A stretch of 59,430 nucleotides of DNA, the filler included. It is 5 parts of 5 records of this genome, joined end to end, with 100 filler letters (N's around TTAATTAATTAA, not from the genome) between each part and the next. Parts side by side here need not be neighbours in the genome. Positions count along the whole stretch, not along the records: positions 33,675 to 47,803 come from DRR378314_1477; 4 more parts are not named here. The stretch is one strand, 5' to 3'. Each line of letters starts with the position of its first letter. Positions within the stretch are counted from its first letter, which is position 1. Below the pieces are notes generated by a model. It saw nothing but the letters and a program-made list of their open reading frames with translations, made no database searches and had not been told where the DNA came from. Both the position numbers and the translations under genes were made by a program. This document shows positions 1 to 59,430 of this stretch, one piece after another.

Positions 1-1116
1 TTGACAACGCCCATGATCCAAATTTTACCCTCGTACATCCTACCGATTCCATGCTTCTATTGTATCAATAGGAGAGCGATGCAACGCCCGTGCACGCAGT
101 GGCACGTAGTGGGACATGTCGGCAACATTACCTTTGCCATCGTCGGCGCCGGCAATCACAGCGTTCGCTGTGGCGTCGAACGCCACCGTCCGCACAGCAG
201 CAGGAATCTTGACGCTGAATTCCCACATTTTTGATTTCTGAAGGAAAAACTCCAAGTATCCATCATTCGCGAGAAACACAAGATAGTCTCCCGTTGGATC
301 TACGAACATCGACTCCATTGATCGCAGCCGTTCCGCGGCGGCAACGGGAGCGCGGACGCGGGTCGCTTTTGCTGCGAGCAGATCGTAGGAATAGAAAAAC
401 GGACGCCGGCCCGCGGCAAACACTTCGTTGTGACAGCCAAAGTCTGCGCTTCTCACAGGCAAATCATCAAAGTAAACACTCTGTATCTTCTCGTTGTGTT
501 TCCCATCAATGTCGAAAAGACGCACGGTCTTATCGAGAGACGCAGTAAGCAGAAGAGACGAGTCGCGGTGGAAGCGAACAGCCTGCACGACAGCGGAGCA
601 CGGCTCAGCGTCGTTCGCGTCCCGCACCCGACTTATGTCGAGAAACCCTTCCCGCACAACGCGGTCTTTCGACGAAATAATGGACTCTGTAGACTGTAGC
701 AGATCATCTGCAGTTGCTCCAGCCGTTGTCACGCGAGAGGGTCCTGCAGTGGCCCAGCTTGCTGCTCCCGCGCGCTTGTCATGCACGGCGCGGACCCGCT
801 CTGTATACTCCGATCCGCGGAGAACTTTCTCGTCTTCCGTGCGACGCAGCTTTCGCAGTCGCGAAATATTGGATATATCTACCTCGATACTCGCATCGTC
901 AGGATCTTCCCATGCAGCAGCTCGCTCTGCAGCTGTTTCGCCGCCTATAGAAGGGTGCTCAGTTGCGCTAGCACTCGGCTCTTCGGCGCCGAACAGCGAC
1001 GAAGCAAGAGCGGACGCTTCGACCTGCTCGTCAGCAGAAAGCTTCGGCTTCTTTCGACGGACGGGCTCTCCCACTGCATCGTGCGTGCAACAAAGCGCGC
1101 CCACAATCTTGCGCAT
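1..1116 (-). CDS. UTP18: U3 snoRNA-associated protein 18 (WD40), partial; 3' part probably continues past the window start after an intron
   Basis: ORF 40-1323 carries AAWEDPDDASIEVDIS-RLRKLR-E-GSEYTERVR, then DISRVRDAN and WD40 repeats (LLLTASLDKTVRLFDIDGKHNEKIQSV, AGRRPFFYSYDL), typical of UTP18. First in-frame ATG is at 1116. Similarity fades near 130; the splice site is unresolved. Confidence 0.85.
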
Positions 1117-3462
1117 TTGAGCGAGAGGGAATCGACTCTCATCACATAACAGTGAAGAAGCGGCAGACCAAAACATAAACCCCCGGTAAACGTAGAAGCA
1201 CCAACTTGTGCGCAGGTCACCACACGTGGTACCAACCAAGCCGACACCTTCCCACCCGAAATCCGCGGAGAGTTCGTACATGGTCACTTCGCAGAAATCC
1301 CCCGACGAGCACTCGACTGCCAACTCACGCCACTACCGCATAGAAGTCAGTCAAAGCACGAGCGCACTAGCGTTTGCACATCATATCTAAGGTGAGAGGA
1401 AGGAAGAGTCAAAGAGAAGCACACGAGTTGGCACCGAATTGCAGCTGCAACGCGGTACCTTGCGCCACGAGCTCTGGCGTGCTTGAGGCGCGCCCTCGCG
1501 TAAAACTGTATCGCTTCAACCACACACCCACTGTTTCTCGACCCTACCTGCTGGACACATCATGGACTATTTTTTCATATGCATAGTAGAAATTGTCAAC
1601 GTTGCGAAGCGTCGTGCTCAGTTGCGGCCGTGTAGCAAGGCAGGCGGACCCTCGCGCGCCGAGAGCGTGCACTGCGGAGCTCCGTGCGCGCTGCACTTAC
1701 AGCGCACCCTTGCATACCAAGATGCACAAGACGCAAAGGCAGCCTCCATGCACCCACTACGTCTACGCCGCCACGGTTTCGTACGTGACCCAAGCCATGA
1801 AATTTTAGCGTATAGTGAGCAGGTAGCAGGTGATCTCCTCGCAGAGTTGGAGACGATCCGGCGACAGAAAGAGTGTGCCCACACGTGCGCACAAACGCAC
1901 ATCCGAGGGGTGCTCACGGGGCAAGCCTCTCGCGCGGAAATCTCTGCAGTTTGCATTGCAGTTGCAAAGAGCAGATTCTGTACCGCCCCACTCACCCCTG
2001 CGCGGTGGAGCCCATCGTACACTTGAAATAGAACTATGCAATTGGCAATAAACAATAAATTGCAACGCCGTAGAGGAACGGTGGTCCTGCACGCACGCGC
2101 CAGCGCGAAACGCGCCAGCGACTGACGGCAAAGGCTGCAAGCACAACGGAGAGCACACGAGGGGCGGTGCAGGCTTTCTCGTGCGCTGGACACGAGTCCG
2201 ACACGTGCTACAGCCGCGAGAGCTATGGCCAGCTTCAAGGCAGGCCGCTCGCGTCCACAGCCGAACTTGTATCCTTAAGCACCAGTGCTCTGGTGTTTCG
2301 TTGCACTACCAAGGAAAAGGCTGCGACCAAAAGCGATGTTTCAACTATGCAGGCAAGCGCGTGCAGCGGAGCGCGGCGGCGCGAGGGAACGTGGGCGCGC
2401 GCGTAGCGTCGTCAAGACCGCGAGCTACGGCAGTCGGAAAATTGAAAAGGTTGCGACGCAAGCATATCGGCAGAGATCTGACAGTACGTAAAATATATAT
2501 GTAAACAGAAGCAAAGATTTCAAAGAGGCGCTCCTGGTCCTCCGGACCCAAGCGCAAAGGCGCCCGCAAACCAGCAGCACGAAGGCTCGCGCCGAGCCAC
2601 ACCAACGGGGCGGCACGCACCGCGAGAGAAGAGCGGCCGCTCTGCCGTTGTTGCAGGTACGGCATCCACTTGCTTCTCTTCCGTGGAAGTCTTCTTGGAA
2701 GATCGTTTCACCATCTGTGCAGATATGTTGAAGAGGAATGGTACCTGCCGCCCCGCGCTCAGGAGAAACAGTAGCGCGCTCGGAAGAACCAAAGACGGCC
2801 AAGGCTGGAGAAACCGACGTTTCGCGGGCAGTGCAGCGCTCACACACACGGCGTGTGTGCAGCGCGCAGGAGACACGCGTGGTAGGGGTGTGAGTCCTAG
2901 GACACCGCACATGTGCCCGCAGGCAAGGCGAGGCAACGAACTCCCCAGGCGTTTGGAGGGTTGCACACGCACCTTGCGTGCACCTCTGAGTTTTGCACAG
3001 GAAAAGCGGTACCATTGCTTCATGGTGTACATAATCATTTTGTGATGAATGTAGGAAGACCCGTAGAATGCTTTGGAAAAGACGCGTCGAATATATGCGA
3101 GTCAGCGAGCCTGGCTTGCTCAGCAATTCGTGCGCGCACGCACTCGCGCAGCAGCGCTGACCTTGCAAACAAATATAAGGTGGACATGAACGTTCCACAG
3201 CCCGTACTAAGTAGGCGAAAATGAAGTGAGACAAGCATTAAGCACCAAAAGTATGTGCTATCACTTTATTGATTTCTTTTAATCCCGGATAAATGCGAGT
3301 CACGATGAACTTCGCACGGTCAAGCCTCAAGAAACTGCAGCGAACCTTGGCGGCCTGCCGTACCAAAGGAATAGCAAACACCGACTGCGAGCGAAAGTCA
3401 TTACTACAACCTGGCATTGCCAAATGCGATCCAGAACTGCAGATGCCGGGCGCGGAACGACG

Positions 3463-5813
3463 CTAAAACGTGGGAGGCAGAGGGAACACTAGCTCATCCG
3501 CGCTGCACAGGCCTTCTTCGCCCGCAGTTCGAGGGGGTTCAGGTTGCGCCGACTCCGAACAAGATTTAAGCTGTTTCGTTTCCTTCGAGACGCAAAGATA
3601 GACCGACGACAAAAGTTGCTGTCCATCATCTGTGAGCGTGCAGAGCAACTGAGTAATCAAGGCATACAGGGACGGTAGCGCAGCGTTAGCGGCAGTAAGC
3701 GCGCGTACTGGAATCGTGCCAAGCGTACAGCGAGCGCGGCACCCATCGACCACAAAGGCGCATATCGCCAAAATGAAAAGGGCGGATTCAGCGCATTCCG
3801 CCACGAATACGTGCTCACGCATGGAAAGTGAAAGATAGTTGCAAGCATAATGAAGGGCCTCGGATAATGAAAATTCGGCAGCGCACGGCTGAGTACAGTG
3901 GGTGTTCCCGAGATTGCCCCAACGTACCTCGTAACCTGGAAACGCTGAAGAGAGCGCATGGCGGACCAAGTCTGTCCGATAGCTCCGCGTTTTCGAAGGA
4001 ACAATTGCATAACTCTTCAGCACTACTCCGGAGAAAAAGAAAGCACGGATGGCCAGACGGATGGGATATACAGGACAGTACGAAATTTCTATCAGGCGTG
4101 GACAAACGTTGTGCCCGCACAGCATCTATCACTCCACCCCAACGCCGGAACTGGAACAGCAACACAGCACGGACAGCGCACAACAACGGTTGCGCGTCCT
4201 ACACGTTCTACTCGCCTGCAAGCAGCGTTCGAATCTTTTCATTGTCTGCCTATGCTCTCCTCGTTGGAAACGCTCACTGTCAGTCGAAATAATTATGCAG
4301 ACGAACCTTGGGCAATATCAATGCGCTGGCGAAGGCCAAGCACAAAGGAAATGTACTCGTGCTCGGTCGCGAACACATCTTCGGAACACGTTCCTGCACA
4401 GCGCGCATGTATTTTTCTTCGATCACTTCGTCAGAGCAACGCTAAAATGTCTCAATACTTAGGAGCATGCTACCAAAAAAAAGCAATACCGGAATGCGCG
4501 AGAAAATACTGCAAACCAGTCAAGGAGCGGACTCGTGTACAGGAAACTCCGTTCCACAAATATGTATGCCAAGTAGCGAACTTGAGCAGACGTCTTGTTC
4601 GCTGTGTGAGAACGCAGCGTGGCTTACCGTGCTTTGTATACTCGTGCGACCAAAATTCCGTGTAATTCGTGTGGTACATTGACGGCCAGAAGCGATCCAT
4701 GAGCGCAAGTTCGTCTGCGATTGGTACACAAAGGGAGATGTATAAGAAACGACACCCGCGCGCTGAAGCGGTTCAGATACAGACTTCGCCTCGAACCGCC
4801 CGAACACAGAAACACGACCGGTTCATCGGGCGAACACTGCAACTACCCCGTTTGCAGCCAACTAGGCATTCAATGTCGCCCGTACTACACCTCAATAGTA
4901 CATGATATCAAAACATCATCGTACAAATACATTTTCAATTGCCTCCTTGCGACGGCGCTTCGTCCAGGACGGAGCGAGAACGTGCTCCGCGAGCACGCAA
5001 CAGGACGCGAGGCGCGCGCGCGAACCAGTCTCTCCGTGCAAGCGAACCTTGCACTTTCTCCATGCTAAACGTCTCATTTCTGCAGAAAGAAGGCCATGTT
5101 CCATCGTCTCGCTGCGGCCACAGGCCGTCTGCACAGGCACGTACACAAGAAACCAACCGGAAGATCGCACCAACCACCGCTCAGATGCAACACAGCACGC
5201 AAACGACAGCGCGAAACAGACGTGCTGCGCAGAACGCGCGCCATTCAGCAGCAGTGAAAGAGCACTGCACAGATATTGAAACGCAGTTCAGGAGGGGAAA
5301 CAAGTAAGAAGTGCAGCGTGGTGTATAGGAAACACGCGACATGTTGATGCTGTTAAACGTACGGATGAGGAAGCCAGAGGCAACTGGCGCGCTGCACGCG
5401 GGGCATAGCAGGACGAGAGGCAACAGCGCGACAGCAGCGCGTCAGTGGACAACGTGCAACTCGAGGCAACAAACGACTCGCAGTAGCCTACCAGAGTACC
5501 CGTTTGTCGCATACTCCATATCGCATAGTACTGTTTTCTAATTACATTGATTAAGCCAAAGACTTCAGGCTTCGGGGTGCTAGATCAAAGGGGCGCTCAG
5601 CGCTGAACGCCACACGCTCAGGGCCCGTCGTCGAGGCGGCGAACGCGCGTGCGACGAAACGTACTGCGGCTTCACGCACGCGTTGTCTGCGCACATTGCG
5701 CCCGGCCAGCCTTGCGTGAAGTAAAAGAAGTCATAGTCCGCACTGGCGCTGTTCCATGCGGACACTGAGTAGACAAGGGCAACCGCTACAGCAAACACAT
5801 GCACAGCTCTCAT
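3463..5813 (-). CDS. Secreted ribonuclease T2, 7 exons (5813-5665, 5391-5363, 5128-5048, 4714-4628, 4393-4307, 4022-3928, 3648-3463), ~237 aa
   Basis: The GT-AG model is phase-consistent. It gives a signal peptide (MRAVHVFAVAVALVYSVSA), YDFFYFTQGWPGAMC, CAS I FLIHGLWP, CAS II FWSHEYTKHGTC and a C-terminal LLC...VYLCV...CSADELVFP. Confidence 0.93.
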
Positions 5814-6271
5814 GGCGCGTGACAAGACTCTCGTCCACGGCAAGGCCAGGAGAGCGAGCACCGCTGGTAGCCGGAACGGGGAACGCGGCGGCTCGTGCGT
5901 TCTCTGCAACCCTGGCTCCGCAACCGGAGCTTTCCGAGCTGAGCGCCAGCACAGGACGAACAACTCAGCCCGCTGAGGGCCCCGAAGACGGCAAGGAAAA
6001 GGAAGAAAGTAAACGCAAAAGCTTAAACACGATCATAAGACTTCCACTACCCTGTGATTGCGCGCCCTACATTCATGTGAAATGAAATTCCCTTTTTTTT
6101 TATTATTCATTGTGGTGCAAACTGGCGCGAGCGGACTCGCCTTCGCACTGAAATATCCGCGCACGCGACTCGGCGCAGACCGATCGCTCCTGCTGCCGCC
6201 GCGCAGCCTGCAACTCTCAGAGGCAGCTCGATGCGCTCCAACCTCTTTTTGCACCAGGGAGGTCGTTTGAA

Positions 6272-9200
6272 TCATGTCCAGGCTACTTCTTCTTCGCCAT
6301 AGATCCCTCGGTGGCGAATCAGATGCTCCTGGAGGCGCAAGAGAGCGTTGGCACGCTCCTCCGCCCATTGAGATGCGCGCGCAGACATCACTGAATCCAA
6401 TCCCGCTGCGCTGCACAGCAACATTGCGCCCGCACACCACAGACCTGTCTCGCACAAACACAGCTGCAAGCTTTTGTATCACTACTTCATAGGGATCTCG
6501 ATGGTTGCAGGCTTGCGTGTGCGTACCTGAGCTGCGAAATCGCCGCCGTCTGGCTCGCACGGACTGTCCCCCTCGATCGCCTCGACCCATTCTCTGTTGT
6601 ACGTTTCGAATTTCCTGGGAATCAAGGGCGCCCGTGCACGGAAAAGGCGCTCCGATCATTCGTTCGTCGCAGAACCAATGCAGCAATCGCAGTCCCGCTT
6701 CCCTGTCTACCAAGTTTTGTGGGATATAGGTGCAAACGAACGGCGATTCGCGCCCTTCCTAACCGTTCCAGGGGGAGCAGTGGTGTGCATTGCAGAACGC
6801 TTGCTGTACCTCTGCTGAATTTGCGCTCTCGTTTCTATGGAGCACTTCTCCATGATAAAGTCCAGGGCAGCATCACTCATTTGGCGAACTTCCTTGTTCG
6901 GATCTAAGAGTAGCGCGCATAGTATTTCCTCCATATTTCCGTGTTCAAGAACGACCTTGACGTAAAGAAAGTGAAAAATCCGAACGAGAGATGGCGACAG
7001 ATCTTAGCGGACAATGGACAACTTATGCCTACCATTGTCCGAAGAAATGGAGCTCTCAAATGCCGACAACTGAGGATGCTCTTCACCAGGATATCAGCAT
7101 GTGGGCTTCATTTCATACAATTTCGAATAGTCGTTGCGAACAAAGAGCTTCATGAGGGAGGAAGAGAAGAGAGGGGATGGCGTCTTCGCATTGGTAGCTC
7201 GCAGAGTGATCTTCTGCCGTACCGCCGCTCGCCATCGATGGTGATTGTGCCATGAAGCACATGCAAATGCGACGTACCGAACGCGTTTCCTCTAAAACTA
7301 GGAGTCGATAAAATGTATACACGGCCTGCAAAAGGATCTCATCATCATCTTGTTTGTCCTACATGACAGAGTAAAGGGTGTAAAACCAGGACATCTGCCT
7401 GAGCACAGCACGTGCGCGTCTGCGACGTGTTTCTGCAGATCAAGAAGAGCCGCGAAGGATCGCAAGCGTGAACACTGCCGATCCGCAACGGCACAGCGCA
7501 CCTGTAGCACAGCATACATCGCGGGAATGATTGCAGAGTTGATAAAAAGCGCTCCACAATCGGTATCATCGCAGCAATTTCCAATGAACATGACGACCTC
7601 GAGAACTGGCAGTCAGGCGCGCGCCGACGACGGAAGGGAAACAGCATCTCGTGAAGCGCAGTTCTGCGAAAGAAAGTATTCCTCCGTCATTTTCCCATGA
7701 TGATAGGGATACGGGGATAATCTCCCCCTCTTTTTCATCAAATCACAGCACAACCGATATTCTGAAGGCTTTCTTTTGTACAGCGCAAGTACAAATTGCA
7801 AACGTCTCTCTGGAAGAACTGTTCTTCCATGTGCGCACGTGTTTCCTGTCTATCGTGTGGTTGAGGGCACTTCGTACCGATATCGTCATCAGCAGCGCCC
7901 GGGGCCAGCAATTTCTCGAAGAACGCAACAAGGTCAAAATGTACAAGGAGCCGACTGGATCCCAAAGAGGCACAGAATTGGATAGTTGGATTAGGTTTGG
8001 AGGACCGCACCGCTGCACTTTGACTTTGTGTGATCTTCGTTGGGCTTTCCGCGACACTGCTGCGGCATAAGTGCGCACATCCGCCATGTACCGGCATGTG
8101 ACGGCGATCCTGTGCGCTAAAATAGTCAAAAGGAAAGGCGGAACCTGGGTGGGGGATTTGCTGTTCTTTCATCTTTACTATATCGGAGGTCGTTCACCTT
8201 CAATGACCAATAAAGCTCTCCCACCGCCCCTTTCCCGTCGCCTCTGCTCATGGTAGTCGAGGTTAGCAGGAACAGAGTGCCACCACAAGGGCGATTTCCG
8301 TACCTAAATGGCAGATCTGGAATATTGATCGAGGAGAGAATGCCGAGAATCTCGACGAGGAGATCTGACGCCGTAGTTTCTTTGGCCACTTCAACCAAGC
8401 GAGGCACGTGGTCCTGGGGCGCGCAGACGAGATAGTAGCCGTATGTGTGCGGATATTCGCGTCGTAGCAATCACCGAAGAGGCGCAGCAGACGTGAGATC
8501 AGATACAATCGCGGGCAGCGCGACTGGGCTTTGCGTCTACCGCATTTCCCTTGAAACGCGTCGTATACGACTCCAAATTTCCATTCTTTGCGCATTTCCT
8601 TGTACAATATATTCAACAGGTATCGCAGCAAATGAAGAAATGCGTATGTGCGCACGCGTACGATAAATAGCTCCTTGAGCTTGTCGTGCTGCGCGCAGTT
8701 GCGGACAATTTTCATCACGACGGGGTCGCGCGCCTCAAGCGCGTGTTCCACGAGTTTTTCCAAGCCGCCCTGTATATCGATAAACGTAGTCAAAAAGCAG
8801 AAAGAATATCGACATTCAGCAACAATGGAGACGCTCGTTTTTCATACCGACTTGCCATATTTTTGTTGGAAATGATCATCCACATGGCAGGAATGGCCAT
8901 GTAGATACTGAACCCTGTTGCGAACTGGAACTCAGGGAAGATGCACGGTACCAGCGAGGGTTCGGAATCTTGATGTCGCGATGGAAAGAGAGGGCACAGA
9001 CTGTCACGAAAGACGTATCAGGAGCCCATATTGCAGCCGCACAAGGTTCGTTCAATCGTGGTATTTGCTGAAGAGTCTTGCGTACATTTTGTGCCATGAT
9101 CTCTGCCGTTCGCGAACTGTTGGCGAGGTTCACCGCCAGCGCCCGGAACTCTCGGTCCGTCTGTCCATCGGGGTGCAACACGGCATTCATAATCTACGAA

Positions 9201-12200
9201 CAAGATTCGTTTTGACCCACATATGTCATGTAAGCGTGCAGTAAGCAACGTGTGGGTAAGACCTGGGAATCCACCACGAAAATGCGAACGCAGCGGTCTT
9301 CTCCTGCACCTCACTTGTGGTCCCACATGTTCACACACGGCGGTTTCCCTCTGAAACCCCCAGTCGCGCGTTCCTATCATGTTACAATATTGCTGCCCTC
9401 AATTCCTTGCGTGCGATTCTTACCGTAAGGTGAATAGGCGCGCATATGCAATGTTGCGTACCAGGCGGTAATGGACGGTGAATGCGACAGAGTACGCACC
9501 TTGGGCACGGCGTCCGTGTACGACATCATGGACCGAGCTTGCTCTTCCATGGAAAGGTGGTACAAGAGCAACACGGCGTACATCCTCGCAGAAGGAACAT
9601 CAAGGAGATCAACTGCACTTGGAATACTCCCACTCTGAATCTACGAATGAAACATCCAAGAACACGCATCCGCATCCACAGCTTCTTTCAGGACAAGGGA
9701 AGCCGTGTGGTCACACGATGGCCACGTATGCAGTTTTCGCGCACCGCACTCATTTAGCGGAGACAGGATCATCATATGCATTGCCGCAGACAGAATCGCA
9801 AGGCGCATACTTCTCCAGGCGTACCGAAGATGTATGTAGTCTCTATACAAGAAAATCAACGCACCATTTGCGTGCGCCCGTCAGCATCAAAACTGAGATT
9901 GATAAGCAGCCGAAGCGTCACGGACACTAAATCCAAGTCCTCGGATGCAATGCATTGTGCGAGCGTTTGTATGATCCCTGACGACAAAAGTTCCCCCTTA
10001 TTCTCTGCAAAAATGCTGATGACACGTCAAGGTGAATGAAAATAGGGCAGTTCCGGGTCAAAGAGAGAGAGAGAGAGAGAGAGACGCATAAGGAAATGAT
10101 TGAGAAAGCACTGTCCCCGCAATGTGCCTAGCGCGGGGCAACTTGCTCCTTCCCCGCCTCTCAGACCTCCCCGCACAGAAGCGCACAGCAAGCAATCAGC
10201 AGCGGGAGTACACGTCGATTTGCATCATGAATCGTCGATCATAGGGATTATCCATGATAATACCGAAACTTAAGCGAATTTGGAAGGGCTATCTTTCTAT
10301 TGTCGGATGACCTTTGCGCGGGTGCTGACCGGAGCGGCAAGAGCACGACACGACTTTCTTGGCCACGCGCAACATCTTCTTCGCACCGACTCACCTTAGT
10401 TTCTTCAGAAATATTGCTAATAAAACACGCAAGTCTTCATTTTCGCGCTGAAAGAGTACGATAAGGCGTTTAATTAGACCTCGTTTGCACAGCATCGCTT
10501 CAACGGCGACATCTTCGCACAAGTTCAGCAGCACGTTGAAGACTACGTAGAGCAGCTGTTCCTGCACCGCCCGCTGCGCCTCAATTCGCTGTCGCGTGTC
10601 ATCGAGATCGCTTTTTCCCGTTGAACGCTTCTGTTTATCCAAAGGACACAAGGGACACAATAGCGAATGTATAAATTACGATTTTGTGAATAACATGACT
10701 CAATGGAAGTCAGTACGGTGCAAATCTCGGGGCCGGTGGTATCGGCGGAGAATGTGGTCGCAGCGCAGTTGTGCGGCACCTTCGTCACGCACGGTGGACG
10801 TGACGTGCAACGCACCGAACCCTTCACCGTTCAACACACAATAGTGCTTTCAAGCGGACATAGGAGAATTATTACCAGAAATTGAGCATGTTCGTGTTGC
10901 TCTTGATGTGCACAGCGTACCGAAGACTTTCTACTCGTGAGCGCGCGCTGACGCATTTCTTCCTGCCACACCGTGTCACGCTTCTGCTCAACGGCCAATA
11001 TCTTGAGCAGCGTCTCCGGCAGCTGCGTAGGTAGGTTGGACCCAAGAGCAAAACCGCAGGTATGAGACATCAAAAATTGTAGAAGCAGAATTTTTGTATC
11101 AGCTTACGTATTTGTATGAGGAATCGCAGGAGTATAGGTGCGTCGTCCAGGTATTCGCGACATTCGTGCTTGAATGCACGCACAAGTGCCACAACACGGC
11201 CAGATTGACCTTGTGCGCGGCGATGTGCAACCTTGCGTACATCCAAGACGCCAAATGCTCAGGAGGCAGATGGCAAGCATTCCTCGAATGCCGTACCTGT
11301 TTTGCAATCATTATGTCATGAAACCGTGAGTATAAACTCAACGAGAAAAAGATGTATACGATGTGAATCGTGAGGTCCGTTGACTTCTTGCTTTCTTCCT
11401 GCGCAAAGCGCAACAGCATAAGAAGATAAAACTCGTCACACTTAGCATGTACGAAAATACGCCTTGGGAGTACTCATCGTTGCGATGCGCGGTTGCCGTC
11501 GCCATGTCGCATATTACATATGACGCGCTGTTGCAGCCCTTGATCATGATTCCATACATATTGATGTGCACTTTGCTGATACGCCCGCACGGGAGACAAA
11601 CGGGAAAGGAATTGGTATGTCGTCCATCGCCGGCACCGACGCACGTACCCGCAGTATCCTGCACAACAGGCTAACAAGGCCCTCATTTTGCACAAGATCG
11701 GGAAGTCTGCCTGCTCAAAATACAAAAGGAATACGGCAGCGTACCCTGTTAAACCGGAAAAATGAACCGTGGCAATTGCTTTCACGTGTCCTGTCATACC
11801 GCACCCTGGGTGCGCCGCCCCATAGACAATGGAACGAGATATTGGTTGGTCCTGGCATAATACCCCCAGCCATAGAGTGCGTACAAAAATGCACGCGCGC
11901 TCGATGCAAGTAAGAACATTTCTGATCTCATTGGCGGTGCTGTAGACCATGGAGCCTTCGTTGCGATTACAAATACCGCCGAAACCAATCTTACTTGGAT
12001 CGCGTGAGAGTCGCAGCATCTGTGCCGCTGCCTGCACTTGTTCTTGTACATCTTCTTCGTACAGCCGCTCCATAAGCGCATCGAAAGAATCAGTTTTTTC
12101 CTCAGTGCTACCGCCCTAGTTTAGCAGAATAAAGATACAGAAGAGCAGCCATGCAGTTACTCCGTAAAACTTGGAATACAAAAATATTGAACGAACAAAA

Positions 12201-14097
12201 AGTGTTTCCGTAGCAAAGTCTCCGCATTCGTTCCCTCGAGCTACGTAAGAGAACCAACAACTACTTTCAACAGCGCTGCTTCAAGGAAACCCCCTGATGG
12301 GAACCGAGGAATAAAGTTCACTATCATTTCATACATTGTATGAAGATACGGTCTCGTACCGATAATGAGCTTCCTTCATAGGAATGTATTCCGCGCGCAG
12401 CAAGATTGCGCAGGGGATGTCCGTCCGAGGCGGCGTCCGCCGTAAGAGTCCTGGTGCAGCCCACGAGGAAACACATCGGAAAGCGCCACAAATGGCATCT
12501 AAATCCCGATCACCTTGCCTACCCACATCGACCTTATGCAGAGATAAAATTTTCATCATTTGTATTCCAACTGCCAAGAAGTGCCAAAAAGAAATGCGCT
12601 ATAAAATGCAAGGTAGCATACTTTCCCCGCGCTGCACCGACGCGGGAAACGCCATTTCGGCCGGGTTAAGAGAGCATGGGCAGCCCCTACATTGCCGACT
12701 GTTCTGCTTTGCCCCCCCCTCCAGCGTATTTTCCAGCCGACGTACCTTGCTTTTAAGCCAGCCAATATATCCTGTACATCTTGAAGCCTATTTTTCGAGA
12801 GAATCTTGCACTTGGCAACGATCTCATCCGCAAGGCGCGCTATATCACTATTCGCTGTGAGTGGCTTGACCCGGATCCTAACGCGCATAGGGCGTGGCCA
12901 ACATATGAGAATCACGCAATTCCGTAGAAGAATACAATCAAGAACCAAGTACTTCGTTCCTGAGCAAAGCACTTTATCAGGTAATATTCGCGCATAGTTT
13001 TCCATGGAGTGTGCAGATGCCTATTGTAGGAACCCCTCATCCATGGCGCTACGTCAAATTACAAGCAATCGCCCGGGACAGAGAGTGTGTGCTTTTCTCA
13101 AGCTCCTGCTGCGGATTTGGCCCAGGCGCAAGCTTCTACTCTGACATTTTTTCGCCGTCTGTCATTTCCCTGGTCCCCGACCCCGTACTTTTTCACATTT
13201 TGTCGTTTTTCAATCATCATCGGTTCACCATACTCTCCAAGAACGCTCGCTTCAATCTCATAGTGCACCAGCAGCGCGCTCTCTGTCGGGTCCGCTGTCA
13301 CCTCCTTTGTGCGAACCTGCACAGAAGGGAATGCCAAGGGAAATGCGTTAGCCGCGCCTGCCTCTCGGTTCCTCGCTCTCTCCCTCACGAACGGGTATGG
13401 ACAAACGTGGTGTTGGCTTGCAAAGGCTCCCTTTTGACCCAAATTTTAGGTATCTATGCCAAACGTACACTAATGCAAGGCCACTGCGACACCCTTGGCC
13501 CGGAAACGCGAAGCTATTGTCTGAAGAGTGTGGCGCGGGCGTTCGCGTCATTCCTATGCAGACTGAAACTTCGGTCCTTGGCACAAGACGATGGCTTCTA
13601 AGGATAGGCAACGTATACCACAACTCCTGATAAGATCCACTACTTGGTGCTATGGATGGCAATACGAATGCCAACAAGGTGCTACAGAATCTCCAAACTT
13701 CTAAAGAAGAAAACACACAGAGGACAAAGTATGCGCTTCCTGGAATGCAGACACAGCCCAGCGATGCGAAGCGGCAGGCTCAGGGCAAAGACGAGCAAAG
13801 CAGCGTGCGCCTCCGTGCCGGCATACTGTTGGGTCCCACAGACTGCCAGGCAAACAATCGCGCGTCCGTTTCCATTGTTTTTATATCTTCCCAATGCACG
13901 AAAATGGCTATGCCGGCCACGCCAATTCCACAACACGTGTACCAAACAGTCCTCGCCAAGCTATCGCTGCTTTCCCGCGCTTGGAGACGAACTTGCGCGA
14001 ATCAAGGAGGGCAATGAACTCTCGGGGCTCTGGGCAACACATTTTGAAGACACACCCTCTTCTTCATGAATCTCGCCCCATCGTCTCGATTGTTCAT
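6272..14097 (-). CDS. KIFAP3: Kinesin-associated protein 3 (non-motor subunit of kinesin-2, IFT), about 19 exons
   Basis: Collinear exon peptides match KAP3: MNNRDDGARFMKKR|VRTKEVTADPTESALLVHYEIEASVLGEYGEPM, IRVKPLTANSDIARLADEIVAKCKIL, MERLYEED, EESKKSTDLTIHIVYIFFSLS, QEQLLYVVFNVLLNLCED, SIFAENK...LRLLINLSFD, DPVVMKIVRNCAQHD, LLLDPNKEVRQMSDAALDFI, KFETYNREWVEAIE. The last exon (ending 6272) is less certain. Confidence 0.93.
10063..10084 (+). repeat. (GA)11 microsatellite inside a KAP3 intron
   Basis: Perfect GA dinucleotide run, read directly from the sequence. Confidence 0.9.
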
Positions 14098-14380
14098 ATT
14101 TTCGCAATTTATTCGCTTAAATTAACCTCAAACACACACCACATCAAGCTGGCAGAGAATAAGTGTGAAGTTCCCCGCAAACTTTCGGGGCGCAGTGGTT
14201 CAGAGCGCGCACCAAAGGGAAATTTGTAAATCCGGTCCATTGAAAACCTAAAATTCAGTTATTTTCGTGAGTAACCATGGCATCGCACCACTTTTGGCTG
14301 CCATGGCCGTGCACGCAGCGCACTGCTGTTGCTTGTGCCGAAGACATACTACCCCTCGCGCGTTCCAAATTGCTTGCAAT

Positions 14381-17300
14381 ATGATGCGTTTCTCGCGTGC
14401 GATTGTGTCAATCTCTCATGTTGCGTCAACCCGTGGACCAGTCCGCGTAGGAGCGGCGATATGCCGATTCCCGCGGCGTTGCCTTGTTTCCAGTGCAGGA
14501 GGACAGTCTGCTACGCCGCTGTTGCGCCACGTTGTCGCTCGCCGCGCTCTCCCCGTCGCTGGTGTGTTGTTCGCGCGCTCTCCCGGGCGCTGCACCGACG
14601 AATGTATTGGCGTTCGCTCTTGCACCTCGCCTATTAGTACATGTTGATATAATGATAGTATATCTGAAGGAATCGTGTTCTGATGACGCCAGGCAATGGG
14701 CAATGGTGCAGCGGACGGTTGGTTGCTACCGCGAGTACCCGAACTGAGTGCGTGCGAACATGAGCTGTATTGCAACAGAAACGTGCGCACACTGTGCTTC
14801 CGTGGCAGTTAACGCGCGACCCCCGCAAGTAGGCCCGCGGCTTCTCTCTGCGAATCTACCAGATTGATTCTACCCATATACTCAATGGAAAATAGGAATC
14901 AGATCGGTTAAGCCGGTTGATGTCCTTCCGCGCCGCTGGAGCCCCGTGCAGCTGGGTTCCGAAGTTTCGACCTTCGGAGCGCGCTACTGCTTGCGCGCAG
15001 CGGCTCACAAGCGCAACGAGTGCGCTCTTGCCGGGATTCTTTCCATGTTTCACGCCCCTCGCCCGGTGGATCCTTTTCTTCCTTGCGACGCTGTCATATG
15101 TCGTCAGTGAGATATATGTCATTGCACGAAGTACATGCTGCGATGTGGGCAGGATATATCAGACACGTTGTGGGCTCTTCGCAACGCGGCGAGGCGGATG
15201 GCGCATGGACGCGCCGACTGCTGCGCCGGGAGTACTTGCGAACCTCCGCGGCTCTCTCACGTGCGCTTGTTGGCTGTTGTGCTCCGCTCACTTTGCAGCA
15301 ACGCGGTCGATGTTCATTCAAACGGAACCCACTCCAAATCCCCAGAGTATGAAATTCTTTCCGAATTGGTGTGTTTTCGTCGCAGTTCTCAGTATTCTCG
15401 GCTTCGAATTTTGCTCGCGACGCCAGAGAGCGTACTTTCTGTGCGAGACAAAGCAGCGTAGGGTCGGGGCAGCTTTTTTGTCCGCGTTGTGCTCGTTGCG
15501 GAGTGCGGCCTTGGCTGCCGAGCTGCTCGCTTATACGCTTTGCTCTCCCTTTTTCTCGCATGTCTTTTCTTCTACCGACCATAGCGAACTTCTCGCTGGG
15601 GAAGATATGCCATCGACAATGGACTTTCCGAACGCCATGTCCGCGTTGGCTTCTCCGCTGGCAAGGCGTATATTTCTCGTTGATGGAGTATCAGGTGTCT
15701 TTCTTGGCCGAGACTTTCTCACTGTGTCTGTACGAGACCCCGATCCAGAATGGAGCGCTTTGAAGCCGCAGGTATGCAGTCAACTGCCGCATGAGATGTA
15801 CTTGCGTACTTGCTGTGGCTGTGCGTGCTACTGCCCTTGGTATGCTGCGGATCTCGTTCCTTTCGGTGCCGCCCTGTCCCGCCGCCGTTGGAAGGTTTGA
15901 GCGTGCTGTCTGCCCTTTCCCTTGACCCGCTTTCCGCTGCGCTGCTGGAACGGAATGACCCTTCCGATCCAGAAGCATTGCCATCGTGCGCAGCTTCCGA
16001 TCCGGTTGGTTAATATGCATGATAATGACTGCTATTGTGGATGTTGCTGGTGCTCATGTGGCACAATAAAGCTATGTATTGATCAGTGCATGTGCTTCTC
16101 ATGCGCTGTATTCTGCTATCGCTATCATGGCTTCGTGCATCGCACGATGGGCGCTGGCGTAGCGGCATTTGTGGACATAGCTCAGAGAGAATGGTGCTCT
16201 CTGATAACGACGTGCTTTGAAACCCTCTTTCGGTGATGCTTGTTTGTTATTACTGCAGATTTTTGCTGCTATCATGGAGCATTTTGCATCGGGCGAACCT
16301 GTCCTGGGTGATGACGCTGATCGTGGCTCATGTACGCGCGCTGTGGCACTGCTCATCTGCTACGTTACTCATTGCGTCAGAAGTAATGATGGATTTGGGG
16401 GGCTATGGTGAATGGCTTGGTGCTACAGAGGAACCTTTGTCTGATAATCCCAGAGAAAAAGACAGCGTGGTAGCTGTTCTTGTCGTGCACGTTGCCTGAT
16501 GGAGGATCTGGTTCCCGAATAGTCATTGGAGCGAGACCCGTACTTCCTATTTGCTGGCCCTTCGTTCCTGTTTTGGTTTTCGTGGAAAGTATTTTTGAGT
16601 GAGACTGGTTCTTTTTTTTTGGCGGTGGTGGACAATGTTTCTTGCGGTGCAGCGGATACGATGATTGATGAAAATGATTCCGAGGTTGTCCAGCAAATCA
16701 AGGAGCTTCTCGAAACACGAATTCGTCCCATGGTGCAAGAAGACGGAGGAGATATTCGGTGCGCATTGTCTACGGACCGGCTGTGGGTGCGAGCTGCTCC
16801 GCCGATGTGTTTTGTCCAATGTGGGGAAGCCAACGGTTAGGGTTCTCGGGGCTCAGTAGTCCGCTGTTGTGATTCTTTTTTGTCGATCGTCTCCTCCTCG
16901 GCCGCATTTCCCTTGTGCGGTTCGAACCTGATGTTATTACAGTATTTTCGCAGTAGTATTTCTGTCGAAATATGCACGTCGACTTGTCTCACTGTTTCTT
17001 CTCTATGATGCATGCGTATCCACGTCGGCGGTGCGAGCAGATTTGTCGAGTTTGACGAGGATGGCATCGTCCGGCTCAGCCTGCAGGGTGCGTGCTCGAC
17101 ATGTCCGTCTTCGACTGCCACGCTCAAAGGCGGGATCGAAAATATGCTGATGCACTATATCAGCGAAGTTCGCGGGGTAGAGGTATGTTTCTTGGTGGCA
17201 ACGTAAGGGAAGAGATGATGTCCTGGACAAGCGGCGGCAGAATGAATATGTCTCCGACCTAGAGACTTCTGCAGTTTTCTCCCGGGCTGTTGTGAGGAGA

Positions 17301-17534
17301 ACGCTCCGTTGCCATGAAAATGAACGCTGGTAATGCGTAAATGAAGTGTTCGATTTGCCCTGTACATCTCAAGGTCTGGGAATGGCGCGAGAACCTAATG
17401 TGGATCTGCTAATGCGGCTGCGTTTCACTGCGTAGGAGGTGCTGCCGGAAGATGACCCTGAACTTGGTCCTGTGGTACAGGCGAATAATGAGGCTCTGGA
17501 AAGGCTCGAAAAATCTCTCGGGCGGGCCGATTAG
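14381..17534 (+). CDS. NFU1: Mitochondrial Fe-S cluster carrier NFU1, 7 exons (14381-14561, 15299-15368, 15585-15771, 16259-16331, 16653-16758, 17041-17182, 17436-17534)
   Basis: An Arg/Ser-rich, acid-free presequence ([18 protein letters not shown]) precedes [63 protein letters not shown] and the CxxC motif [31 protein letters not shown] splicing is phase-consistent. Confidence 0.95.
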
Positions 17535-18523
17535 AGAGGCTACTGTCTTATTCTGCGTGGCGTGGCCGGACGCGCACACTTTGGGGAACGTTTGTGCTCT
17601 GTCATTGCGGTTCCTGTGGTTGAACGGTGACGTGGCGCGCCCCCTTCGTCGCTGCTCGGCTAGGGCGAGATGCCTGTAGACCCTTTGCTGCGCACCGCAG
17701 GCACCGTGCGGCAGGCGGTTGCGAATGAATGATGTCCTGTCCATGCGGTTCCGGTGCGTATCCGCGCGCCTGATCAGTTGTAGCATTTCCGCAACCTAAT
17801 TCCCAAACAGTATCCGCTCGCGCATGTCCCAACCCTCGCTCAGTACAGTGAGAAACGGCTTATCTGGCCTTCGCGCGCGGGACTGCATTGCGGCGCTTCC
17901 ACGCCGTGCACGCGGGGAACTCCGGCTCCAGGCGAAAAACCATACACACTTTCCTATACACGGCCTCTCTGCAAATCAAATTGAAGATCGCGCCAAGAAC
18001 GTACGTGAATGCCAAGCGCGCGGTGCACCTGAGAACGAGTATGGTGTCGCTGCAAACTTTGGTGCGCAAAGGCGCGCATTGCTAGTACACGCTATCCACG
18101 GCCTGAGTTACGTCGCCGTTTGTATATCGCCCTTCCTCGTTTGGAGGTTTCCTCAAAAACGAAGAATAACCGCGTTTCGTATCGGCGCGAATATCCTGAT
18201 TTGTTCTCACTTTCTACTGTGCGTTGGCGTATTCACTACGTGCGACCGGATAAACGAATGCGCCCGTCCACGTTTTCGCAGGCGAGGAATCTTCTTTCCG
18301 CGTAGGGGAGAGGCACACAGGGAAAGGGTGGCGCAGCAGCAGGCTGCGAGCGACACGGACTTCGTTGTGGCGCGTAGCACTCCTTCACCACAAGGGCAGT
18401 TAGGCATCTTGCTCGGAAGATAGCCCTGCGAAGAAAACCTCAAATTCTCCACTGGTATCAATATCATTCTACCTCAGTCTTGTCCGGAAAGTATTCTCCC
18501 GAACCCGACTATCTTCACACGCC

Positions 18524-21500
18524 ATGCCTACTTTAGAGGAGCATAGCGAGCCAAGCGCCGCTGAACACCAAGGAGGCAGCAAGTCCATCGGCGACGAGAC
18601 AGACCAGGGCAATACTGTGGATACTCAACGAAATCGATTGGATAGTCTCAGCGACGAAGATGAAGTAGCACAAAACGAAGATGATGTGGACCTTGACGGA
18701 TCTTCAGAGAGCCTATTCGAAGATCTTGATGATGATACAAAGAATGTAAGCACGCACCATCACAAACACCCTGGGTCAGAGGCCCACTTCTGCGTAGCAT
18801 GCACGTGACGTTGAAGAGCCGAGCCCGTACACGGGTCGCTCGTGGGAGGATCTGCACGCCAAGGAATTACACAGGTGCAATGGTTAGTACATTATGAATG
18901 CTCGGATAATTCAAGGACATATCTGGTTCTTTATACGAAAATCTTCGACTGCCCATGCGGAGCCCGCACTTCGCTGATGGACTTTGTGCTCGTGAACGCG
19001 TTGGGATGGTACAGGCATTGTTCAATAGAATACGGGACACGCTTCGAAGCCAGCTCAAAACGCTGGAGCAGCGCCTAACAGAAGATGTTCGAGTAAAGGT
19101 ACGTGGCGCCGACGATTTTGCTTTGTATTTAGTGTCGTTTGCAGTGAGCTATTTTCCGAATTCGCGTGCTGGTTCCAATACGGGCTGCCCGAATGCTCGG
19201 TAGTTCCGTGGTGCGGTCGCTCTCTGCAGCCGATTGCTTTGCATGCGTCATGCCCCAGCTGCATTTTGAGGTGATCGCAGGTGCCAGAGAAGCGGTACAT
19301 ATGAGACGAACAAGGAGACTCCCGCCGGCAGGTTTCCAGTCCATATAGGGAAGCAGAATGCACGAAATCGTTCTCCTAGGCCAGTCGTTTATAGAATTGC
19401 TTTCGCAGAGAGTTGCTACTGTGCTTGGTACGCCGCTCAAGTCAGAACGCGCTCGGCATGCACGCGATTCATGATCCGTGCGCGCCTTTCCAAAGCGCTG
19501 GGGCAAAGGCAGCATATGTTACATTCATCTGCGCTTTATCGGCAGTATTTCTTTCTCTCAAGAGCATAGTAATTGTGAACGACATCGTTCTGTATCTTTG
19601 GTACGGAACCACCGGCTGCCGGCCAAAATTCTACTTCCTCACTGTCTTTTTCTTTCTTTCTGCATACTTGGTTGGACGCTGGCGCGAATACTTACTAGGA
19701 CGAAGAGGCCCGGCATGCACGGGAAAGCCGCGAGAGCCTTGGCGTTGAGCTGTATGGCGCGCAACAGCAGCTCGCCAAGCTGCAAATTCAACTTGAGCGA
19801 ACTCACGATAGCTTCGTTGTCATTCAGAATCTCCGTAATGAGGCTGAAGAACAGTCTCAGAATGCAAACAAGGTGTTTGCCTCCCAAAAAGACGAGCTTG
19901 AAATGCAGCGCGGTCAGTGGATACGAATGCAAAAGGAATTGGACAACTTGAACGCCACACTGCGACAGGTTGAACGGTACAATGAGGAAGTAAAAAGCGA
20001 AATCGCAATAACTAGACGTGCCACATACAAGACAGAGGAAGCGATGACAGAGCTTGAGCGTGAGAAACAGATGCAAGATCTGCTCATAGACTCGCTGAAC
20101 GAGCAGTTGAAGCGGCTCCGCGATGAGATCGGCTTGGTCGACGCGCAGCTCGCAGCTCAGCAACAGGAGACACGTGCCGCAGTGGATACCCTAGCGGAGG
20201 CCGGAGCAGAAATGGAGGCAATCAAATTCGAGAAACGACAGCTCATGAACCAATGGAAATCCAGCCTCATTGGCATGCAACGACGGAATGAAGCATTGGC
20301 TGGCGTCGAAGAGGCCCTGCACAAGACGAGAGAGGAGCACAAGAACGCAATGAACGAGGCAACCGGCATCGCGAAAGTAACCGAGGAGGTGCAAGAAACG
20401 AACGCCTCTCTCACGTCTCGGCTCAACCGTCTACGCAGCGAAGTAAAACGAAACGAAAAGAATGCCGAGGTTCTTCAGGAACATCGTGAGGGAGTATCAC
20501 AGCAGTATCGGATGCTGCAGACCGCGCATGAGAAAGCGGGCGAGGAACTCGCGCGCGAGTCGCAGAAACGCAAGCTTGCCGAGAAGGAAATGCGGGCCCT
20601 CGACAAACAGATCCAAACACTACAGGAGAGCACTCATCGCCTCCAAGACATGATTGTAGACAGCCTGAGTACCCAGACAACACTTGAAAAGTCTAGCGCC
20701 AGCAGCTCGAAAGCCAAGCACAAAGCGCTGAATGAAATCCGAGCAAAGGAACGCGAGGCCGTACAGATTGAGAACGAGCTTGCACGAGTTCGCGTGGACT
20801 CTCTGAATACGAGCGCGCAATGTAAGATTCTACAGCAGACCTTGGACGCTGCAGATGCCGCTCTCCAAGAGCACACCGCACTGGTGGGAAAGCGTGCAAC
20901 CGAAATACGCAGACGAAACGATGTAATCGAAAAGAAACAACGTGAAGTTGACGCGCTCAACCGCAGACTCAATGCGATCCGCGAGCAGCAGGCGAACCGC
21001 GGCGAGGAGAACACTGGCCCTCTCGAGGCGACAATCAAGAGCATCTCAAAGAGCATCGAGCAGGCTGACAACTCCAGTGCAGAAACACAGCGTCTTTGGC
21101 TCACGCGCCAAACTGAATTGGTGGAGTTAATATCGAGCGTTGAAGGCAATAAAAAGGCTGTCGATGCACTGCGAGCACGCCACACGATCATGACCCAGCG
21201 GAAGCTCCGCGTCGAGTCGCAGGTTGAGTCCAATGAGCGCGAAGTCGCAGACGTGCGCAAAGGAATCGAATCGCTCCACCACGACATGGTGCGGATGAAC
21301 GATCTTATATCGAAAAATTCACAGCTACGCGCAGCATTAGCGGACGAGAACTTTAATATGGAGCGAGCCTTTGTCGACAAGCTGCGCGAGCTCGAGCGCG
21401 ACTCAATGAAGCTGGAGGACAAGATCCATAGCTGTATGCAGGAAAAGGCGAATCTTCTCAACAGCATTGTGGAAATGGAGCGGCAGATCATGATGTGGGA

Positions 21501-23040
21501 GCGCAAAATTGAGCTCGAAAACGAGACCCATCGTACAATAAATCCGGAAGAAGGTGTAGATGTGATAAAATCCATGAAAAAGGAAATCCATCGCATGGAA
21601 TTGCGCTACGTCCAGCTACAGCATGAGCAGGAGGAGCTCATGAAGGAAATGGAACGGGCGATAGCCAAGCGCGAAGCAATCGCGCTCAAGGGGTCGAACG
21701 CCAAATCTCGCGAGAACACCATCGGAGCTCTTCAGGCAGCCAATCGAGACCTGGCGAAGCGGGTTGCGACAGCACAGAAAGAAACTAAGCGATTCGCCGA
21801 GGAAACACAGGTACGCTCGCACTGGTTCGCCCGTTCCGAAAGTGCTTGACACCTGAGAGGGGGAAACTAAGTTCGGTGCAGTTTCGTCAGCGCTCCGTTC
21901 CTCGCGAGTCAAACGAAAATGACTGTAGTCGACACAACATACACTTATTGTACATAAGCCTTTCTTATTCCAAAAGTCAGCTCCAAGACCCATCAAGCTT
22001 TAGAGGAAGATGCAGTACATGACTCTTGCTCGCTGTCAGATCTACTCCTGCCGGTGCGAAGCTCCCTTCTGCGCACACCTCCGCACTGCGTTCTACAAGT
22101 GCGTCGATTCGGAAAGCAAATGACGTTGTATTTGTTCTGGCAGAGAGTAGTACGCTGTACAAAGCGCGTATGACCGGTGGTTGCGTGCGTGACGCTGTTT
22201 ATGCGCAGGCCCTAGACGAGGAGATCGACAGACTCCAGCAAACCGTCGACAAAGAACGCACTAGCATTGATGCAAAGAAGGCCGAGTTTGACTCTGTAAT
22301 GGAGATCATCCACCGCCTCTCATCGGAGAGAGCCATTCGAATCGAACGCGTCCGATTGGAACAGAAGCGTGCTCGCCTGTATGCTGTACGTAGGTGTCGT
22401 TGCGGGCGTGTGTGCGCGCGATGTGCAGAAGGGGAAAAAAAAAGAAGAAGAAATCGACCACCAAACATCACTCGCAGCAGTTGGTTCGTGGTTGGCACCA
22501 CAAGAAATTAGAAAATAGCTTAGGATAAGAAACTTGCCCATTGAAAATTCGGCAGATATTGTAAGGCGTACGAATGCATTTGCACTGCATGTGATGCGGA
22601 GAAGGAGCCTCCGTGGAAAAAATGGAGCTGTCTGAATAGCATTGCGGGTATTCGTAGCAACGCTTGCCCTCCGTGTCCTCGGGAGCGCGTGCAAAGGGCT
22701 GCAGAGGAGCGCCCCAAGGCGGCGACCGCGCTTGTTCCCTGGGCTTCAAACCCTCGTCGCTTGCCGACGGGAGCAAGCGCAACGCCACGCGCTCCGTGCA
22801 CCTTGCTTTCCTCCCCCTTACCCCAGCCAAACCACCTTTGACTACTCTCGCATTACTTGGATACAGGATGGGAGCAAAAAAGATTTGAACGCCAAGCGAG
22901 CAGCAATTGTGCGCGACCTGGAGCGGCAGGCAGAAAAGAAGGGAAAGCTGGAGGCGGCGCTCGAGAGCATGCAGGACCAATTCCCAGACCTCAAGGCTGG
23001 CGTTGCGCGAGCTCGCGCCGTTCTTTTGCCGAGCCAATAG
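18524..23040 (+). CDS. CCDC40: Coiled-coil domain-containing protein 40 (axonemal 96-nm ruler), 5 exons (18524-18745, 19015-19098, 19699-21810, 22209-22385, 22867-23040), ~922 aa
   Basis: Acidic N-terminus and a long coiled coil with CCDC40-type motifs: RESLGVELYGAQQQLAKLQ, EVKSEIAITRRATYKTEE, EKQMQDLLID, QWKSSLIGMQRRNEA, GPLEATI, ERQIMMWERKIEL, MKKEIHRMELRY. Confidence 0.9.
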
Positions 23041-24996
23041 GCGCACTCGCCAGCGAAACCATGTTTACATCTCCCCCACCAATCACACTAAATCTCGCTA
23101 CTCTGTTCTTAAAATTATCAGAGGAAGGGAGAGACAGCGTGCATATCCCGAAACCCGTCGGGTGCTGGCGAGAGCAGGTCGCAACACGGCAGCCGCCGTT
23201 CCGTTTCGAAAAGATCCCGAATTTCCAAAATAAAAATCAGGATCATTCCGAATAAAAGGAAACTTGGAAATTTGCTGCCCGTTTCTGTGCGCCACTTGCC
23301 GAGGCGCTAGCGCAGTGCGCAGCGACGAACTCGTAGGTGCGTGCGGCACGCGTATGCCGGCTCACGCGTGCGGTGCCCTGCAAAGGATATTTTTCGGCGT
23401 ACATCCTAATCTATGCACGGAAGTGATTATGGTGGTGAGAAGATAGTATGATGCGATGCAGGTGGCGTGCGAAAGCGCGGGGAGTGTACTCGCTCACTAC
23501 GTGCAGTCGCCGCGCTATTCCTCCTCGCGGCTGCCTTGCGCACTGCGCACGCTGCAGCGGGCGCGGCTCGTGCTCCGTGCGTCGCGTTCGTGTGCAGCGC
23601 ACCTCCTCCCGCTGTGCCCCGGCGGACAGCGCTCCACCGCAGTGTAGACCACCCCATGTATATTTTATTTAATCTTTAACGCTACATCAGCGCGAAGAAG
23701 CGGGATAGTGATTATACTTTGTGCGTCTGGAGAAGAATGCGGTCGGGGTGGTCCTGCAGCACTGCGCTGCGGGACCACGCGCCGCTGCGTTCCCGTGCTC
23801 GCCGTGTGTCCCCACCTCGCTGAAGCGGCGCGCGCGGCTGGTTGCCGGCTCCGCGGGCTCCTCCGAAGGACAGAGCGATGCCTTTTCAGTGTCGAGGCGT
23901 GGCTTCGTTGGCGGGAGGTGACAATGATAGATCAATATGGGATACGAGGAGCGAAAATCGAGGCTCTCTGGAATATTTTGTTGTTGCTGTTTGGCGACAT
24001 TTCGTTCTACTGCGCGCGGGTGCGGGCGAGGGGAAACGGCATGCCGACGCTTGTGGCCTGCGCTCGGCCCGCATCGCCCGCGTGCCCGCAGTGCGCTTGG
24101 CCGCGCCCGCCTGCGCCGCTAACCGCTGCTTAATCGTCTCTGCACGGAATTATCCAGGATTCGGTCTCGTCCTTTCGAAGAAAAACTAGGCTACTGATTG
24201 ATATTGTGAGCATTCGACCCCCGCTCTGGGAGCCGTAGATTTTTGTTTTTGATCTATGTGCGCAAAGCACATGAAGGTCGAGGTTGGTTCCTGCGCCAAC
24301 GCAACGGCGCGCGCGCGCGCTCCGTGCCAGCGCGTCTGCACTCGCCTGCGCGCATTCCTGCACGTATCCATCTGTTCTCTTCCTTCCTTGTCTTTTTCGA
24401 TCGTAAGGATACTCGATATTAGATTACTCAAGTGGCATGTCCGGTTTACGTGTCGTTTGAAGGGGGTGCATATGCGTCGTGCACTTCTCCGGATCGGACA
24501 GGGAGGGGAGCTTGCGTGCGTTGCGGCGCCGGCGCGCGCCGTTGTCGTTGGAAGGCGCACGCGCGATCAGCGCGCGGCCGCTGGAGCAGCCACTCGCAAT
24601 TTCCGTGGCAACATTTTCGTCATTTATAGCCATAGGTTAAGAATATATCAATATGTGATGTAGCACGTTTAACGTTTGGTTCGAAAATGGAGTGAAGCGC
24701 GATGCTTTGGCCCGCCCGCCCGCCCGCTGCTCTGCGCGTATCCAGCGCCGTGCGTCGCTGGCGATTGCGTCACGGGTGCGTGAGTTCAGCGCTCTTCGGA
24801 GTTTATCAGTTGCATTGCTCCCGTGCTTGCAGGCGCAGGGTTTGTTATTTACTACTCGATCTCGTGTTGCACGCGTGCGCTGTGTCCACGTGACGCGCGC
24901 AACCTTTAAAGTTTCAATTCCTTTGCCTATCCTTATGTTGTGTAGCGAGGCTGGTTCGCTGGCGCAGCGCCGCCAAGGGTTGAAACCCATGTGCTG

Positions 24997-25096
24997 NNNN
25001 NNNNNNNNNNNNNNNNNNNNNNNNNNNNNNNNNNNNNNNNTTAATTAATTAANNNNNNNNNNNNNNNNNNNNNNNNNNNNNNNNNNNNNNNNNNNN
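24997..25096. other. Artificial contig spacer N44-TTAATTAATTAA-N44
   Basis: 100-nt spacer with stops in all six frames, identical at four places in the window. Confidence 0.98.
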
Positions 25097-26138
25097 CGCC
25101 ATGACCGGCTATCAGGAGATCATGACTGATCCCTCCTACGCTGGCCAGATCGTCACCTTCACCTTCCCCCATATCGGCAACACCGGCGTCACACCCGAAG
25201 ACGACGAGACAGCAGATCCGGTGGCCGCCGGCATGGTGGTGAAATGGGACCCGACGCTGGCGTCGAACTGGCGCACCACCGAGGAGCTGAAATCCTGGCT
25301 CACCCGCACCGGGCGCATCGCAATCGGCGGCATCGACACCCGCCGCCTGACCCGCGCGATCCGCCAGCAAGGCGCGCCGCATGTGGCACTGGAGCACAAT
25401 CCAGACGGCATCTTTGATGTCGAGGCGCTGGTGGCGCAAGCGCGCGGCTGGCCGGGCCTTGAGGGTATGGACCTCGCCAAGGACGTGACCTGCGCGCAAT
25501 CCTACCGCTGGGACGAGATGCGGTGGGCCTGGCCGGACGGCTACACGCGGCAGGAAGACCCCAAGCACAAGGTCGTCGCCATTGACTATGGCGCCAAGCG
25601 CAACATCCTGCGCTGCTTGGCCTCTGCTGGCTGTGACGTCACCGTATTGCCCGCCACCGCCACCTCGGAAGAGGTGCTGGCGCATCAGCCCGATGGCGTG
25701 TTCCTGTCCAACGGCCCCGGTGATCCGGCCGCCACCGGCAGCTACGCTGTGCCGATGATCAAGGATATCCTCGACCAGACCGATCTGCCTGTCTTTGGCA
25801 TCTGCCTCGGCCACCAGATGCTGGCGCTGGCACTTGGCGCAAAGACCATCAAGATGAACCACGGACATCACGGCGCCAACCATCCGGTTAAGGAAAGCGG
25901 CACTGGCAAGGTTGAAATCACCTCGATGAACCACGGGTTTGCGGTGGATGCGCAATCCCTGCCCGACGGCGTGGAAGAAACTCATATCTCGCTGTTTGAT
26001 GGCTCCAACTGCGGCATCCGCATGAAGGACCGCCCGGTTTATTCCGTGCAGCACCACCCCGAGGCAAGCCCGGGCCCGCAGGACAGCTTCTATCTGTTCG
26101 AACGGTTCACAGAGGCGATGGCCGCGCGTAAGGCCTGA
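25097..26138 (+). CDS. carA: Carbamoyl-phosphate synthase small subunit, 5'-truncated by contig edge
   Basis: AMTGYQEIMTDPSYAGQIVTFTFPHIGNTG, IDYGAKRNI, LSNGPGDP, catalytic FGICLGHQ and QHHPEASPGP. Confidence 0.98.
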
Positions 26139-26164
26139 CCAGCACAGCATGAGACGACATGCAC

Positions 26165-26200
26165 CACCCGGCAGAGCCTCTCTGTCGGGTGTTTTTCTTT
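26165..26200 (+). terminator. Rho-independent terminator after carA
   Basis: Stem CACCCGGCAGAG / CTCTGTCGGGTG with a 3-nt loop, followed by TTTTTCTTT. Confidence 0.8.
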
Positions 26201-26264
26201 GTGTTTACGGTTGATTACGCGCGATTTACTTTGTCCAACCGCCCTGCCCTGCTAGCCGTAGACG

Positions 26265-28058
26265 ATGGGCAAGGATCAACAGGACTTGCACAGGCACAGC
26301 CGTGTTCTGTTTCGCCGCCCGTCCCGCCGCACGTCGGGATGGCCCCTGCGTCGTGATCCGGACCTCCGTGATATTCACCGCGATCACCTGAACAACCTAG
26401 CACGGCTGGAAGAGATCCGCGCGAGACCGACTCGCCTTGCCGCATCGCATGAACCGCATGTGGGTGTACTCGCTTTGCGACCGGCCAGCTTCTGGCTGCG
26501 CCACCGGGTCGTTCCACTCGACACGTTGGGCCGCACCGTGATGATGCTGATGGCCGACCCCGGTAACGTCGCCATCCTGCGCGATGAGCTGTCGGAGCAT
26601 TTCGACGACATCATCCCGGTTCCCGCCCCTGCTGCGGGGATCGAGGCCAGCCTGACTGCATATTTTCGCAGGCAAATGACGCAGGCAGCCTCGACTGGCG
26701 TCCCCGCCCGCCACAGCTGTCGCAGCTTTGATGCGGAGCGGGCCAAGGCACCCGCGGTCAGCGTCGCAGCACTGCTCCTGCTCTGCGCGCTTGTTGCGCC
26801 GGGGCTGATGTTCGCCGGTATTGCCGCTCTGGCGATGTTGACACTTCTCCTGTTCACCGGGCTGCGCCTGACAGGGATGTGGGCAGCTTTGCGCCAGTCT
26901 GCAGGCGCCGAACCGAATACCAGCCTCCACTCAATACCGATGATCTCCGTCATGGTGCCGCTTTATCGTGAGGCCGAAATCGGTCGACATCTGCTGCGCC
27001 GTCTTTGTCGCCTCACCTATCCACGCAACCGGATGGAGGTTGTTCTGGTGCTGGAAGACGGGGACGCGGTGACACAACAGGCGGTGAAATGTGCCGATCT
27101 GCCCGACTGGTTCCGCGTGGTGGAAGTTCCCGGAGATGGCTCCCTCACCACCAAGCCGCGGGCGATGAACTACGCGCTCAACTTCTGTCGCGGGGATATC
27201 ATCGGCGTCTGGGATGCGGAGGATGCGCCAGAACCGAACCAGCTCGATGTGGTCGCCAGCGCCTTTGAACAGGCAGCACCAGACGTTGTTTGCCTGCAAG
27301 GCGTGCTCGATTTCTACAACACCAGCCGGAACTGGATCTCACGCTGCTTCACGCTGGAATATGCGGGCTGGTTCCGGGTGCTGCTACAGGGCATCGCGGG
27401 GCTGCAGCTGGTGGTGCCTCTGGGCGGGACAACAGTGTTCATCCGACGCGCCGCGCTGGAACAGCTCGGCGCCTGGGACGCCCATAATGTGACTGAAGAT
27501 GCGGACCTTGGGGTGCGACTGGCCCGCGCCGGATACCGGACCGAAATGCTCCCCACCACGACCTTTGAAGAGGCCAACAGCCGAGTGGTGCCCTGGATCA
27601 AGCAACGCTCCCGCTGGCTGAAGGGGTTCATGATGACCTACCTGGTTCACATGCGATCCCCGCGCCTGCTGCTATCCCAACTGGGCTGGGCGCGTTTCCT
27701 GGGGTTTCAGGCGTTTTTTCTCGGCACGCTGGGGCAATTTCTGCTGGCCCCCGTGCTATGGAGCTTTTGGCTGGTGGCCCTTGGCCTGCCGCATCCCGCC
27801 GAAACGGTGCTGGCGCCGGGCTTTCTGATCGCGGTGGCCTCCAGCCTGATTCTGTTCGAAGCGCTCAATATCAGCGTCTGGATCTGTGGCGCACGCGCAT
27901 CTAGCCGGCCGCTGCTTGCGCTTTGGGCCGTCGCCATGCCGTTCTACTTCGTCATGGGGTGTTTCGCCGCCTACAAGGCGCTATGGGAGGTCTTCGCCGC
28001 GCCGTTTTTCTGGGACAAGACCGCTCATGGCGACCATGGCGGCACAAGTGAGGGCTAG
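26265..28058 (+). CDS. Membrane-bound processive family 2 glycosyltransferase with N-terminal extension
   Basis: SVMVPLYRE, TKPRAMNYA, WDAED, TEDADLG and QRSRW motifs with flanking transmembrane segments and a C-terminal FWDKTAHG. Confidence 0.9.
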   Translation: MGKDQQDLHRHSRVLFRRPSRRTSGWPLRRDPDLRDIHRDHLNNLARLEEIRARPTRLAASHEPHVGVLALRPASFWLRHRVVPLDTLGRTVMMLMADPGNVAILRDELSEHFDDIIPVPAPAAGIEASLTAYFRRQMTQAASTGVPARHSCRSFDAERAKAPAVSVAALLLLCALVAPGLMFAGIAALAMLTLLLFTGLRLTGMWAALRQSAGAEPNTSLHSIPMISVMVPLYREAEIGRHLLRRLCRLTYPRNRMEVVLVLEDGDAVTQQAVKCADLPDWFRVVEVPGDGSLTTKPRAMNYALNFCRGDIIGVWDAEDAPEPNQLDVVASAFEQAAPDVVCLQGVLDFYNTSRNWISRCFTLEYAGWFRVLLQGIAGLQLVVPLGGTTVFIRRAALEQLGAWDAHNVTEDADLGVRLARAGYRTEMLPTTTFEEANSRVVPWIKQRSRWLKGFMMTYLVHMRSPRLLLSQLGWARFLGFQAFFLGTLGQFLLAPVLWSFWLVALGLPHPAETVLAPGFLIAVASSLILFEALNISVWICGARASSRPLLALWAVAMPFYFVMGCFAAYKALWEVFAAPFFWDKTAHGDHGGTSEG

Positions 28059-28714
28059 CCGCCCCGCTTGCCCGCATCCTGTTTCAGCCGGGTGGTGAAA
28101 GCCACGGAGATATGATCCTTCAGCGCCTGGCTCGCGGCAGCCTCATCGCGGTTCTTGATCGCCGCGACGATTGCCTTGTGCTCGGTCTGCGCGATACGTC
28201 CACGTCCCTCGGCGGCCAGCGACGTGGTTGCCATCAACGCCATGGAGCGATGCACCAGATCCAGCTGCTGCACCAGATAGCGGTTGTGGGAGGCCAGGTG
28301 AATTTGCTGATGAAAGCGCCGGTTGGCCTTGGACAACTCCACCGGCTGATCAACAAGGGCATCGTCCGCCGCGACCATGTCGCTCAGCACTTGGACTTCC
28401 TCGTCGGTGGCATGGCGCGCAGCCAGCGCCGCCGCCAGCCCTTCCAGTTCCCGTCGCACCACATACAGCTCTGCCATCTGGTTGTGATCCAGCGAGGCCA
28501 CGATCAGCGACCGCCCGTCGCGCTCCAGCAGGCTCTGGGTTTCCAGCCGCTGCAGCGCCTCACGGATCGGAGTGCGCGAGACCCCGAAACGCTCCGCCAG
28601 ATCGCTTTCCACCAGACGATCACCGGGCTTGAACACCCCCACGTCGATCGCGTCCAAGATCAGCCCGTAGGCATCTTTCTGCGTGCTGCTCTTCGTCTGG
28701 TTCATTGCGATCAT
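28055..28714 (-). CDS. GntR-family transcriptional regulator (FCD domain)
   Basis: PGDRLVESDLAERFGVSRTPIREALQRL wHTH; FCD motifs NRRFH, SHNRYL and EHKAIV. The start could be one of two Mets. Confidence 0.93.
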   Translation of the reverse strand: MIAMNQTKSSTQKDAYGLILDAIDVGVFKPGDRLVESDLAERFGVSRTPIREALQRLETQSLLERDGRSLIVASLDHNQMAELYVVRRELEGLAAALAARHATDEEVQVLSDMVAADDALVDQPVELSKANRRFHQQIHLASHNRYLVQQLDLVHRSMALMATTSLAAEGRGRIAQTEHKAIVAAIKNRDEAAASQALKDHISVAFTTRLKQDAGKRGG

Positions 28715-28828
28715 GACCTCCCTCGCATCGCAACTGTCTACGCCCCCACCCGCCGCCGATCAAGCCTGCGGCGGCCAAAGCCCTTTCCACCATTGCAAAT
28801 TTGCGCACAGCGCCCTAGGTCTCGGGCC

Positions 28829-29473
28829 ATGGTCAAACAGTCTTTCTCTCACGTTGAACACTGGGTGTTCGATCTCGACAATACGCTCTATCACCCCTCC
28901 GCCCGGCTGTTCGATCAGATCGAGGCGAAGATGATTGCCTATGTGATGGAAACCCTCGGGGTCGATCACGGCGCTGCAGACAAAATGCGCGGCGATTACT
29001 GGCGCAACCACGGCACCACGCTGGCGGGGCTGATGGCGGATCATGACATCGACCCGGACCCGTTCCTGGTGGCGGTACACGACATCTCGCTCGACCATCT
29101 GGAACCGGATCAGGTGCTGGCGGATCACATCACCGCCCTGCCCGGACGCAAGATCGTCTATACCAACGGCTCCGCCCCCTATGCAGAACGGGTTCTGGCG
29201 GCGCGCGGATTGTCGGGGTTGTTTGATGGCATCTATGGCGTCGAACACGCGGGCTATCGTCCCAAACCGGAACGCAGCGCCTTTGAACGGGTGTTTGCGC
29301 AGGCCGGAGTGGACACCAGCAAGGCTGCCATGTTCGAGGACGATCCGCGCAACCTCAGCGCACCGCACGCCATGGGCATGCGCACTGTCCACGTGGCCCC
29401 CGAAGTCTTTGCAGGTGAGCACATCCATCACCACACGATGGATCTGACCGCGTTCCTCGGCCACCTGCGGTAG
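28829..29473 (+). CDS. HAD-superfamily pyrimidine 5'-nucleotidase
   Basis: WVFDLDNTLY, HGTTLAGL, YTNG, PKP and FEDDPRNL motifs. The upstream part of ORF 28112-29473 is just the antisense of the GntR gene. Confidence 0.92.
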   Translation: MVKQSFSHVEHWVFDLDNTLYHPSARLFDQIEAKMIAYVMETLGVDHGAADKMRGDYWRNHGTTLAGLMADHDIDPDPFLVAVHDISLDHLEPDQVLADHITALPGRKIVYTNGSAPYAERVLAARGLSGLFDGIYGVEHAGYRPKPERSAFERVFAQAGVDTSKAAMFEDDPRNLSAPHAMGMRTVHVAPEVFAGEHIHHHTMDLTAFLGHLR

Positions 29474-29556
29474 CCTGTCGCAGCGACCAAATGCGCATGT
29501 CAGACGCATGTTATCGCTCCTATATCCTGCGGGTAACTCGCATGACGGAGCCTGAC

Positions 29557-29805
29557 ATGACCGCCTATACCCTACCGCCCAAACTCACCACCTTCGAGCG
29601 CATTGTCTTTCGACTGCCGATCCTTGGCCGGATCTGGAAAGAGGTGAGCTATGGCGACGAGGGCAACATCTACTATGCGCTTGCCACCTTCTTCAGCCTC
29701 TGGGGCATCCTGGTGATGCTGTTTGGCCTGCCCGGTCTCTACCTGCCCGCAGTCGCCTTGGTGCCGATCATGTTTGTGATCCTGATCCTGATCTCGCGCG
29801 GCTAA
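29557..29805 (+). CDS. Small hypothetical membrane protein (82 aa)
   Basis: GGAG RBS upstream of the ATG; two hydrophobic segments. Confidence 0.75.
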   Translation: MTAYTLPPKLTTFERIVFRLPILGRIWKEVSYGDEGNIYYALATFFSLWGILVMLFGLPGLYLPAVALVPIMFVILILISRG

Positions 29806-29889
29806 GCCCCCTGCGGCACAGAGCCGCTTGTCATCCGCCCGCCCCGCGCCCTATGTCTCCTGTCAATGGAACAGCGCGGGGCCTTGGCG

Positions 29890-31086
29890 ATGAGCGAGAC
29901 ATGTGACATCCTGATTTCCGGCGGCGGTATCGCCGGATTGACCGCGGCGGCCACCTTTGCCGCGCGGGGCTTTTCGGTGATCTGCGTTGATCCGACGGCG
30001 CCGGTGACCGCGCGCGAGGACGCAGGCGCCGACCTGCGCACCACCGCCTTTCTGCAACCGGCAAAATCGCTGCTGGACGACGCCGGGCTCTGGTCCCGGC
30101 TTGCGCCCCATGCCGCGCCCTTGCAGATCATGCGGATCATTGACGCAGGCGGCGAGGCGCCGGAGCCTCGCGTGGTGCGTGAATTCAACGCTGCAGAGAT
30201 CTCCGACCTGCCCTTTGGCTGGAACCTGCCCAACTGGCTGCTGCGGCGTGAAATGCTGGGCCGCATCGGTGAGCTGGCCAACGCGGATTTCCGCCCCGGC
30301 GTCGGCACAAGCGCCCTGTTCACGCGCACCAACGAGGCCCGTGTCACGTTGAGCGATGGCAGCCGCGTGAGCTGCAAGCTGGTGCTAGCCTGCGACGGTC
30401 GTGCCTCACCGATGCGGGAAGCGGCCGGGATCAACGTGCACACCACCCGCTACGGGCAAAAGGCGCTGGCCTTTGCCGTCAGTCATGATTTGCCGCATCA
30501 GAATGTCTCCACCGAAATCCACCGCACCGGCGGCCCTTTCACGCTGGTGCCGCTGCCGGATCGCGACGGACGCCCGTCCTCGGCCATCGTCTGGATGGAA
30601 ACCAGCGCCAATGCCGACCGTTTAGCCGCATTGGATGAGACGGCTTTTGAAATCGAGATGAACACCCGATCCTGTGGTGTATTGGGGCAGTTGAAACTGG
30701 CCTCGCGCCGCACGCTCTGGCCGATCATAAGCCAGCGAGCGGAGCGGCTGGCCGGCGAACGCATCGCGCTGATGGCCGAAGCCGCGCATGTGGTGCCGCC
30801 GATCGGGGCGCAGGGGTTGAACATGTCGCTCACCGATCTGCGCACGCTTGTCGATCTCGCCGAAGCCTGTCCCGAGGGGCTGGGCGATCAGGCGATGCTT
30901 GATGCCTATGACAAGGCCCGCCATAGCGACATCAAGCTGCGGGTCAGCGGCATTGATCTGCTCAACCGGGCCTCGATGATCGAGGCCCGGCCCCTGCGGG
31001 ATTTGCGGGCCGGTGGGCTCAATGCGCTTTATTCCCTGCCGCAGGTGCGCAAGATGCTGATGCAGATGGGGCTTGGCGTGCGCTGA
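29890..31086 (+). CDS. UbiH/UbiF/UbiL-family FAD-dependent hydroxylase (ubiquinone biosynthesis)
   Basis: DILISGGGIAGL FAD-binding motif, DLRTTA, ACDGRAS, GPFTLVP, AEAAHVVPPIGAQGLN. Confidence 0.92.
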   Translation: MSETCDILISGGGIAGLTAAATFAARGFSVICVDPTAPVTAREDAGADLRTTAFLQPAKSLLDDAGLWSRLAPHAAPLQIMRIIDAGGEAPEPRVVREFNAAEISDLPFGWNLPNWLLRREMLGRIGELANADFRPGVGTSALFTRTNEARVTLSDGSRVSCKLVLACDGRASPMREAAGINVHTTRYGQKALAFAVSHDLPHQNVSTEIHRTGGPFTLVPLPDRDGRPSSAIVWMETSANADRLAALDETAFEIEMNTRSCGVLGQLKLASRRTLWPIISQRAERLAGERIALMAEAAHVVPPIGAQGLNMSLTDLRTLVDLAEACPEGLGDQAMLDAYDKARHSDIKLRVSGIDLLNRASMIEARPLRDLRAGGLNALYSLPQVRKMLMQMGLGVR

Positions 31087-31093
31087 CGTAGAA

Positions 31094-31121
31094 ACGGGCT
31101 TGCCCAGATGGACAAGCCCGT
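31094..31121. terminator. Hairpin between convergent genes
   Basis: ACGGGCTTG...CAAGCCCGT inverted repeat between two convergent stop codons. Confidence 0.6.
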
Positions 31122-31158
31122 GCCTCCGGCGGAGGTATTTCGGAAAAGATGAAAGGCC

Positions 31159-32283
31159 TCAGAGCACCTGATCAAGCACAGTTTTGAGCCGCGACAGTGT
31201 GCCGTGCACGTCATAAAGCTTGTCGAGACCAAAGAGACCAAGCCGGAAGGTCATGAAGCCTTCGGGCTCGTCCACGGCCAGCGGCACCCCGGCCGCGATC
31301 TGCATGCCCTGAGCCGCGAACGTCTTGCCATTCTGGATCTGCGGATCATCGGTGTAGCTGACGACCACGCCGGGTGCGCCGAACCCCTCGGCGGCGACCG
31401 AGGTCACGCCTTTCTTCTCCAGCATCTCGCGCACGCCATTGCCAAGCCGCCATTGCGCCTCGCGCAGGCGGTTGAAGCCATAGTCGCGGGTCTCCACCAT
31501 GGTATCGCGGAAGGCGCGCAGGGCGTCGGTCGGCATGGTGGCATGATAGGCGTGACCGCCGTCCTCATAGGCCTGCATGATGGCGCGCCATTTCTTCAGG
31601 TCGATGGCAAAACTGTCGGAGGTGGTCTCCTCCAATCGCGCCAGCGCCCGTTTGGAGAGCATCACCAGACCGGCGGAGGGCGCCGCGCTCCAGCCCTTTT
31701 GCGGCGCGGAGATCAGCACATCGACGCCGGTGGCCCTCATGTCGACCCAGGCGCAGCCGGAGGCGATGCAATCAAGCACCATCAGCGCGCCGACCTCATG
31801 AGCGGCCTCGGCCAGCGCCGTCACATAGGCGTCGGGCAGGATCACGCCGGCGGCGGTTTCCACATGCGGCGCAAAGACGATCGACGGTTTCTGTTCGCGG
31901 ATCGCGGCGGTGACGTCCTCGATGGGGGCGGGTGCGAAGGGCGATTGCGCGCCGTTGCCGGTCTGGCGCGCTTTCATCACGGTGGCGGAACTGGTCAGTC
32001 CGCCGGTCTCGAAGATCTGGCTCCAGCGGTAAGAAAACCAACCGTTGCGCACCACCAATGCGTCCTGATCGCGGGCGAACTGGCGGGCCACCGCCTCCAT
32101 CGCGTAGGTGCCACCACCGGGGATCAGGGCGGTGGCCTCGGCCTTGTAGACGTCCTTCAGCATGCCGTTGATGTCCAGCATGACCTGCTGGAACTCCTTT
32201 GACATGTGGTTCAGCGACCGGTCGGTGAAAACCACGGAAAACTCATCAAGACCATCGGGGTCGACCGTATCCAAGAGGGCCAT
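31159..32283 (-). CDS. Class V PLP-dependent aminotransferase
   Basis: EFSVVFTDRSLNHMS, PGGGTYAMEA, HVETAAG, LDCIASG and the PLP lysine in SAPQKGW; AAGGAG RBS upstream of ATG 32283. Confidence 0.92.
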   Translation of the reverse strand: MALLDTVDPDGLDEFSVVFTDRSLNHMSKEFQQVMLDINGMLKDVYKAEATALIPGGGTYAMEAVARQFARDQDALVVRNGWFSYRWSQIFETGGLTSSATVMKARQTGNGAQSPFAPAPIEDVTAAIREQKPSIVFAPHVETAAGVILPDAYVTALAEAAHEVGALMVLDCIASGCAWVDMRATGVDVLISAPQKGWSAAPSAGLVMLSKRALARLEETTSDSFAIDLKKWRAIMQAYEDGGHAYHATMPTDALRAFRDTMVETRDYGFNRLREAQWRLGNGVREMLEKKGVTSVAAEGFGAPGVVVSYTDDPQIQNGKTFAAQGMQIAAGVPLAVDEPEGFMTFRLGLFGLDKLYDVHGTLSRLKTVLDQVL

Positions 32284-32414
32284 GCAAAATCTCCTTACTG
32301 AGTCTGAGGCTGCATACGGCAAGACCGCAGCCGGTTGCCCATTGTCATGGCAGAGCCGCCCCGCAGGCTCAAGCACCGCGTTGCTAAAGGATCTGATGCA
32401 AAAGCCGAAAGATG

Positions 32415-32873
32415 CTAGCCCAGCGGGCCGGGACGTCGTTCCTCGGACAAGAGCACATTGGCATCCACGTTGCCCACGCCCGGTAGCGTCATGATCCGGC
32501 GGCGCAGCACCCGTTCAAAATCCGCGATGTCACGCGCCACCACCCTTAGGCGATAGTCATATAGGCCGAGCACATGTTCAACCGTCTGAACCTCGGGGAT
32601 GGCAGAGACCGCGCGTTCGAAATCATCCAGGCTGACGCGCCCCTTGGTGGCCAGCTTGATACCAAGGAAGACGGTGACGCCGAAGCCCAGCTTTTCGGTG
32701 TCCAGATCCAGCACCCGATGCGACAGGATGCCCGCCTCCTCCAGCCGCTTGATCCGCCGCCATGTGGCGGGCTGGCTGAGGCCGAGGGCCCGCCCCAACG
32801 CCCCGGCTGTCTGGGTTGCGTCCTGCGACAGCGCCCTAAGCAGCGCGAGGTCGATCTGATCCAGCGCGCTCAT
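32415..32873 (-). CDS. Lrp/AsnC-family transcriptional regulator
   Basis: LDQIDLALLRAL, LGLSQPATWRRIKRLEEAGI HTH; IPEV and GLYDYRLRV. Confidence 0.93.
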   Translation of the reverse strand: MSALDQIDLALLRALSQDATQTAGALGRALGLSQPATWRRIKRLEEAGILSHRVLDLDTEKLGFGVTVFLGIKLATKGRVSLDDFERAVSAIPEVQTVEHVLGLYDYRLRVVARDIADFERVLRRRIMTLPGVGNVDANVLLSEERRPGPLG

Positions 32874-33325
32874 AGCGGCAGCCCCATGCTGGTCTTGATC
32901 TTCGCCACATGCATCAATGCCTCGATATCGGCGATATTGGGCAGCTGCAGGATGCGGTCGCGATAAATCGCTTGATAATGCGGCATGTCCCGCGCGATCA
33001 CACTCAGGCGCACATCGACCTGGCCGAGGAACGTCTGGATCTCCAGCACCTCCGGGATCTCACGCGCTGCCGGGATGAATTCGTCAAAGGCGCGTGGGTT
33101 GGTCTTATCCAGCGTCACCCGCAACGAGACCTCCACCGCATAGCCAAACGCCGCCCAGTCAATCACCGCCCGGGTACCTTTCAGCACGCCGCCCTCGCGC
33201 AGCTTCTCCAGCCGTCGCGACAGGCGTGAGGCGGTGAGCCCCAGACGGTCGGCAAGATCCGGCAGCGATTGGCCGGGGTCGCCCTGAAGGTTGCGCAATA
33301 TGCGTCGGTCGAGATCATCAAGCAT
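32870..33325 (-). CDS. Lrp/AsnC-family transcriptional regulator
   Basis: MLDDLDRRILRNLQ, HTH, IPEVLEI and GQVDVRL; its stop overlaps the start of the second Lrp. Confidence 0.93.
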   Translation of the reverse strand: MLDDLDRRILRNLQGDPGQSLPDLADRLGLTASRLSRRLEKLREGGVLKGTRAVIDWAAFGYAVEVSLRVTLDKTNPRAFDEFIPAAREIPEVLEIQTFLGQVDVRLSVIARDMPHYQAIYRDRILQLPNIADIEALMHVAKIKTSMGLPL

Positions 33326-33391
33326 GAAAACCACATTATTGTCTATTTGCGCGAATATCCATCGCGAAATTTCTTCACTTCATGCGCATAG

Positions 33392-33574
<183 letters not shown>

Positions 33575-33674
33575 NNNNNNNNNNNNNNNNNNNNNNNNNN
33601 NNNNNNNNNNNNNNNNNNTTAATTAATTAANNNNNNNNNNNNNNNNNNNNNNNNNNNNNNNNNNNNNNNNNNNN
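33575..33674. other. Artificial contig spacer
   Basis: N44-TTAATTAATTAA-N44. Confidence 0.98.
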
Positions 33675-35445
33675 CGCCTTCGGCTCTAGCCAACGGATAG
33701 GACGGTGCACGCCCGACCGTTTGAGTGTACCTCCTGAACTGCACGTCCGACTTTATTTTTCTCCCACTGCTGCTAAAGGAGACTCCGTGCGCTTGTATCG
33801 AAAGTTGAATGTAATAAAACGGCATGAGCGACAGTCTTGATCCAGAAACACCGTAGATCGCAAATGATAATGTGCAGAACTTATACCAAGGCGGAAAGCT
33901 CAGCTCTCCGAGCTCCTGCGCTGCCAATCGTCCCACGCCGCGTTGGTGCGATCGTGGAAGTCACTCGGCGTACCTCCCTTTTCCATCGCGCGTACATACG
34001 GCAGTACACTATCAAAGCACTTCTACGAAGTTCATGCAGGGTAAAACCACCAAAATCTTGTATTCCTATATTGCTCTGTGGTAGCTGATGCGTGGTGAAG
34101 ATTCTAACTCTCACCGCCTCCAAGCGCACGGTGCGAAAGTCAGCCGGGCCCGATGGCAAGGTCGACTGCGCAGCGAACTTCCAGATGCCAGCCAGCGAGA
34201 AAGCCACAGCGCTGGGAAAGTACAGACTAGGCCCCCCGTAGCATTGGCTCCACGAAAGCAGCTTACAAGTCTCCTTTTCCCACGCCAATGCTGTTTTTTT
34301 TTTGGTGAAACACCGCAACAGTATCACCGAGAAGCTTGAAGGGTCACATCACAAGCGACATGATTTCAAAATGCGAGTCCCTCTTCGTCGAGAGCGGCGG
34401 AGACGGTAGCGACAGAGGAAAAGTTCTTTGGACCGCCTCCAGCGAAGCTGCCCATGGCCGCGTGGCTCCCTTGCGCGAACTGGCTTTTCTCCGACATTGC
34501 GCCCAGTCATGCGTTCACATTCAACTCTATATGTATGAGAGATAAGTTTGACAAGAGGGTAGCTCTGTGGTGAAAGTCTGTCTACAGCACGAGGGGGCAA
34601 GAGTAGGCTCGCGCACAACCAAACCAACCCCGTGCGTTTCTTCCCAAAGGGGGGGCCCTGCCACACGTGCAAACTGTGCGGCTGCTCCAGCGCCCGGAAT
34701 GTTTCCGCGCTGCACTAAGGAACCTGTCTGCATCCCACCGGCCCCTTGTTGCTCTCGACCCCTACCTCCCGGGCTTACTCTGACGGCCTCGCTTACCTGT
34801 GCACCCTCCCAGTTCCGCCCGCTGTGAACTCGCTTGCGCACCCGCGCTCGCTGCCGCTCGCGTGTGCCTGCACTGAAATCTGTCGCGTCGCCCATCTGTG
34901 TCGCAGTGCGACAAGACCTTTCTCAACGCGCTCCGGCGTTTCACACTTGTGTGTGCGCGCGCAAAACACCATTCCCTGCCTGCGCTTCTGCTGCTCACGC
35001 GCTTTTTCTTTGTACGAGTGGAGCTCGCCACTGTGCGACACACGGGACTGCTGGTACAAAGAAATCTGTGCGCGTGTTGACGCGGACGAGCAAACAGGGA
35101 ACGCTGTTGTGCAAGCGGCGCGCGGGGAAGCCAGCCAGCGCCTACGTGTCTGAGCTGCAGTCTGCGGCTTTGCTCCGCGTTTCCACACACGCGCGCCTTC
35201 TGCCTCCGGTTACCGGACACGGATCGTCTAAACTAAACGACTCGTGCGTATCGTGTAGAAAGCAATCTGGTATCTGATTGCGTTCAAACTTCTTCTGAAG
35301 AAGAAGCTGCGCGTTTGTCCGGTGTGGTGTACTGCGTACCAGAGCTCCCACACTGCATTACCTGCGCTCTGCATCGCGCAACTGCTTCGTCGAGTAGGAG
35401 CGCACCGCTTGTTTGGTTCGGCAGCTGCCGTCTTTCCGTCCGGGT

Positions 35446-38328
35446 ATGGCCTTGAATACGGGACACTATCAGGCCGAATCGGCGTTTACAATGGCTACAT
35501 CATCGCCATATATACTGCACAACTCTGCAATGTGGACGAAATCTGGCAGCGAGGAAACTCCTGCGCCTCGGCAAGAAGTACGGTACCGTGGCGCCGTGTT
35601 TTTTTTTCTCGATCTCCACGCAACGGTGGAAAACGAAATCAGCGAGGTCGCGTGTGCTGCAGCCTCGTGGGGAAACGGATCGCTGCAGCTCGTGAACCGG
35701 TTTACAGAAAACGGGGGCCCAGATATTACATCATCTCTGACAAGGTTTTTCGCTGCCACACTGGAAGATCACAATGCGTTTGGTGTGCTCTGCGCGTACG
35801 ATGGACGAGCACGAGTCTTTCCTGCGTTGTGTGCGGCAATGCGCAACGCGGCGCAGCCTTTCCCACCGGGAATTGCCACTGCCATCGATGGCCGCGCGCT
35901 GGTACGCGCCACGCGATGCCTGTGCATTGGCAGCAAACGCCCAGATAGCGATGCATTGCGCGACATCCATCGTTTCCTCTTCCTTTCTCCTCTTGTACAC
36001 GATTTTTCAGTACCTGATTGCGCGGCCGCGCTCTTTGAGATTTGCAGCCACGAGTACGTGCTTTCACACCTTGTGCTCTGCACTCGCGCTGCCGCGCCCT
36101 CGGTGTGCGTGCCCGTTCTTGACGCCGGATGGCCGCGTAGTTTCCTCCCGAGCGCGCTGCACCTGAGCAGAGCCTCGCGGTTGCACCACGCCGTCAGCTG
36201 TGGGATGTCTGGACAAAGAGATGATTTTGTGGGTATGCGGAGCCGCGACATCCTTAGCGCGTTACTGGAGGTAGGCGGAGGCGTCCAGGGCGTCAAAGCC
36301 GCGCGCAAGACGAGCGACTCACGACGCTTCGCCCACGGTACAACGGGCGCTTCCCTCCTGTACGAGTCCGATGCTATGCAAGTTGATGAAGAAGACACAT
36401 CTGCGATTGCTCTTCCCGCTCAAGCGGATGATCGCTCCGGATGGATGCCGGATGTTGAGCTGGGCGTCGTCGACGAGCATCCCAGGCTGACGCGAACCGC
36501 CCCCACTGTAAAACTGCATTCTCGCACTTCGCGCTCCGAAGTTTTCGACTTGCTCTGGTGCCCCGTGGAGTCCCTTATACTTACGTACACCAACCAAAGT
36601 GCTGCACGACAGAGCGCAGCCCGCCAACTGGGCGCGTTTGCGAAATGGCTCGGCGCAACGCGCTCGCAGCGGCAGCTGAGCGCTGCCAGAAGCAGCGTTA
36701 CGCCGTCGTCCATTTTTACCGTCTCGGCGAGCACTCCCGGTCAGCATTCGGAAACCGCCTCAGAGACCAAACCTTTTGTTATGCCATGCCACGCGTGGCA
36801 TCCCATTTCTTCTCATGAGTTCCGTGTCTTCGTTGGCCTCATGATATTGACGACTGTAAAGGGCGGCTTCAGTGTGGCAGTGCGTGACTGGTGGTCGCAG
36901 GAACCAGGGCGTGGCTTCGATGTTGCTCGCCGTGCCATGTCGCGCGCGCGCTTTCTCGCTATTGCCGCGCATGTGCGTGTAACCGATCCAGCCAAGGACG
37001 ACCAGCTTGACACGGCTGCCGCTTTTACTTCTGCCCTTTCGCCAGCGGCCAAAGTGCTCGCGACTCTCATGCGTGCGTTTCGCTCCGCTTTCGAGCCAGG
37101 GAGCGGCGTTTTCTTGAGCGACGCGGAAACTACTCTCGTCGTACCGCGCGCTCGACGCGCTGGCGTGGGAAAATATGACATGGAATCGTCGGGTGCTCGC
37201 AAGACAGTCAACCCTGACTCTGTGCGGATCGCAACTGCTGTCGACGAAGAGACTGGGTATCTTGTCACCGTTGCGCTGAGCTCGGCCGTTTGTGCGCCAT
37301 GGTCCCCGCACGCGGCGAGCCCTTCGCATGCAGCTGGTGCGGCGAGCCGTGCCGAAGCGCACTCATTTCGCGCAAAGGCTAACAGCGCAGATGCAGGAAC
37401 TGATAAAACGGAGTGTACAGTGCAGGAAGAGTTCGCCTTGGGACGCCGCGCAGCTACTGCGGCTTGCGCAGCCTTCGCGGCTGCGAACGAGTCGAGTGTC
37501 GTGGTGACCGGAAGCAGCCTCTCGTCGCTGCGGCTGTTTTCGCTGCTATACCGCCGCAACCTATGCGCGTTTGGTCGGATCATTCCTTCGCGTGCTGGGT
37601 TTCCGCTTGATTTGTTTCCGAGCAGTGGGCGTGCAAGTGCGTCCGTGGGGACGAGCTACATGCTCGTCCGCGATGGTCTGTGCGCGATTGCGCGCAAGGG
37701 CGACGGGCTGGTGCACATGATCTCGTCGCTTCCCACGGCGTCGCAAGTGCTGCGAGACCGCGCAAAAGCAACTTCGCTATGCACCGAGACAGAGCGGGAA
37801 GCAGCACCATCGGAGGCGGCTTCGCTGTGTAAGCTACTCGACGAGGCGGCGGTGCCGGGTGCCGCGGAACATGCGTGGGAACGCGCGGTCTTTCACTGGG
37901 CCCTTGGCGCAGTGCTCAAGAACGCGGCGATCCTCTTCCAATTGTCTTCCAAGTCCTCTCACGGCTCGGTCGCAAGTGACTTTGTGTGGCACATAGGAAC
38001 ATCGCTGGCAAAGAATGGGCGGACGGTGTGCCACCCGCCGCAGTCGGAAAAGTCGCACCGTCTGGTCCACGTTGGGCCGCAGGGGGAGCAGAAGCAGGCG
38101 TCGCGGAGACCGGCACTGCGTTGCTTCGTGTGTTCGCACAGTAGGAAGCGCGAAGCACGGACGGTGTATCAATGCGAATGTTGCGAGGTGCCAATGTGTG
38201 GTCCAGGGCGCCCGCACGATTGTTTTGGGACGTTTCACGAGAACCTCGACTATTGGCTACATCTGGCGCGCTCGAAGCGCCGCCGCGTGCGAAAGCAACG
38301 GCCCGAGCACGATACGTTGAGTCCCTAA
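35446..38328 (+). CDS. PiggyBac transposase-derived protein with an N-terminal DEDDh exonuclease-like domain and a C-terminal Cys/His-rich zinc finger; probably domesticated and catalytically dead
   Basis: Uninterrupted ~960-aa ORF. PiggyBac core blocks in order: LILTYTNQSA, WHPISSHEFRVFVGLMIL, DWWS, MSRARFLAI, VDEETGYL, SLRLFSLL...AFGRI...RAGFP, WERAVFHWAL...NAAILF. C-terminal CFVC...YQCECCEVPMC...DCFGTFH. Confidence 0.85.
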   Translation: MALNTGHYQAESAFTMATSSPYILHNSAMWTKSGSEETPAPRQEVRYRGAVFFFLDLHATVENEISEVACAAASWGNGSLQLVNRFTENGGPDITSSLTRFFAATLEDHNAFGVLCAYDGRARVFPALCAAMRNAAQPFPPGIATAIDGRALVRATRCLCIGSKRPDSDALRDIHRFLFLSPLVHDFSVPDCAAALFEICSHEYVLSHLVLCTRAAAPSVCVPVLDAGWPRSFLPSALHLSRASRLHHAVSCGMSGQRDDFVGMRSRDILSALLEVGGGVQGVKAARKTSDSRRFAHGTTGASLLYESDAMQVDEEDTSAIALPAQADDRSGWMPDVELGVVDEHPRLTRTAPTVKLHSRTSRSEVFDLLWCPVESLILTYTNQSAARQSAARQLGAFAKWLGATRSQRQLSAARSSVTPSSIFTVSASTPGQHSETASETKPFVMPCHAWHPISSHEFRVFVGLMILTTVKGGFSVAVRDWWSQEPGRGFDVARRAMSRARFLAIAAHVRVTDPAKDDQLDTAAAFTSALSPAAKVLATLMRAFRSAFEPGSGVFLSDAETTLVVPRARRAGVGKYDMESSGARKTVNPDSVRIATAVDEETGYLVTVALSSAVCAPWSPHAASPSHAAGAASRAEAHSFRAKANSADAGTDKTECTVQEEFALGRRAATAACAAFAAANESSVVVTGSSLSSLRLFSLLYRRNLCAFGRIIPSRAGFPLDLFPSSGRASASVGTSYMLVRDGLCAIARKGDGLVHMISSLPTASQVLRDRAKATSLCTETEREAAPSEAASLCKLLDEAAVPGAAEHAWERAVFHWALGAVLKNAAILFQLSSKSSHGSVASDFVWHIGTSLAKNGRTVCHPPQSEKSHRLVHVGPQGEQKQASRRPALRCFVCSHSRKREARTVYQCECCEVPMCGPGRPHDCFGTFHENLDYWLHLARSKRRRVRKQRPEHDTLSP

Positions 38329-39806
38329 CCCGGCGAACTTGCCCAACGAGCCTGGAGCGCATCGTTGCCGCGATATGGCCTGTGGGGCCGGTGAAATAAT
38401 GGAAAAGATCAACTCGCATGCGCTGTGCACGTGCATCGCAGAATTAAAGGGCGAGGCAGCACGAGCTACGCGAACATCTTCGCCAGGCCACGGCCGCTAC
38501 ACCATTTCTGTACGCAGCAGCAAGGGTGCGACGCGCATGGCGCGTACGTCCGTAGCTCTGTGCCCCCCGACCTGCGCGTTCCGTCAAAAGGAGCGGCACA
38601 CTGCGGCGGACACATGCAGAAAGATATTATTTCCAGAGAAGAAGCGCAACGCCTGCGGGTTAGTGGGCGCCGTGATGGAGGATTTCGTGCTCGCAGAAAT
38701 GACTCCATGCTAGTGCGGAGCGAAGACTCTACTGGTCGGGACACGACGCGCGCGCGAGCTGCTGCCCAGCCCGCTGCGTGCGCTCGCATGCGTCGCACCA
38801 CGGTGTTTCCCGGCTTCTCGTTTGGGGGGTAGTCGTTGTCGTTGACAATGCGTTTTTCCTCTTAATTGCATGCTGTGCCAATACAGGCCCGGGGAGTTGC
38901 CAAGGCGAGAACTACCTTGCTTGGGAAACGTGAGCGCGTTTTGCTGTATCCCCAGTCGCTGTGTAGCGTTTGCCTCTGTGGAGCTTGTACAAAACGCGTA
39001 CGGGCGGGAGGCTGTGCGCGCATTTCAATGCGTTTTATTCCGGACTCTCATGCTTCTTCAAAGTGTGTTTCTTTCGTGTGACTTTTCAACGCACAAGCAT
39101 GGAATAAAAGGTTGCATTCGTATCTAGCTGCGGCAGCAAAAGGAAAAGAAAAGGAGGTCGCCTATCCACGTCAGCGAAAGTGCCCCTCGCCCGGCGCGTG
39201 TCGTGCAAAAAACGCCATGGCAGCCCCACGGGCGTCGCGCGCAGCGCACGTCACGGCTACAGCTGGGACGGGGGCGCCCACGAAGGCCTCGCAGCGTAGG
39301 AAACCGCGGTGCGCGCGAAACTGGCTTGCCAGGCTACGCAACCATGATGTACGGATCGAAACCATCCATGTTTGGCATGGACCGCGCCTGGAGCGCTCCA
39401 GGTTCGGCGGCGGCAGCTGCTGCCGCGTCAGACGCTCGCTCTTGCGCGACCGGCGGAGGCGCGCGGCCCTTTGTGCAGAGGCGGGGGAAGGCTGGCAAGA
39501 AGGGAGCTAGGCGGATGAGGGCCGAAGCAGTTGGAGGATACGCTGCACGCCGCGCAACGCTGGAAATCCTCTGCTCCTTGGGGCGGACTTCCTAGCCCTA
39601 CCAACGGCGACCAAGAAATGCGGCCAGTCTCTCACTGCAATGATATTCTGCACGTTGCTGTTTCGCGTTCGCGCAGCGGCGATTCGCCGACGCTCGACGC
39701 AACCACGACGTAGAGGCGGGAGCAGGCCAACCAACCCCCGGTCGTTCGCGAACCCGCGTGTGCGCGCGGTGCCACGTGCTCGACACGATCCGCGCGCGTC
39801 GGTAGC

Positions 39807-42800
39807 ATGACGTCACTGCAAGATCCCGGTAGGCGCGAAAATGCCCGTACAGTACGGTTCCATGTTTTTGAACGGAGGAGGGGCGAGAAGTTCGAGCAAG
39901 TCGAGACACCTGCGCAAGGTGCGTGCAAACTGCGACTTTCCGCGCGCGCGAGAAGCAAGCCTGTACCTCTTCGCCTCGCTGGCAACAGGTCTCTCGCTTC
40001 TCCTTCAGAACGTGCGACGCCGCTGCGACGCTGCGCGCATTCTTCACGGGCGCCGGTGTATTGCATAGAAGATCTCTACACCACTTCCAAGCTCACAGCG
40101 TAGTTTGTGCGGACTATTTTCTTGCCCTGGTGCAGGAAGCTCTGCCATTGGAGTGATTGAGCTGTGCGATCAGACGCGCGGATACAACGTATTGTGCCAC
40201 GACGTGGAAGACAGCCTTCGCGACGCGCTCGGCCAAGCGGAGCAGCTTGCGCCGCAACTCGCTGCCGTGTGTATTGCATCTTGCCACGAAAATTGCTTTG
40301 TTTTCGGTGCAGATGTTGCAACCGAAGTGGCGATACGGTCGTCGCGAGACGGTTGCGCGCTCAGCCTGCGCGTAAAGGCGCTGTTCTGTAGGCTCGCCGC
40401 GCTGCCCTGCCCGACCGTTGCGGTCATTCGTGGCGGGTGCCTCGGCGGCGGCCTGGAGCTCGCGCTGCACTGCGCCTTTCGCGTTGCCGACGAGCACGGC
40501 AAAACAAGGATTGGATTGCCGGAAGTGAAACTCGGTGTGATTCCGGGCGGCGGAGGGTGCGCGATCTTGCCTCACATAGTCGGCTACGCCACTGCTGCGG
40601 ACCTGCTCGCGTCTGGACGGTCGCTCAACGCTCGCGGAGCCAAGGCGACTGGCCTCGTGGATGCCATCGTGCCGTGCGCCCGCTTCATCGACAGTCATCC
40701 TCCTGCATGGCTCTCCGCCGTGTTTGATCTTGTACATACACGTGCGGCATGCATACCGAATGCGGCCCGGATGTTCGACCCAGCAGGCGCTGTACGCCGC
40801 GGCTGCGCCATCGCCGAGGTTGTCGAGAACGCGGCGGCGGTGCGCGGGTCCAACTGTGCCACAAACGCTCCCCTGCTTGCTCGGGTCGCCAATGCCAGCC
40901 CAATAGCGCGTGCTGTGCGTGCCTATGCATGCGCTGCAGTTGCCAAAAAGGTAGGCACCAGATACAACGCCCCCTTCGAGGTACGCTATCGCTGTGCGCG
41001 GATGGTTGCGCATGCGCTCGCTGAATGGTGAAGACTCCTTGCGCAGCACGCAAGGCGCAACCTCGGGCAGGCACCGGCGGCGTACCAACGGCACACGGCG
41101 TGGGTCCGGGAATTCTGCGGAAGCCTCACCTTTGCAAACTCGGCTGGATATATATGCTGTTCAAGGCTAGTATGTATCATAATGAATTTCTCCTTACGGG
41201 CGTGTACGCTTCCGAATCGCTTTGATGTGCAGGCGCTGCGCGTTGCGTTCTGGTCGCTCTCGCAGCCGGCGCTGGCGTATGCGGACGAGAGCAGCACGTT
41301 TGGCATGACCGTCGTTACGCCAGAAGCCAAGGCGCTGTCGGGCCTGTTCTTGTCAGGACAGGTGCTCAAGCGCGCATGGCGCGGTGTTTGCGCAGTGCCT
41401 GCGATGGAAAGTCTTCGGAAACGTGTCGCTGACGGCGAGGCTGTTCATGTGTGTGTTGTGGGTGCGGGCTACATGGGGAGCGGAATCGCGCTCCATATGC
41501 TGCAGCGCGGCCTACGAGTGACCCTCGTGGACACGAGCCCAGCGGCTCTTGACAAATTCATGCGGAATGCAAATGCAAAGCGGCACCTTGTCACGGCATG
41601 TATGTCGCTGCGTGACGTCGACTGGGTGTCTGTGGAGATTGTACTCGAATCAGTGACCGAAGATATCGCACTGAAAAGGTCCGTTGAGCGAGACGGTGGA
41701 CATTGGGACTCTTTTGATCCCTTGCACGGCGCCCTTATTTGTATCGATGTTCTGAGATATAGGACTGAACGCCCCTCTATCGGCAGCGGCTGTGGTAGAA
41801 GGATGAAATGTGGCAGAGCTGGGCGCGTCCTGGTAGAGCGTGTATAGCCAAGCGCGCGGCTGGCACACGGTCGCTCGCAGCATGGACCTGGTTGGGCGCG
41901 GCGTGATTTCGAGCTCCCCAAATAGCAACTGTTGAGGTTTCAGGAAACGGAAGTCTGTAGATGCGGGTCGATCGCGGTGCATCATGCACATTGCAGCGTG
42001 CAAACAGCGCGCCATCTCGCATGAATGCAACACGAGTGCGGGACACGCGCGCAGGATTAGGATGCGGCTCCTGCATTCTGAAGCACTATCCTGCCTGTTT
42101 CCATACGCGCGTCACACGCACTTCAAGTACACAGAGATGCGGCGTCTGCCACTGCGTAGGGCTAGGCGAGTGGCGTCTGCCTTCGCTCGCCACAGCGCTG
42201 CGGAGCGCTGCCTTCGCACGCTGCGCCGCAGTGGCGCCCGTGTCCCAACACTGTACACCTGCCGATCTCGTCTCGCAGCAGCGGCTTTACGAACGCGAGT
42301 GGGCGCAGCCGCTCTCGATGTCCATATCGTGCGGGCCCCTACGGTCGCAGCCTTCTCACAAAGGGCGACGCTTCCGTGTTTATTGTGTCCGCGCGCAGGG
42401 CATTGTTTGCAGAGCTCAAGGAGCACGCCACGGCGGATACCGTACTGCTGTCGAATACGTCGTCGATTCCATTGCACGAACTCGCCGAAGGGGGCCGAAT
42501 TGTGGGGTTTCACTGCTTCCATCCGGAGAGAAATCGAACCCCTGTCGTGGAAATTCCTGTGCCAGGACTGCCGCTTGGCGCCGAGATAGTGCCTGCGCAA
42601 TCCAGCAATCCCGACCATGTCTCCTGCGCCGCCTCGCTGGCCCTCCGCCTCGGCAAGACGCCGGTACTTGTGCGTGGTGACGCGAAAGCGTTCGTTGCCA
42701 ACAGATTACTCGCAACATACCTGGTCGCCTCGACCGCCTTGGCTTGCGCCTCGACGCTCCCGCTAGCCGAGGTACGCTATCGAATTCGATGTTTGTATGC

Positions 42801-44276
42801 ATGCGGGACTCTTGCGCACATGTAGAATAAGCCGAGTACGATGCCAACACGTAGGGAAACGCTGCCGGTGAACGCCGCCACAAGAGCTGCTTCCGCGATC
42901 ACGCAGTGCGGCCTCTTGCCGTGCATCTGCGCAAGAACCATGGAGCTCCAACGGGTTGGCAGGGAAGTTTGCGCTCGTTGATCTCGATCAAGGTTCACGC
43001 TACTGGCTCTGTTGTAGGAATTTGTGTCGTTTTGCGACTTATCCGTGCTGTATTCAAATTTGGGGGGGGAATACGTTAGGCCGGGCGCGGTGAAGCTCGC
43101 CCGGCGTGCGCATATTCTGCTCTGGCGCGTAGGAGAACGGTTCGCCACGTGCCACACAAGCAACCCCAACGCTGTGCAAATTTTCTCTTTCTACAGCATA
43201 CTCTTCGCATACTGGAAGCTTTACAACCTGCAAAAAAGCAGTCGCCGTTGTGGATTAGCGGGGTAGCTCTGTTGCATGGCGCTACCCAACGTGCGCGCCA
43301 GTGGGAGCGCGAACCTCGTTCTCACGCCCACGCAAGGCTCAGGCGCAGCTCCGAGCTGGCTGCCGCTGGCGACGCTCGCGTCGCCTGTCCCTCGCCACCT
43401 TCCCCCGCCCCCGGTTTCCCAAACGTAAGTTTTTCAGAATCGCCATACCAGCCCACCATATTCCAACATCATGCATGTCACTGTTGCATGACGTCTGCCT
43501 GCGCGTTGTAGGCAATCACTCGCGTAGAGAGGAGCTGCTCTGCGTTCGGGTTTGTTGTCGGCCCTTTCACAGCGCTCGATCGGGTTGGCCTTGCGACGGC
43601 TAGCAAAGTCGCCACGCTCGCCGCACAGGCCCTTCCACATGCATCAACGTTTACAAAGGAAATCGAACATGTTCTGACGGACATATATGCCCATGGGATA
43701 CGGGGTGGTCACAAAAATCCGGGCATTCTTCTCTGCCCGCGCCGTGCTGCGCGTGCAAACCCGCGCGCGGTAGATCATTTGCAGCGCTTGGCAGATGCAT
43801 TGGGGGGCGCTGTAGATCCGCTTCGTGTCGATCAGGGCTACATCATTGCCAGCGCTATTGCCGCTGAAGCAGCGCGATGTGTTGACGCTGGTCTGTGTCC
43901 GCAAGAAGCCTGTGATGTTCTCTCCGTTCTCGCGGTGGGTTTTCCGCCGTTCTGGGGCGGTGCGCTCGCGTTTGCACGAGGCGAAGGACCGGGCAACGTC
44001 CGCAGCGCGCTGCGGACTGTCAGCTGCAAGCACTCTTGGCTCAAAGGCGTGTTCGCATGCCCCGCATCTATTGCACGACACACAGCTGCGATGTATCCAG
44101 ATCGTGCTCCAGCAGCGCATTTGCCGCGCGAAAGTGGAGAACAAATGCTGCACGCTGCCCGCGCGCAGCCCTCTGTTGTAGCGGCACTTGTCTGGGCCGG
44201 TGCGTACGCCTCTGCGCTATGCGGTATCGTCACTGCCGCTGTGGTGGCATGGCGTAGAGCGCAGCCAGTTGTATAG
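39807..44276 (+). CDS. Multifunctional fatty-acid beta-oxidation enzyme (enoyl-CoA hydratase + 3-hydroxyacyl-CoA dehydrogenase), 5 exons (39807-39918, 40136-40980, 41233-41678, 42399-42771, 43512-44276), ~846 aa
   Basis: Hydratase motifs FVFGADV, GGCLGGGLELAL, IGLPEVKLGVIPGGGG. Dehydrogenase motifs VVGAGYMGSGIA, ESVTED, SNTSSIP, GFHCFHP, LGKTPV, FVANRLL, GPFTALDRVGL. Splicing is phase-consistent. Confidence 0.9.
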
Positions 44277-45213
44277 AGTTTTCGTATGCAACGACTGTGG
44301 CAGCGTCGTTGGTGTTATGTTGGCAGTTGCTTGGTGAATACGTGCAACTATACGACCAGCCAAGGTCGGCGCTGCGACAGTATCGTCCTGAACCGCTCGC
44401 GCGCCATTATTTCCTGCCAAGTATGTGCTCGCAGCAGCACTGTGTGCAGTACATTGCGCTCTCTCGATGATCGAAATATGTACATTTCCAAGCGGACTGC
44501 GAAATTTCAATTCATGCGCGGTGGCTTGGACCGAGCACCTCGTGCCCGCTCACCCGGATACTTGCACGGCCAAACGGGTGGCGATGTAAGAATAAAAAGG
44601 AAGGGCAGGCTAGCGTACACAGCCCCTTGCCGCTGCTGCGCACGCGTTCGTTCACGACCTTGCAACAGGCAGCACGTCACGTTTTTAACGCGTACGAGAG
44701 CGTCGGCCAGCGATCGCATGTATGATAAACCTTTGCAAGCAAGGACGCGCTGCGCATCCATCAGAGCGCCGTGCGCAGCCTGCTGTGCCTTTGCGCAGGT
44801 TACCATGGGCGTGCCGGGCAACGTGGGTCTACGCTTTCGAGCTCTCCGGGGACTTCGAGGACCAAAATTGCGGTATGTAGCCGTGCATGGACCGTTGTTT
44901 CGTCAACGAGCACGGGCTAAGCATGCCAGAGAAGAAAACTTCCAGTACAATATGAGAGCTGCAGAACTCCGAGCTCTGCGTTTGGGCAGCGCGCCCATAA
45001 TTCTCCACACTCCGCTCCTTCACACGCCAAACAAATCGTCGAACTGCTCTTAAGAGAGGGCCTACTGCAATATCTTTCTTGCATCGCGCTTAAGTCACGC
45101 ACCACGCTCGTAATGCAGCACACAGTACCGCAGCTGTGCTGCAACTCTTTGCACGGCGGACTCGCCGAGATGAAGAGGGCCTCGCGGTGACAGAAATAAA
45201 AATTCATGATTAC

Positions 45214-47337
45214 TTACAGCTCCGTTAGTGCGGTTCGGTCGATTCTGCCGCCGGTGAGCTTTTGCGCGCGAAATCTGCGGTAACCAAGAGCAGCTAGCAC
45301 AGCCGCGCACACTATTGCAGCAACTACGCCAAGTGGGAATCCACCTCCACTGTCGCCGCCGGACGACGGGCTGCCGCTGGGTTGCGCTGACTTGTCACAC
45401 ATTGCTTCTACTGTACATGATCCAGAGAGACCTTCCAGAGTTGTGCAAGGCTCTCCTGCCATGTTGGAAGAGCACGTGAAAGTGAAACTGTCGTCGTCCC
45501 CAACTTCGCGTGCGCAGGTCGGCCCGCACTGCTCGTTCGCGGTGCTGCAGGGATCGCCGGCTGTGCCGCACGGCGATGCGCACACTGGGAGAGCACCCGC
45601 CATTTCGCAAGTCCCTGGATGCCCACCCTCGGTGGTGCACGCAACATCCACAAGCTGCTGCATCTCGCACTGCTGCGTGTCGCAACTGAAGTGCCACGGG
45701 GCGCACGGCCCGTTGAGCACCTCCTGTGTACAGAGTGCCGCAGGATCGCCATTGACCTTTTCGCCAACGAAATTGCCGTTCTCGCACATGCCCTCGGTAG
45801 AGCATGTAGCCGTACCTGTATTATCAAATACGCACACTCCTTTGTTTCGAGCATCTAGTGCGCACCGTGCGCCCTCAAGCGGCTCGAAGTTGCATCCACC
45901 GCTTTCCGTGCACGAGCGAGTAAAACAGTCCTGCGGCCCAGGAGCTTTCGTCCACGGGCACGTAGCGTCGAGGCCGTCAGCGCACGCGGCGCGGCAAGCG
46001 CCATCTGCACCGCATGTGCCCGCCGTACCGTTGATATCGCATGACTCGGCGTTTTTGAAACTATAGCTACATTTCTTTTCGCCGTCTACGGTTTTGCAGG
46101 TCGGGGGCCCGCTTACGCACTGCTCACTCACATTGTCGCCGTACGGACAAGCTGCGAGCACGTCCGCCGCGCATAGCTCAGGCGCGCATGCCCCAGTGCT
46201 GCTGCATGCGCCGAACGTTCCGTTTGGTTTCGCACACCGTGTCCCAGTCTCGCGTTGATCAAGCTTACATACTGGATTGTTATCTTCAACAACACAGTAG
46301 GACACGACGCACTCTTCGCTTGCGTTGGGGTCGGCAGGGCAAGCGGTAGCGCTTGTGCCGTCGCACGAGGCAACACACTGCCCTTCAGTGCTGCAAACAC
46401 CGAGCGTGTCGCCAAAATTGCAGCGGGTCCCGGCGCGCTTGCCGTCGCACTGCCCAGCCACGAGGCATACAGCGCTTTGACAGGCACCTATCCTTTTTTC
46501 GCTCGTCTCGGCGTCGACAATGAGACATTCGTGCCCGTCTGCAGCAACATCGCAAGTCCCTTGATGGACGCACGCACCGTTCCGGCAGACGCCCGGAACA
46601 TCGTCAAAGCCAGAGTAAGGGCGCGACAGCTTGCAAAGCGTATCATCGGCCACACCGAAGCATCCCCGTGTTGTATCACATAGTAACTCGTTCTCGTTGT
46701 TTTCTACACACTCGCCAGTGGCGCCAGAGTATAGTACGCAGCGGTCTCCGACTTGTTTTCTGGATCCTTGCACCTCACTACAAATCTTGTTGGGGCACTT
46801 GTACGTCGTGCACGCCGCCTTGGCCTCCGAGATTCCGCAGTCATCAGTAACAATGTTGGCCCAGCACTCCTCTTCCACGCATGAACCCTCTCGACATTGC
46901 CCGTGGTTATCTGTCGATCCCTCGCATGCGCCGCTCTGAACCTGAAAATTGCTGCAGTTCGGTGACCCATCGTCGTTGTACTCACAGTCAGCTGTCGCGC
47001 AGCGCTTGTCCAGCGTCTCGTTGAAACACAACGCGTCGGCGTCGCACGCTCGCTCGCCCGCCTCGCACTGTGACGTTGACGAGAGTAGCGTGCCTAGGCA
47101 ACTAAATGGCGAGGGCGGCCCACTCGCGTCGCCTCCAAAGCACGCGGCGAATCCACCGCTGACACAGTAGGCACAAGAGCAGCCTTCCTCAAGCACGGCA
47201 GCGGTGCAGGCACCGCATGAAGTGCGCGCGGTGCATTTTGAGCTTGTGTACGCGCACGGCTCGGCCGTCGACGGGATCGGCATCCAAAGCAACAGCAGTG
47301 CCAGCGCCCATAGTGCGACGCGGCCGTCGAGGTGCAT
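45214..47337 (-). CDS. Cysteine-rich type I membrane (cell-surface) protein, single exon, ~707 aa
   Basis: Signal peptide (RVALWALALLLLWMPIPSTA), PSI-like start (CTARTSCGACT...CSCAYC), repeated GxC-x(2-4)-GxC modules, Ser/Gly linker, TM helix (FPLGVVAAIVCAAVLAALGY) and a short basic tail. Confidence 0.85.
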   Translation of the reverse strand: MHLDGRVALWALALLLLWMPIPSTAEPCAYTSSKCTARTSCGACTAAVLEEGCSCAYCVSGGFAACFGGDASGPPSPFSCLGTLLSSTSQCEAGERACDADALCFNETLDKRCATADCEYNDDGSPNCSNFQVQSGACEGSTDNHGQCREGSCVEEECWANIVTDDCGISEAKAACTTYKCPNKICSEVQGSRKQVGDRCVLYSGATGECVENNENELLCDTTRGCFGVADDTLCKLSRPYSGFDDVPGVCRNGACVHQGTCDVAADGHECLIVDAETSEKRIGACQSAVCLVAGQCDGKRAGTRCNFGDTLGVCSTEGQCVASCDGTSATACPADPNASEECVVSYCVVEDNNPVCKLDQRETGTRCAKPNGTFGACSSTGACAPELCAADVLAACPYGDNVSEQCVSGPPTCKTVDGEKKCSYSFKNAESCDINGTAGTCGADGACRAACADGLDATCPWTKAPGPQDCFTRSCTESGGCNFEPLEGARCALDARNKGVCVFDNTGTATCSTEGMCENGNFVGEKVNGDPAALCTQEVLNGPCAPWHFSCDTQQCEMQQLVDVACTTEGGHPGTCEMAGALPVCASPCGTAGDPCSTANEQCGPTCAREVGDDDSFTFTCSSNMAGEPCTTLEGLSGSCTVEAMCDKSAQPSGSPSSGGDSGGGFPLGVVAAIVCAAVLAALGYRRFRAQKLTGGRIDRTALTEL

Positions 47338-47803
47338 TGTGCCACCAGATGTAGACCTAATTCCGCGCTGACGTGCGGTAAGTACGGGCAGCGACTGTGA
47401 GACGGAGCGAATAAACGGCAATGTGTGATTTGTCAACGTGGTGCTTTGCAGCGCGTTTTCGGTTTGTTCCCGACGGAAGCAACACTGCTTCTCCGATGCG
47501 AAGTTGGCGTGGTACCGTCAAAACCGCGCTGCGAGGGAGAAACGAGCGACGTTTGCGGGGGAACAATAAGCCACACTAGAGATAGGACAAAAGCAAACGC
47601 GGCGGCAGAACCGAGAAACGCTTTGACTGAAGAAGACTGCGGAAGAAAGGCATCGGCTATAGCGACAATCCCCGCGTGAGCCGCGCGGCACAACACGATC
47701 TGCGACCTTGCTCTCGCGGCCTGCGCATATGCGTTCCCGAGCAGGAAAGGAAGAGCGAAGAGAGCGAGCTCGCGCGCATCGACGATGCAAACGCTGTGGC
47801 ACA

Positions 47804-47903
47804 NNNNNNNNNNNNNNNNNNNNNNNNNNNNNNNNNNNNNNNNNNNNTTAATTAATTAANNNNNNNNNNNNNNNNNNNNNNNNNNNNNNNNNNNNNNNNN
47901 NNN
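47804..47903. other. Artificial contig spacer
   Basis: N44-TTAATTAATTAA-N44. Confidence 0.98.
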
Positions 47904-48110
47904 ATCATGGATGTGATCCGGGGCAACCAGACCCTGTTCATGCGCGGCGACGAGGTCGAGGCCGCCTGGGCCTGGGCTGATCCCATCGTCGGGGCCTGGG
48001 ACAATTCCACCCGCGCGCCGCAACCCTACGATCAGGGCGGCTCCGGCCCCGAAGACGCGCTCCTGCTCCTGCATCGCGATGGCCGCCGCTGGCGTCCGAT
48101 CGGCGCATGA
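47904..48110 (+). CDS. zwf: Glucose-6-phosphate 1-dehydrogenase, C-terminal fragment
   Basis: [27 protein letters not shown]...PYDQGGSGP...LLHRDGRRW is the Zwf C-terminus. Confidence 0.93.
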
Positions 48111-48157
48111 CCTCAGCTTTGACCCATCCCGTTTCGACACCATAAGGAGGCACGCCA

Positions 48158-49969
48158 ATGTCGCTCCACGCTACACTCGCCGCCGTCACCGACCGGATTA
48201 TTGAACGCAGCCGCCCCACCCGCGAGGCCTATCTGGCCCGGATGCGCGCCGCCGCCTCCAAAGGCCCCGCACGCGCGCACCTCAGCTGCTCTGGTCAGGC
48301 CCATGCCTATGCCGCCACGGGCGAGGATCAGGACACGCTGGCCACCGGCAGCGGCGGTCACCTCGGTATCGTCACGGCCTATAACGACATGCTCTCGGCG
48401 CATCAGCCGTTTGAGACCTACCCGATGCTGATCCGCGAAGCCGTGCGCGAGGCGGGCGGCACCGCGCAGGTGGCGGGCGGCGTTCCGGCCATGTGCGATG
48501 GGATCACCCAGGGCGAGGCGGGTATGGAGCTGTCGCTCTTCTCCCGCGACAGCATCGCCATGTCGGTGGGCATCGCCCTCAGCCACAACGTCTTTGACGC
48601 CGCCGTCTTTCTCGGGGTCTGCGACAAGATCGTGCCGGGTCTGGTGATCGGCGCGCAGGCCTTTGGCCATCTGCCCGCAGTGTTCCTGCCCGCCGGGCCG
48701 ATGACATCCGGCCTCTCAAACGATGAAAAGGCCCAGATCCGCCAGAAATTCGCCAAGGGCGAGATTGGCCGGGATGAGCTGCTGAAGGCCGAGATGGCCG
48801 CCTATCACGGCCCCGGCACCTGCACCTTCTACGGCACTGCCAATACCAACCAGATGCTGATGGAGTTCATGGGCCTGCACCTGCCCGGCTCCTCCTTCAT
48901 CAATCCCGGCACCGAGCTGCGTGATGCGCTGACCCGCGAAGGCGCCAAACGCGCGCTGTCGCTCTCGGCGCTTGGCAACGCCTATACGCCGACCTGCGAT
49001 ATCCTGGATGAGAAGGCTTTCGTCAACGGCATGGTCGGGCTGATGGCCACCGGCGGTTCCACCAACCTGCTGATCCACCTGATCGCCATGGCGCGCGCCG
49101 GTGGCATCATCCTCGACTGGCAGGATTTCTCCGAAATCTCCGACGTGGTGCCGCTGATCGCGCGGGTCTATCCCAACGGGCTGGCGGATGTGAATCACTT
49201 CCACGCCGCAGGCGGTCTGGGCTACATGATCGGCCAACTGCTGGACGCGGGCTATCTGCACCCCGATACCAAGACCGTCGCGGGCGAAGGTCTCGGCGCC
49301 TATCTGATGGAGCCCTTCCTCGACGCGGGCGCCCTCACCTGGCGCAAGGGCAGCACCGAGACGCTGAATGACAAGATCGTCCGCCCGGCCTCCGATCCGT
49401 TCCAGCCCACCGGCGGGCTGTCGCGCCTCAGCGGCAACCTCGGCACCGGGGTGATGAAGATCTCCGCCGTCGCCGAGGAACACCGCGTGGTCGAAGCCCC
49501 GGTGCGGGTCTTTCACGACCAGGACGAGGCCAAGGCCGCCTTCAAGGCGGGCGAACTCAACGACGGCGATGTGGTCATCGTGGTCCGCTTCCAGGGCCCC
49601 AAGGCCAATGGCATGCCCGAGCTGCACTCCATGACGCCCTTCCTGTCGATCATGCAGGGCCGTGGCCAGAAGGTGGCGCTGGTCACCGACGGGCGCATGT
49701 CCGGCGCCTCCGGCAAGGTGCCATCGGCGATCCATGTGGTACCCGAGGCGCTCGACGGCGGCCCCATCGCCAAACTGCAGGATGGCGATGTGGTGCGGGT
49801 GGATGCCCTCACCGGCGATCTGCAGGTGCTGAGCGAAGGGGTGCTGGACCGCCCCGCCGTCACCGCCGATCTGTCGTCCTATCAGCACGGAACGGGCCGC
49901 GAACTCTTCGCCCTGTTCCGCAATTCCGTCACCTCCGCCGACACCGGCGCAACCGTATTTGGAGTCTGA
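48158..49969 (+). CDS. edd: 6-phosphogluconate dehydratase
   Basis: [75 protein letters not shown]. Confidence 0.97.
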
Positions 49970-49972
49970 CCC

Positions 49973-50623
49973 ATGGCCCTTACCCCGCAAGACGCCAGCA
50001 AACTGGCGCGCGAGATCTGTGCACTGGCCCCCATCGTGCCCGTCCTGGTGGTGCATGACACCGCCCATGCCCGCCCCCTGGCCGAGGCACTGGTCGCCGG
50101 TGGCCTGCCCGCGCTGGAGGTGACCCTGCGCACCCCCGTCGCCCTCGATGTGATCCGCGAGATGGCGCAGGTTGAGGGCGGTGTGGTCGGCGCCGGCACG
50201 CTGGTGACCCCCGCTGATGTGAGCGCCGCGGTTGCGGCGGGTGCCAAGTTCGGCGTCTCGCCGGGCTCCACACCGCTGTTGCTGGATGCCGCACTGGCCG
50301 CCGACCTGCTGATGCTGCCGGGCGCTGCCACCGCATCTGAGGCCATGGCGCTGTTGGAGCGGGGCTATGACATGCTGAAGTTCTTCCCCGCCGAGGCCTC
50401 CGGTGGCGCTCCGGCGCTGAAGGCGATCGGCGCGCCGCTGCCGCAGATCTCTTTCTGCCCCACCGGCGGTGTCAGCCCGCAAAACGCCGACAGCTACCTG
50501 AGCCTGTCGAATGTGGTCTGCGCTGGCGGCAGCTGGGTTGCACCCGCCAAGCTGATCGAGGCCGGCGACTGGAAGGCCATCGAGGAGCTGGCCCGTGAAG
50601 CCAGCCAGCTGCCGCGCGGCTGA
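49973..50623 (+). CDS. eda: KDPG/KHG aldolase
   Basis: LEVTLRT, VGAGT, VSPG, LKFFPAEASGG, FCPTGG; directly downstream of edd. Confidence 0.97.
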   Translation: MALTPQDASKLAREICALAPIVPVLVVHDTAHARPLAEALVAGGLPALEVTLRTPVALDVIREMAQVEGGVVGAGTLVTPADVSAAVAAGAKFGVSPGSTPLLLDAALAADLLMLPGAATASEAMALLERGYDMLKFFPAEASGGAPALKAIGAPLPQISFCPTGGVSPQNADSYLSLSNVVCAGGSWVAPAKLIEAGDWKAIEELAREASQLPRG

Positions 50624-50681
50624 TAGCCGACTGACGCCAGGCTGACGGCGGGCCAAGGATCGCCGCCTGCATACAGGTCTG

Positions 50682-50716
50682 AAACGCCCGCTCTCGGTAC
50701 AGAGAGCGGGCGTTTT
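50682..50716 (+). terminator. Rho-independent terminator after eda
   Basis: Perfect stem AAACGCCCGCTCTC / GAGAGCGGGCGTTT with a 6-nt loop. Confidence 0.8.
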
Positions 50717-51071
50717 GTCATTTCTCGCGCAGGTGCCGCATCACTGCCACAACCCTTCTGTGCTTGGCGATATTTCCGCTTCAGGACGGCAATGCCCTCG
50801 TGGCAAGTACAGCTCTGTTGGCGCCGTTGCAGGACGAGACCGCCCCATCCCGACAACAATCACCTGATACTGTCGGTCGGAACGCTCAGCGACTTGACTA
50901 GGAAAGAGATAGGCAATAGCAGCGCACTGAAATATCAGCAGGGATTCCATGAAACTTATCCGTTAGCAAAGATTGCAGATTGATCGTTATCGGCCATCCG
51001 GCAGTGGATCGGCCGAAAGTTCTACTGCTTCAATCGGAGCGCAAGGGGGCACCTCTTGCGGATAAATAATT

Positions 51072-51926
51072 ATGGATAACTTTGACAGCGCTCACGGGCG
51101 TATCCACCGGGATGGATACGCGCTCGGCTACACAATTGAGGGAGAAGGAGAACCGCTGCTGGTCATTGGCAGCCACCTCTTCTACCCACGCACGTTCTCA
51201 GCAGGCTTGCGCGAAAAACGAAAACTGATCTTCATTGATCATCGCGGCTTCGTTCAGGCCGACCGCGGCGTCGAAGCGCGTGACTGCACAATGGATACCA
51301 TTATCGACGATATCGTTGAGATGTGCAGCGCGCTTGGCCTTTCACGCCTGGATGTGTTGGGACACTCGGGTCACGGCTATATGGCATTGGAGTTCGCTCG
51401 CCGCAGGCCGGACCTGGTTCGAAAGACAGTGATTGTTGCAACCGGACCAAGCCATGCGCCAGAACACATGGCATATGGGGAACGTATCTGGGGTATGCTT
51501 GCTGCTCCGGAACGCAAGCGCCGTTTGTCACAGGATTTGGAACGAATGGCTGAGCAGATCGATGCTGAACCGGAAAAGAGGTTCATCTGGATGTGCTTGG
51601 GGCTCGCAGCTCGCAGCTGGTTTGATCCTTTCTTCGATGCCTCAGATCTTTGGCAGGATGTGCACGTCAACATGCCGATTTTCGACAGCCTGTGGGGCGA
51701 TGTGTTTCGCGACTTCGATCCCGGCGCTGCGCTGCAGGAGATACAAGCCCCGCTTTTGATTTGCATGGGACGACATGACCATCTGGTTGCCCCTCTGGAA
51801 ACCTGGCTCCCGTTCACCCCGGAGAAAAACCAGCCAGCCTTTGCTCTTTTTGAACAGAGCGCGCACACCCCACAACTGGAAGAAGCGGAGCGATTTGATG
51901 AAACGCTCCTGAAATTCCTGGCCTGA
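51072..51926 (+). CDS. Alpha/beta-fold hydrolase
   Basis: GEGEPLLVI, FIDHRGF, nucleophile elbow LGHSGHG, acid in GRHDHL and His in SAHTPQLEE. Confidence 0.88.
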   Translation: MDNFDSAHGRIHRDGYALGYTIEGEGEPLLVIGSHLFYPRTFSAGLREKRKLIFIDHRGFVQADRGVEARDCTMDTIIDDIVEMCSALGLSRLDVLGHSGHGYMALEFARRRPDLVRKTVIVATGPSHAPEHMAYGERIWGMLAAPERKRRLSQDLERMAEQIDAEPEKRFIWMCLGLAARSWFDPFFDASDLWQDVHVNMPIFDSLWGDVFRDFDPGAALQEIQAPLLICMGRHDHLVAPLETWLPFTPEKNQPAFALFEQSAHTPQLEEAERFDETLLKFLA

Positions 51927-51931
51927 TGTCG

Positions 51932-51960
51932 GCCCCGCGCGGCTTTCAACCGCGCGGGGC
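51932..51960. terminator. GC-rich hairpin after the hydrolase gene
   Basis: GCCCCGCGCGG...CCGCGCGGGGC inverted repeat; no strong U-tract. Confidence 0.55.
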
Positions 51961-52306
51961 TATACAGGAGCTAACCAGTTCTGCGGTGGCCGCTCCTCTG
52001 CCTGATCCTGCCATTGAGACGGCCCGTAACCTTCGACACTTCGGGCGCAGAGCCGCGCGCTGCGATCTTCCAGGGTGACCGTTTCAGACACCATGGGCCG
52101 ATGCGGTCGCATGACGGGCAATCCTCTGGTATCCTGGAAGACGATTTTCAACCTTGCAGGCCGGTCCATGTGACCCGGCCAAGCGACCTGCAAATCGTGC
52201 CACTGCAGCAAATCGGCTCCCTTGCCCCTTGCACTGCGACAAAATGTGCCGATCTACTGTTCACCCTTACCTGCCCCCACAGGCCAACCCGGAACATGAG
52301 GTCCCC

Positions 52307-53338
52307 ATGGCGCAAGCAGAGCGTTTCCCCTTTGTCAAAACTCTGAAAGGGTGTTGCGCCTTGCTGCAGGTGGAGCCGGAGCAAATCATGCGCCGCGCCG
52401 GTCTACCAGTCGAAATGCTGGCGCATGAGGAACGCGGTGTTTCGGGCCACCAGATCTTTGCCCTCTGGGAGGCGACCTTTGCCGAAGCCGGATCGTTGGA
52501 GCGGGCGTTTTATCTGGCCAAGACGTCCGCGCGCACGCCGTTCAAACCAGCGCTTCTGGCGTTTTCCTGTAGCCCCGACGTGGTGACCGGGCTGGAGAGG
52601 CTCAACGTTTTCAAGCCGCTGGTCGCCCCGGTGCAGATCACCTGTGCCCGGATGGAGGGGCACACCCGAGTGATCATCACCTCGACCCTGCCGGACTGTC
52701 CGATCCCGGCAGCAACGTCGGTCTTTGAGCTGGTGTTCTTCCTGGAGGTGATCCGCGCCTGCACGGCGCATCACGTGGTGCCGATCACGGTCACGCTTCC
52801 GGCCTCGGTGTTGGCGCTGGACCTTGATCTGGCGGATCTGGAAGCCGAGGTCGGCTGCCGGATCACCATGGGCGAAAGCCTCAGCTTTCTGCTGTCACCC
52901 GAGGACAGCACCCGCAGGCTGATTTCCGAGGCTACCGAGGTCTGGCCCGCCTTCGAGAAGGAGCTGCGCCGCCAGATGCTGGACTGGCGCGCCAGTCAAC
53001 CGACCTCGGCGCGGGTGAAGTCAGCGCTGCTGGAACTGCTGCCCTCGGGCCATTCCACCGCCGATTCGGTCTGCCGTCAGGTGGTGATGTCGAAACGCAC
53101 GCTCTACCGTCACCTCGCGCAGGAGGGCGTGACCTTCCAGTCGGTCCTCGACGAGACGCGCACCGAGCTGGCGCTGCACTACCTGCGCCAAGACGACATC
53201 AGCGTCGAGGAAATCTCCTATCTCCTGGCCTATAGCGACCCCAATTCCTTCTACCGGGCCTTTCGCAACTGGACCGAGCTGACACCGCTGCAGGCTCGCG
53301 CCCGGCTGGCCGCAGGCGATCTGATAACCTCGCTCTGA
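52307..53338 (+). CDS. AraC-family transcriptional regulator
   Basis: C-terminal double HTH MSKRTLYRHLAQEGVTF...EISYLLAYSDPNSFYRAFRNWT; GAGG RBS upstream of ATG 52307. Confidence 0.92.
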   Translation: MAQAERFPFVKTLKGCCALLQVEPEQIMRRAGLPVEMLAHEERGVSGHQIFALWEATFAEAGSLERAFYLAKTSARTPFKPALLAFSCSPDVVTGLERLNVFKPLVAPVQITCARMEGHTRVIITSTLPDCPIPAATSVFELVFFLEVIRACTAHHVVPITVTLPASVLALDLDLADLEAEVGCRITMGESLSFLLSPEDSTRRLISEATEVWPAFEKELRRQMLDWRASQPTSARVKSALLELLPSGHSTADSVCRQVVMSKRTLYRHLAQEGVTFQSVLDETRTELALHYLRQDDISVEEISYLLAYSDPNSFYRAFRNWTELTPLQARARLAAGDLITSL

Positions 53339-53453
53339 GGCCACCCGCATCGGCCCGTTTCACCAGGCGACCGGGGGCTCTCCCGCCCAACGTCGCCGCA
53401 TCACAGATGCAGCCACGTCGGTTGGGCCGGGCGGGGGGGGGGGGGGGGGGGGG

Positions 53454-53553
53454 NNNNNNNNNNNNNNNNNNNNNNNNNNNNNNNNNNNNNNNNNNNNTTA
53501 ATTAATTAANNNNNNNNNNNNNNNNNNNNNNNNNNNNNNNNNNNNNNNNNNNN
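53454..53553. other. Artificial contig spacer, preceded by a poly-G run at 53433-53453
   Basis: N44-TTAATTAATTAA-N44. Confidence 0.98.
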
Positions 53554-53669
53554 CATTATTGTGTCCTTCTGCAAAGTCATTGGCAGCCTTTATGTATGGA
53601 GCCTGACGAATGCTCTCTGTTGCTGCTGCTGTGTTTCTCTCGATCTGGCGATTGACACTGGCATCACAG

Positions 53670-56600
53670 CTGTATACGAAACTCGAGGACATTCAGGAAT
53701 TGGCCAACGAGCGCGAAGCGGAAATCAGAATGCTCCGTGAAGACCTTGATGCTGCCAATGCACGGTGAGTTTCAAATACTTCAAAAAGCTTTGGAATAGC
53801 AAATATGGAAGTGCTTTCTATTTACAGTAACTATAGGGTGAACGGAAGAATTAGAGTTCTTTCGGGAGCAGCACGTGCGTCTGCGCCCTGCGATGTAGCT
53901 CATGAGCCACGTCGGAGCAGACGCCGTTCTGGTTCTCTCGTTTTTCCTCTGTGGTCTTACAAAAGAATACGTTTCCGCAATTGGAAAATTTCCTTTGTTT
54001 CCTCAATAACAAAAATGCGGATTTTCTTCTAATGCGACCACTACGTGCACAGACTAGCGACTGACATTGTACAGGAGCTGCGCATAGAGCTCAGTGAAAA
54101 GGAGCAGCAGATTGCGACGCTCAGTGGTGCACTGGCACAGTCGAAGCGGCAAATGGAGGACCTTTCAGAGGAAATGCTCAAGGCAAGTCGTATGCTTTCA
54201 TGACGAGCTAGATCTCCTTTCTATTTCTGTTGCTGTAGAACACAGGCAAGGAAAGCAGTGCGCGATACGTCTTTTGAACTAATTTCATTGCATGTGGTGA
54301 AAGTATGGTGGTGAGGAGTGTATTCTACTGCCCCCTTGGGACTGGATATCTACGTTTAGTCCTCGGAAGACCACGAGGCGGGCACGATGCGCGTCCGCAA
54401 TAGTCAACAAGCGCCCTATGTTTGAAATAGATTCGGGGAGACCTTGCAGAAGGTTTCTCTTTGATCTCTTCCCCACGGATTTGGATCGCATCGTTACGCC
54501 ATTGTGCGAGTGTTTGACTTGTCCTCCGCCGCGAGAGGTACCTTGCCTGGCTCTAATCGTGGGGAGTGCGACTCTTGGCGGCGAGCCCAAGAATCAGGGC
54601 TGAGGAGGGAAAATTGGTGGTACCCACCTTTTCCAGGGCAGCTCAGAGCTCTCGTCGTACGTAAAAAGCTACCGTAGGCATACTGCCGAGGCAATCCGTA
54701 ACTCTTCGCTTCTGATCGTGCTTCTGGTGTGGTTTCACAATGTGCAGCTGGAAACAGACGTTGCGCAGCGACAAGACCAAGACACTGCGGTTGGACGCCT
54801 GGCGGAGAAAGAGCTGCGTCAGCGTGCGCAAAAAGCAGAGCAGGCACTCCAAGAAACCAAACAACGTGCCAATGCTTCAGAAAGGGCGAATGAATTGCTT
54901 CAGCGAGAGCTTCTTGAGGCGCACGAGCAGGCTGCAAAGTACGAAAGCGGCGTGTACGGCCTCCGCGAAGCCGTCCAGGAATTAAAGGACGAACGCGCTG
55001 CGCACAGGCGAGCGGCTGCAGCAGTGCGAAAACTTGACGCGAGATCGGGCGCGTCAGAACGATACCGAGAGGAGCTTGTTGCGGCTCTTCGAACGCTGCA
55101 GCAGAAATACGGAGTAAGCGATACCGAGGTGGAGTCGATGATGGACGCAGGGGCAATGCGCTTGGATCTGCACGCGCAAATGGAACGCGCGCGAGCACTC
55201 AATGTCGAGTATCGCGAGGATATTGAAGCCTTGGAGCAGGAGCGGTTGCGCTTAAAGAACCGTCTTCGGGAGGTGATATCACGACAAGCTTCGCATATAC
55301 GTACAACCGATAGAACTGATCATTCTGTGAAAGGAGAGGAAGGGCTCGTCTTTGAGCTGCGGCGCGAGATTCAGACGCTGAAGCGCGAACTTTCTGCCAA
55401 AGCGAACCAGCCGGCCCGAGCAGGGCGTTCCGGCTCGTCTACACCGCAAGAGGACTCCTTGCGAAGAGCCCTGGAGGTTTCTCAAAGAGAGTGTAGTGAT
55501 TTGCGCATGCAGATCAGAAACTTAGAACAGTCACTCCACGAAGCACGCGTGCGCGAACATGTAGAGGAACGACCGGGAGTCTTGTCTGAACTGGGAGATC
55601 GCTCTTCGGCAGCCCAGCGAAGCAATACGGTACGCCCCATGCGAGATCAGACTACAAGCGCCCCGGGAACCCCGGTTCAACGAACTCAGAGAACTACCAA
55701 CTTAATCAACACAAAGTCACTGCAAGAGTTATCAGAGATGCACCAACGACAGCAGGTACACGTGAAAGAACCTGCAACGCGCGAAGATGCACGAGACGGC
55801 GTCCGTGTGACCGAGGCAAGAATGGCAGCGACGTGCCGCGAGCTTGAGAGGGCAGTTGCTCGGTATCGGTCCCACTTCGTTGCAATGCTGCATTCCCAAA
55901 CTGCAATGTACGCTCGGCAAAAGCATGTGGAAGAAGAATTGAGACAGGAACTAATATCAAAAGCCTCTGAGCTACAGAGAGAGCGAGTGCGGACACAGGC
56001 CGCCGAAGACCGCGCGCAGGAGATCGAGCGTTCGCTGCGAGCGCTGGTTCCTGGGTTTGAGCACGGAGCGGGCGGCATCGCAGCTCTTTCCGACGCGTCG
56101 GGGATCGAACATGGAAACCCACAGACAGGCAGCGGAAAATCGCTGGAGTCGACGGAAACATATGAAAACATCAGAAAGCGTTGTGTATCGATGACTGTAC
56201 GCCTTGCGCTGTTGATGCAACGCGACGGAAGGCAAAGCGAGACCGAAAGCAAGGCGCTAGAGCGCTTATCAGCTGCTGAGAAACGTGCACAACGTGCAGA
56301 AGCTGCTACCGAACGTGCTCGGGCAGGGTATGCAGTGCTTGCCGCGGAAATGTGCGAGCGACAGGAAGCACTCTGGTCGCGGTTGATGGCTGCGGACCGG
56401 AAGGTCTTGGCTTGCGGATCGGGGGAGAGTCTGGAGCTGCTCGCGCGAAAATTGGATTCTGCCGCGTCCGCAAGTCGCGCGGCGCTCGCTGCCGAGAGCC
56501 GCTTGCGCGCACTTCAAGATGAAAACAAGCATCTGCGAGAACGGATCGACACATTCTTTGCAAACATACACAACGACAGCAGTTTTGCAGCGGCAGCGGG

Positions 56601-59430
56601 AATCGAGGTAGAGCGGGCGCTGCAGCTAGCAAAGGAGCGCGTAGCGCATGCGGACGCGGTGCGCGAGGCCGCGGAGCGGCACGCTGCAGCATTGGAAGCA
56701 CAGCTCAGTGCATTAACCTCGCAAAATGCAACAGAAGAGAATGCGCGAAAGGAAGAGCACGATGGTGACACTTCTTTAATGGGAGTCGCTGTGATGTCGG
56801 GTGCAGAGACACCGTCGGTGCTGGCACGTGAAAGAGCGCTGCGCGCGCTCGCCACCGAGAGAGCTGCTGCGTCGGAGTCGCGTGTCGCGAAGCTCCTGGC
56901 AGTCATTCGTCAGCTGCGCAGCGCTGTGATTGGACCGCAGTTCGATGACTTTGGGAGAGGTGATAGACAGCCTAAAACGGGTGCATCTTGTATGAGTGAC
57001 GCGCTAGACGCCGCTTCAGCGGTGCTCAGCGGCGATGCGGCCCAGTTCGCTGGCGACGAGCGCGCGGAGCTGGAGGTTGCTCGCTGGCGCCGCGAGTGCG
57101 CTGCGCTCCAGCGACGTCTGGGACAGCGCGAAACCGATATTCTTGCGCTGCGCGATGCGTTCCAGTCCGTCGTGGCCGCGCGGGACCGGGTGCTTGCAAA
57201 CGTGCTTCGGCGCGAGCAAGGCGGTGGACGGACGGATCCAGTGAACGGCACGGGCAAGGGCGGCGCGCTCTCGGTCCTCGAACAGCAGCTCCGAGACGCA
57301 GAGGCGCGCGCAGAACGCTCTGCAAATGATGCGGACCGCACGCGCGCAGAGCTGGAGCGCACGCAGCGCCGCATTGCGGCGACGGGGCTGCACCGCGGCG
57401 GCGCGGGCGGCGTCCCGAGTGCAGCCCTGGACGAGTACGGCGCCGACCTCGTCGCAGCGCGCGTGGCGGCAGGCGCGTCCGAGCGCCGCGCCGAGGCGCT
57501 TGCGCGGACTGTAGAGCGCCTGGAAGCCGTCGTCGCCGAGCGCGACAAGGCGCTCGCCGAGGCGGAGGCGGAGGCGGAGACCGCGCGCCTCGCACAGCGC
57601 ACGCGCGACCGTGAGCTGGAAGAGCACGCTGCCGCGCTGGAGGAGCGCCTCCTGTCGGCGCCAGAATCTGCCGGCGAGACGGCCCTGCGCGCAATATTCG
57701 ACGCTGGATCGACGCCGCGCGACCCACACGCGTCAAGTGGCGCCGCGCGCGCAGAGCAGGAGGACATCGATCGCGAGCTTGCGGCGCTCGCGTCGGCGCG
57801 CGCTGCGGCATCGGCGCACGCGCGCGAGGTCCGTGCGCTGCGCCGCGCGCTCGCCGAGGCCGAAGAGCGCGCCGCAGCCGAACGCGCGCGGGCCGCCGAC
57901 CTCCAGATGCAAGTGGACGCTGCCTTGCAAGGCGCACAACAGCGCGATGATGATGAGCGGGTAACGGGGCGCGGTTCGCCACGCGGGCTCACTCGGACGG
58001 CCGATGGCGCGTGGGGCGGCAGCGACGAGGCGGCCGCGGCACAGCTCGACGCCGCGCGCCGCTCGCTCAGTGCTCTCCAGCGACGTCTCGTGGAAAAGAG
58101 CGATGCAGTGCGCAAGTACCAGAACATGCTACGTGACGCACGGGCAGAGCTTGTGAAACAGAAAGAGGCTGATGCAGAGAATGCGGCGTCGCTTCGCAGC
58201 GAGCTGGCGCAAGCGCGCGATGAGCTGCGAACCGCAGAGGAGGCCCGGCGGCGCTCGTCGGGCGCGTCGCAGTCGCAGTCGCGTCGCGCGCACACTCAGG
58301 CCGCAGCGGACGACGAAGGATCGCATGCTGCCGCCGAAGCGGCAGCGGAGGCTCTTGAAGCCGCTCGTGCTCATGCGGAGAAGCTAGAAAGCGACGTGCA
58401 GTCGCTGCAGCGTCAAAAGAGAGAGCTCGAGGCTCTGGTAGCTGACAAAGATCGCGCCGTCGAGTCGCTGCAGTACGATCTTGCTCTGGAGCGCGCCCGG
58501 GACTCCGCAAAAACGGCAGACAAGGTTGTGTCGGCGCTGCGTGCGGAGGTGGCGCGAAAGGAGCGCGAGCGACAAAGCCTGCAGAAAGCAGTTGAAAAGC
58601 TCCGCGGCGATTTCGAGCGCGTGTTCCGCGAGCAAGAGGAGCAGCAGGCTCGCTCGCGCGCGGAGGCCCTGCGCGCGTCCACCGAGTCGATGGGCAGCAC
58701 GATGGCGAGCAGGCTGGTGGAGGTCCAGGGCAAAGTGGCGTCGTTGCGCGATGAACTGCGACGCCGAGGCACCGAGCTCGATAGCGCGCATCGCGAGCGC
58801 GACGAAGCACGGACAGCGGCCGATACGGCCCGTGCAGACGCGCGGCGCGCAGCGAGCGAGGCGGCGCGGCACCAGCGCGCGCTGCGCAGCGCCGCACAGC
58901 GCGAGCGCGACCTCCGCGCGCGTCTCGAGTCTCTCGAATCCTCTCGCCCCGACGCCGAGCGCGTTCGCGCGCTGCAGGAGCGCGTTCGCGATCTGGAGAA
59001 CCAGAAAGCGCTTTTCCGCCGCACAGACGCGTCCACGCCCGCAGATACACCGGCGAGCGGCGACATGGCGGTCAAGATGCAGCGCCGTGTCGATACGCTC
59101 CGGCGGAAGCTCCGCGACTGCGAGTCGTCGCTGCGGAAAGCGCGCGAGGACCACGCGGCCGACGTGCAGCGACTGCGCGCGGCTGCCGACCAGCGCGTGG
59201 CGAGCGAGGTCGAGCGCGCGCGGCGCACCGCTGCGGCACCCGCGAAAGCGAACAGGAGCGCCAGCGAGCGCGACACTTTGTCAGTGGCAGAGGCGCTTCG
59301 CGTTGTGAACCTCCAGGAGGAGCTCGAGGAGGCCGAGCGCAAACTGCGCGATTTCCAAGTCGACGTGCTCCAGCGCAAAGACGACGAGATTCGGCGGTAC
59401 GTCGGTGACGCCTCGCCAAGGTTCCCCGGT
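53670..59430 (+). CDS. CEP290: Centrosomal/transition-zone protein CEP290 homologue, partial at both ends (exons 53670-53764, 54053-54182, 54748 to window end)
   Basis: The frame opening at 54748 showed no stop where read and is absent from the ORF track, consistent with running off the window. Long coiled coil with CEP290-like motifs KYESGVYGLREAVQELK, EDIEALEQERLRLKNRLR, YRSHFVAMLHSQTAMY and LQRRLVEKSDAVRKYQNML. Confidence 0.85.

What the first reader, a model, noticed from the sequence alone, without database searches (positions are those of the whole stretch)
35596..36045. Hidden degenerate DnaQ/DEDDh exonuclease domain fused in front of a piggyBac transposase
Seen: the N-terminal part of the ORF reads VFFFLDLHAT...EISEVA...VLCAYDGRARVFPAL...AIDGRALVR...ALRDIHRFLF...HDFSVPDCAAALFEI. 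Established: this follows the order and spacing of DEDDh 3'-5' exonuclease motifs (DnaQ/TREX1/RNase T): ExoI hhhhDhETTG..EIhEhA, ExoII LVAHNG..FDh.hL, hDTh.hAR, L..hh..h, ExoIII H.A..D..A. Inference: the fold is kept but metal ligands are altered (ExoI E to H, ExoII D to V, ExoIII degenerate). I do not recognise this architecture among the described domesticated piggyBacs (PGBD1-5, PiggyMac, TPB). It could derive from a piggyBac lineage that carried its own end-processing nuclease.
Basis: partly seen in the sequence, partly recalled or inferred. Interest (0 to 1): 0.82.

Follow-up and report, generated by a model that had tools for sequence, protein, structure and literature searches.

The report
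Dead piggyBac gene with exonuclease-like head
A single 971-codon gene from a marine eukaryote joins a decayed piggyBac "jumping-gene" enzyme to an N-terminal part that probably descends from a DNA-trimming exonuclease, a combination I could not find described, but only protein-language-model comparisons support the exonuclease reading.

Summary
They lie in one 971-codon frame (35413-38328, +) that also carries a real piggyBac transposase domain (Pfam DDE_Tnp_1_7, 59.6 bits) and a Cys/His-rich C-terminus.

No classical method confirms that residues 62-215 are a DEDDh exonuclease. Pfam, NCBIfam, PHROGs, PADLOC and PDB sequence searches gave no relevant hit. A scan of 1.84 billion proteins gave 0 hits. 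My own bacterial DEDDh profiles scored no better than shuffles (p about 0.1). Both AlphaFold models were too poor to use.

Protein-language-model features do support it. For the N-terminal part alone, 24 of the 30 nearest Atlas clusters fall in sets that list a DEDDh-type family (TREX1-like, Exuperantia, PML_C, RNase_T). For the whole protein, the nearest cluster (0.95; 107 members, representative 1025 aa) carries DDE_Tnp_1_7 in 99% and RNase_T in 15% of members.

At the proposed positions only 2 of 5 DEDDh ligands remain. The second transposase Asp appears lost. There are no inverted repeats and no TTAA upstream.

Best reading: an immobile, probably domesticated piggyBac-derived protein with a pseudo-exonuclease head (confidence about 0.5).

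The window is five unrelated contigs joined by linkers, two of them bacterial.

The parts
35413..38328 (+). Whole open frame, 971 codons plus stop. In-frame ATGs are at 35446 (M12), 35491 (M27) and 35530 (M40).
   Evidence: 0 stops in the first 440 codons against 14.1 expected. One contig of run X1 spans 34882-37465 and another 37443-38800, with no joint and no difference, but the run may be DNA.
35596..36057 (+). Proposed DEDDh-like pseudo-exonuclease domain, residues 62-215
   Evidence: Atlas features. Hydrophobic, globular-like composition: 36% WFYILVCM, mean hydropathy +0.22. The low-confidence AF2 model has secondary-structure order E-E-E-H-E-H-H-H-H-H-H. No profile or fold support.
35596..35652 (+). 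ExoI-like stretch, residues 62-80. D67 is kept and H69 stands where the Glu would be.
35785..35829 (+). ExoII-like stretch, residues 125-139. V135 stands where the Asp would be.
   Evidence: Assignment by reading only.
35881..35907 (+). Strand-5-like stretch AIDGRALVR, residues 157-165
   Evidence: Assignment by reading only.
35953..36042 (+). ExoIII-like stretch, residues 181-210. H196 is kept, P201 is at H+5 and D202 at H+6.
   Evidence: As an alternative, my bacterial profile placed residues 175-194 on its helix A/strand 4 region (model 73-92), also at a negative score. The register is therefore not settled.
36058..36744 (+). Linker, residues 216-444, with an acidic patch at residues 318-357 (nt 36364-36483, 30% D+E)
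   Evidence: No Pfam family.
36769..37116 (+). piggyBac domain, first matched stretch (residues 453-568 = DDE_Tnp_1_7 positions 29-130). The candidate first catalytic Asp, D570, follows directly at nt 37120-37122.
37270..37482 (+). Ala/Ser-rich insertion in the transposase domain, residues 620-690
   Evidence: 17% hydrophobic. Not covered by the Pfam match.
37483..37758 (+). piggyBac domain, second matched stretch (residues 691-782 = profile 203-289). There is no Asp or Glu between E693 and D733, where the second catalytic Asp is expected.
   Evidence: The position of the catalytic Asp in the family is recalled, not tested.
37831..37938 (+). Region of the candidate third catalytic Asp (D810) and the conserved Trp-containing helix, residues 807-842
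   Evidence: Assignment by reading and recall.
38122..38238 (+). C-terminal Cys/His-rich domain, residues 904-942 (C904, C907, C921, C923/C924, C929, H935, C937, H942)
   Evidence: No Pfam hit. The likeness to the piggyBac cysteine-rich DNA-binding domain is recalled.
38275..38301 (+). Basic tail KRRRVRKQR, residues 955-963, a possible nuclear localisation signal
   Evidence: Inference.
33675..47803 (.). The 14,129-base contig that holds the gene. It is bounded on both sides by artificial N44-TTAATTAATTAA-N44 linkers.

Best explanation
The frame 35413-38328 encodes an immobile, probably domesticated, piggyBac-derived protein of a marine eukaryote. It descends from a piggyBac lineage whose transposase carried an N-terminal DEDDh (TREX/Exuperantia/RNase T-like) 3'-5' exonuclease domain. 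In this copy both nuclease centres are degenerate. The exonuclease-like head keeps 2 of 5 metal or general-base positions (D67, H196). The transposase core has no acidic residue where the second catalytic Asp is expected. The Cys/His-rich C-terminal domain, a basic tail and the long open frame are kept. I infer that the protein no longer cuts or trims DNA. I think it acts as a nuclear nucleic-acid-binding factor: the cysteine-rich and transposase DNA-binding parts would target DNA, and the pseudo-exonuclease head would hold a single-stranded 3' end or structured nucleic acid, as described for the pseudo-exonucleases Exuperantia and PML PXL. What is shown: the frame, the piggyBac domain, the residues present, and the absence of inverted repeats and upstream TTAA. 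What is inferred: the DEDDh ancestry (language-model evidence only), the loss of catalysis, and the binding role.
For: piggyBac domain: Pfam DDE_Tnp_1_7 at 59.6 bits against a cut-off of 22.4, in two stretches. Same frame, coding-like and open beyond chance (P about 6e-7 for the first 440 codons). DEDDh ancestry: for residues 50-260, 24 of the 30 nearest Atlas clusters fall in sets that list RNase_T, Exu_RNase_H_like or PML_C, including a TREX1-like cluster at 0.92; in the largest set (15 hits) the top cluster lists RNase_T in only 28% of members. For the whole protein, the nearest cluster scores 0.95 with 199 of 256 features; it has 107 members, a 1025-aa representative, and carries DDE_Tnp_1_7 in 99% and RNase_T in 15%. 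The tool states that shuffled proteins reach 0.95 about once in 100. The low-confidence AF2 model has a strand-strand-strand-helix-strand-helix order followed by helices, which is compatible with the fold. Immobility: no inverted repeats flank the frame, there is no TTAA anywhere in 33675-35600, and there is no second copy in the window. Degeneracy: residues read directly. Precedents for transposon-borne exonucleases are KolobokD, with a DEDDh gene likened to Exuperantia, TREX and ERI1 (PMC9587614, passages), and Dada, with a DEDDy domain inside the transposase (PMC3706591, passages). A precedent for a dead exonuclease fold serving as a nucleic-acid binder is PML PXL (PMC13659232, abstract).
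Against: No alignment-based method sees a DEDDh domain. Pfam gave 0 families at E<=10 on four N-terminal fragments, NCBIfam 0, PADLOC 0, and PHROGs only an unrelated 14-bit hit. PDB phmmer returned only an unrelated chemoreceptor at E 0.96, although DEDDh structures should be in that library. There were 0 hits among 1,835,955,588 representatives. Against my two bacterial DEDDh profiles the N-terminal part scored -0.9 and -0.5 bits, and 191 and 218 of 2000 shuffles did as well. hhalign gave probability about 1%. The best pairwise score against 79 bacterial domains was 2.1 bits, and 136 of 200 shuffles did as well. The N-terminal Atlas hits share only 138-156 of 256 features, below the 170 that the tool gives as typical of same-family hits, and the tool says its calibration was not measured on parts of proteins. 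RNase_T is on only 15% of the members of the nearest cluster, and I could not see where in those proteins it lies. The AF2 models are below usable confidence and Foldseek gave 0 matches at E<=0.001. No orthologue was found, so purifying selection is untested. Expression is not shown. The positions of the transposase catalytic residues rest on recall of the family.
Confidence: 0.5

Rival explanations
1. The N-terminal 62-215 is a lineage-specific extension of a piggyBac-derived protein with no DEDDh ancestry. On this view the motif likeness is a reading artefact and the language-model hits are chance or driven by composition.
For: All profile, pairwise and fold searches were negative or uninformative. 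The N-terminal Atlas hits share fewer than 170 features. The tool says shuffled proteins reach 0.9 in 4-10 of 100 cases and that all ten best hits agree in a third of those. My bacterial profile preferred another register for residues 175-194.
Against: Independently, the whole-protein look-up found a piggyBac cluster of similar length in which 15% of members carry RNase_T. Profile methods weight the invariant catalytic residues most, and these are the ones replaced here. By the same count, 85% of that related cluster's members also carry no RNase_T hit.
Confidence: 0.25
2. The frame is a decaying relic of an exonuclease-bearing piggyBac transposon with no host function. Both domains are simply eroding, and the frame is still open because inactivation was recent.
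For: Catalytic positions are lost in both domains. Low-complexity insertions lie inside the transposase domain. No orthologue or expression evidence was obtained. The second Pfam stretch alone scores 18.8 bits, below the cut-off.
Against: An uninterrupted 971-codon frame with coding-type codon-position bias across all parts is hard to square with divergence so deep that no relative is found by sequence, unless selection kept the frame open. The Cys/His pattern of the C-terminal domain is complete. There is no second copy in the window.
Confidence: 0.2
3. The N-terminal part is not translated together with the transposase, because of a downstream start, a separate upstream reading frame, or an unrecognised intron.
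For: No RNA evidence could be obtained. The only public run that holds the stretch is of unknown kind. The contig's neighbouring ECH/3HCDH gene is split, so this organism has introns. In-frame Met codons exist further down.
Against: There are no stops in 971 codons and the codon-position bias is the same in the N-terminal and transposase parts. A single contig of run X1 bridges 34882-37465 without a joint (weak, since the run may be DNA). The nearest Atlas cluster has a similar full length, 1025 aa.
Confidence: 0.08
4. It is an active autonomous piggyBac transposon copy whose exonuclease and transposase work with non-canonical residues.
For: The frame is intact, D570 and D810 are present, the Cys/His domain is complete, and E693 lies 5-7 residues before the expected second Asp.
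Against: No terminal inverted repeats. No TTAA in the 1.7 kb of contig upstream of the frame. No acidic residue in 694-732. Three of the five DEDDh positions are non-acidic.
Confidence: 0.03

Closest known systems
Domesticated piggyBac-derived genes (PGBD1-5 of vertebrates; PiggyMac and TPB genes of ciliates)
   Same: A single immobile gene with a DDE_Tnp_1_7 core and a C-terminal Cys-rich domain, no terminal repeats, and some catalytic residues lost, as in several PGBDs (the state of the PGBDs is recalled). A foreign domain fused at the N-terminus has precedent in PGBD1 with SCAN and in the CSB-PGBD3 fusion (recalled).
   Different: None of the described ones that I know of, or found in six literature searches, carries an exonuclease-like N-terminal domain. 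No sequence relative was retrievable. The host is a marine eukaryote, possibly a green alga, not a vertebrate or ciliate.
KolobokD DNA transposons (TTAA-targeting Kolobok lineage encoding a DEDDh exonuclease)
   Same: A cut-and-paste DDD/E transposon lineage associated with a DEDDh exonuclease that the authors liken to Exuperantia, TREX and ERI1 (PMC9587614, passages). The N-terminal part here falls next to the same families in the Atlas.
   Different: The transposase superfamily is different (Kolobok, not piggyBac). The paper lists the exonuclease among accessory proteins and does not describe a fusion in the passages I read. It was reported from molluscs, arthropods and cnidarians.
Dada transposons with an internal DEDDy exonuclease domain
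   Same: An exonuclease domain lies within the same polypeptide as the transposase. The authors propose that it processes 3' ends exposed during transposition (PMC3706591, passages).
   Different: It is the DEDDy type with all four acidic residues conserved. It is inserted between catalytic residues rather than N-terminal. The superfamily is different.
Pseudo-exonucleases Exuperantia and PML PXL
   Same: Exonuclease folds that lack catalytic residues and act as nucleic-acid-binding modules (PML PXL: PMC13659232, abstract; Exuperantia: search listing only, otherwise recalled). Atlas clusters carrying Exu_RNase_H_like and PML_C are among the nearest to residues 50-260.
   Different: Neither is linked to a transposase, both are animal proteins, and no alignable similarity was shown here.
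TREX1/TREX2 and bacterial DnaQ, RNase T, ExoX, Orn (active DEDDh enzymes)
   Same: The proposed order of ExoI, ExoII and ExoIII-like stretches, with D67 and H196 at two of the five positions. A TREX1-like cluster scored 0.92 in the Atlas.
   Different: Three of the five catalytic positions are replaced. No Pfam RNase_T match. No signal against 5 E. coli or 39 bacterial domains.

Membership tests
piggyBac transposase superfamily (Pfam DDE_Tnp_1_7, PF13843) | Profile match above the curated cut-off | tested here: met
   59.6 bits against 22.4, E 4.2e-16, two stretches covering profile positions 29-130 and 203-289 of 349
piggyBac transposase superfamily (Pfam DDE_Tnp_1_7, PF13843) | Catalytic Asp-Asp-Asp triad | tested here: inconclusive
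   D570 and D810 are present at plausible places. There is no Asp or Glu between E693 and D733, where the second Asp is expected. The expected places come from recall of the family and Pfam coordinates, not from an alignment with a reference transposase, which I could not fetch.
piggyBac transposase superfamily (Pfam DDE_Tnp_1_7, PF13843) | C-terminal cysteine-rich domain | tested here: inconclusive
   A complete Cys/His pattern is read at residues 904-942. No profile exists in the libraries searched. The reference pattern is recalled.
Mobile piggyBac element | Terminal inverted repeats flanked by TTAA | tested here: not met
   No flanking inverted repeat. Zero TTAA in 33675-35600. The contig gives only 1.7 kb upstream.
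DEDDh / DnaQ-like exonucleases (Pfam RNase_T PF00929 and relatives) | Profile match | tested here: not met
   0 Pfam families at E<=10 on four fragments. NCBIfam, PADLOC and PHROGs gave none relevant. My own profiles were no better than shuffles.
DEDDh / DnaQ-like exonucleases (Pfam RNase_T PF00929 and relatives) | Five catalytic residues D, E, D, H, D in three motifs | tested here: not met
DEDDh / DnaQ-like exonucleases (Pfam RNase_T PF00929 and relatives) | RNase H-like alpha/beta fold | tested here: inconclusive
   AF2 without an alignment gave pLDDT 38.9 and 45.8. Foldseek against PDB gave 0 matches at E<=0.001. The secondary-structure order of the poor model is compatible.
piggyBac proteins carrying RNase_T (ESM Atlas cluster, unnamed) | Nearest-neighbour likeness of the whole protein, and of the N-terminal part to DEDDh clusters | tested here: met
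   0.95 and 199 of 256 features to a cluster carrying DDE_Tnp_1_7 in 99% and RNase_T in 15% of members. 24 of 30 N-terminal hits fall in sets that list a DEDDh-type family. There is no alignment, so homology of the two N-terminal parts is inferred.
Domesticated transposase genes | Orthologues under purifying selection at a fixed locus | not testable with these tools
   No relative was found and no genome is held for the window.

The most novel reading that the evidence does not exclude
There is an undescribed clade of piggyBac elements, seen so far in green algae and other microbial eukaryotes, whose transposase carries its own N-terminal TREX/Exuperantia-like DEDDh exonuclease. This locus would be a host-captured descendant in which both the exonuclease and the transposase active sites have been switched off, leaving a two-headed nucleic-acid-binding protein.
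Probability: 0.45. Interest if true: 0.65.

Novelty: new variant of a known kind. Interest (0 to 1): 0.5.

Why it matters
Exonucleases that travel with cut-and-paste transposons have been reported for Kolobok and Dada but, as far as my searches reach, not for piggyBac. piggyBac is the best-studied TTAA-specific element and a widely used genome-engineering tool. A natural piggyBac lineage with a built-in 3'-5' exonuclease would bear on how transposon ends or donor gaps are processed. A doubly inactivated descendant would be another case of nuclease folds reused as nucleic-acid binders. For this locus the claim rests on language-model likeness, so its main value is as a pointer to the 107-member Atlas cluster, where the question can be settled.

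Tried and rejected
Relatives by sequence:
- Word-indexed searches found none: N-terminal residues 40-330 (5849 candidates, none at E<=1), residues 430-971 (8000 scored, none) and residues 445-575 (480 candidates, none).
- An exhaustive phmmer of residues 40-300 against 1.84 billion representatives gave 0 hits.
- Metagenome contigs: 22 pattern matches, none a relative. Viral contigs: none.
- Earlier findings of this scan: nothing relevant.

Structure:
- Two single-sequence AF2 runs gave pLDDT 38.9 and 45.8.
- Foldseek on the better model returned tyrosine phosphatases and other unrelated folds, none at E<=0.001. I disregard these.

Profiles:
- I built DEDDh profiles from E. coli K-12 (5 domains) and from 80 loci of E. 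coli and Pseudomonadota genomes (79 domains found, 39 kept at under 60% identity). There was no signal.
- I looked for bacterial PML_C-type sequences to build a closer profile. None of 401 genomes scored above the cut-off.
- I could not fetch TREX1, Exuperantia, PML or reference piggyBac sequences with the tools. The register of the motifs and the catalytic positions therefore rest on reading and recall.

Expression:
- No RNA holder is listed. The one run that holds the stretch (X1, share 0.87) is of unknown kind.
- Its contigs do not cover 34300-34881. I draw nothing from that.

Other:
- No whole genome is held for the window.
- No Rfam family or tRNA was found in the window to place the organism.
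- Supplementary files of PMC9587614 and PMC3706591 (transposon protein sets) were not opened. They may hold piggyBac families with accessory domains.
Full report
WHAT THE WINDOW IS
The 59,430-base window is not one piece of genome. Four artificial joints of the form N44-TTAATTAATTAA-N44 cut it into five contigs: 1-24996, 25097-33574, 33675-47803, 47904-53453 and 53554-59430.

The second and fourth contigs are bacterial. Their proteins match GT2, HAD, an FAD monooxygenase, dihydroxy-acid dehydratase, an AraC regulator and an alpha/beta hydrolase in Pfam. Lrp-type regulators and ilvC I recognised only by reading the sequence. The dehydratase is 83% identical to those of Roseobacter-group genera.

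The finding lies on the third contig (14,129 bases, GC 0.59). That contig also holds an enoyl-CoA hydratase/3-hydroxyacyl-CoA dehydrogenase gene split into several frames, which points to a eukaryote with introns. It also holds a 740-aa Cys-rich membrane-protein frame with no Pfam family. Genes beyond the joints are not neighbours of the finding.

No whole genome is held. No Rfam family or tRNA was found to place the organism.

THE OBSERVATION
The frame runs from 35413 to 38328 (971 codons), with in-frame ATGs at 35446, 35491 and 35530.

Its first 440 codons contain no stop, where shuffles of the same bases give 14.1 on average (P about 6e-7). The other five frames of the same stretch have 4 to 13 stops. 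The N-terminal 230 codons show the same G-rich first and G-poor second codon positions as the transposase part. The N-terminal part is therefore coding, or was until very recently, and is in frame with what follows.

THE TRANSPOSASE HALF
- Pfam DDE_Tnp_1_7 matches at 59.6 bits against a cut-off of 22.4. Residues 453-568 match profile positions 29-130.
- Residues 691-782 match profile positions 203-289, scoring 18.8 bits on their own.
- Between the two stretches lies an Ala/Ser-rich insertion, residues 620-690.
- The C-terminus has a complete Cys/His pattern (residues 904-942) and a basic tail (955-963). By recall, this pattern is that of the piggyBac cysteine-rich DNA-binding domain.
- D570 and D810 stand where I expect the first and third catalytic Asp. 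Between E693 and D733 there is no acidic residue, and that is where the second Asp should be. These expectations come from Pfam coordinates plus my recall of the family. I could not fetch a reference piggyBac protein to align.
- No inverted repeats flank the frame. There is no TTAA at all in the 1.7 kb of contig upstream. There is no second copy in the window.

This is an immobile, probably catalytically dead, piggyBac-derived gene.

THE N-TERMINAL HALF: NEGATIVE RESULTS
- Pfam gave no family at E<=10 on four different N-terminal fragments.
- NCBIfam and PADLOC gave none. PHROGs gave only a 14-bit hit to an unrelated 52-position model.
- phmmer against PDB sequences gave nothing for the whole protein and one unrelated chemoreceptor at E 0.96 for residues 55-230.
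- An exhaustive phmmer of residues 40-300 against 1,835,955,588 representative proteins returned 0 hits at E<=0.001. Three word-indexed searches returned nothing. Metagenome and viral contig scans found no relative.
- I built my own DEDDh profiles. One came from the five RNase_T-type domains of E. coli K-12. The other came from 39 non-redundant domains, kept out of 79 found in 80 loci of E. coli and Pseudomonadota genomes.
- With all filters off, residues 50-239 scored -0.9 and -0.5 bits. 191 and 218 of 2000 shuffles did at least as well.
- hhalign gave a probability of about 1%.
- The best pairwise phmmer score against the 79 bacterial domains was 2.1 bits, and 136 of 200 shuffled queries did at least as well.
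- The two short local alignments that hmmsearch reported had negative scores.
- AlphaFold2 without an alignment gave mean pLDDT 38.9 for 261 residues and 45.8 for 178 residues. Foldseek on the better model found nothing at E<=0.001, and its top matches were unrelated folds.

The structure test was uninformative rather than negative. The profiles available to me were bacterial only.

THE N-TERMINAL HALF: POSITIVE RESULTS
The ESM Atlas look-up of residues 50-260 returned 30 nearest clusters at 0.91-0.93. They break down as follows:

| Hits | Set |
|---|---|
| 6 | Unnamed bacterial set |
| 4 | TREX1-like set (top cluster: RNase_T 75%, RNase_H_2 37%) |
| 2 | Exuperantia |
| 15 | 3'-5' exonuclease set (top cluster: RNase_T in 28% of members) |
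| 3 | Single molluscan clusters with RNase_T, PML_C and Exu_RNase_H_like |

The caveats are the tool's own. Shuffled proteins reach 0.9 in 4-10 of 100 cases. The shared features (138-156 of 256) are below the 170 typical of same-family hits. The calibration was not measured on parts of proteins.

The look-up of the whole protein gave one cluster at 0.95 with 199 of 256 shared features. It has 107 members and a 1025-aa representative. It carries DDE_Tnp_1_7 in 99% and RNase_T in 15% of members, and it is mostly eukaryotic, with Chlorophyta the commonest among the 4 members of known phylum. Shuffled proteins reach 0.95 about once in 100.

This shows that piggyBac proteins of about this length with a Pfam-detectable RNase_T domain exist. 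It also shows that in most members of that cluster the domain, if homologous, escapes Pfam, as it does here. I could not retrieve the members, so I do not know where in them the RNase_T hit lies.

The poor AF2 model has three strands, a helix, a strand, a helix and then helices. That order is compatible with the DnaQ-like fold but proves nothing.

The composition of residues 62-215 is that of a folded domain (36% large hydrophobic residues). The following stretch contains a 30% acidic patch.

WEIGHING
Profile methods draw most of their score from the invariant catalytic columns. D67 and H196 are kept.

The failure of the profiles therefore weighs less than it would for an intact enzyme, but it leaves the case resting on one kind of evidence. 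I put the DEDDh ancestry of residues 62-215 at about 0.7. I put the full best explanation (DEDDh-derived pseudo-exonuclease on a dead, domesticated piggyBac protein acting as a nucleic-acid binder) at about 0.5.

MECHANISM
In intact relatives, a 3'-5' exonuclease fused to the transposase would most plausibly trim 3' ends at transposon ends or at the donor gap. The authors of the Kolobok and Dada papers proposed this for their elements (PMC9587614, passages; PMC3706591, passages).

In this copy neither active site looks complete. I therefore infer a binding role: DNA targeting through the cysteine-rich and transposase DNA-binding parts, and single-strand or structured nucleic-acid binding through the dead exonuclease fold. 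The PML PXL domain is a reported case of this kind (PMC13659232, abstract). Exuperantia is another (search listing only; otherwise recalled). All of this is inference.

COMPARISON AND NOVELTY
The gene passes the profile test for the piggyBac superfamily but not the tests for a mobile element. It fails the defining tests for an active DEDDh enzyme. It resembles domesticated piggyBac genes in kind.

Six full-text searches combining piggyBac with DEDDh, DnaQ, TREX1, exonuclease domain, RNase T, or domesticated plus fusion found no description of a piggyBac protein with an exonuclease domain. Three other searches concerned PML or Exuperantia. Four of the papers found by these searches were read in passages and do not mention one. 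A term search of the PML exonuclease paper found no mention of transposons. Supplementary files were not seen.

I rate it a new variant of a known kind, of moderate interest. The caveat is that the decisive alignment with the Atlas cluster could not be made here.

Noticed in passing
window 24997-25096, 33575-33674, 47804-47903, 53454-53553: Four artificial joints (44 N, TTAATTAATTAA, 44 N) show that the window is five separate contigs strung together. Gene neighbourhood across them is meaningless.
   Followed up: yes
window 25097-33574 and 47904-53453: Two of the five contigs are bacterial. They carry GT2, HAD, an FAD monooxygenase, a class-V aminotransferase, dihydroxy-acid dehydratase, an AraC regulator and an alpha/beta hydrolase by Pfam, plus Lrp-type regulators and ilvC by reading only. 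The dehydratase is 83% identical to Roseobacter-group genera such as Cribrihabitans and Epibacterium. The assembly mixes a marine eukaryote with associated bacteria.
   Followed up: partly
window 45214-47436 (-): A 740-aa frame with an N-terminal hydrophobic stretch, a very Cys-rich repetitive body and a C-terminal membrane anchor, with no Pfam family. It is probably a surface protein of the eukaryote.
   Followed up: no
window 40105-44276 (+): An enoyl-CoA hydratase (ECH_1) frame and a 3-hydroxyacyl-CoA dehydrogenase (3HCDH_N, only the first half of the profile) frame are interrupted by stops and gaps. This looks like one multifunctional beta-oxidation gene with introns.
   Followed up: partly
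window 54718-59430 (+): A 1571-codon frame runs off the end of the window. It has no Pfam family, and many long frames overlap it on the other strand. It may be a low-complexity GC-rich gene.
   Followed up: no
window 1-24996: A eukaryote-like contig of lower GC (0.53) with BRE1, WD40 and Nfu_N frames. Whether it is from the same organism as the piggyBac contig is not known.
   Followed up: no
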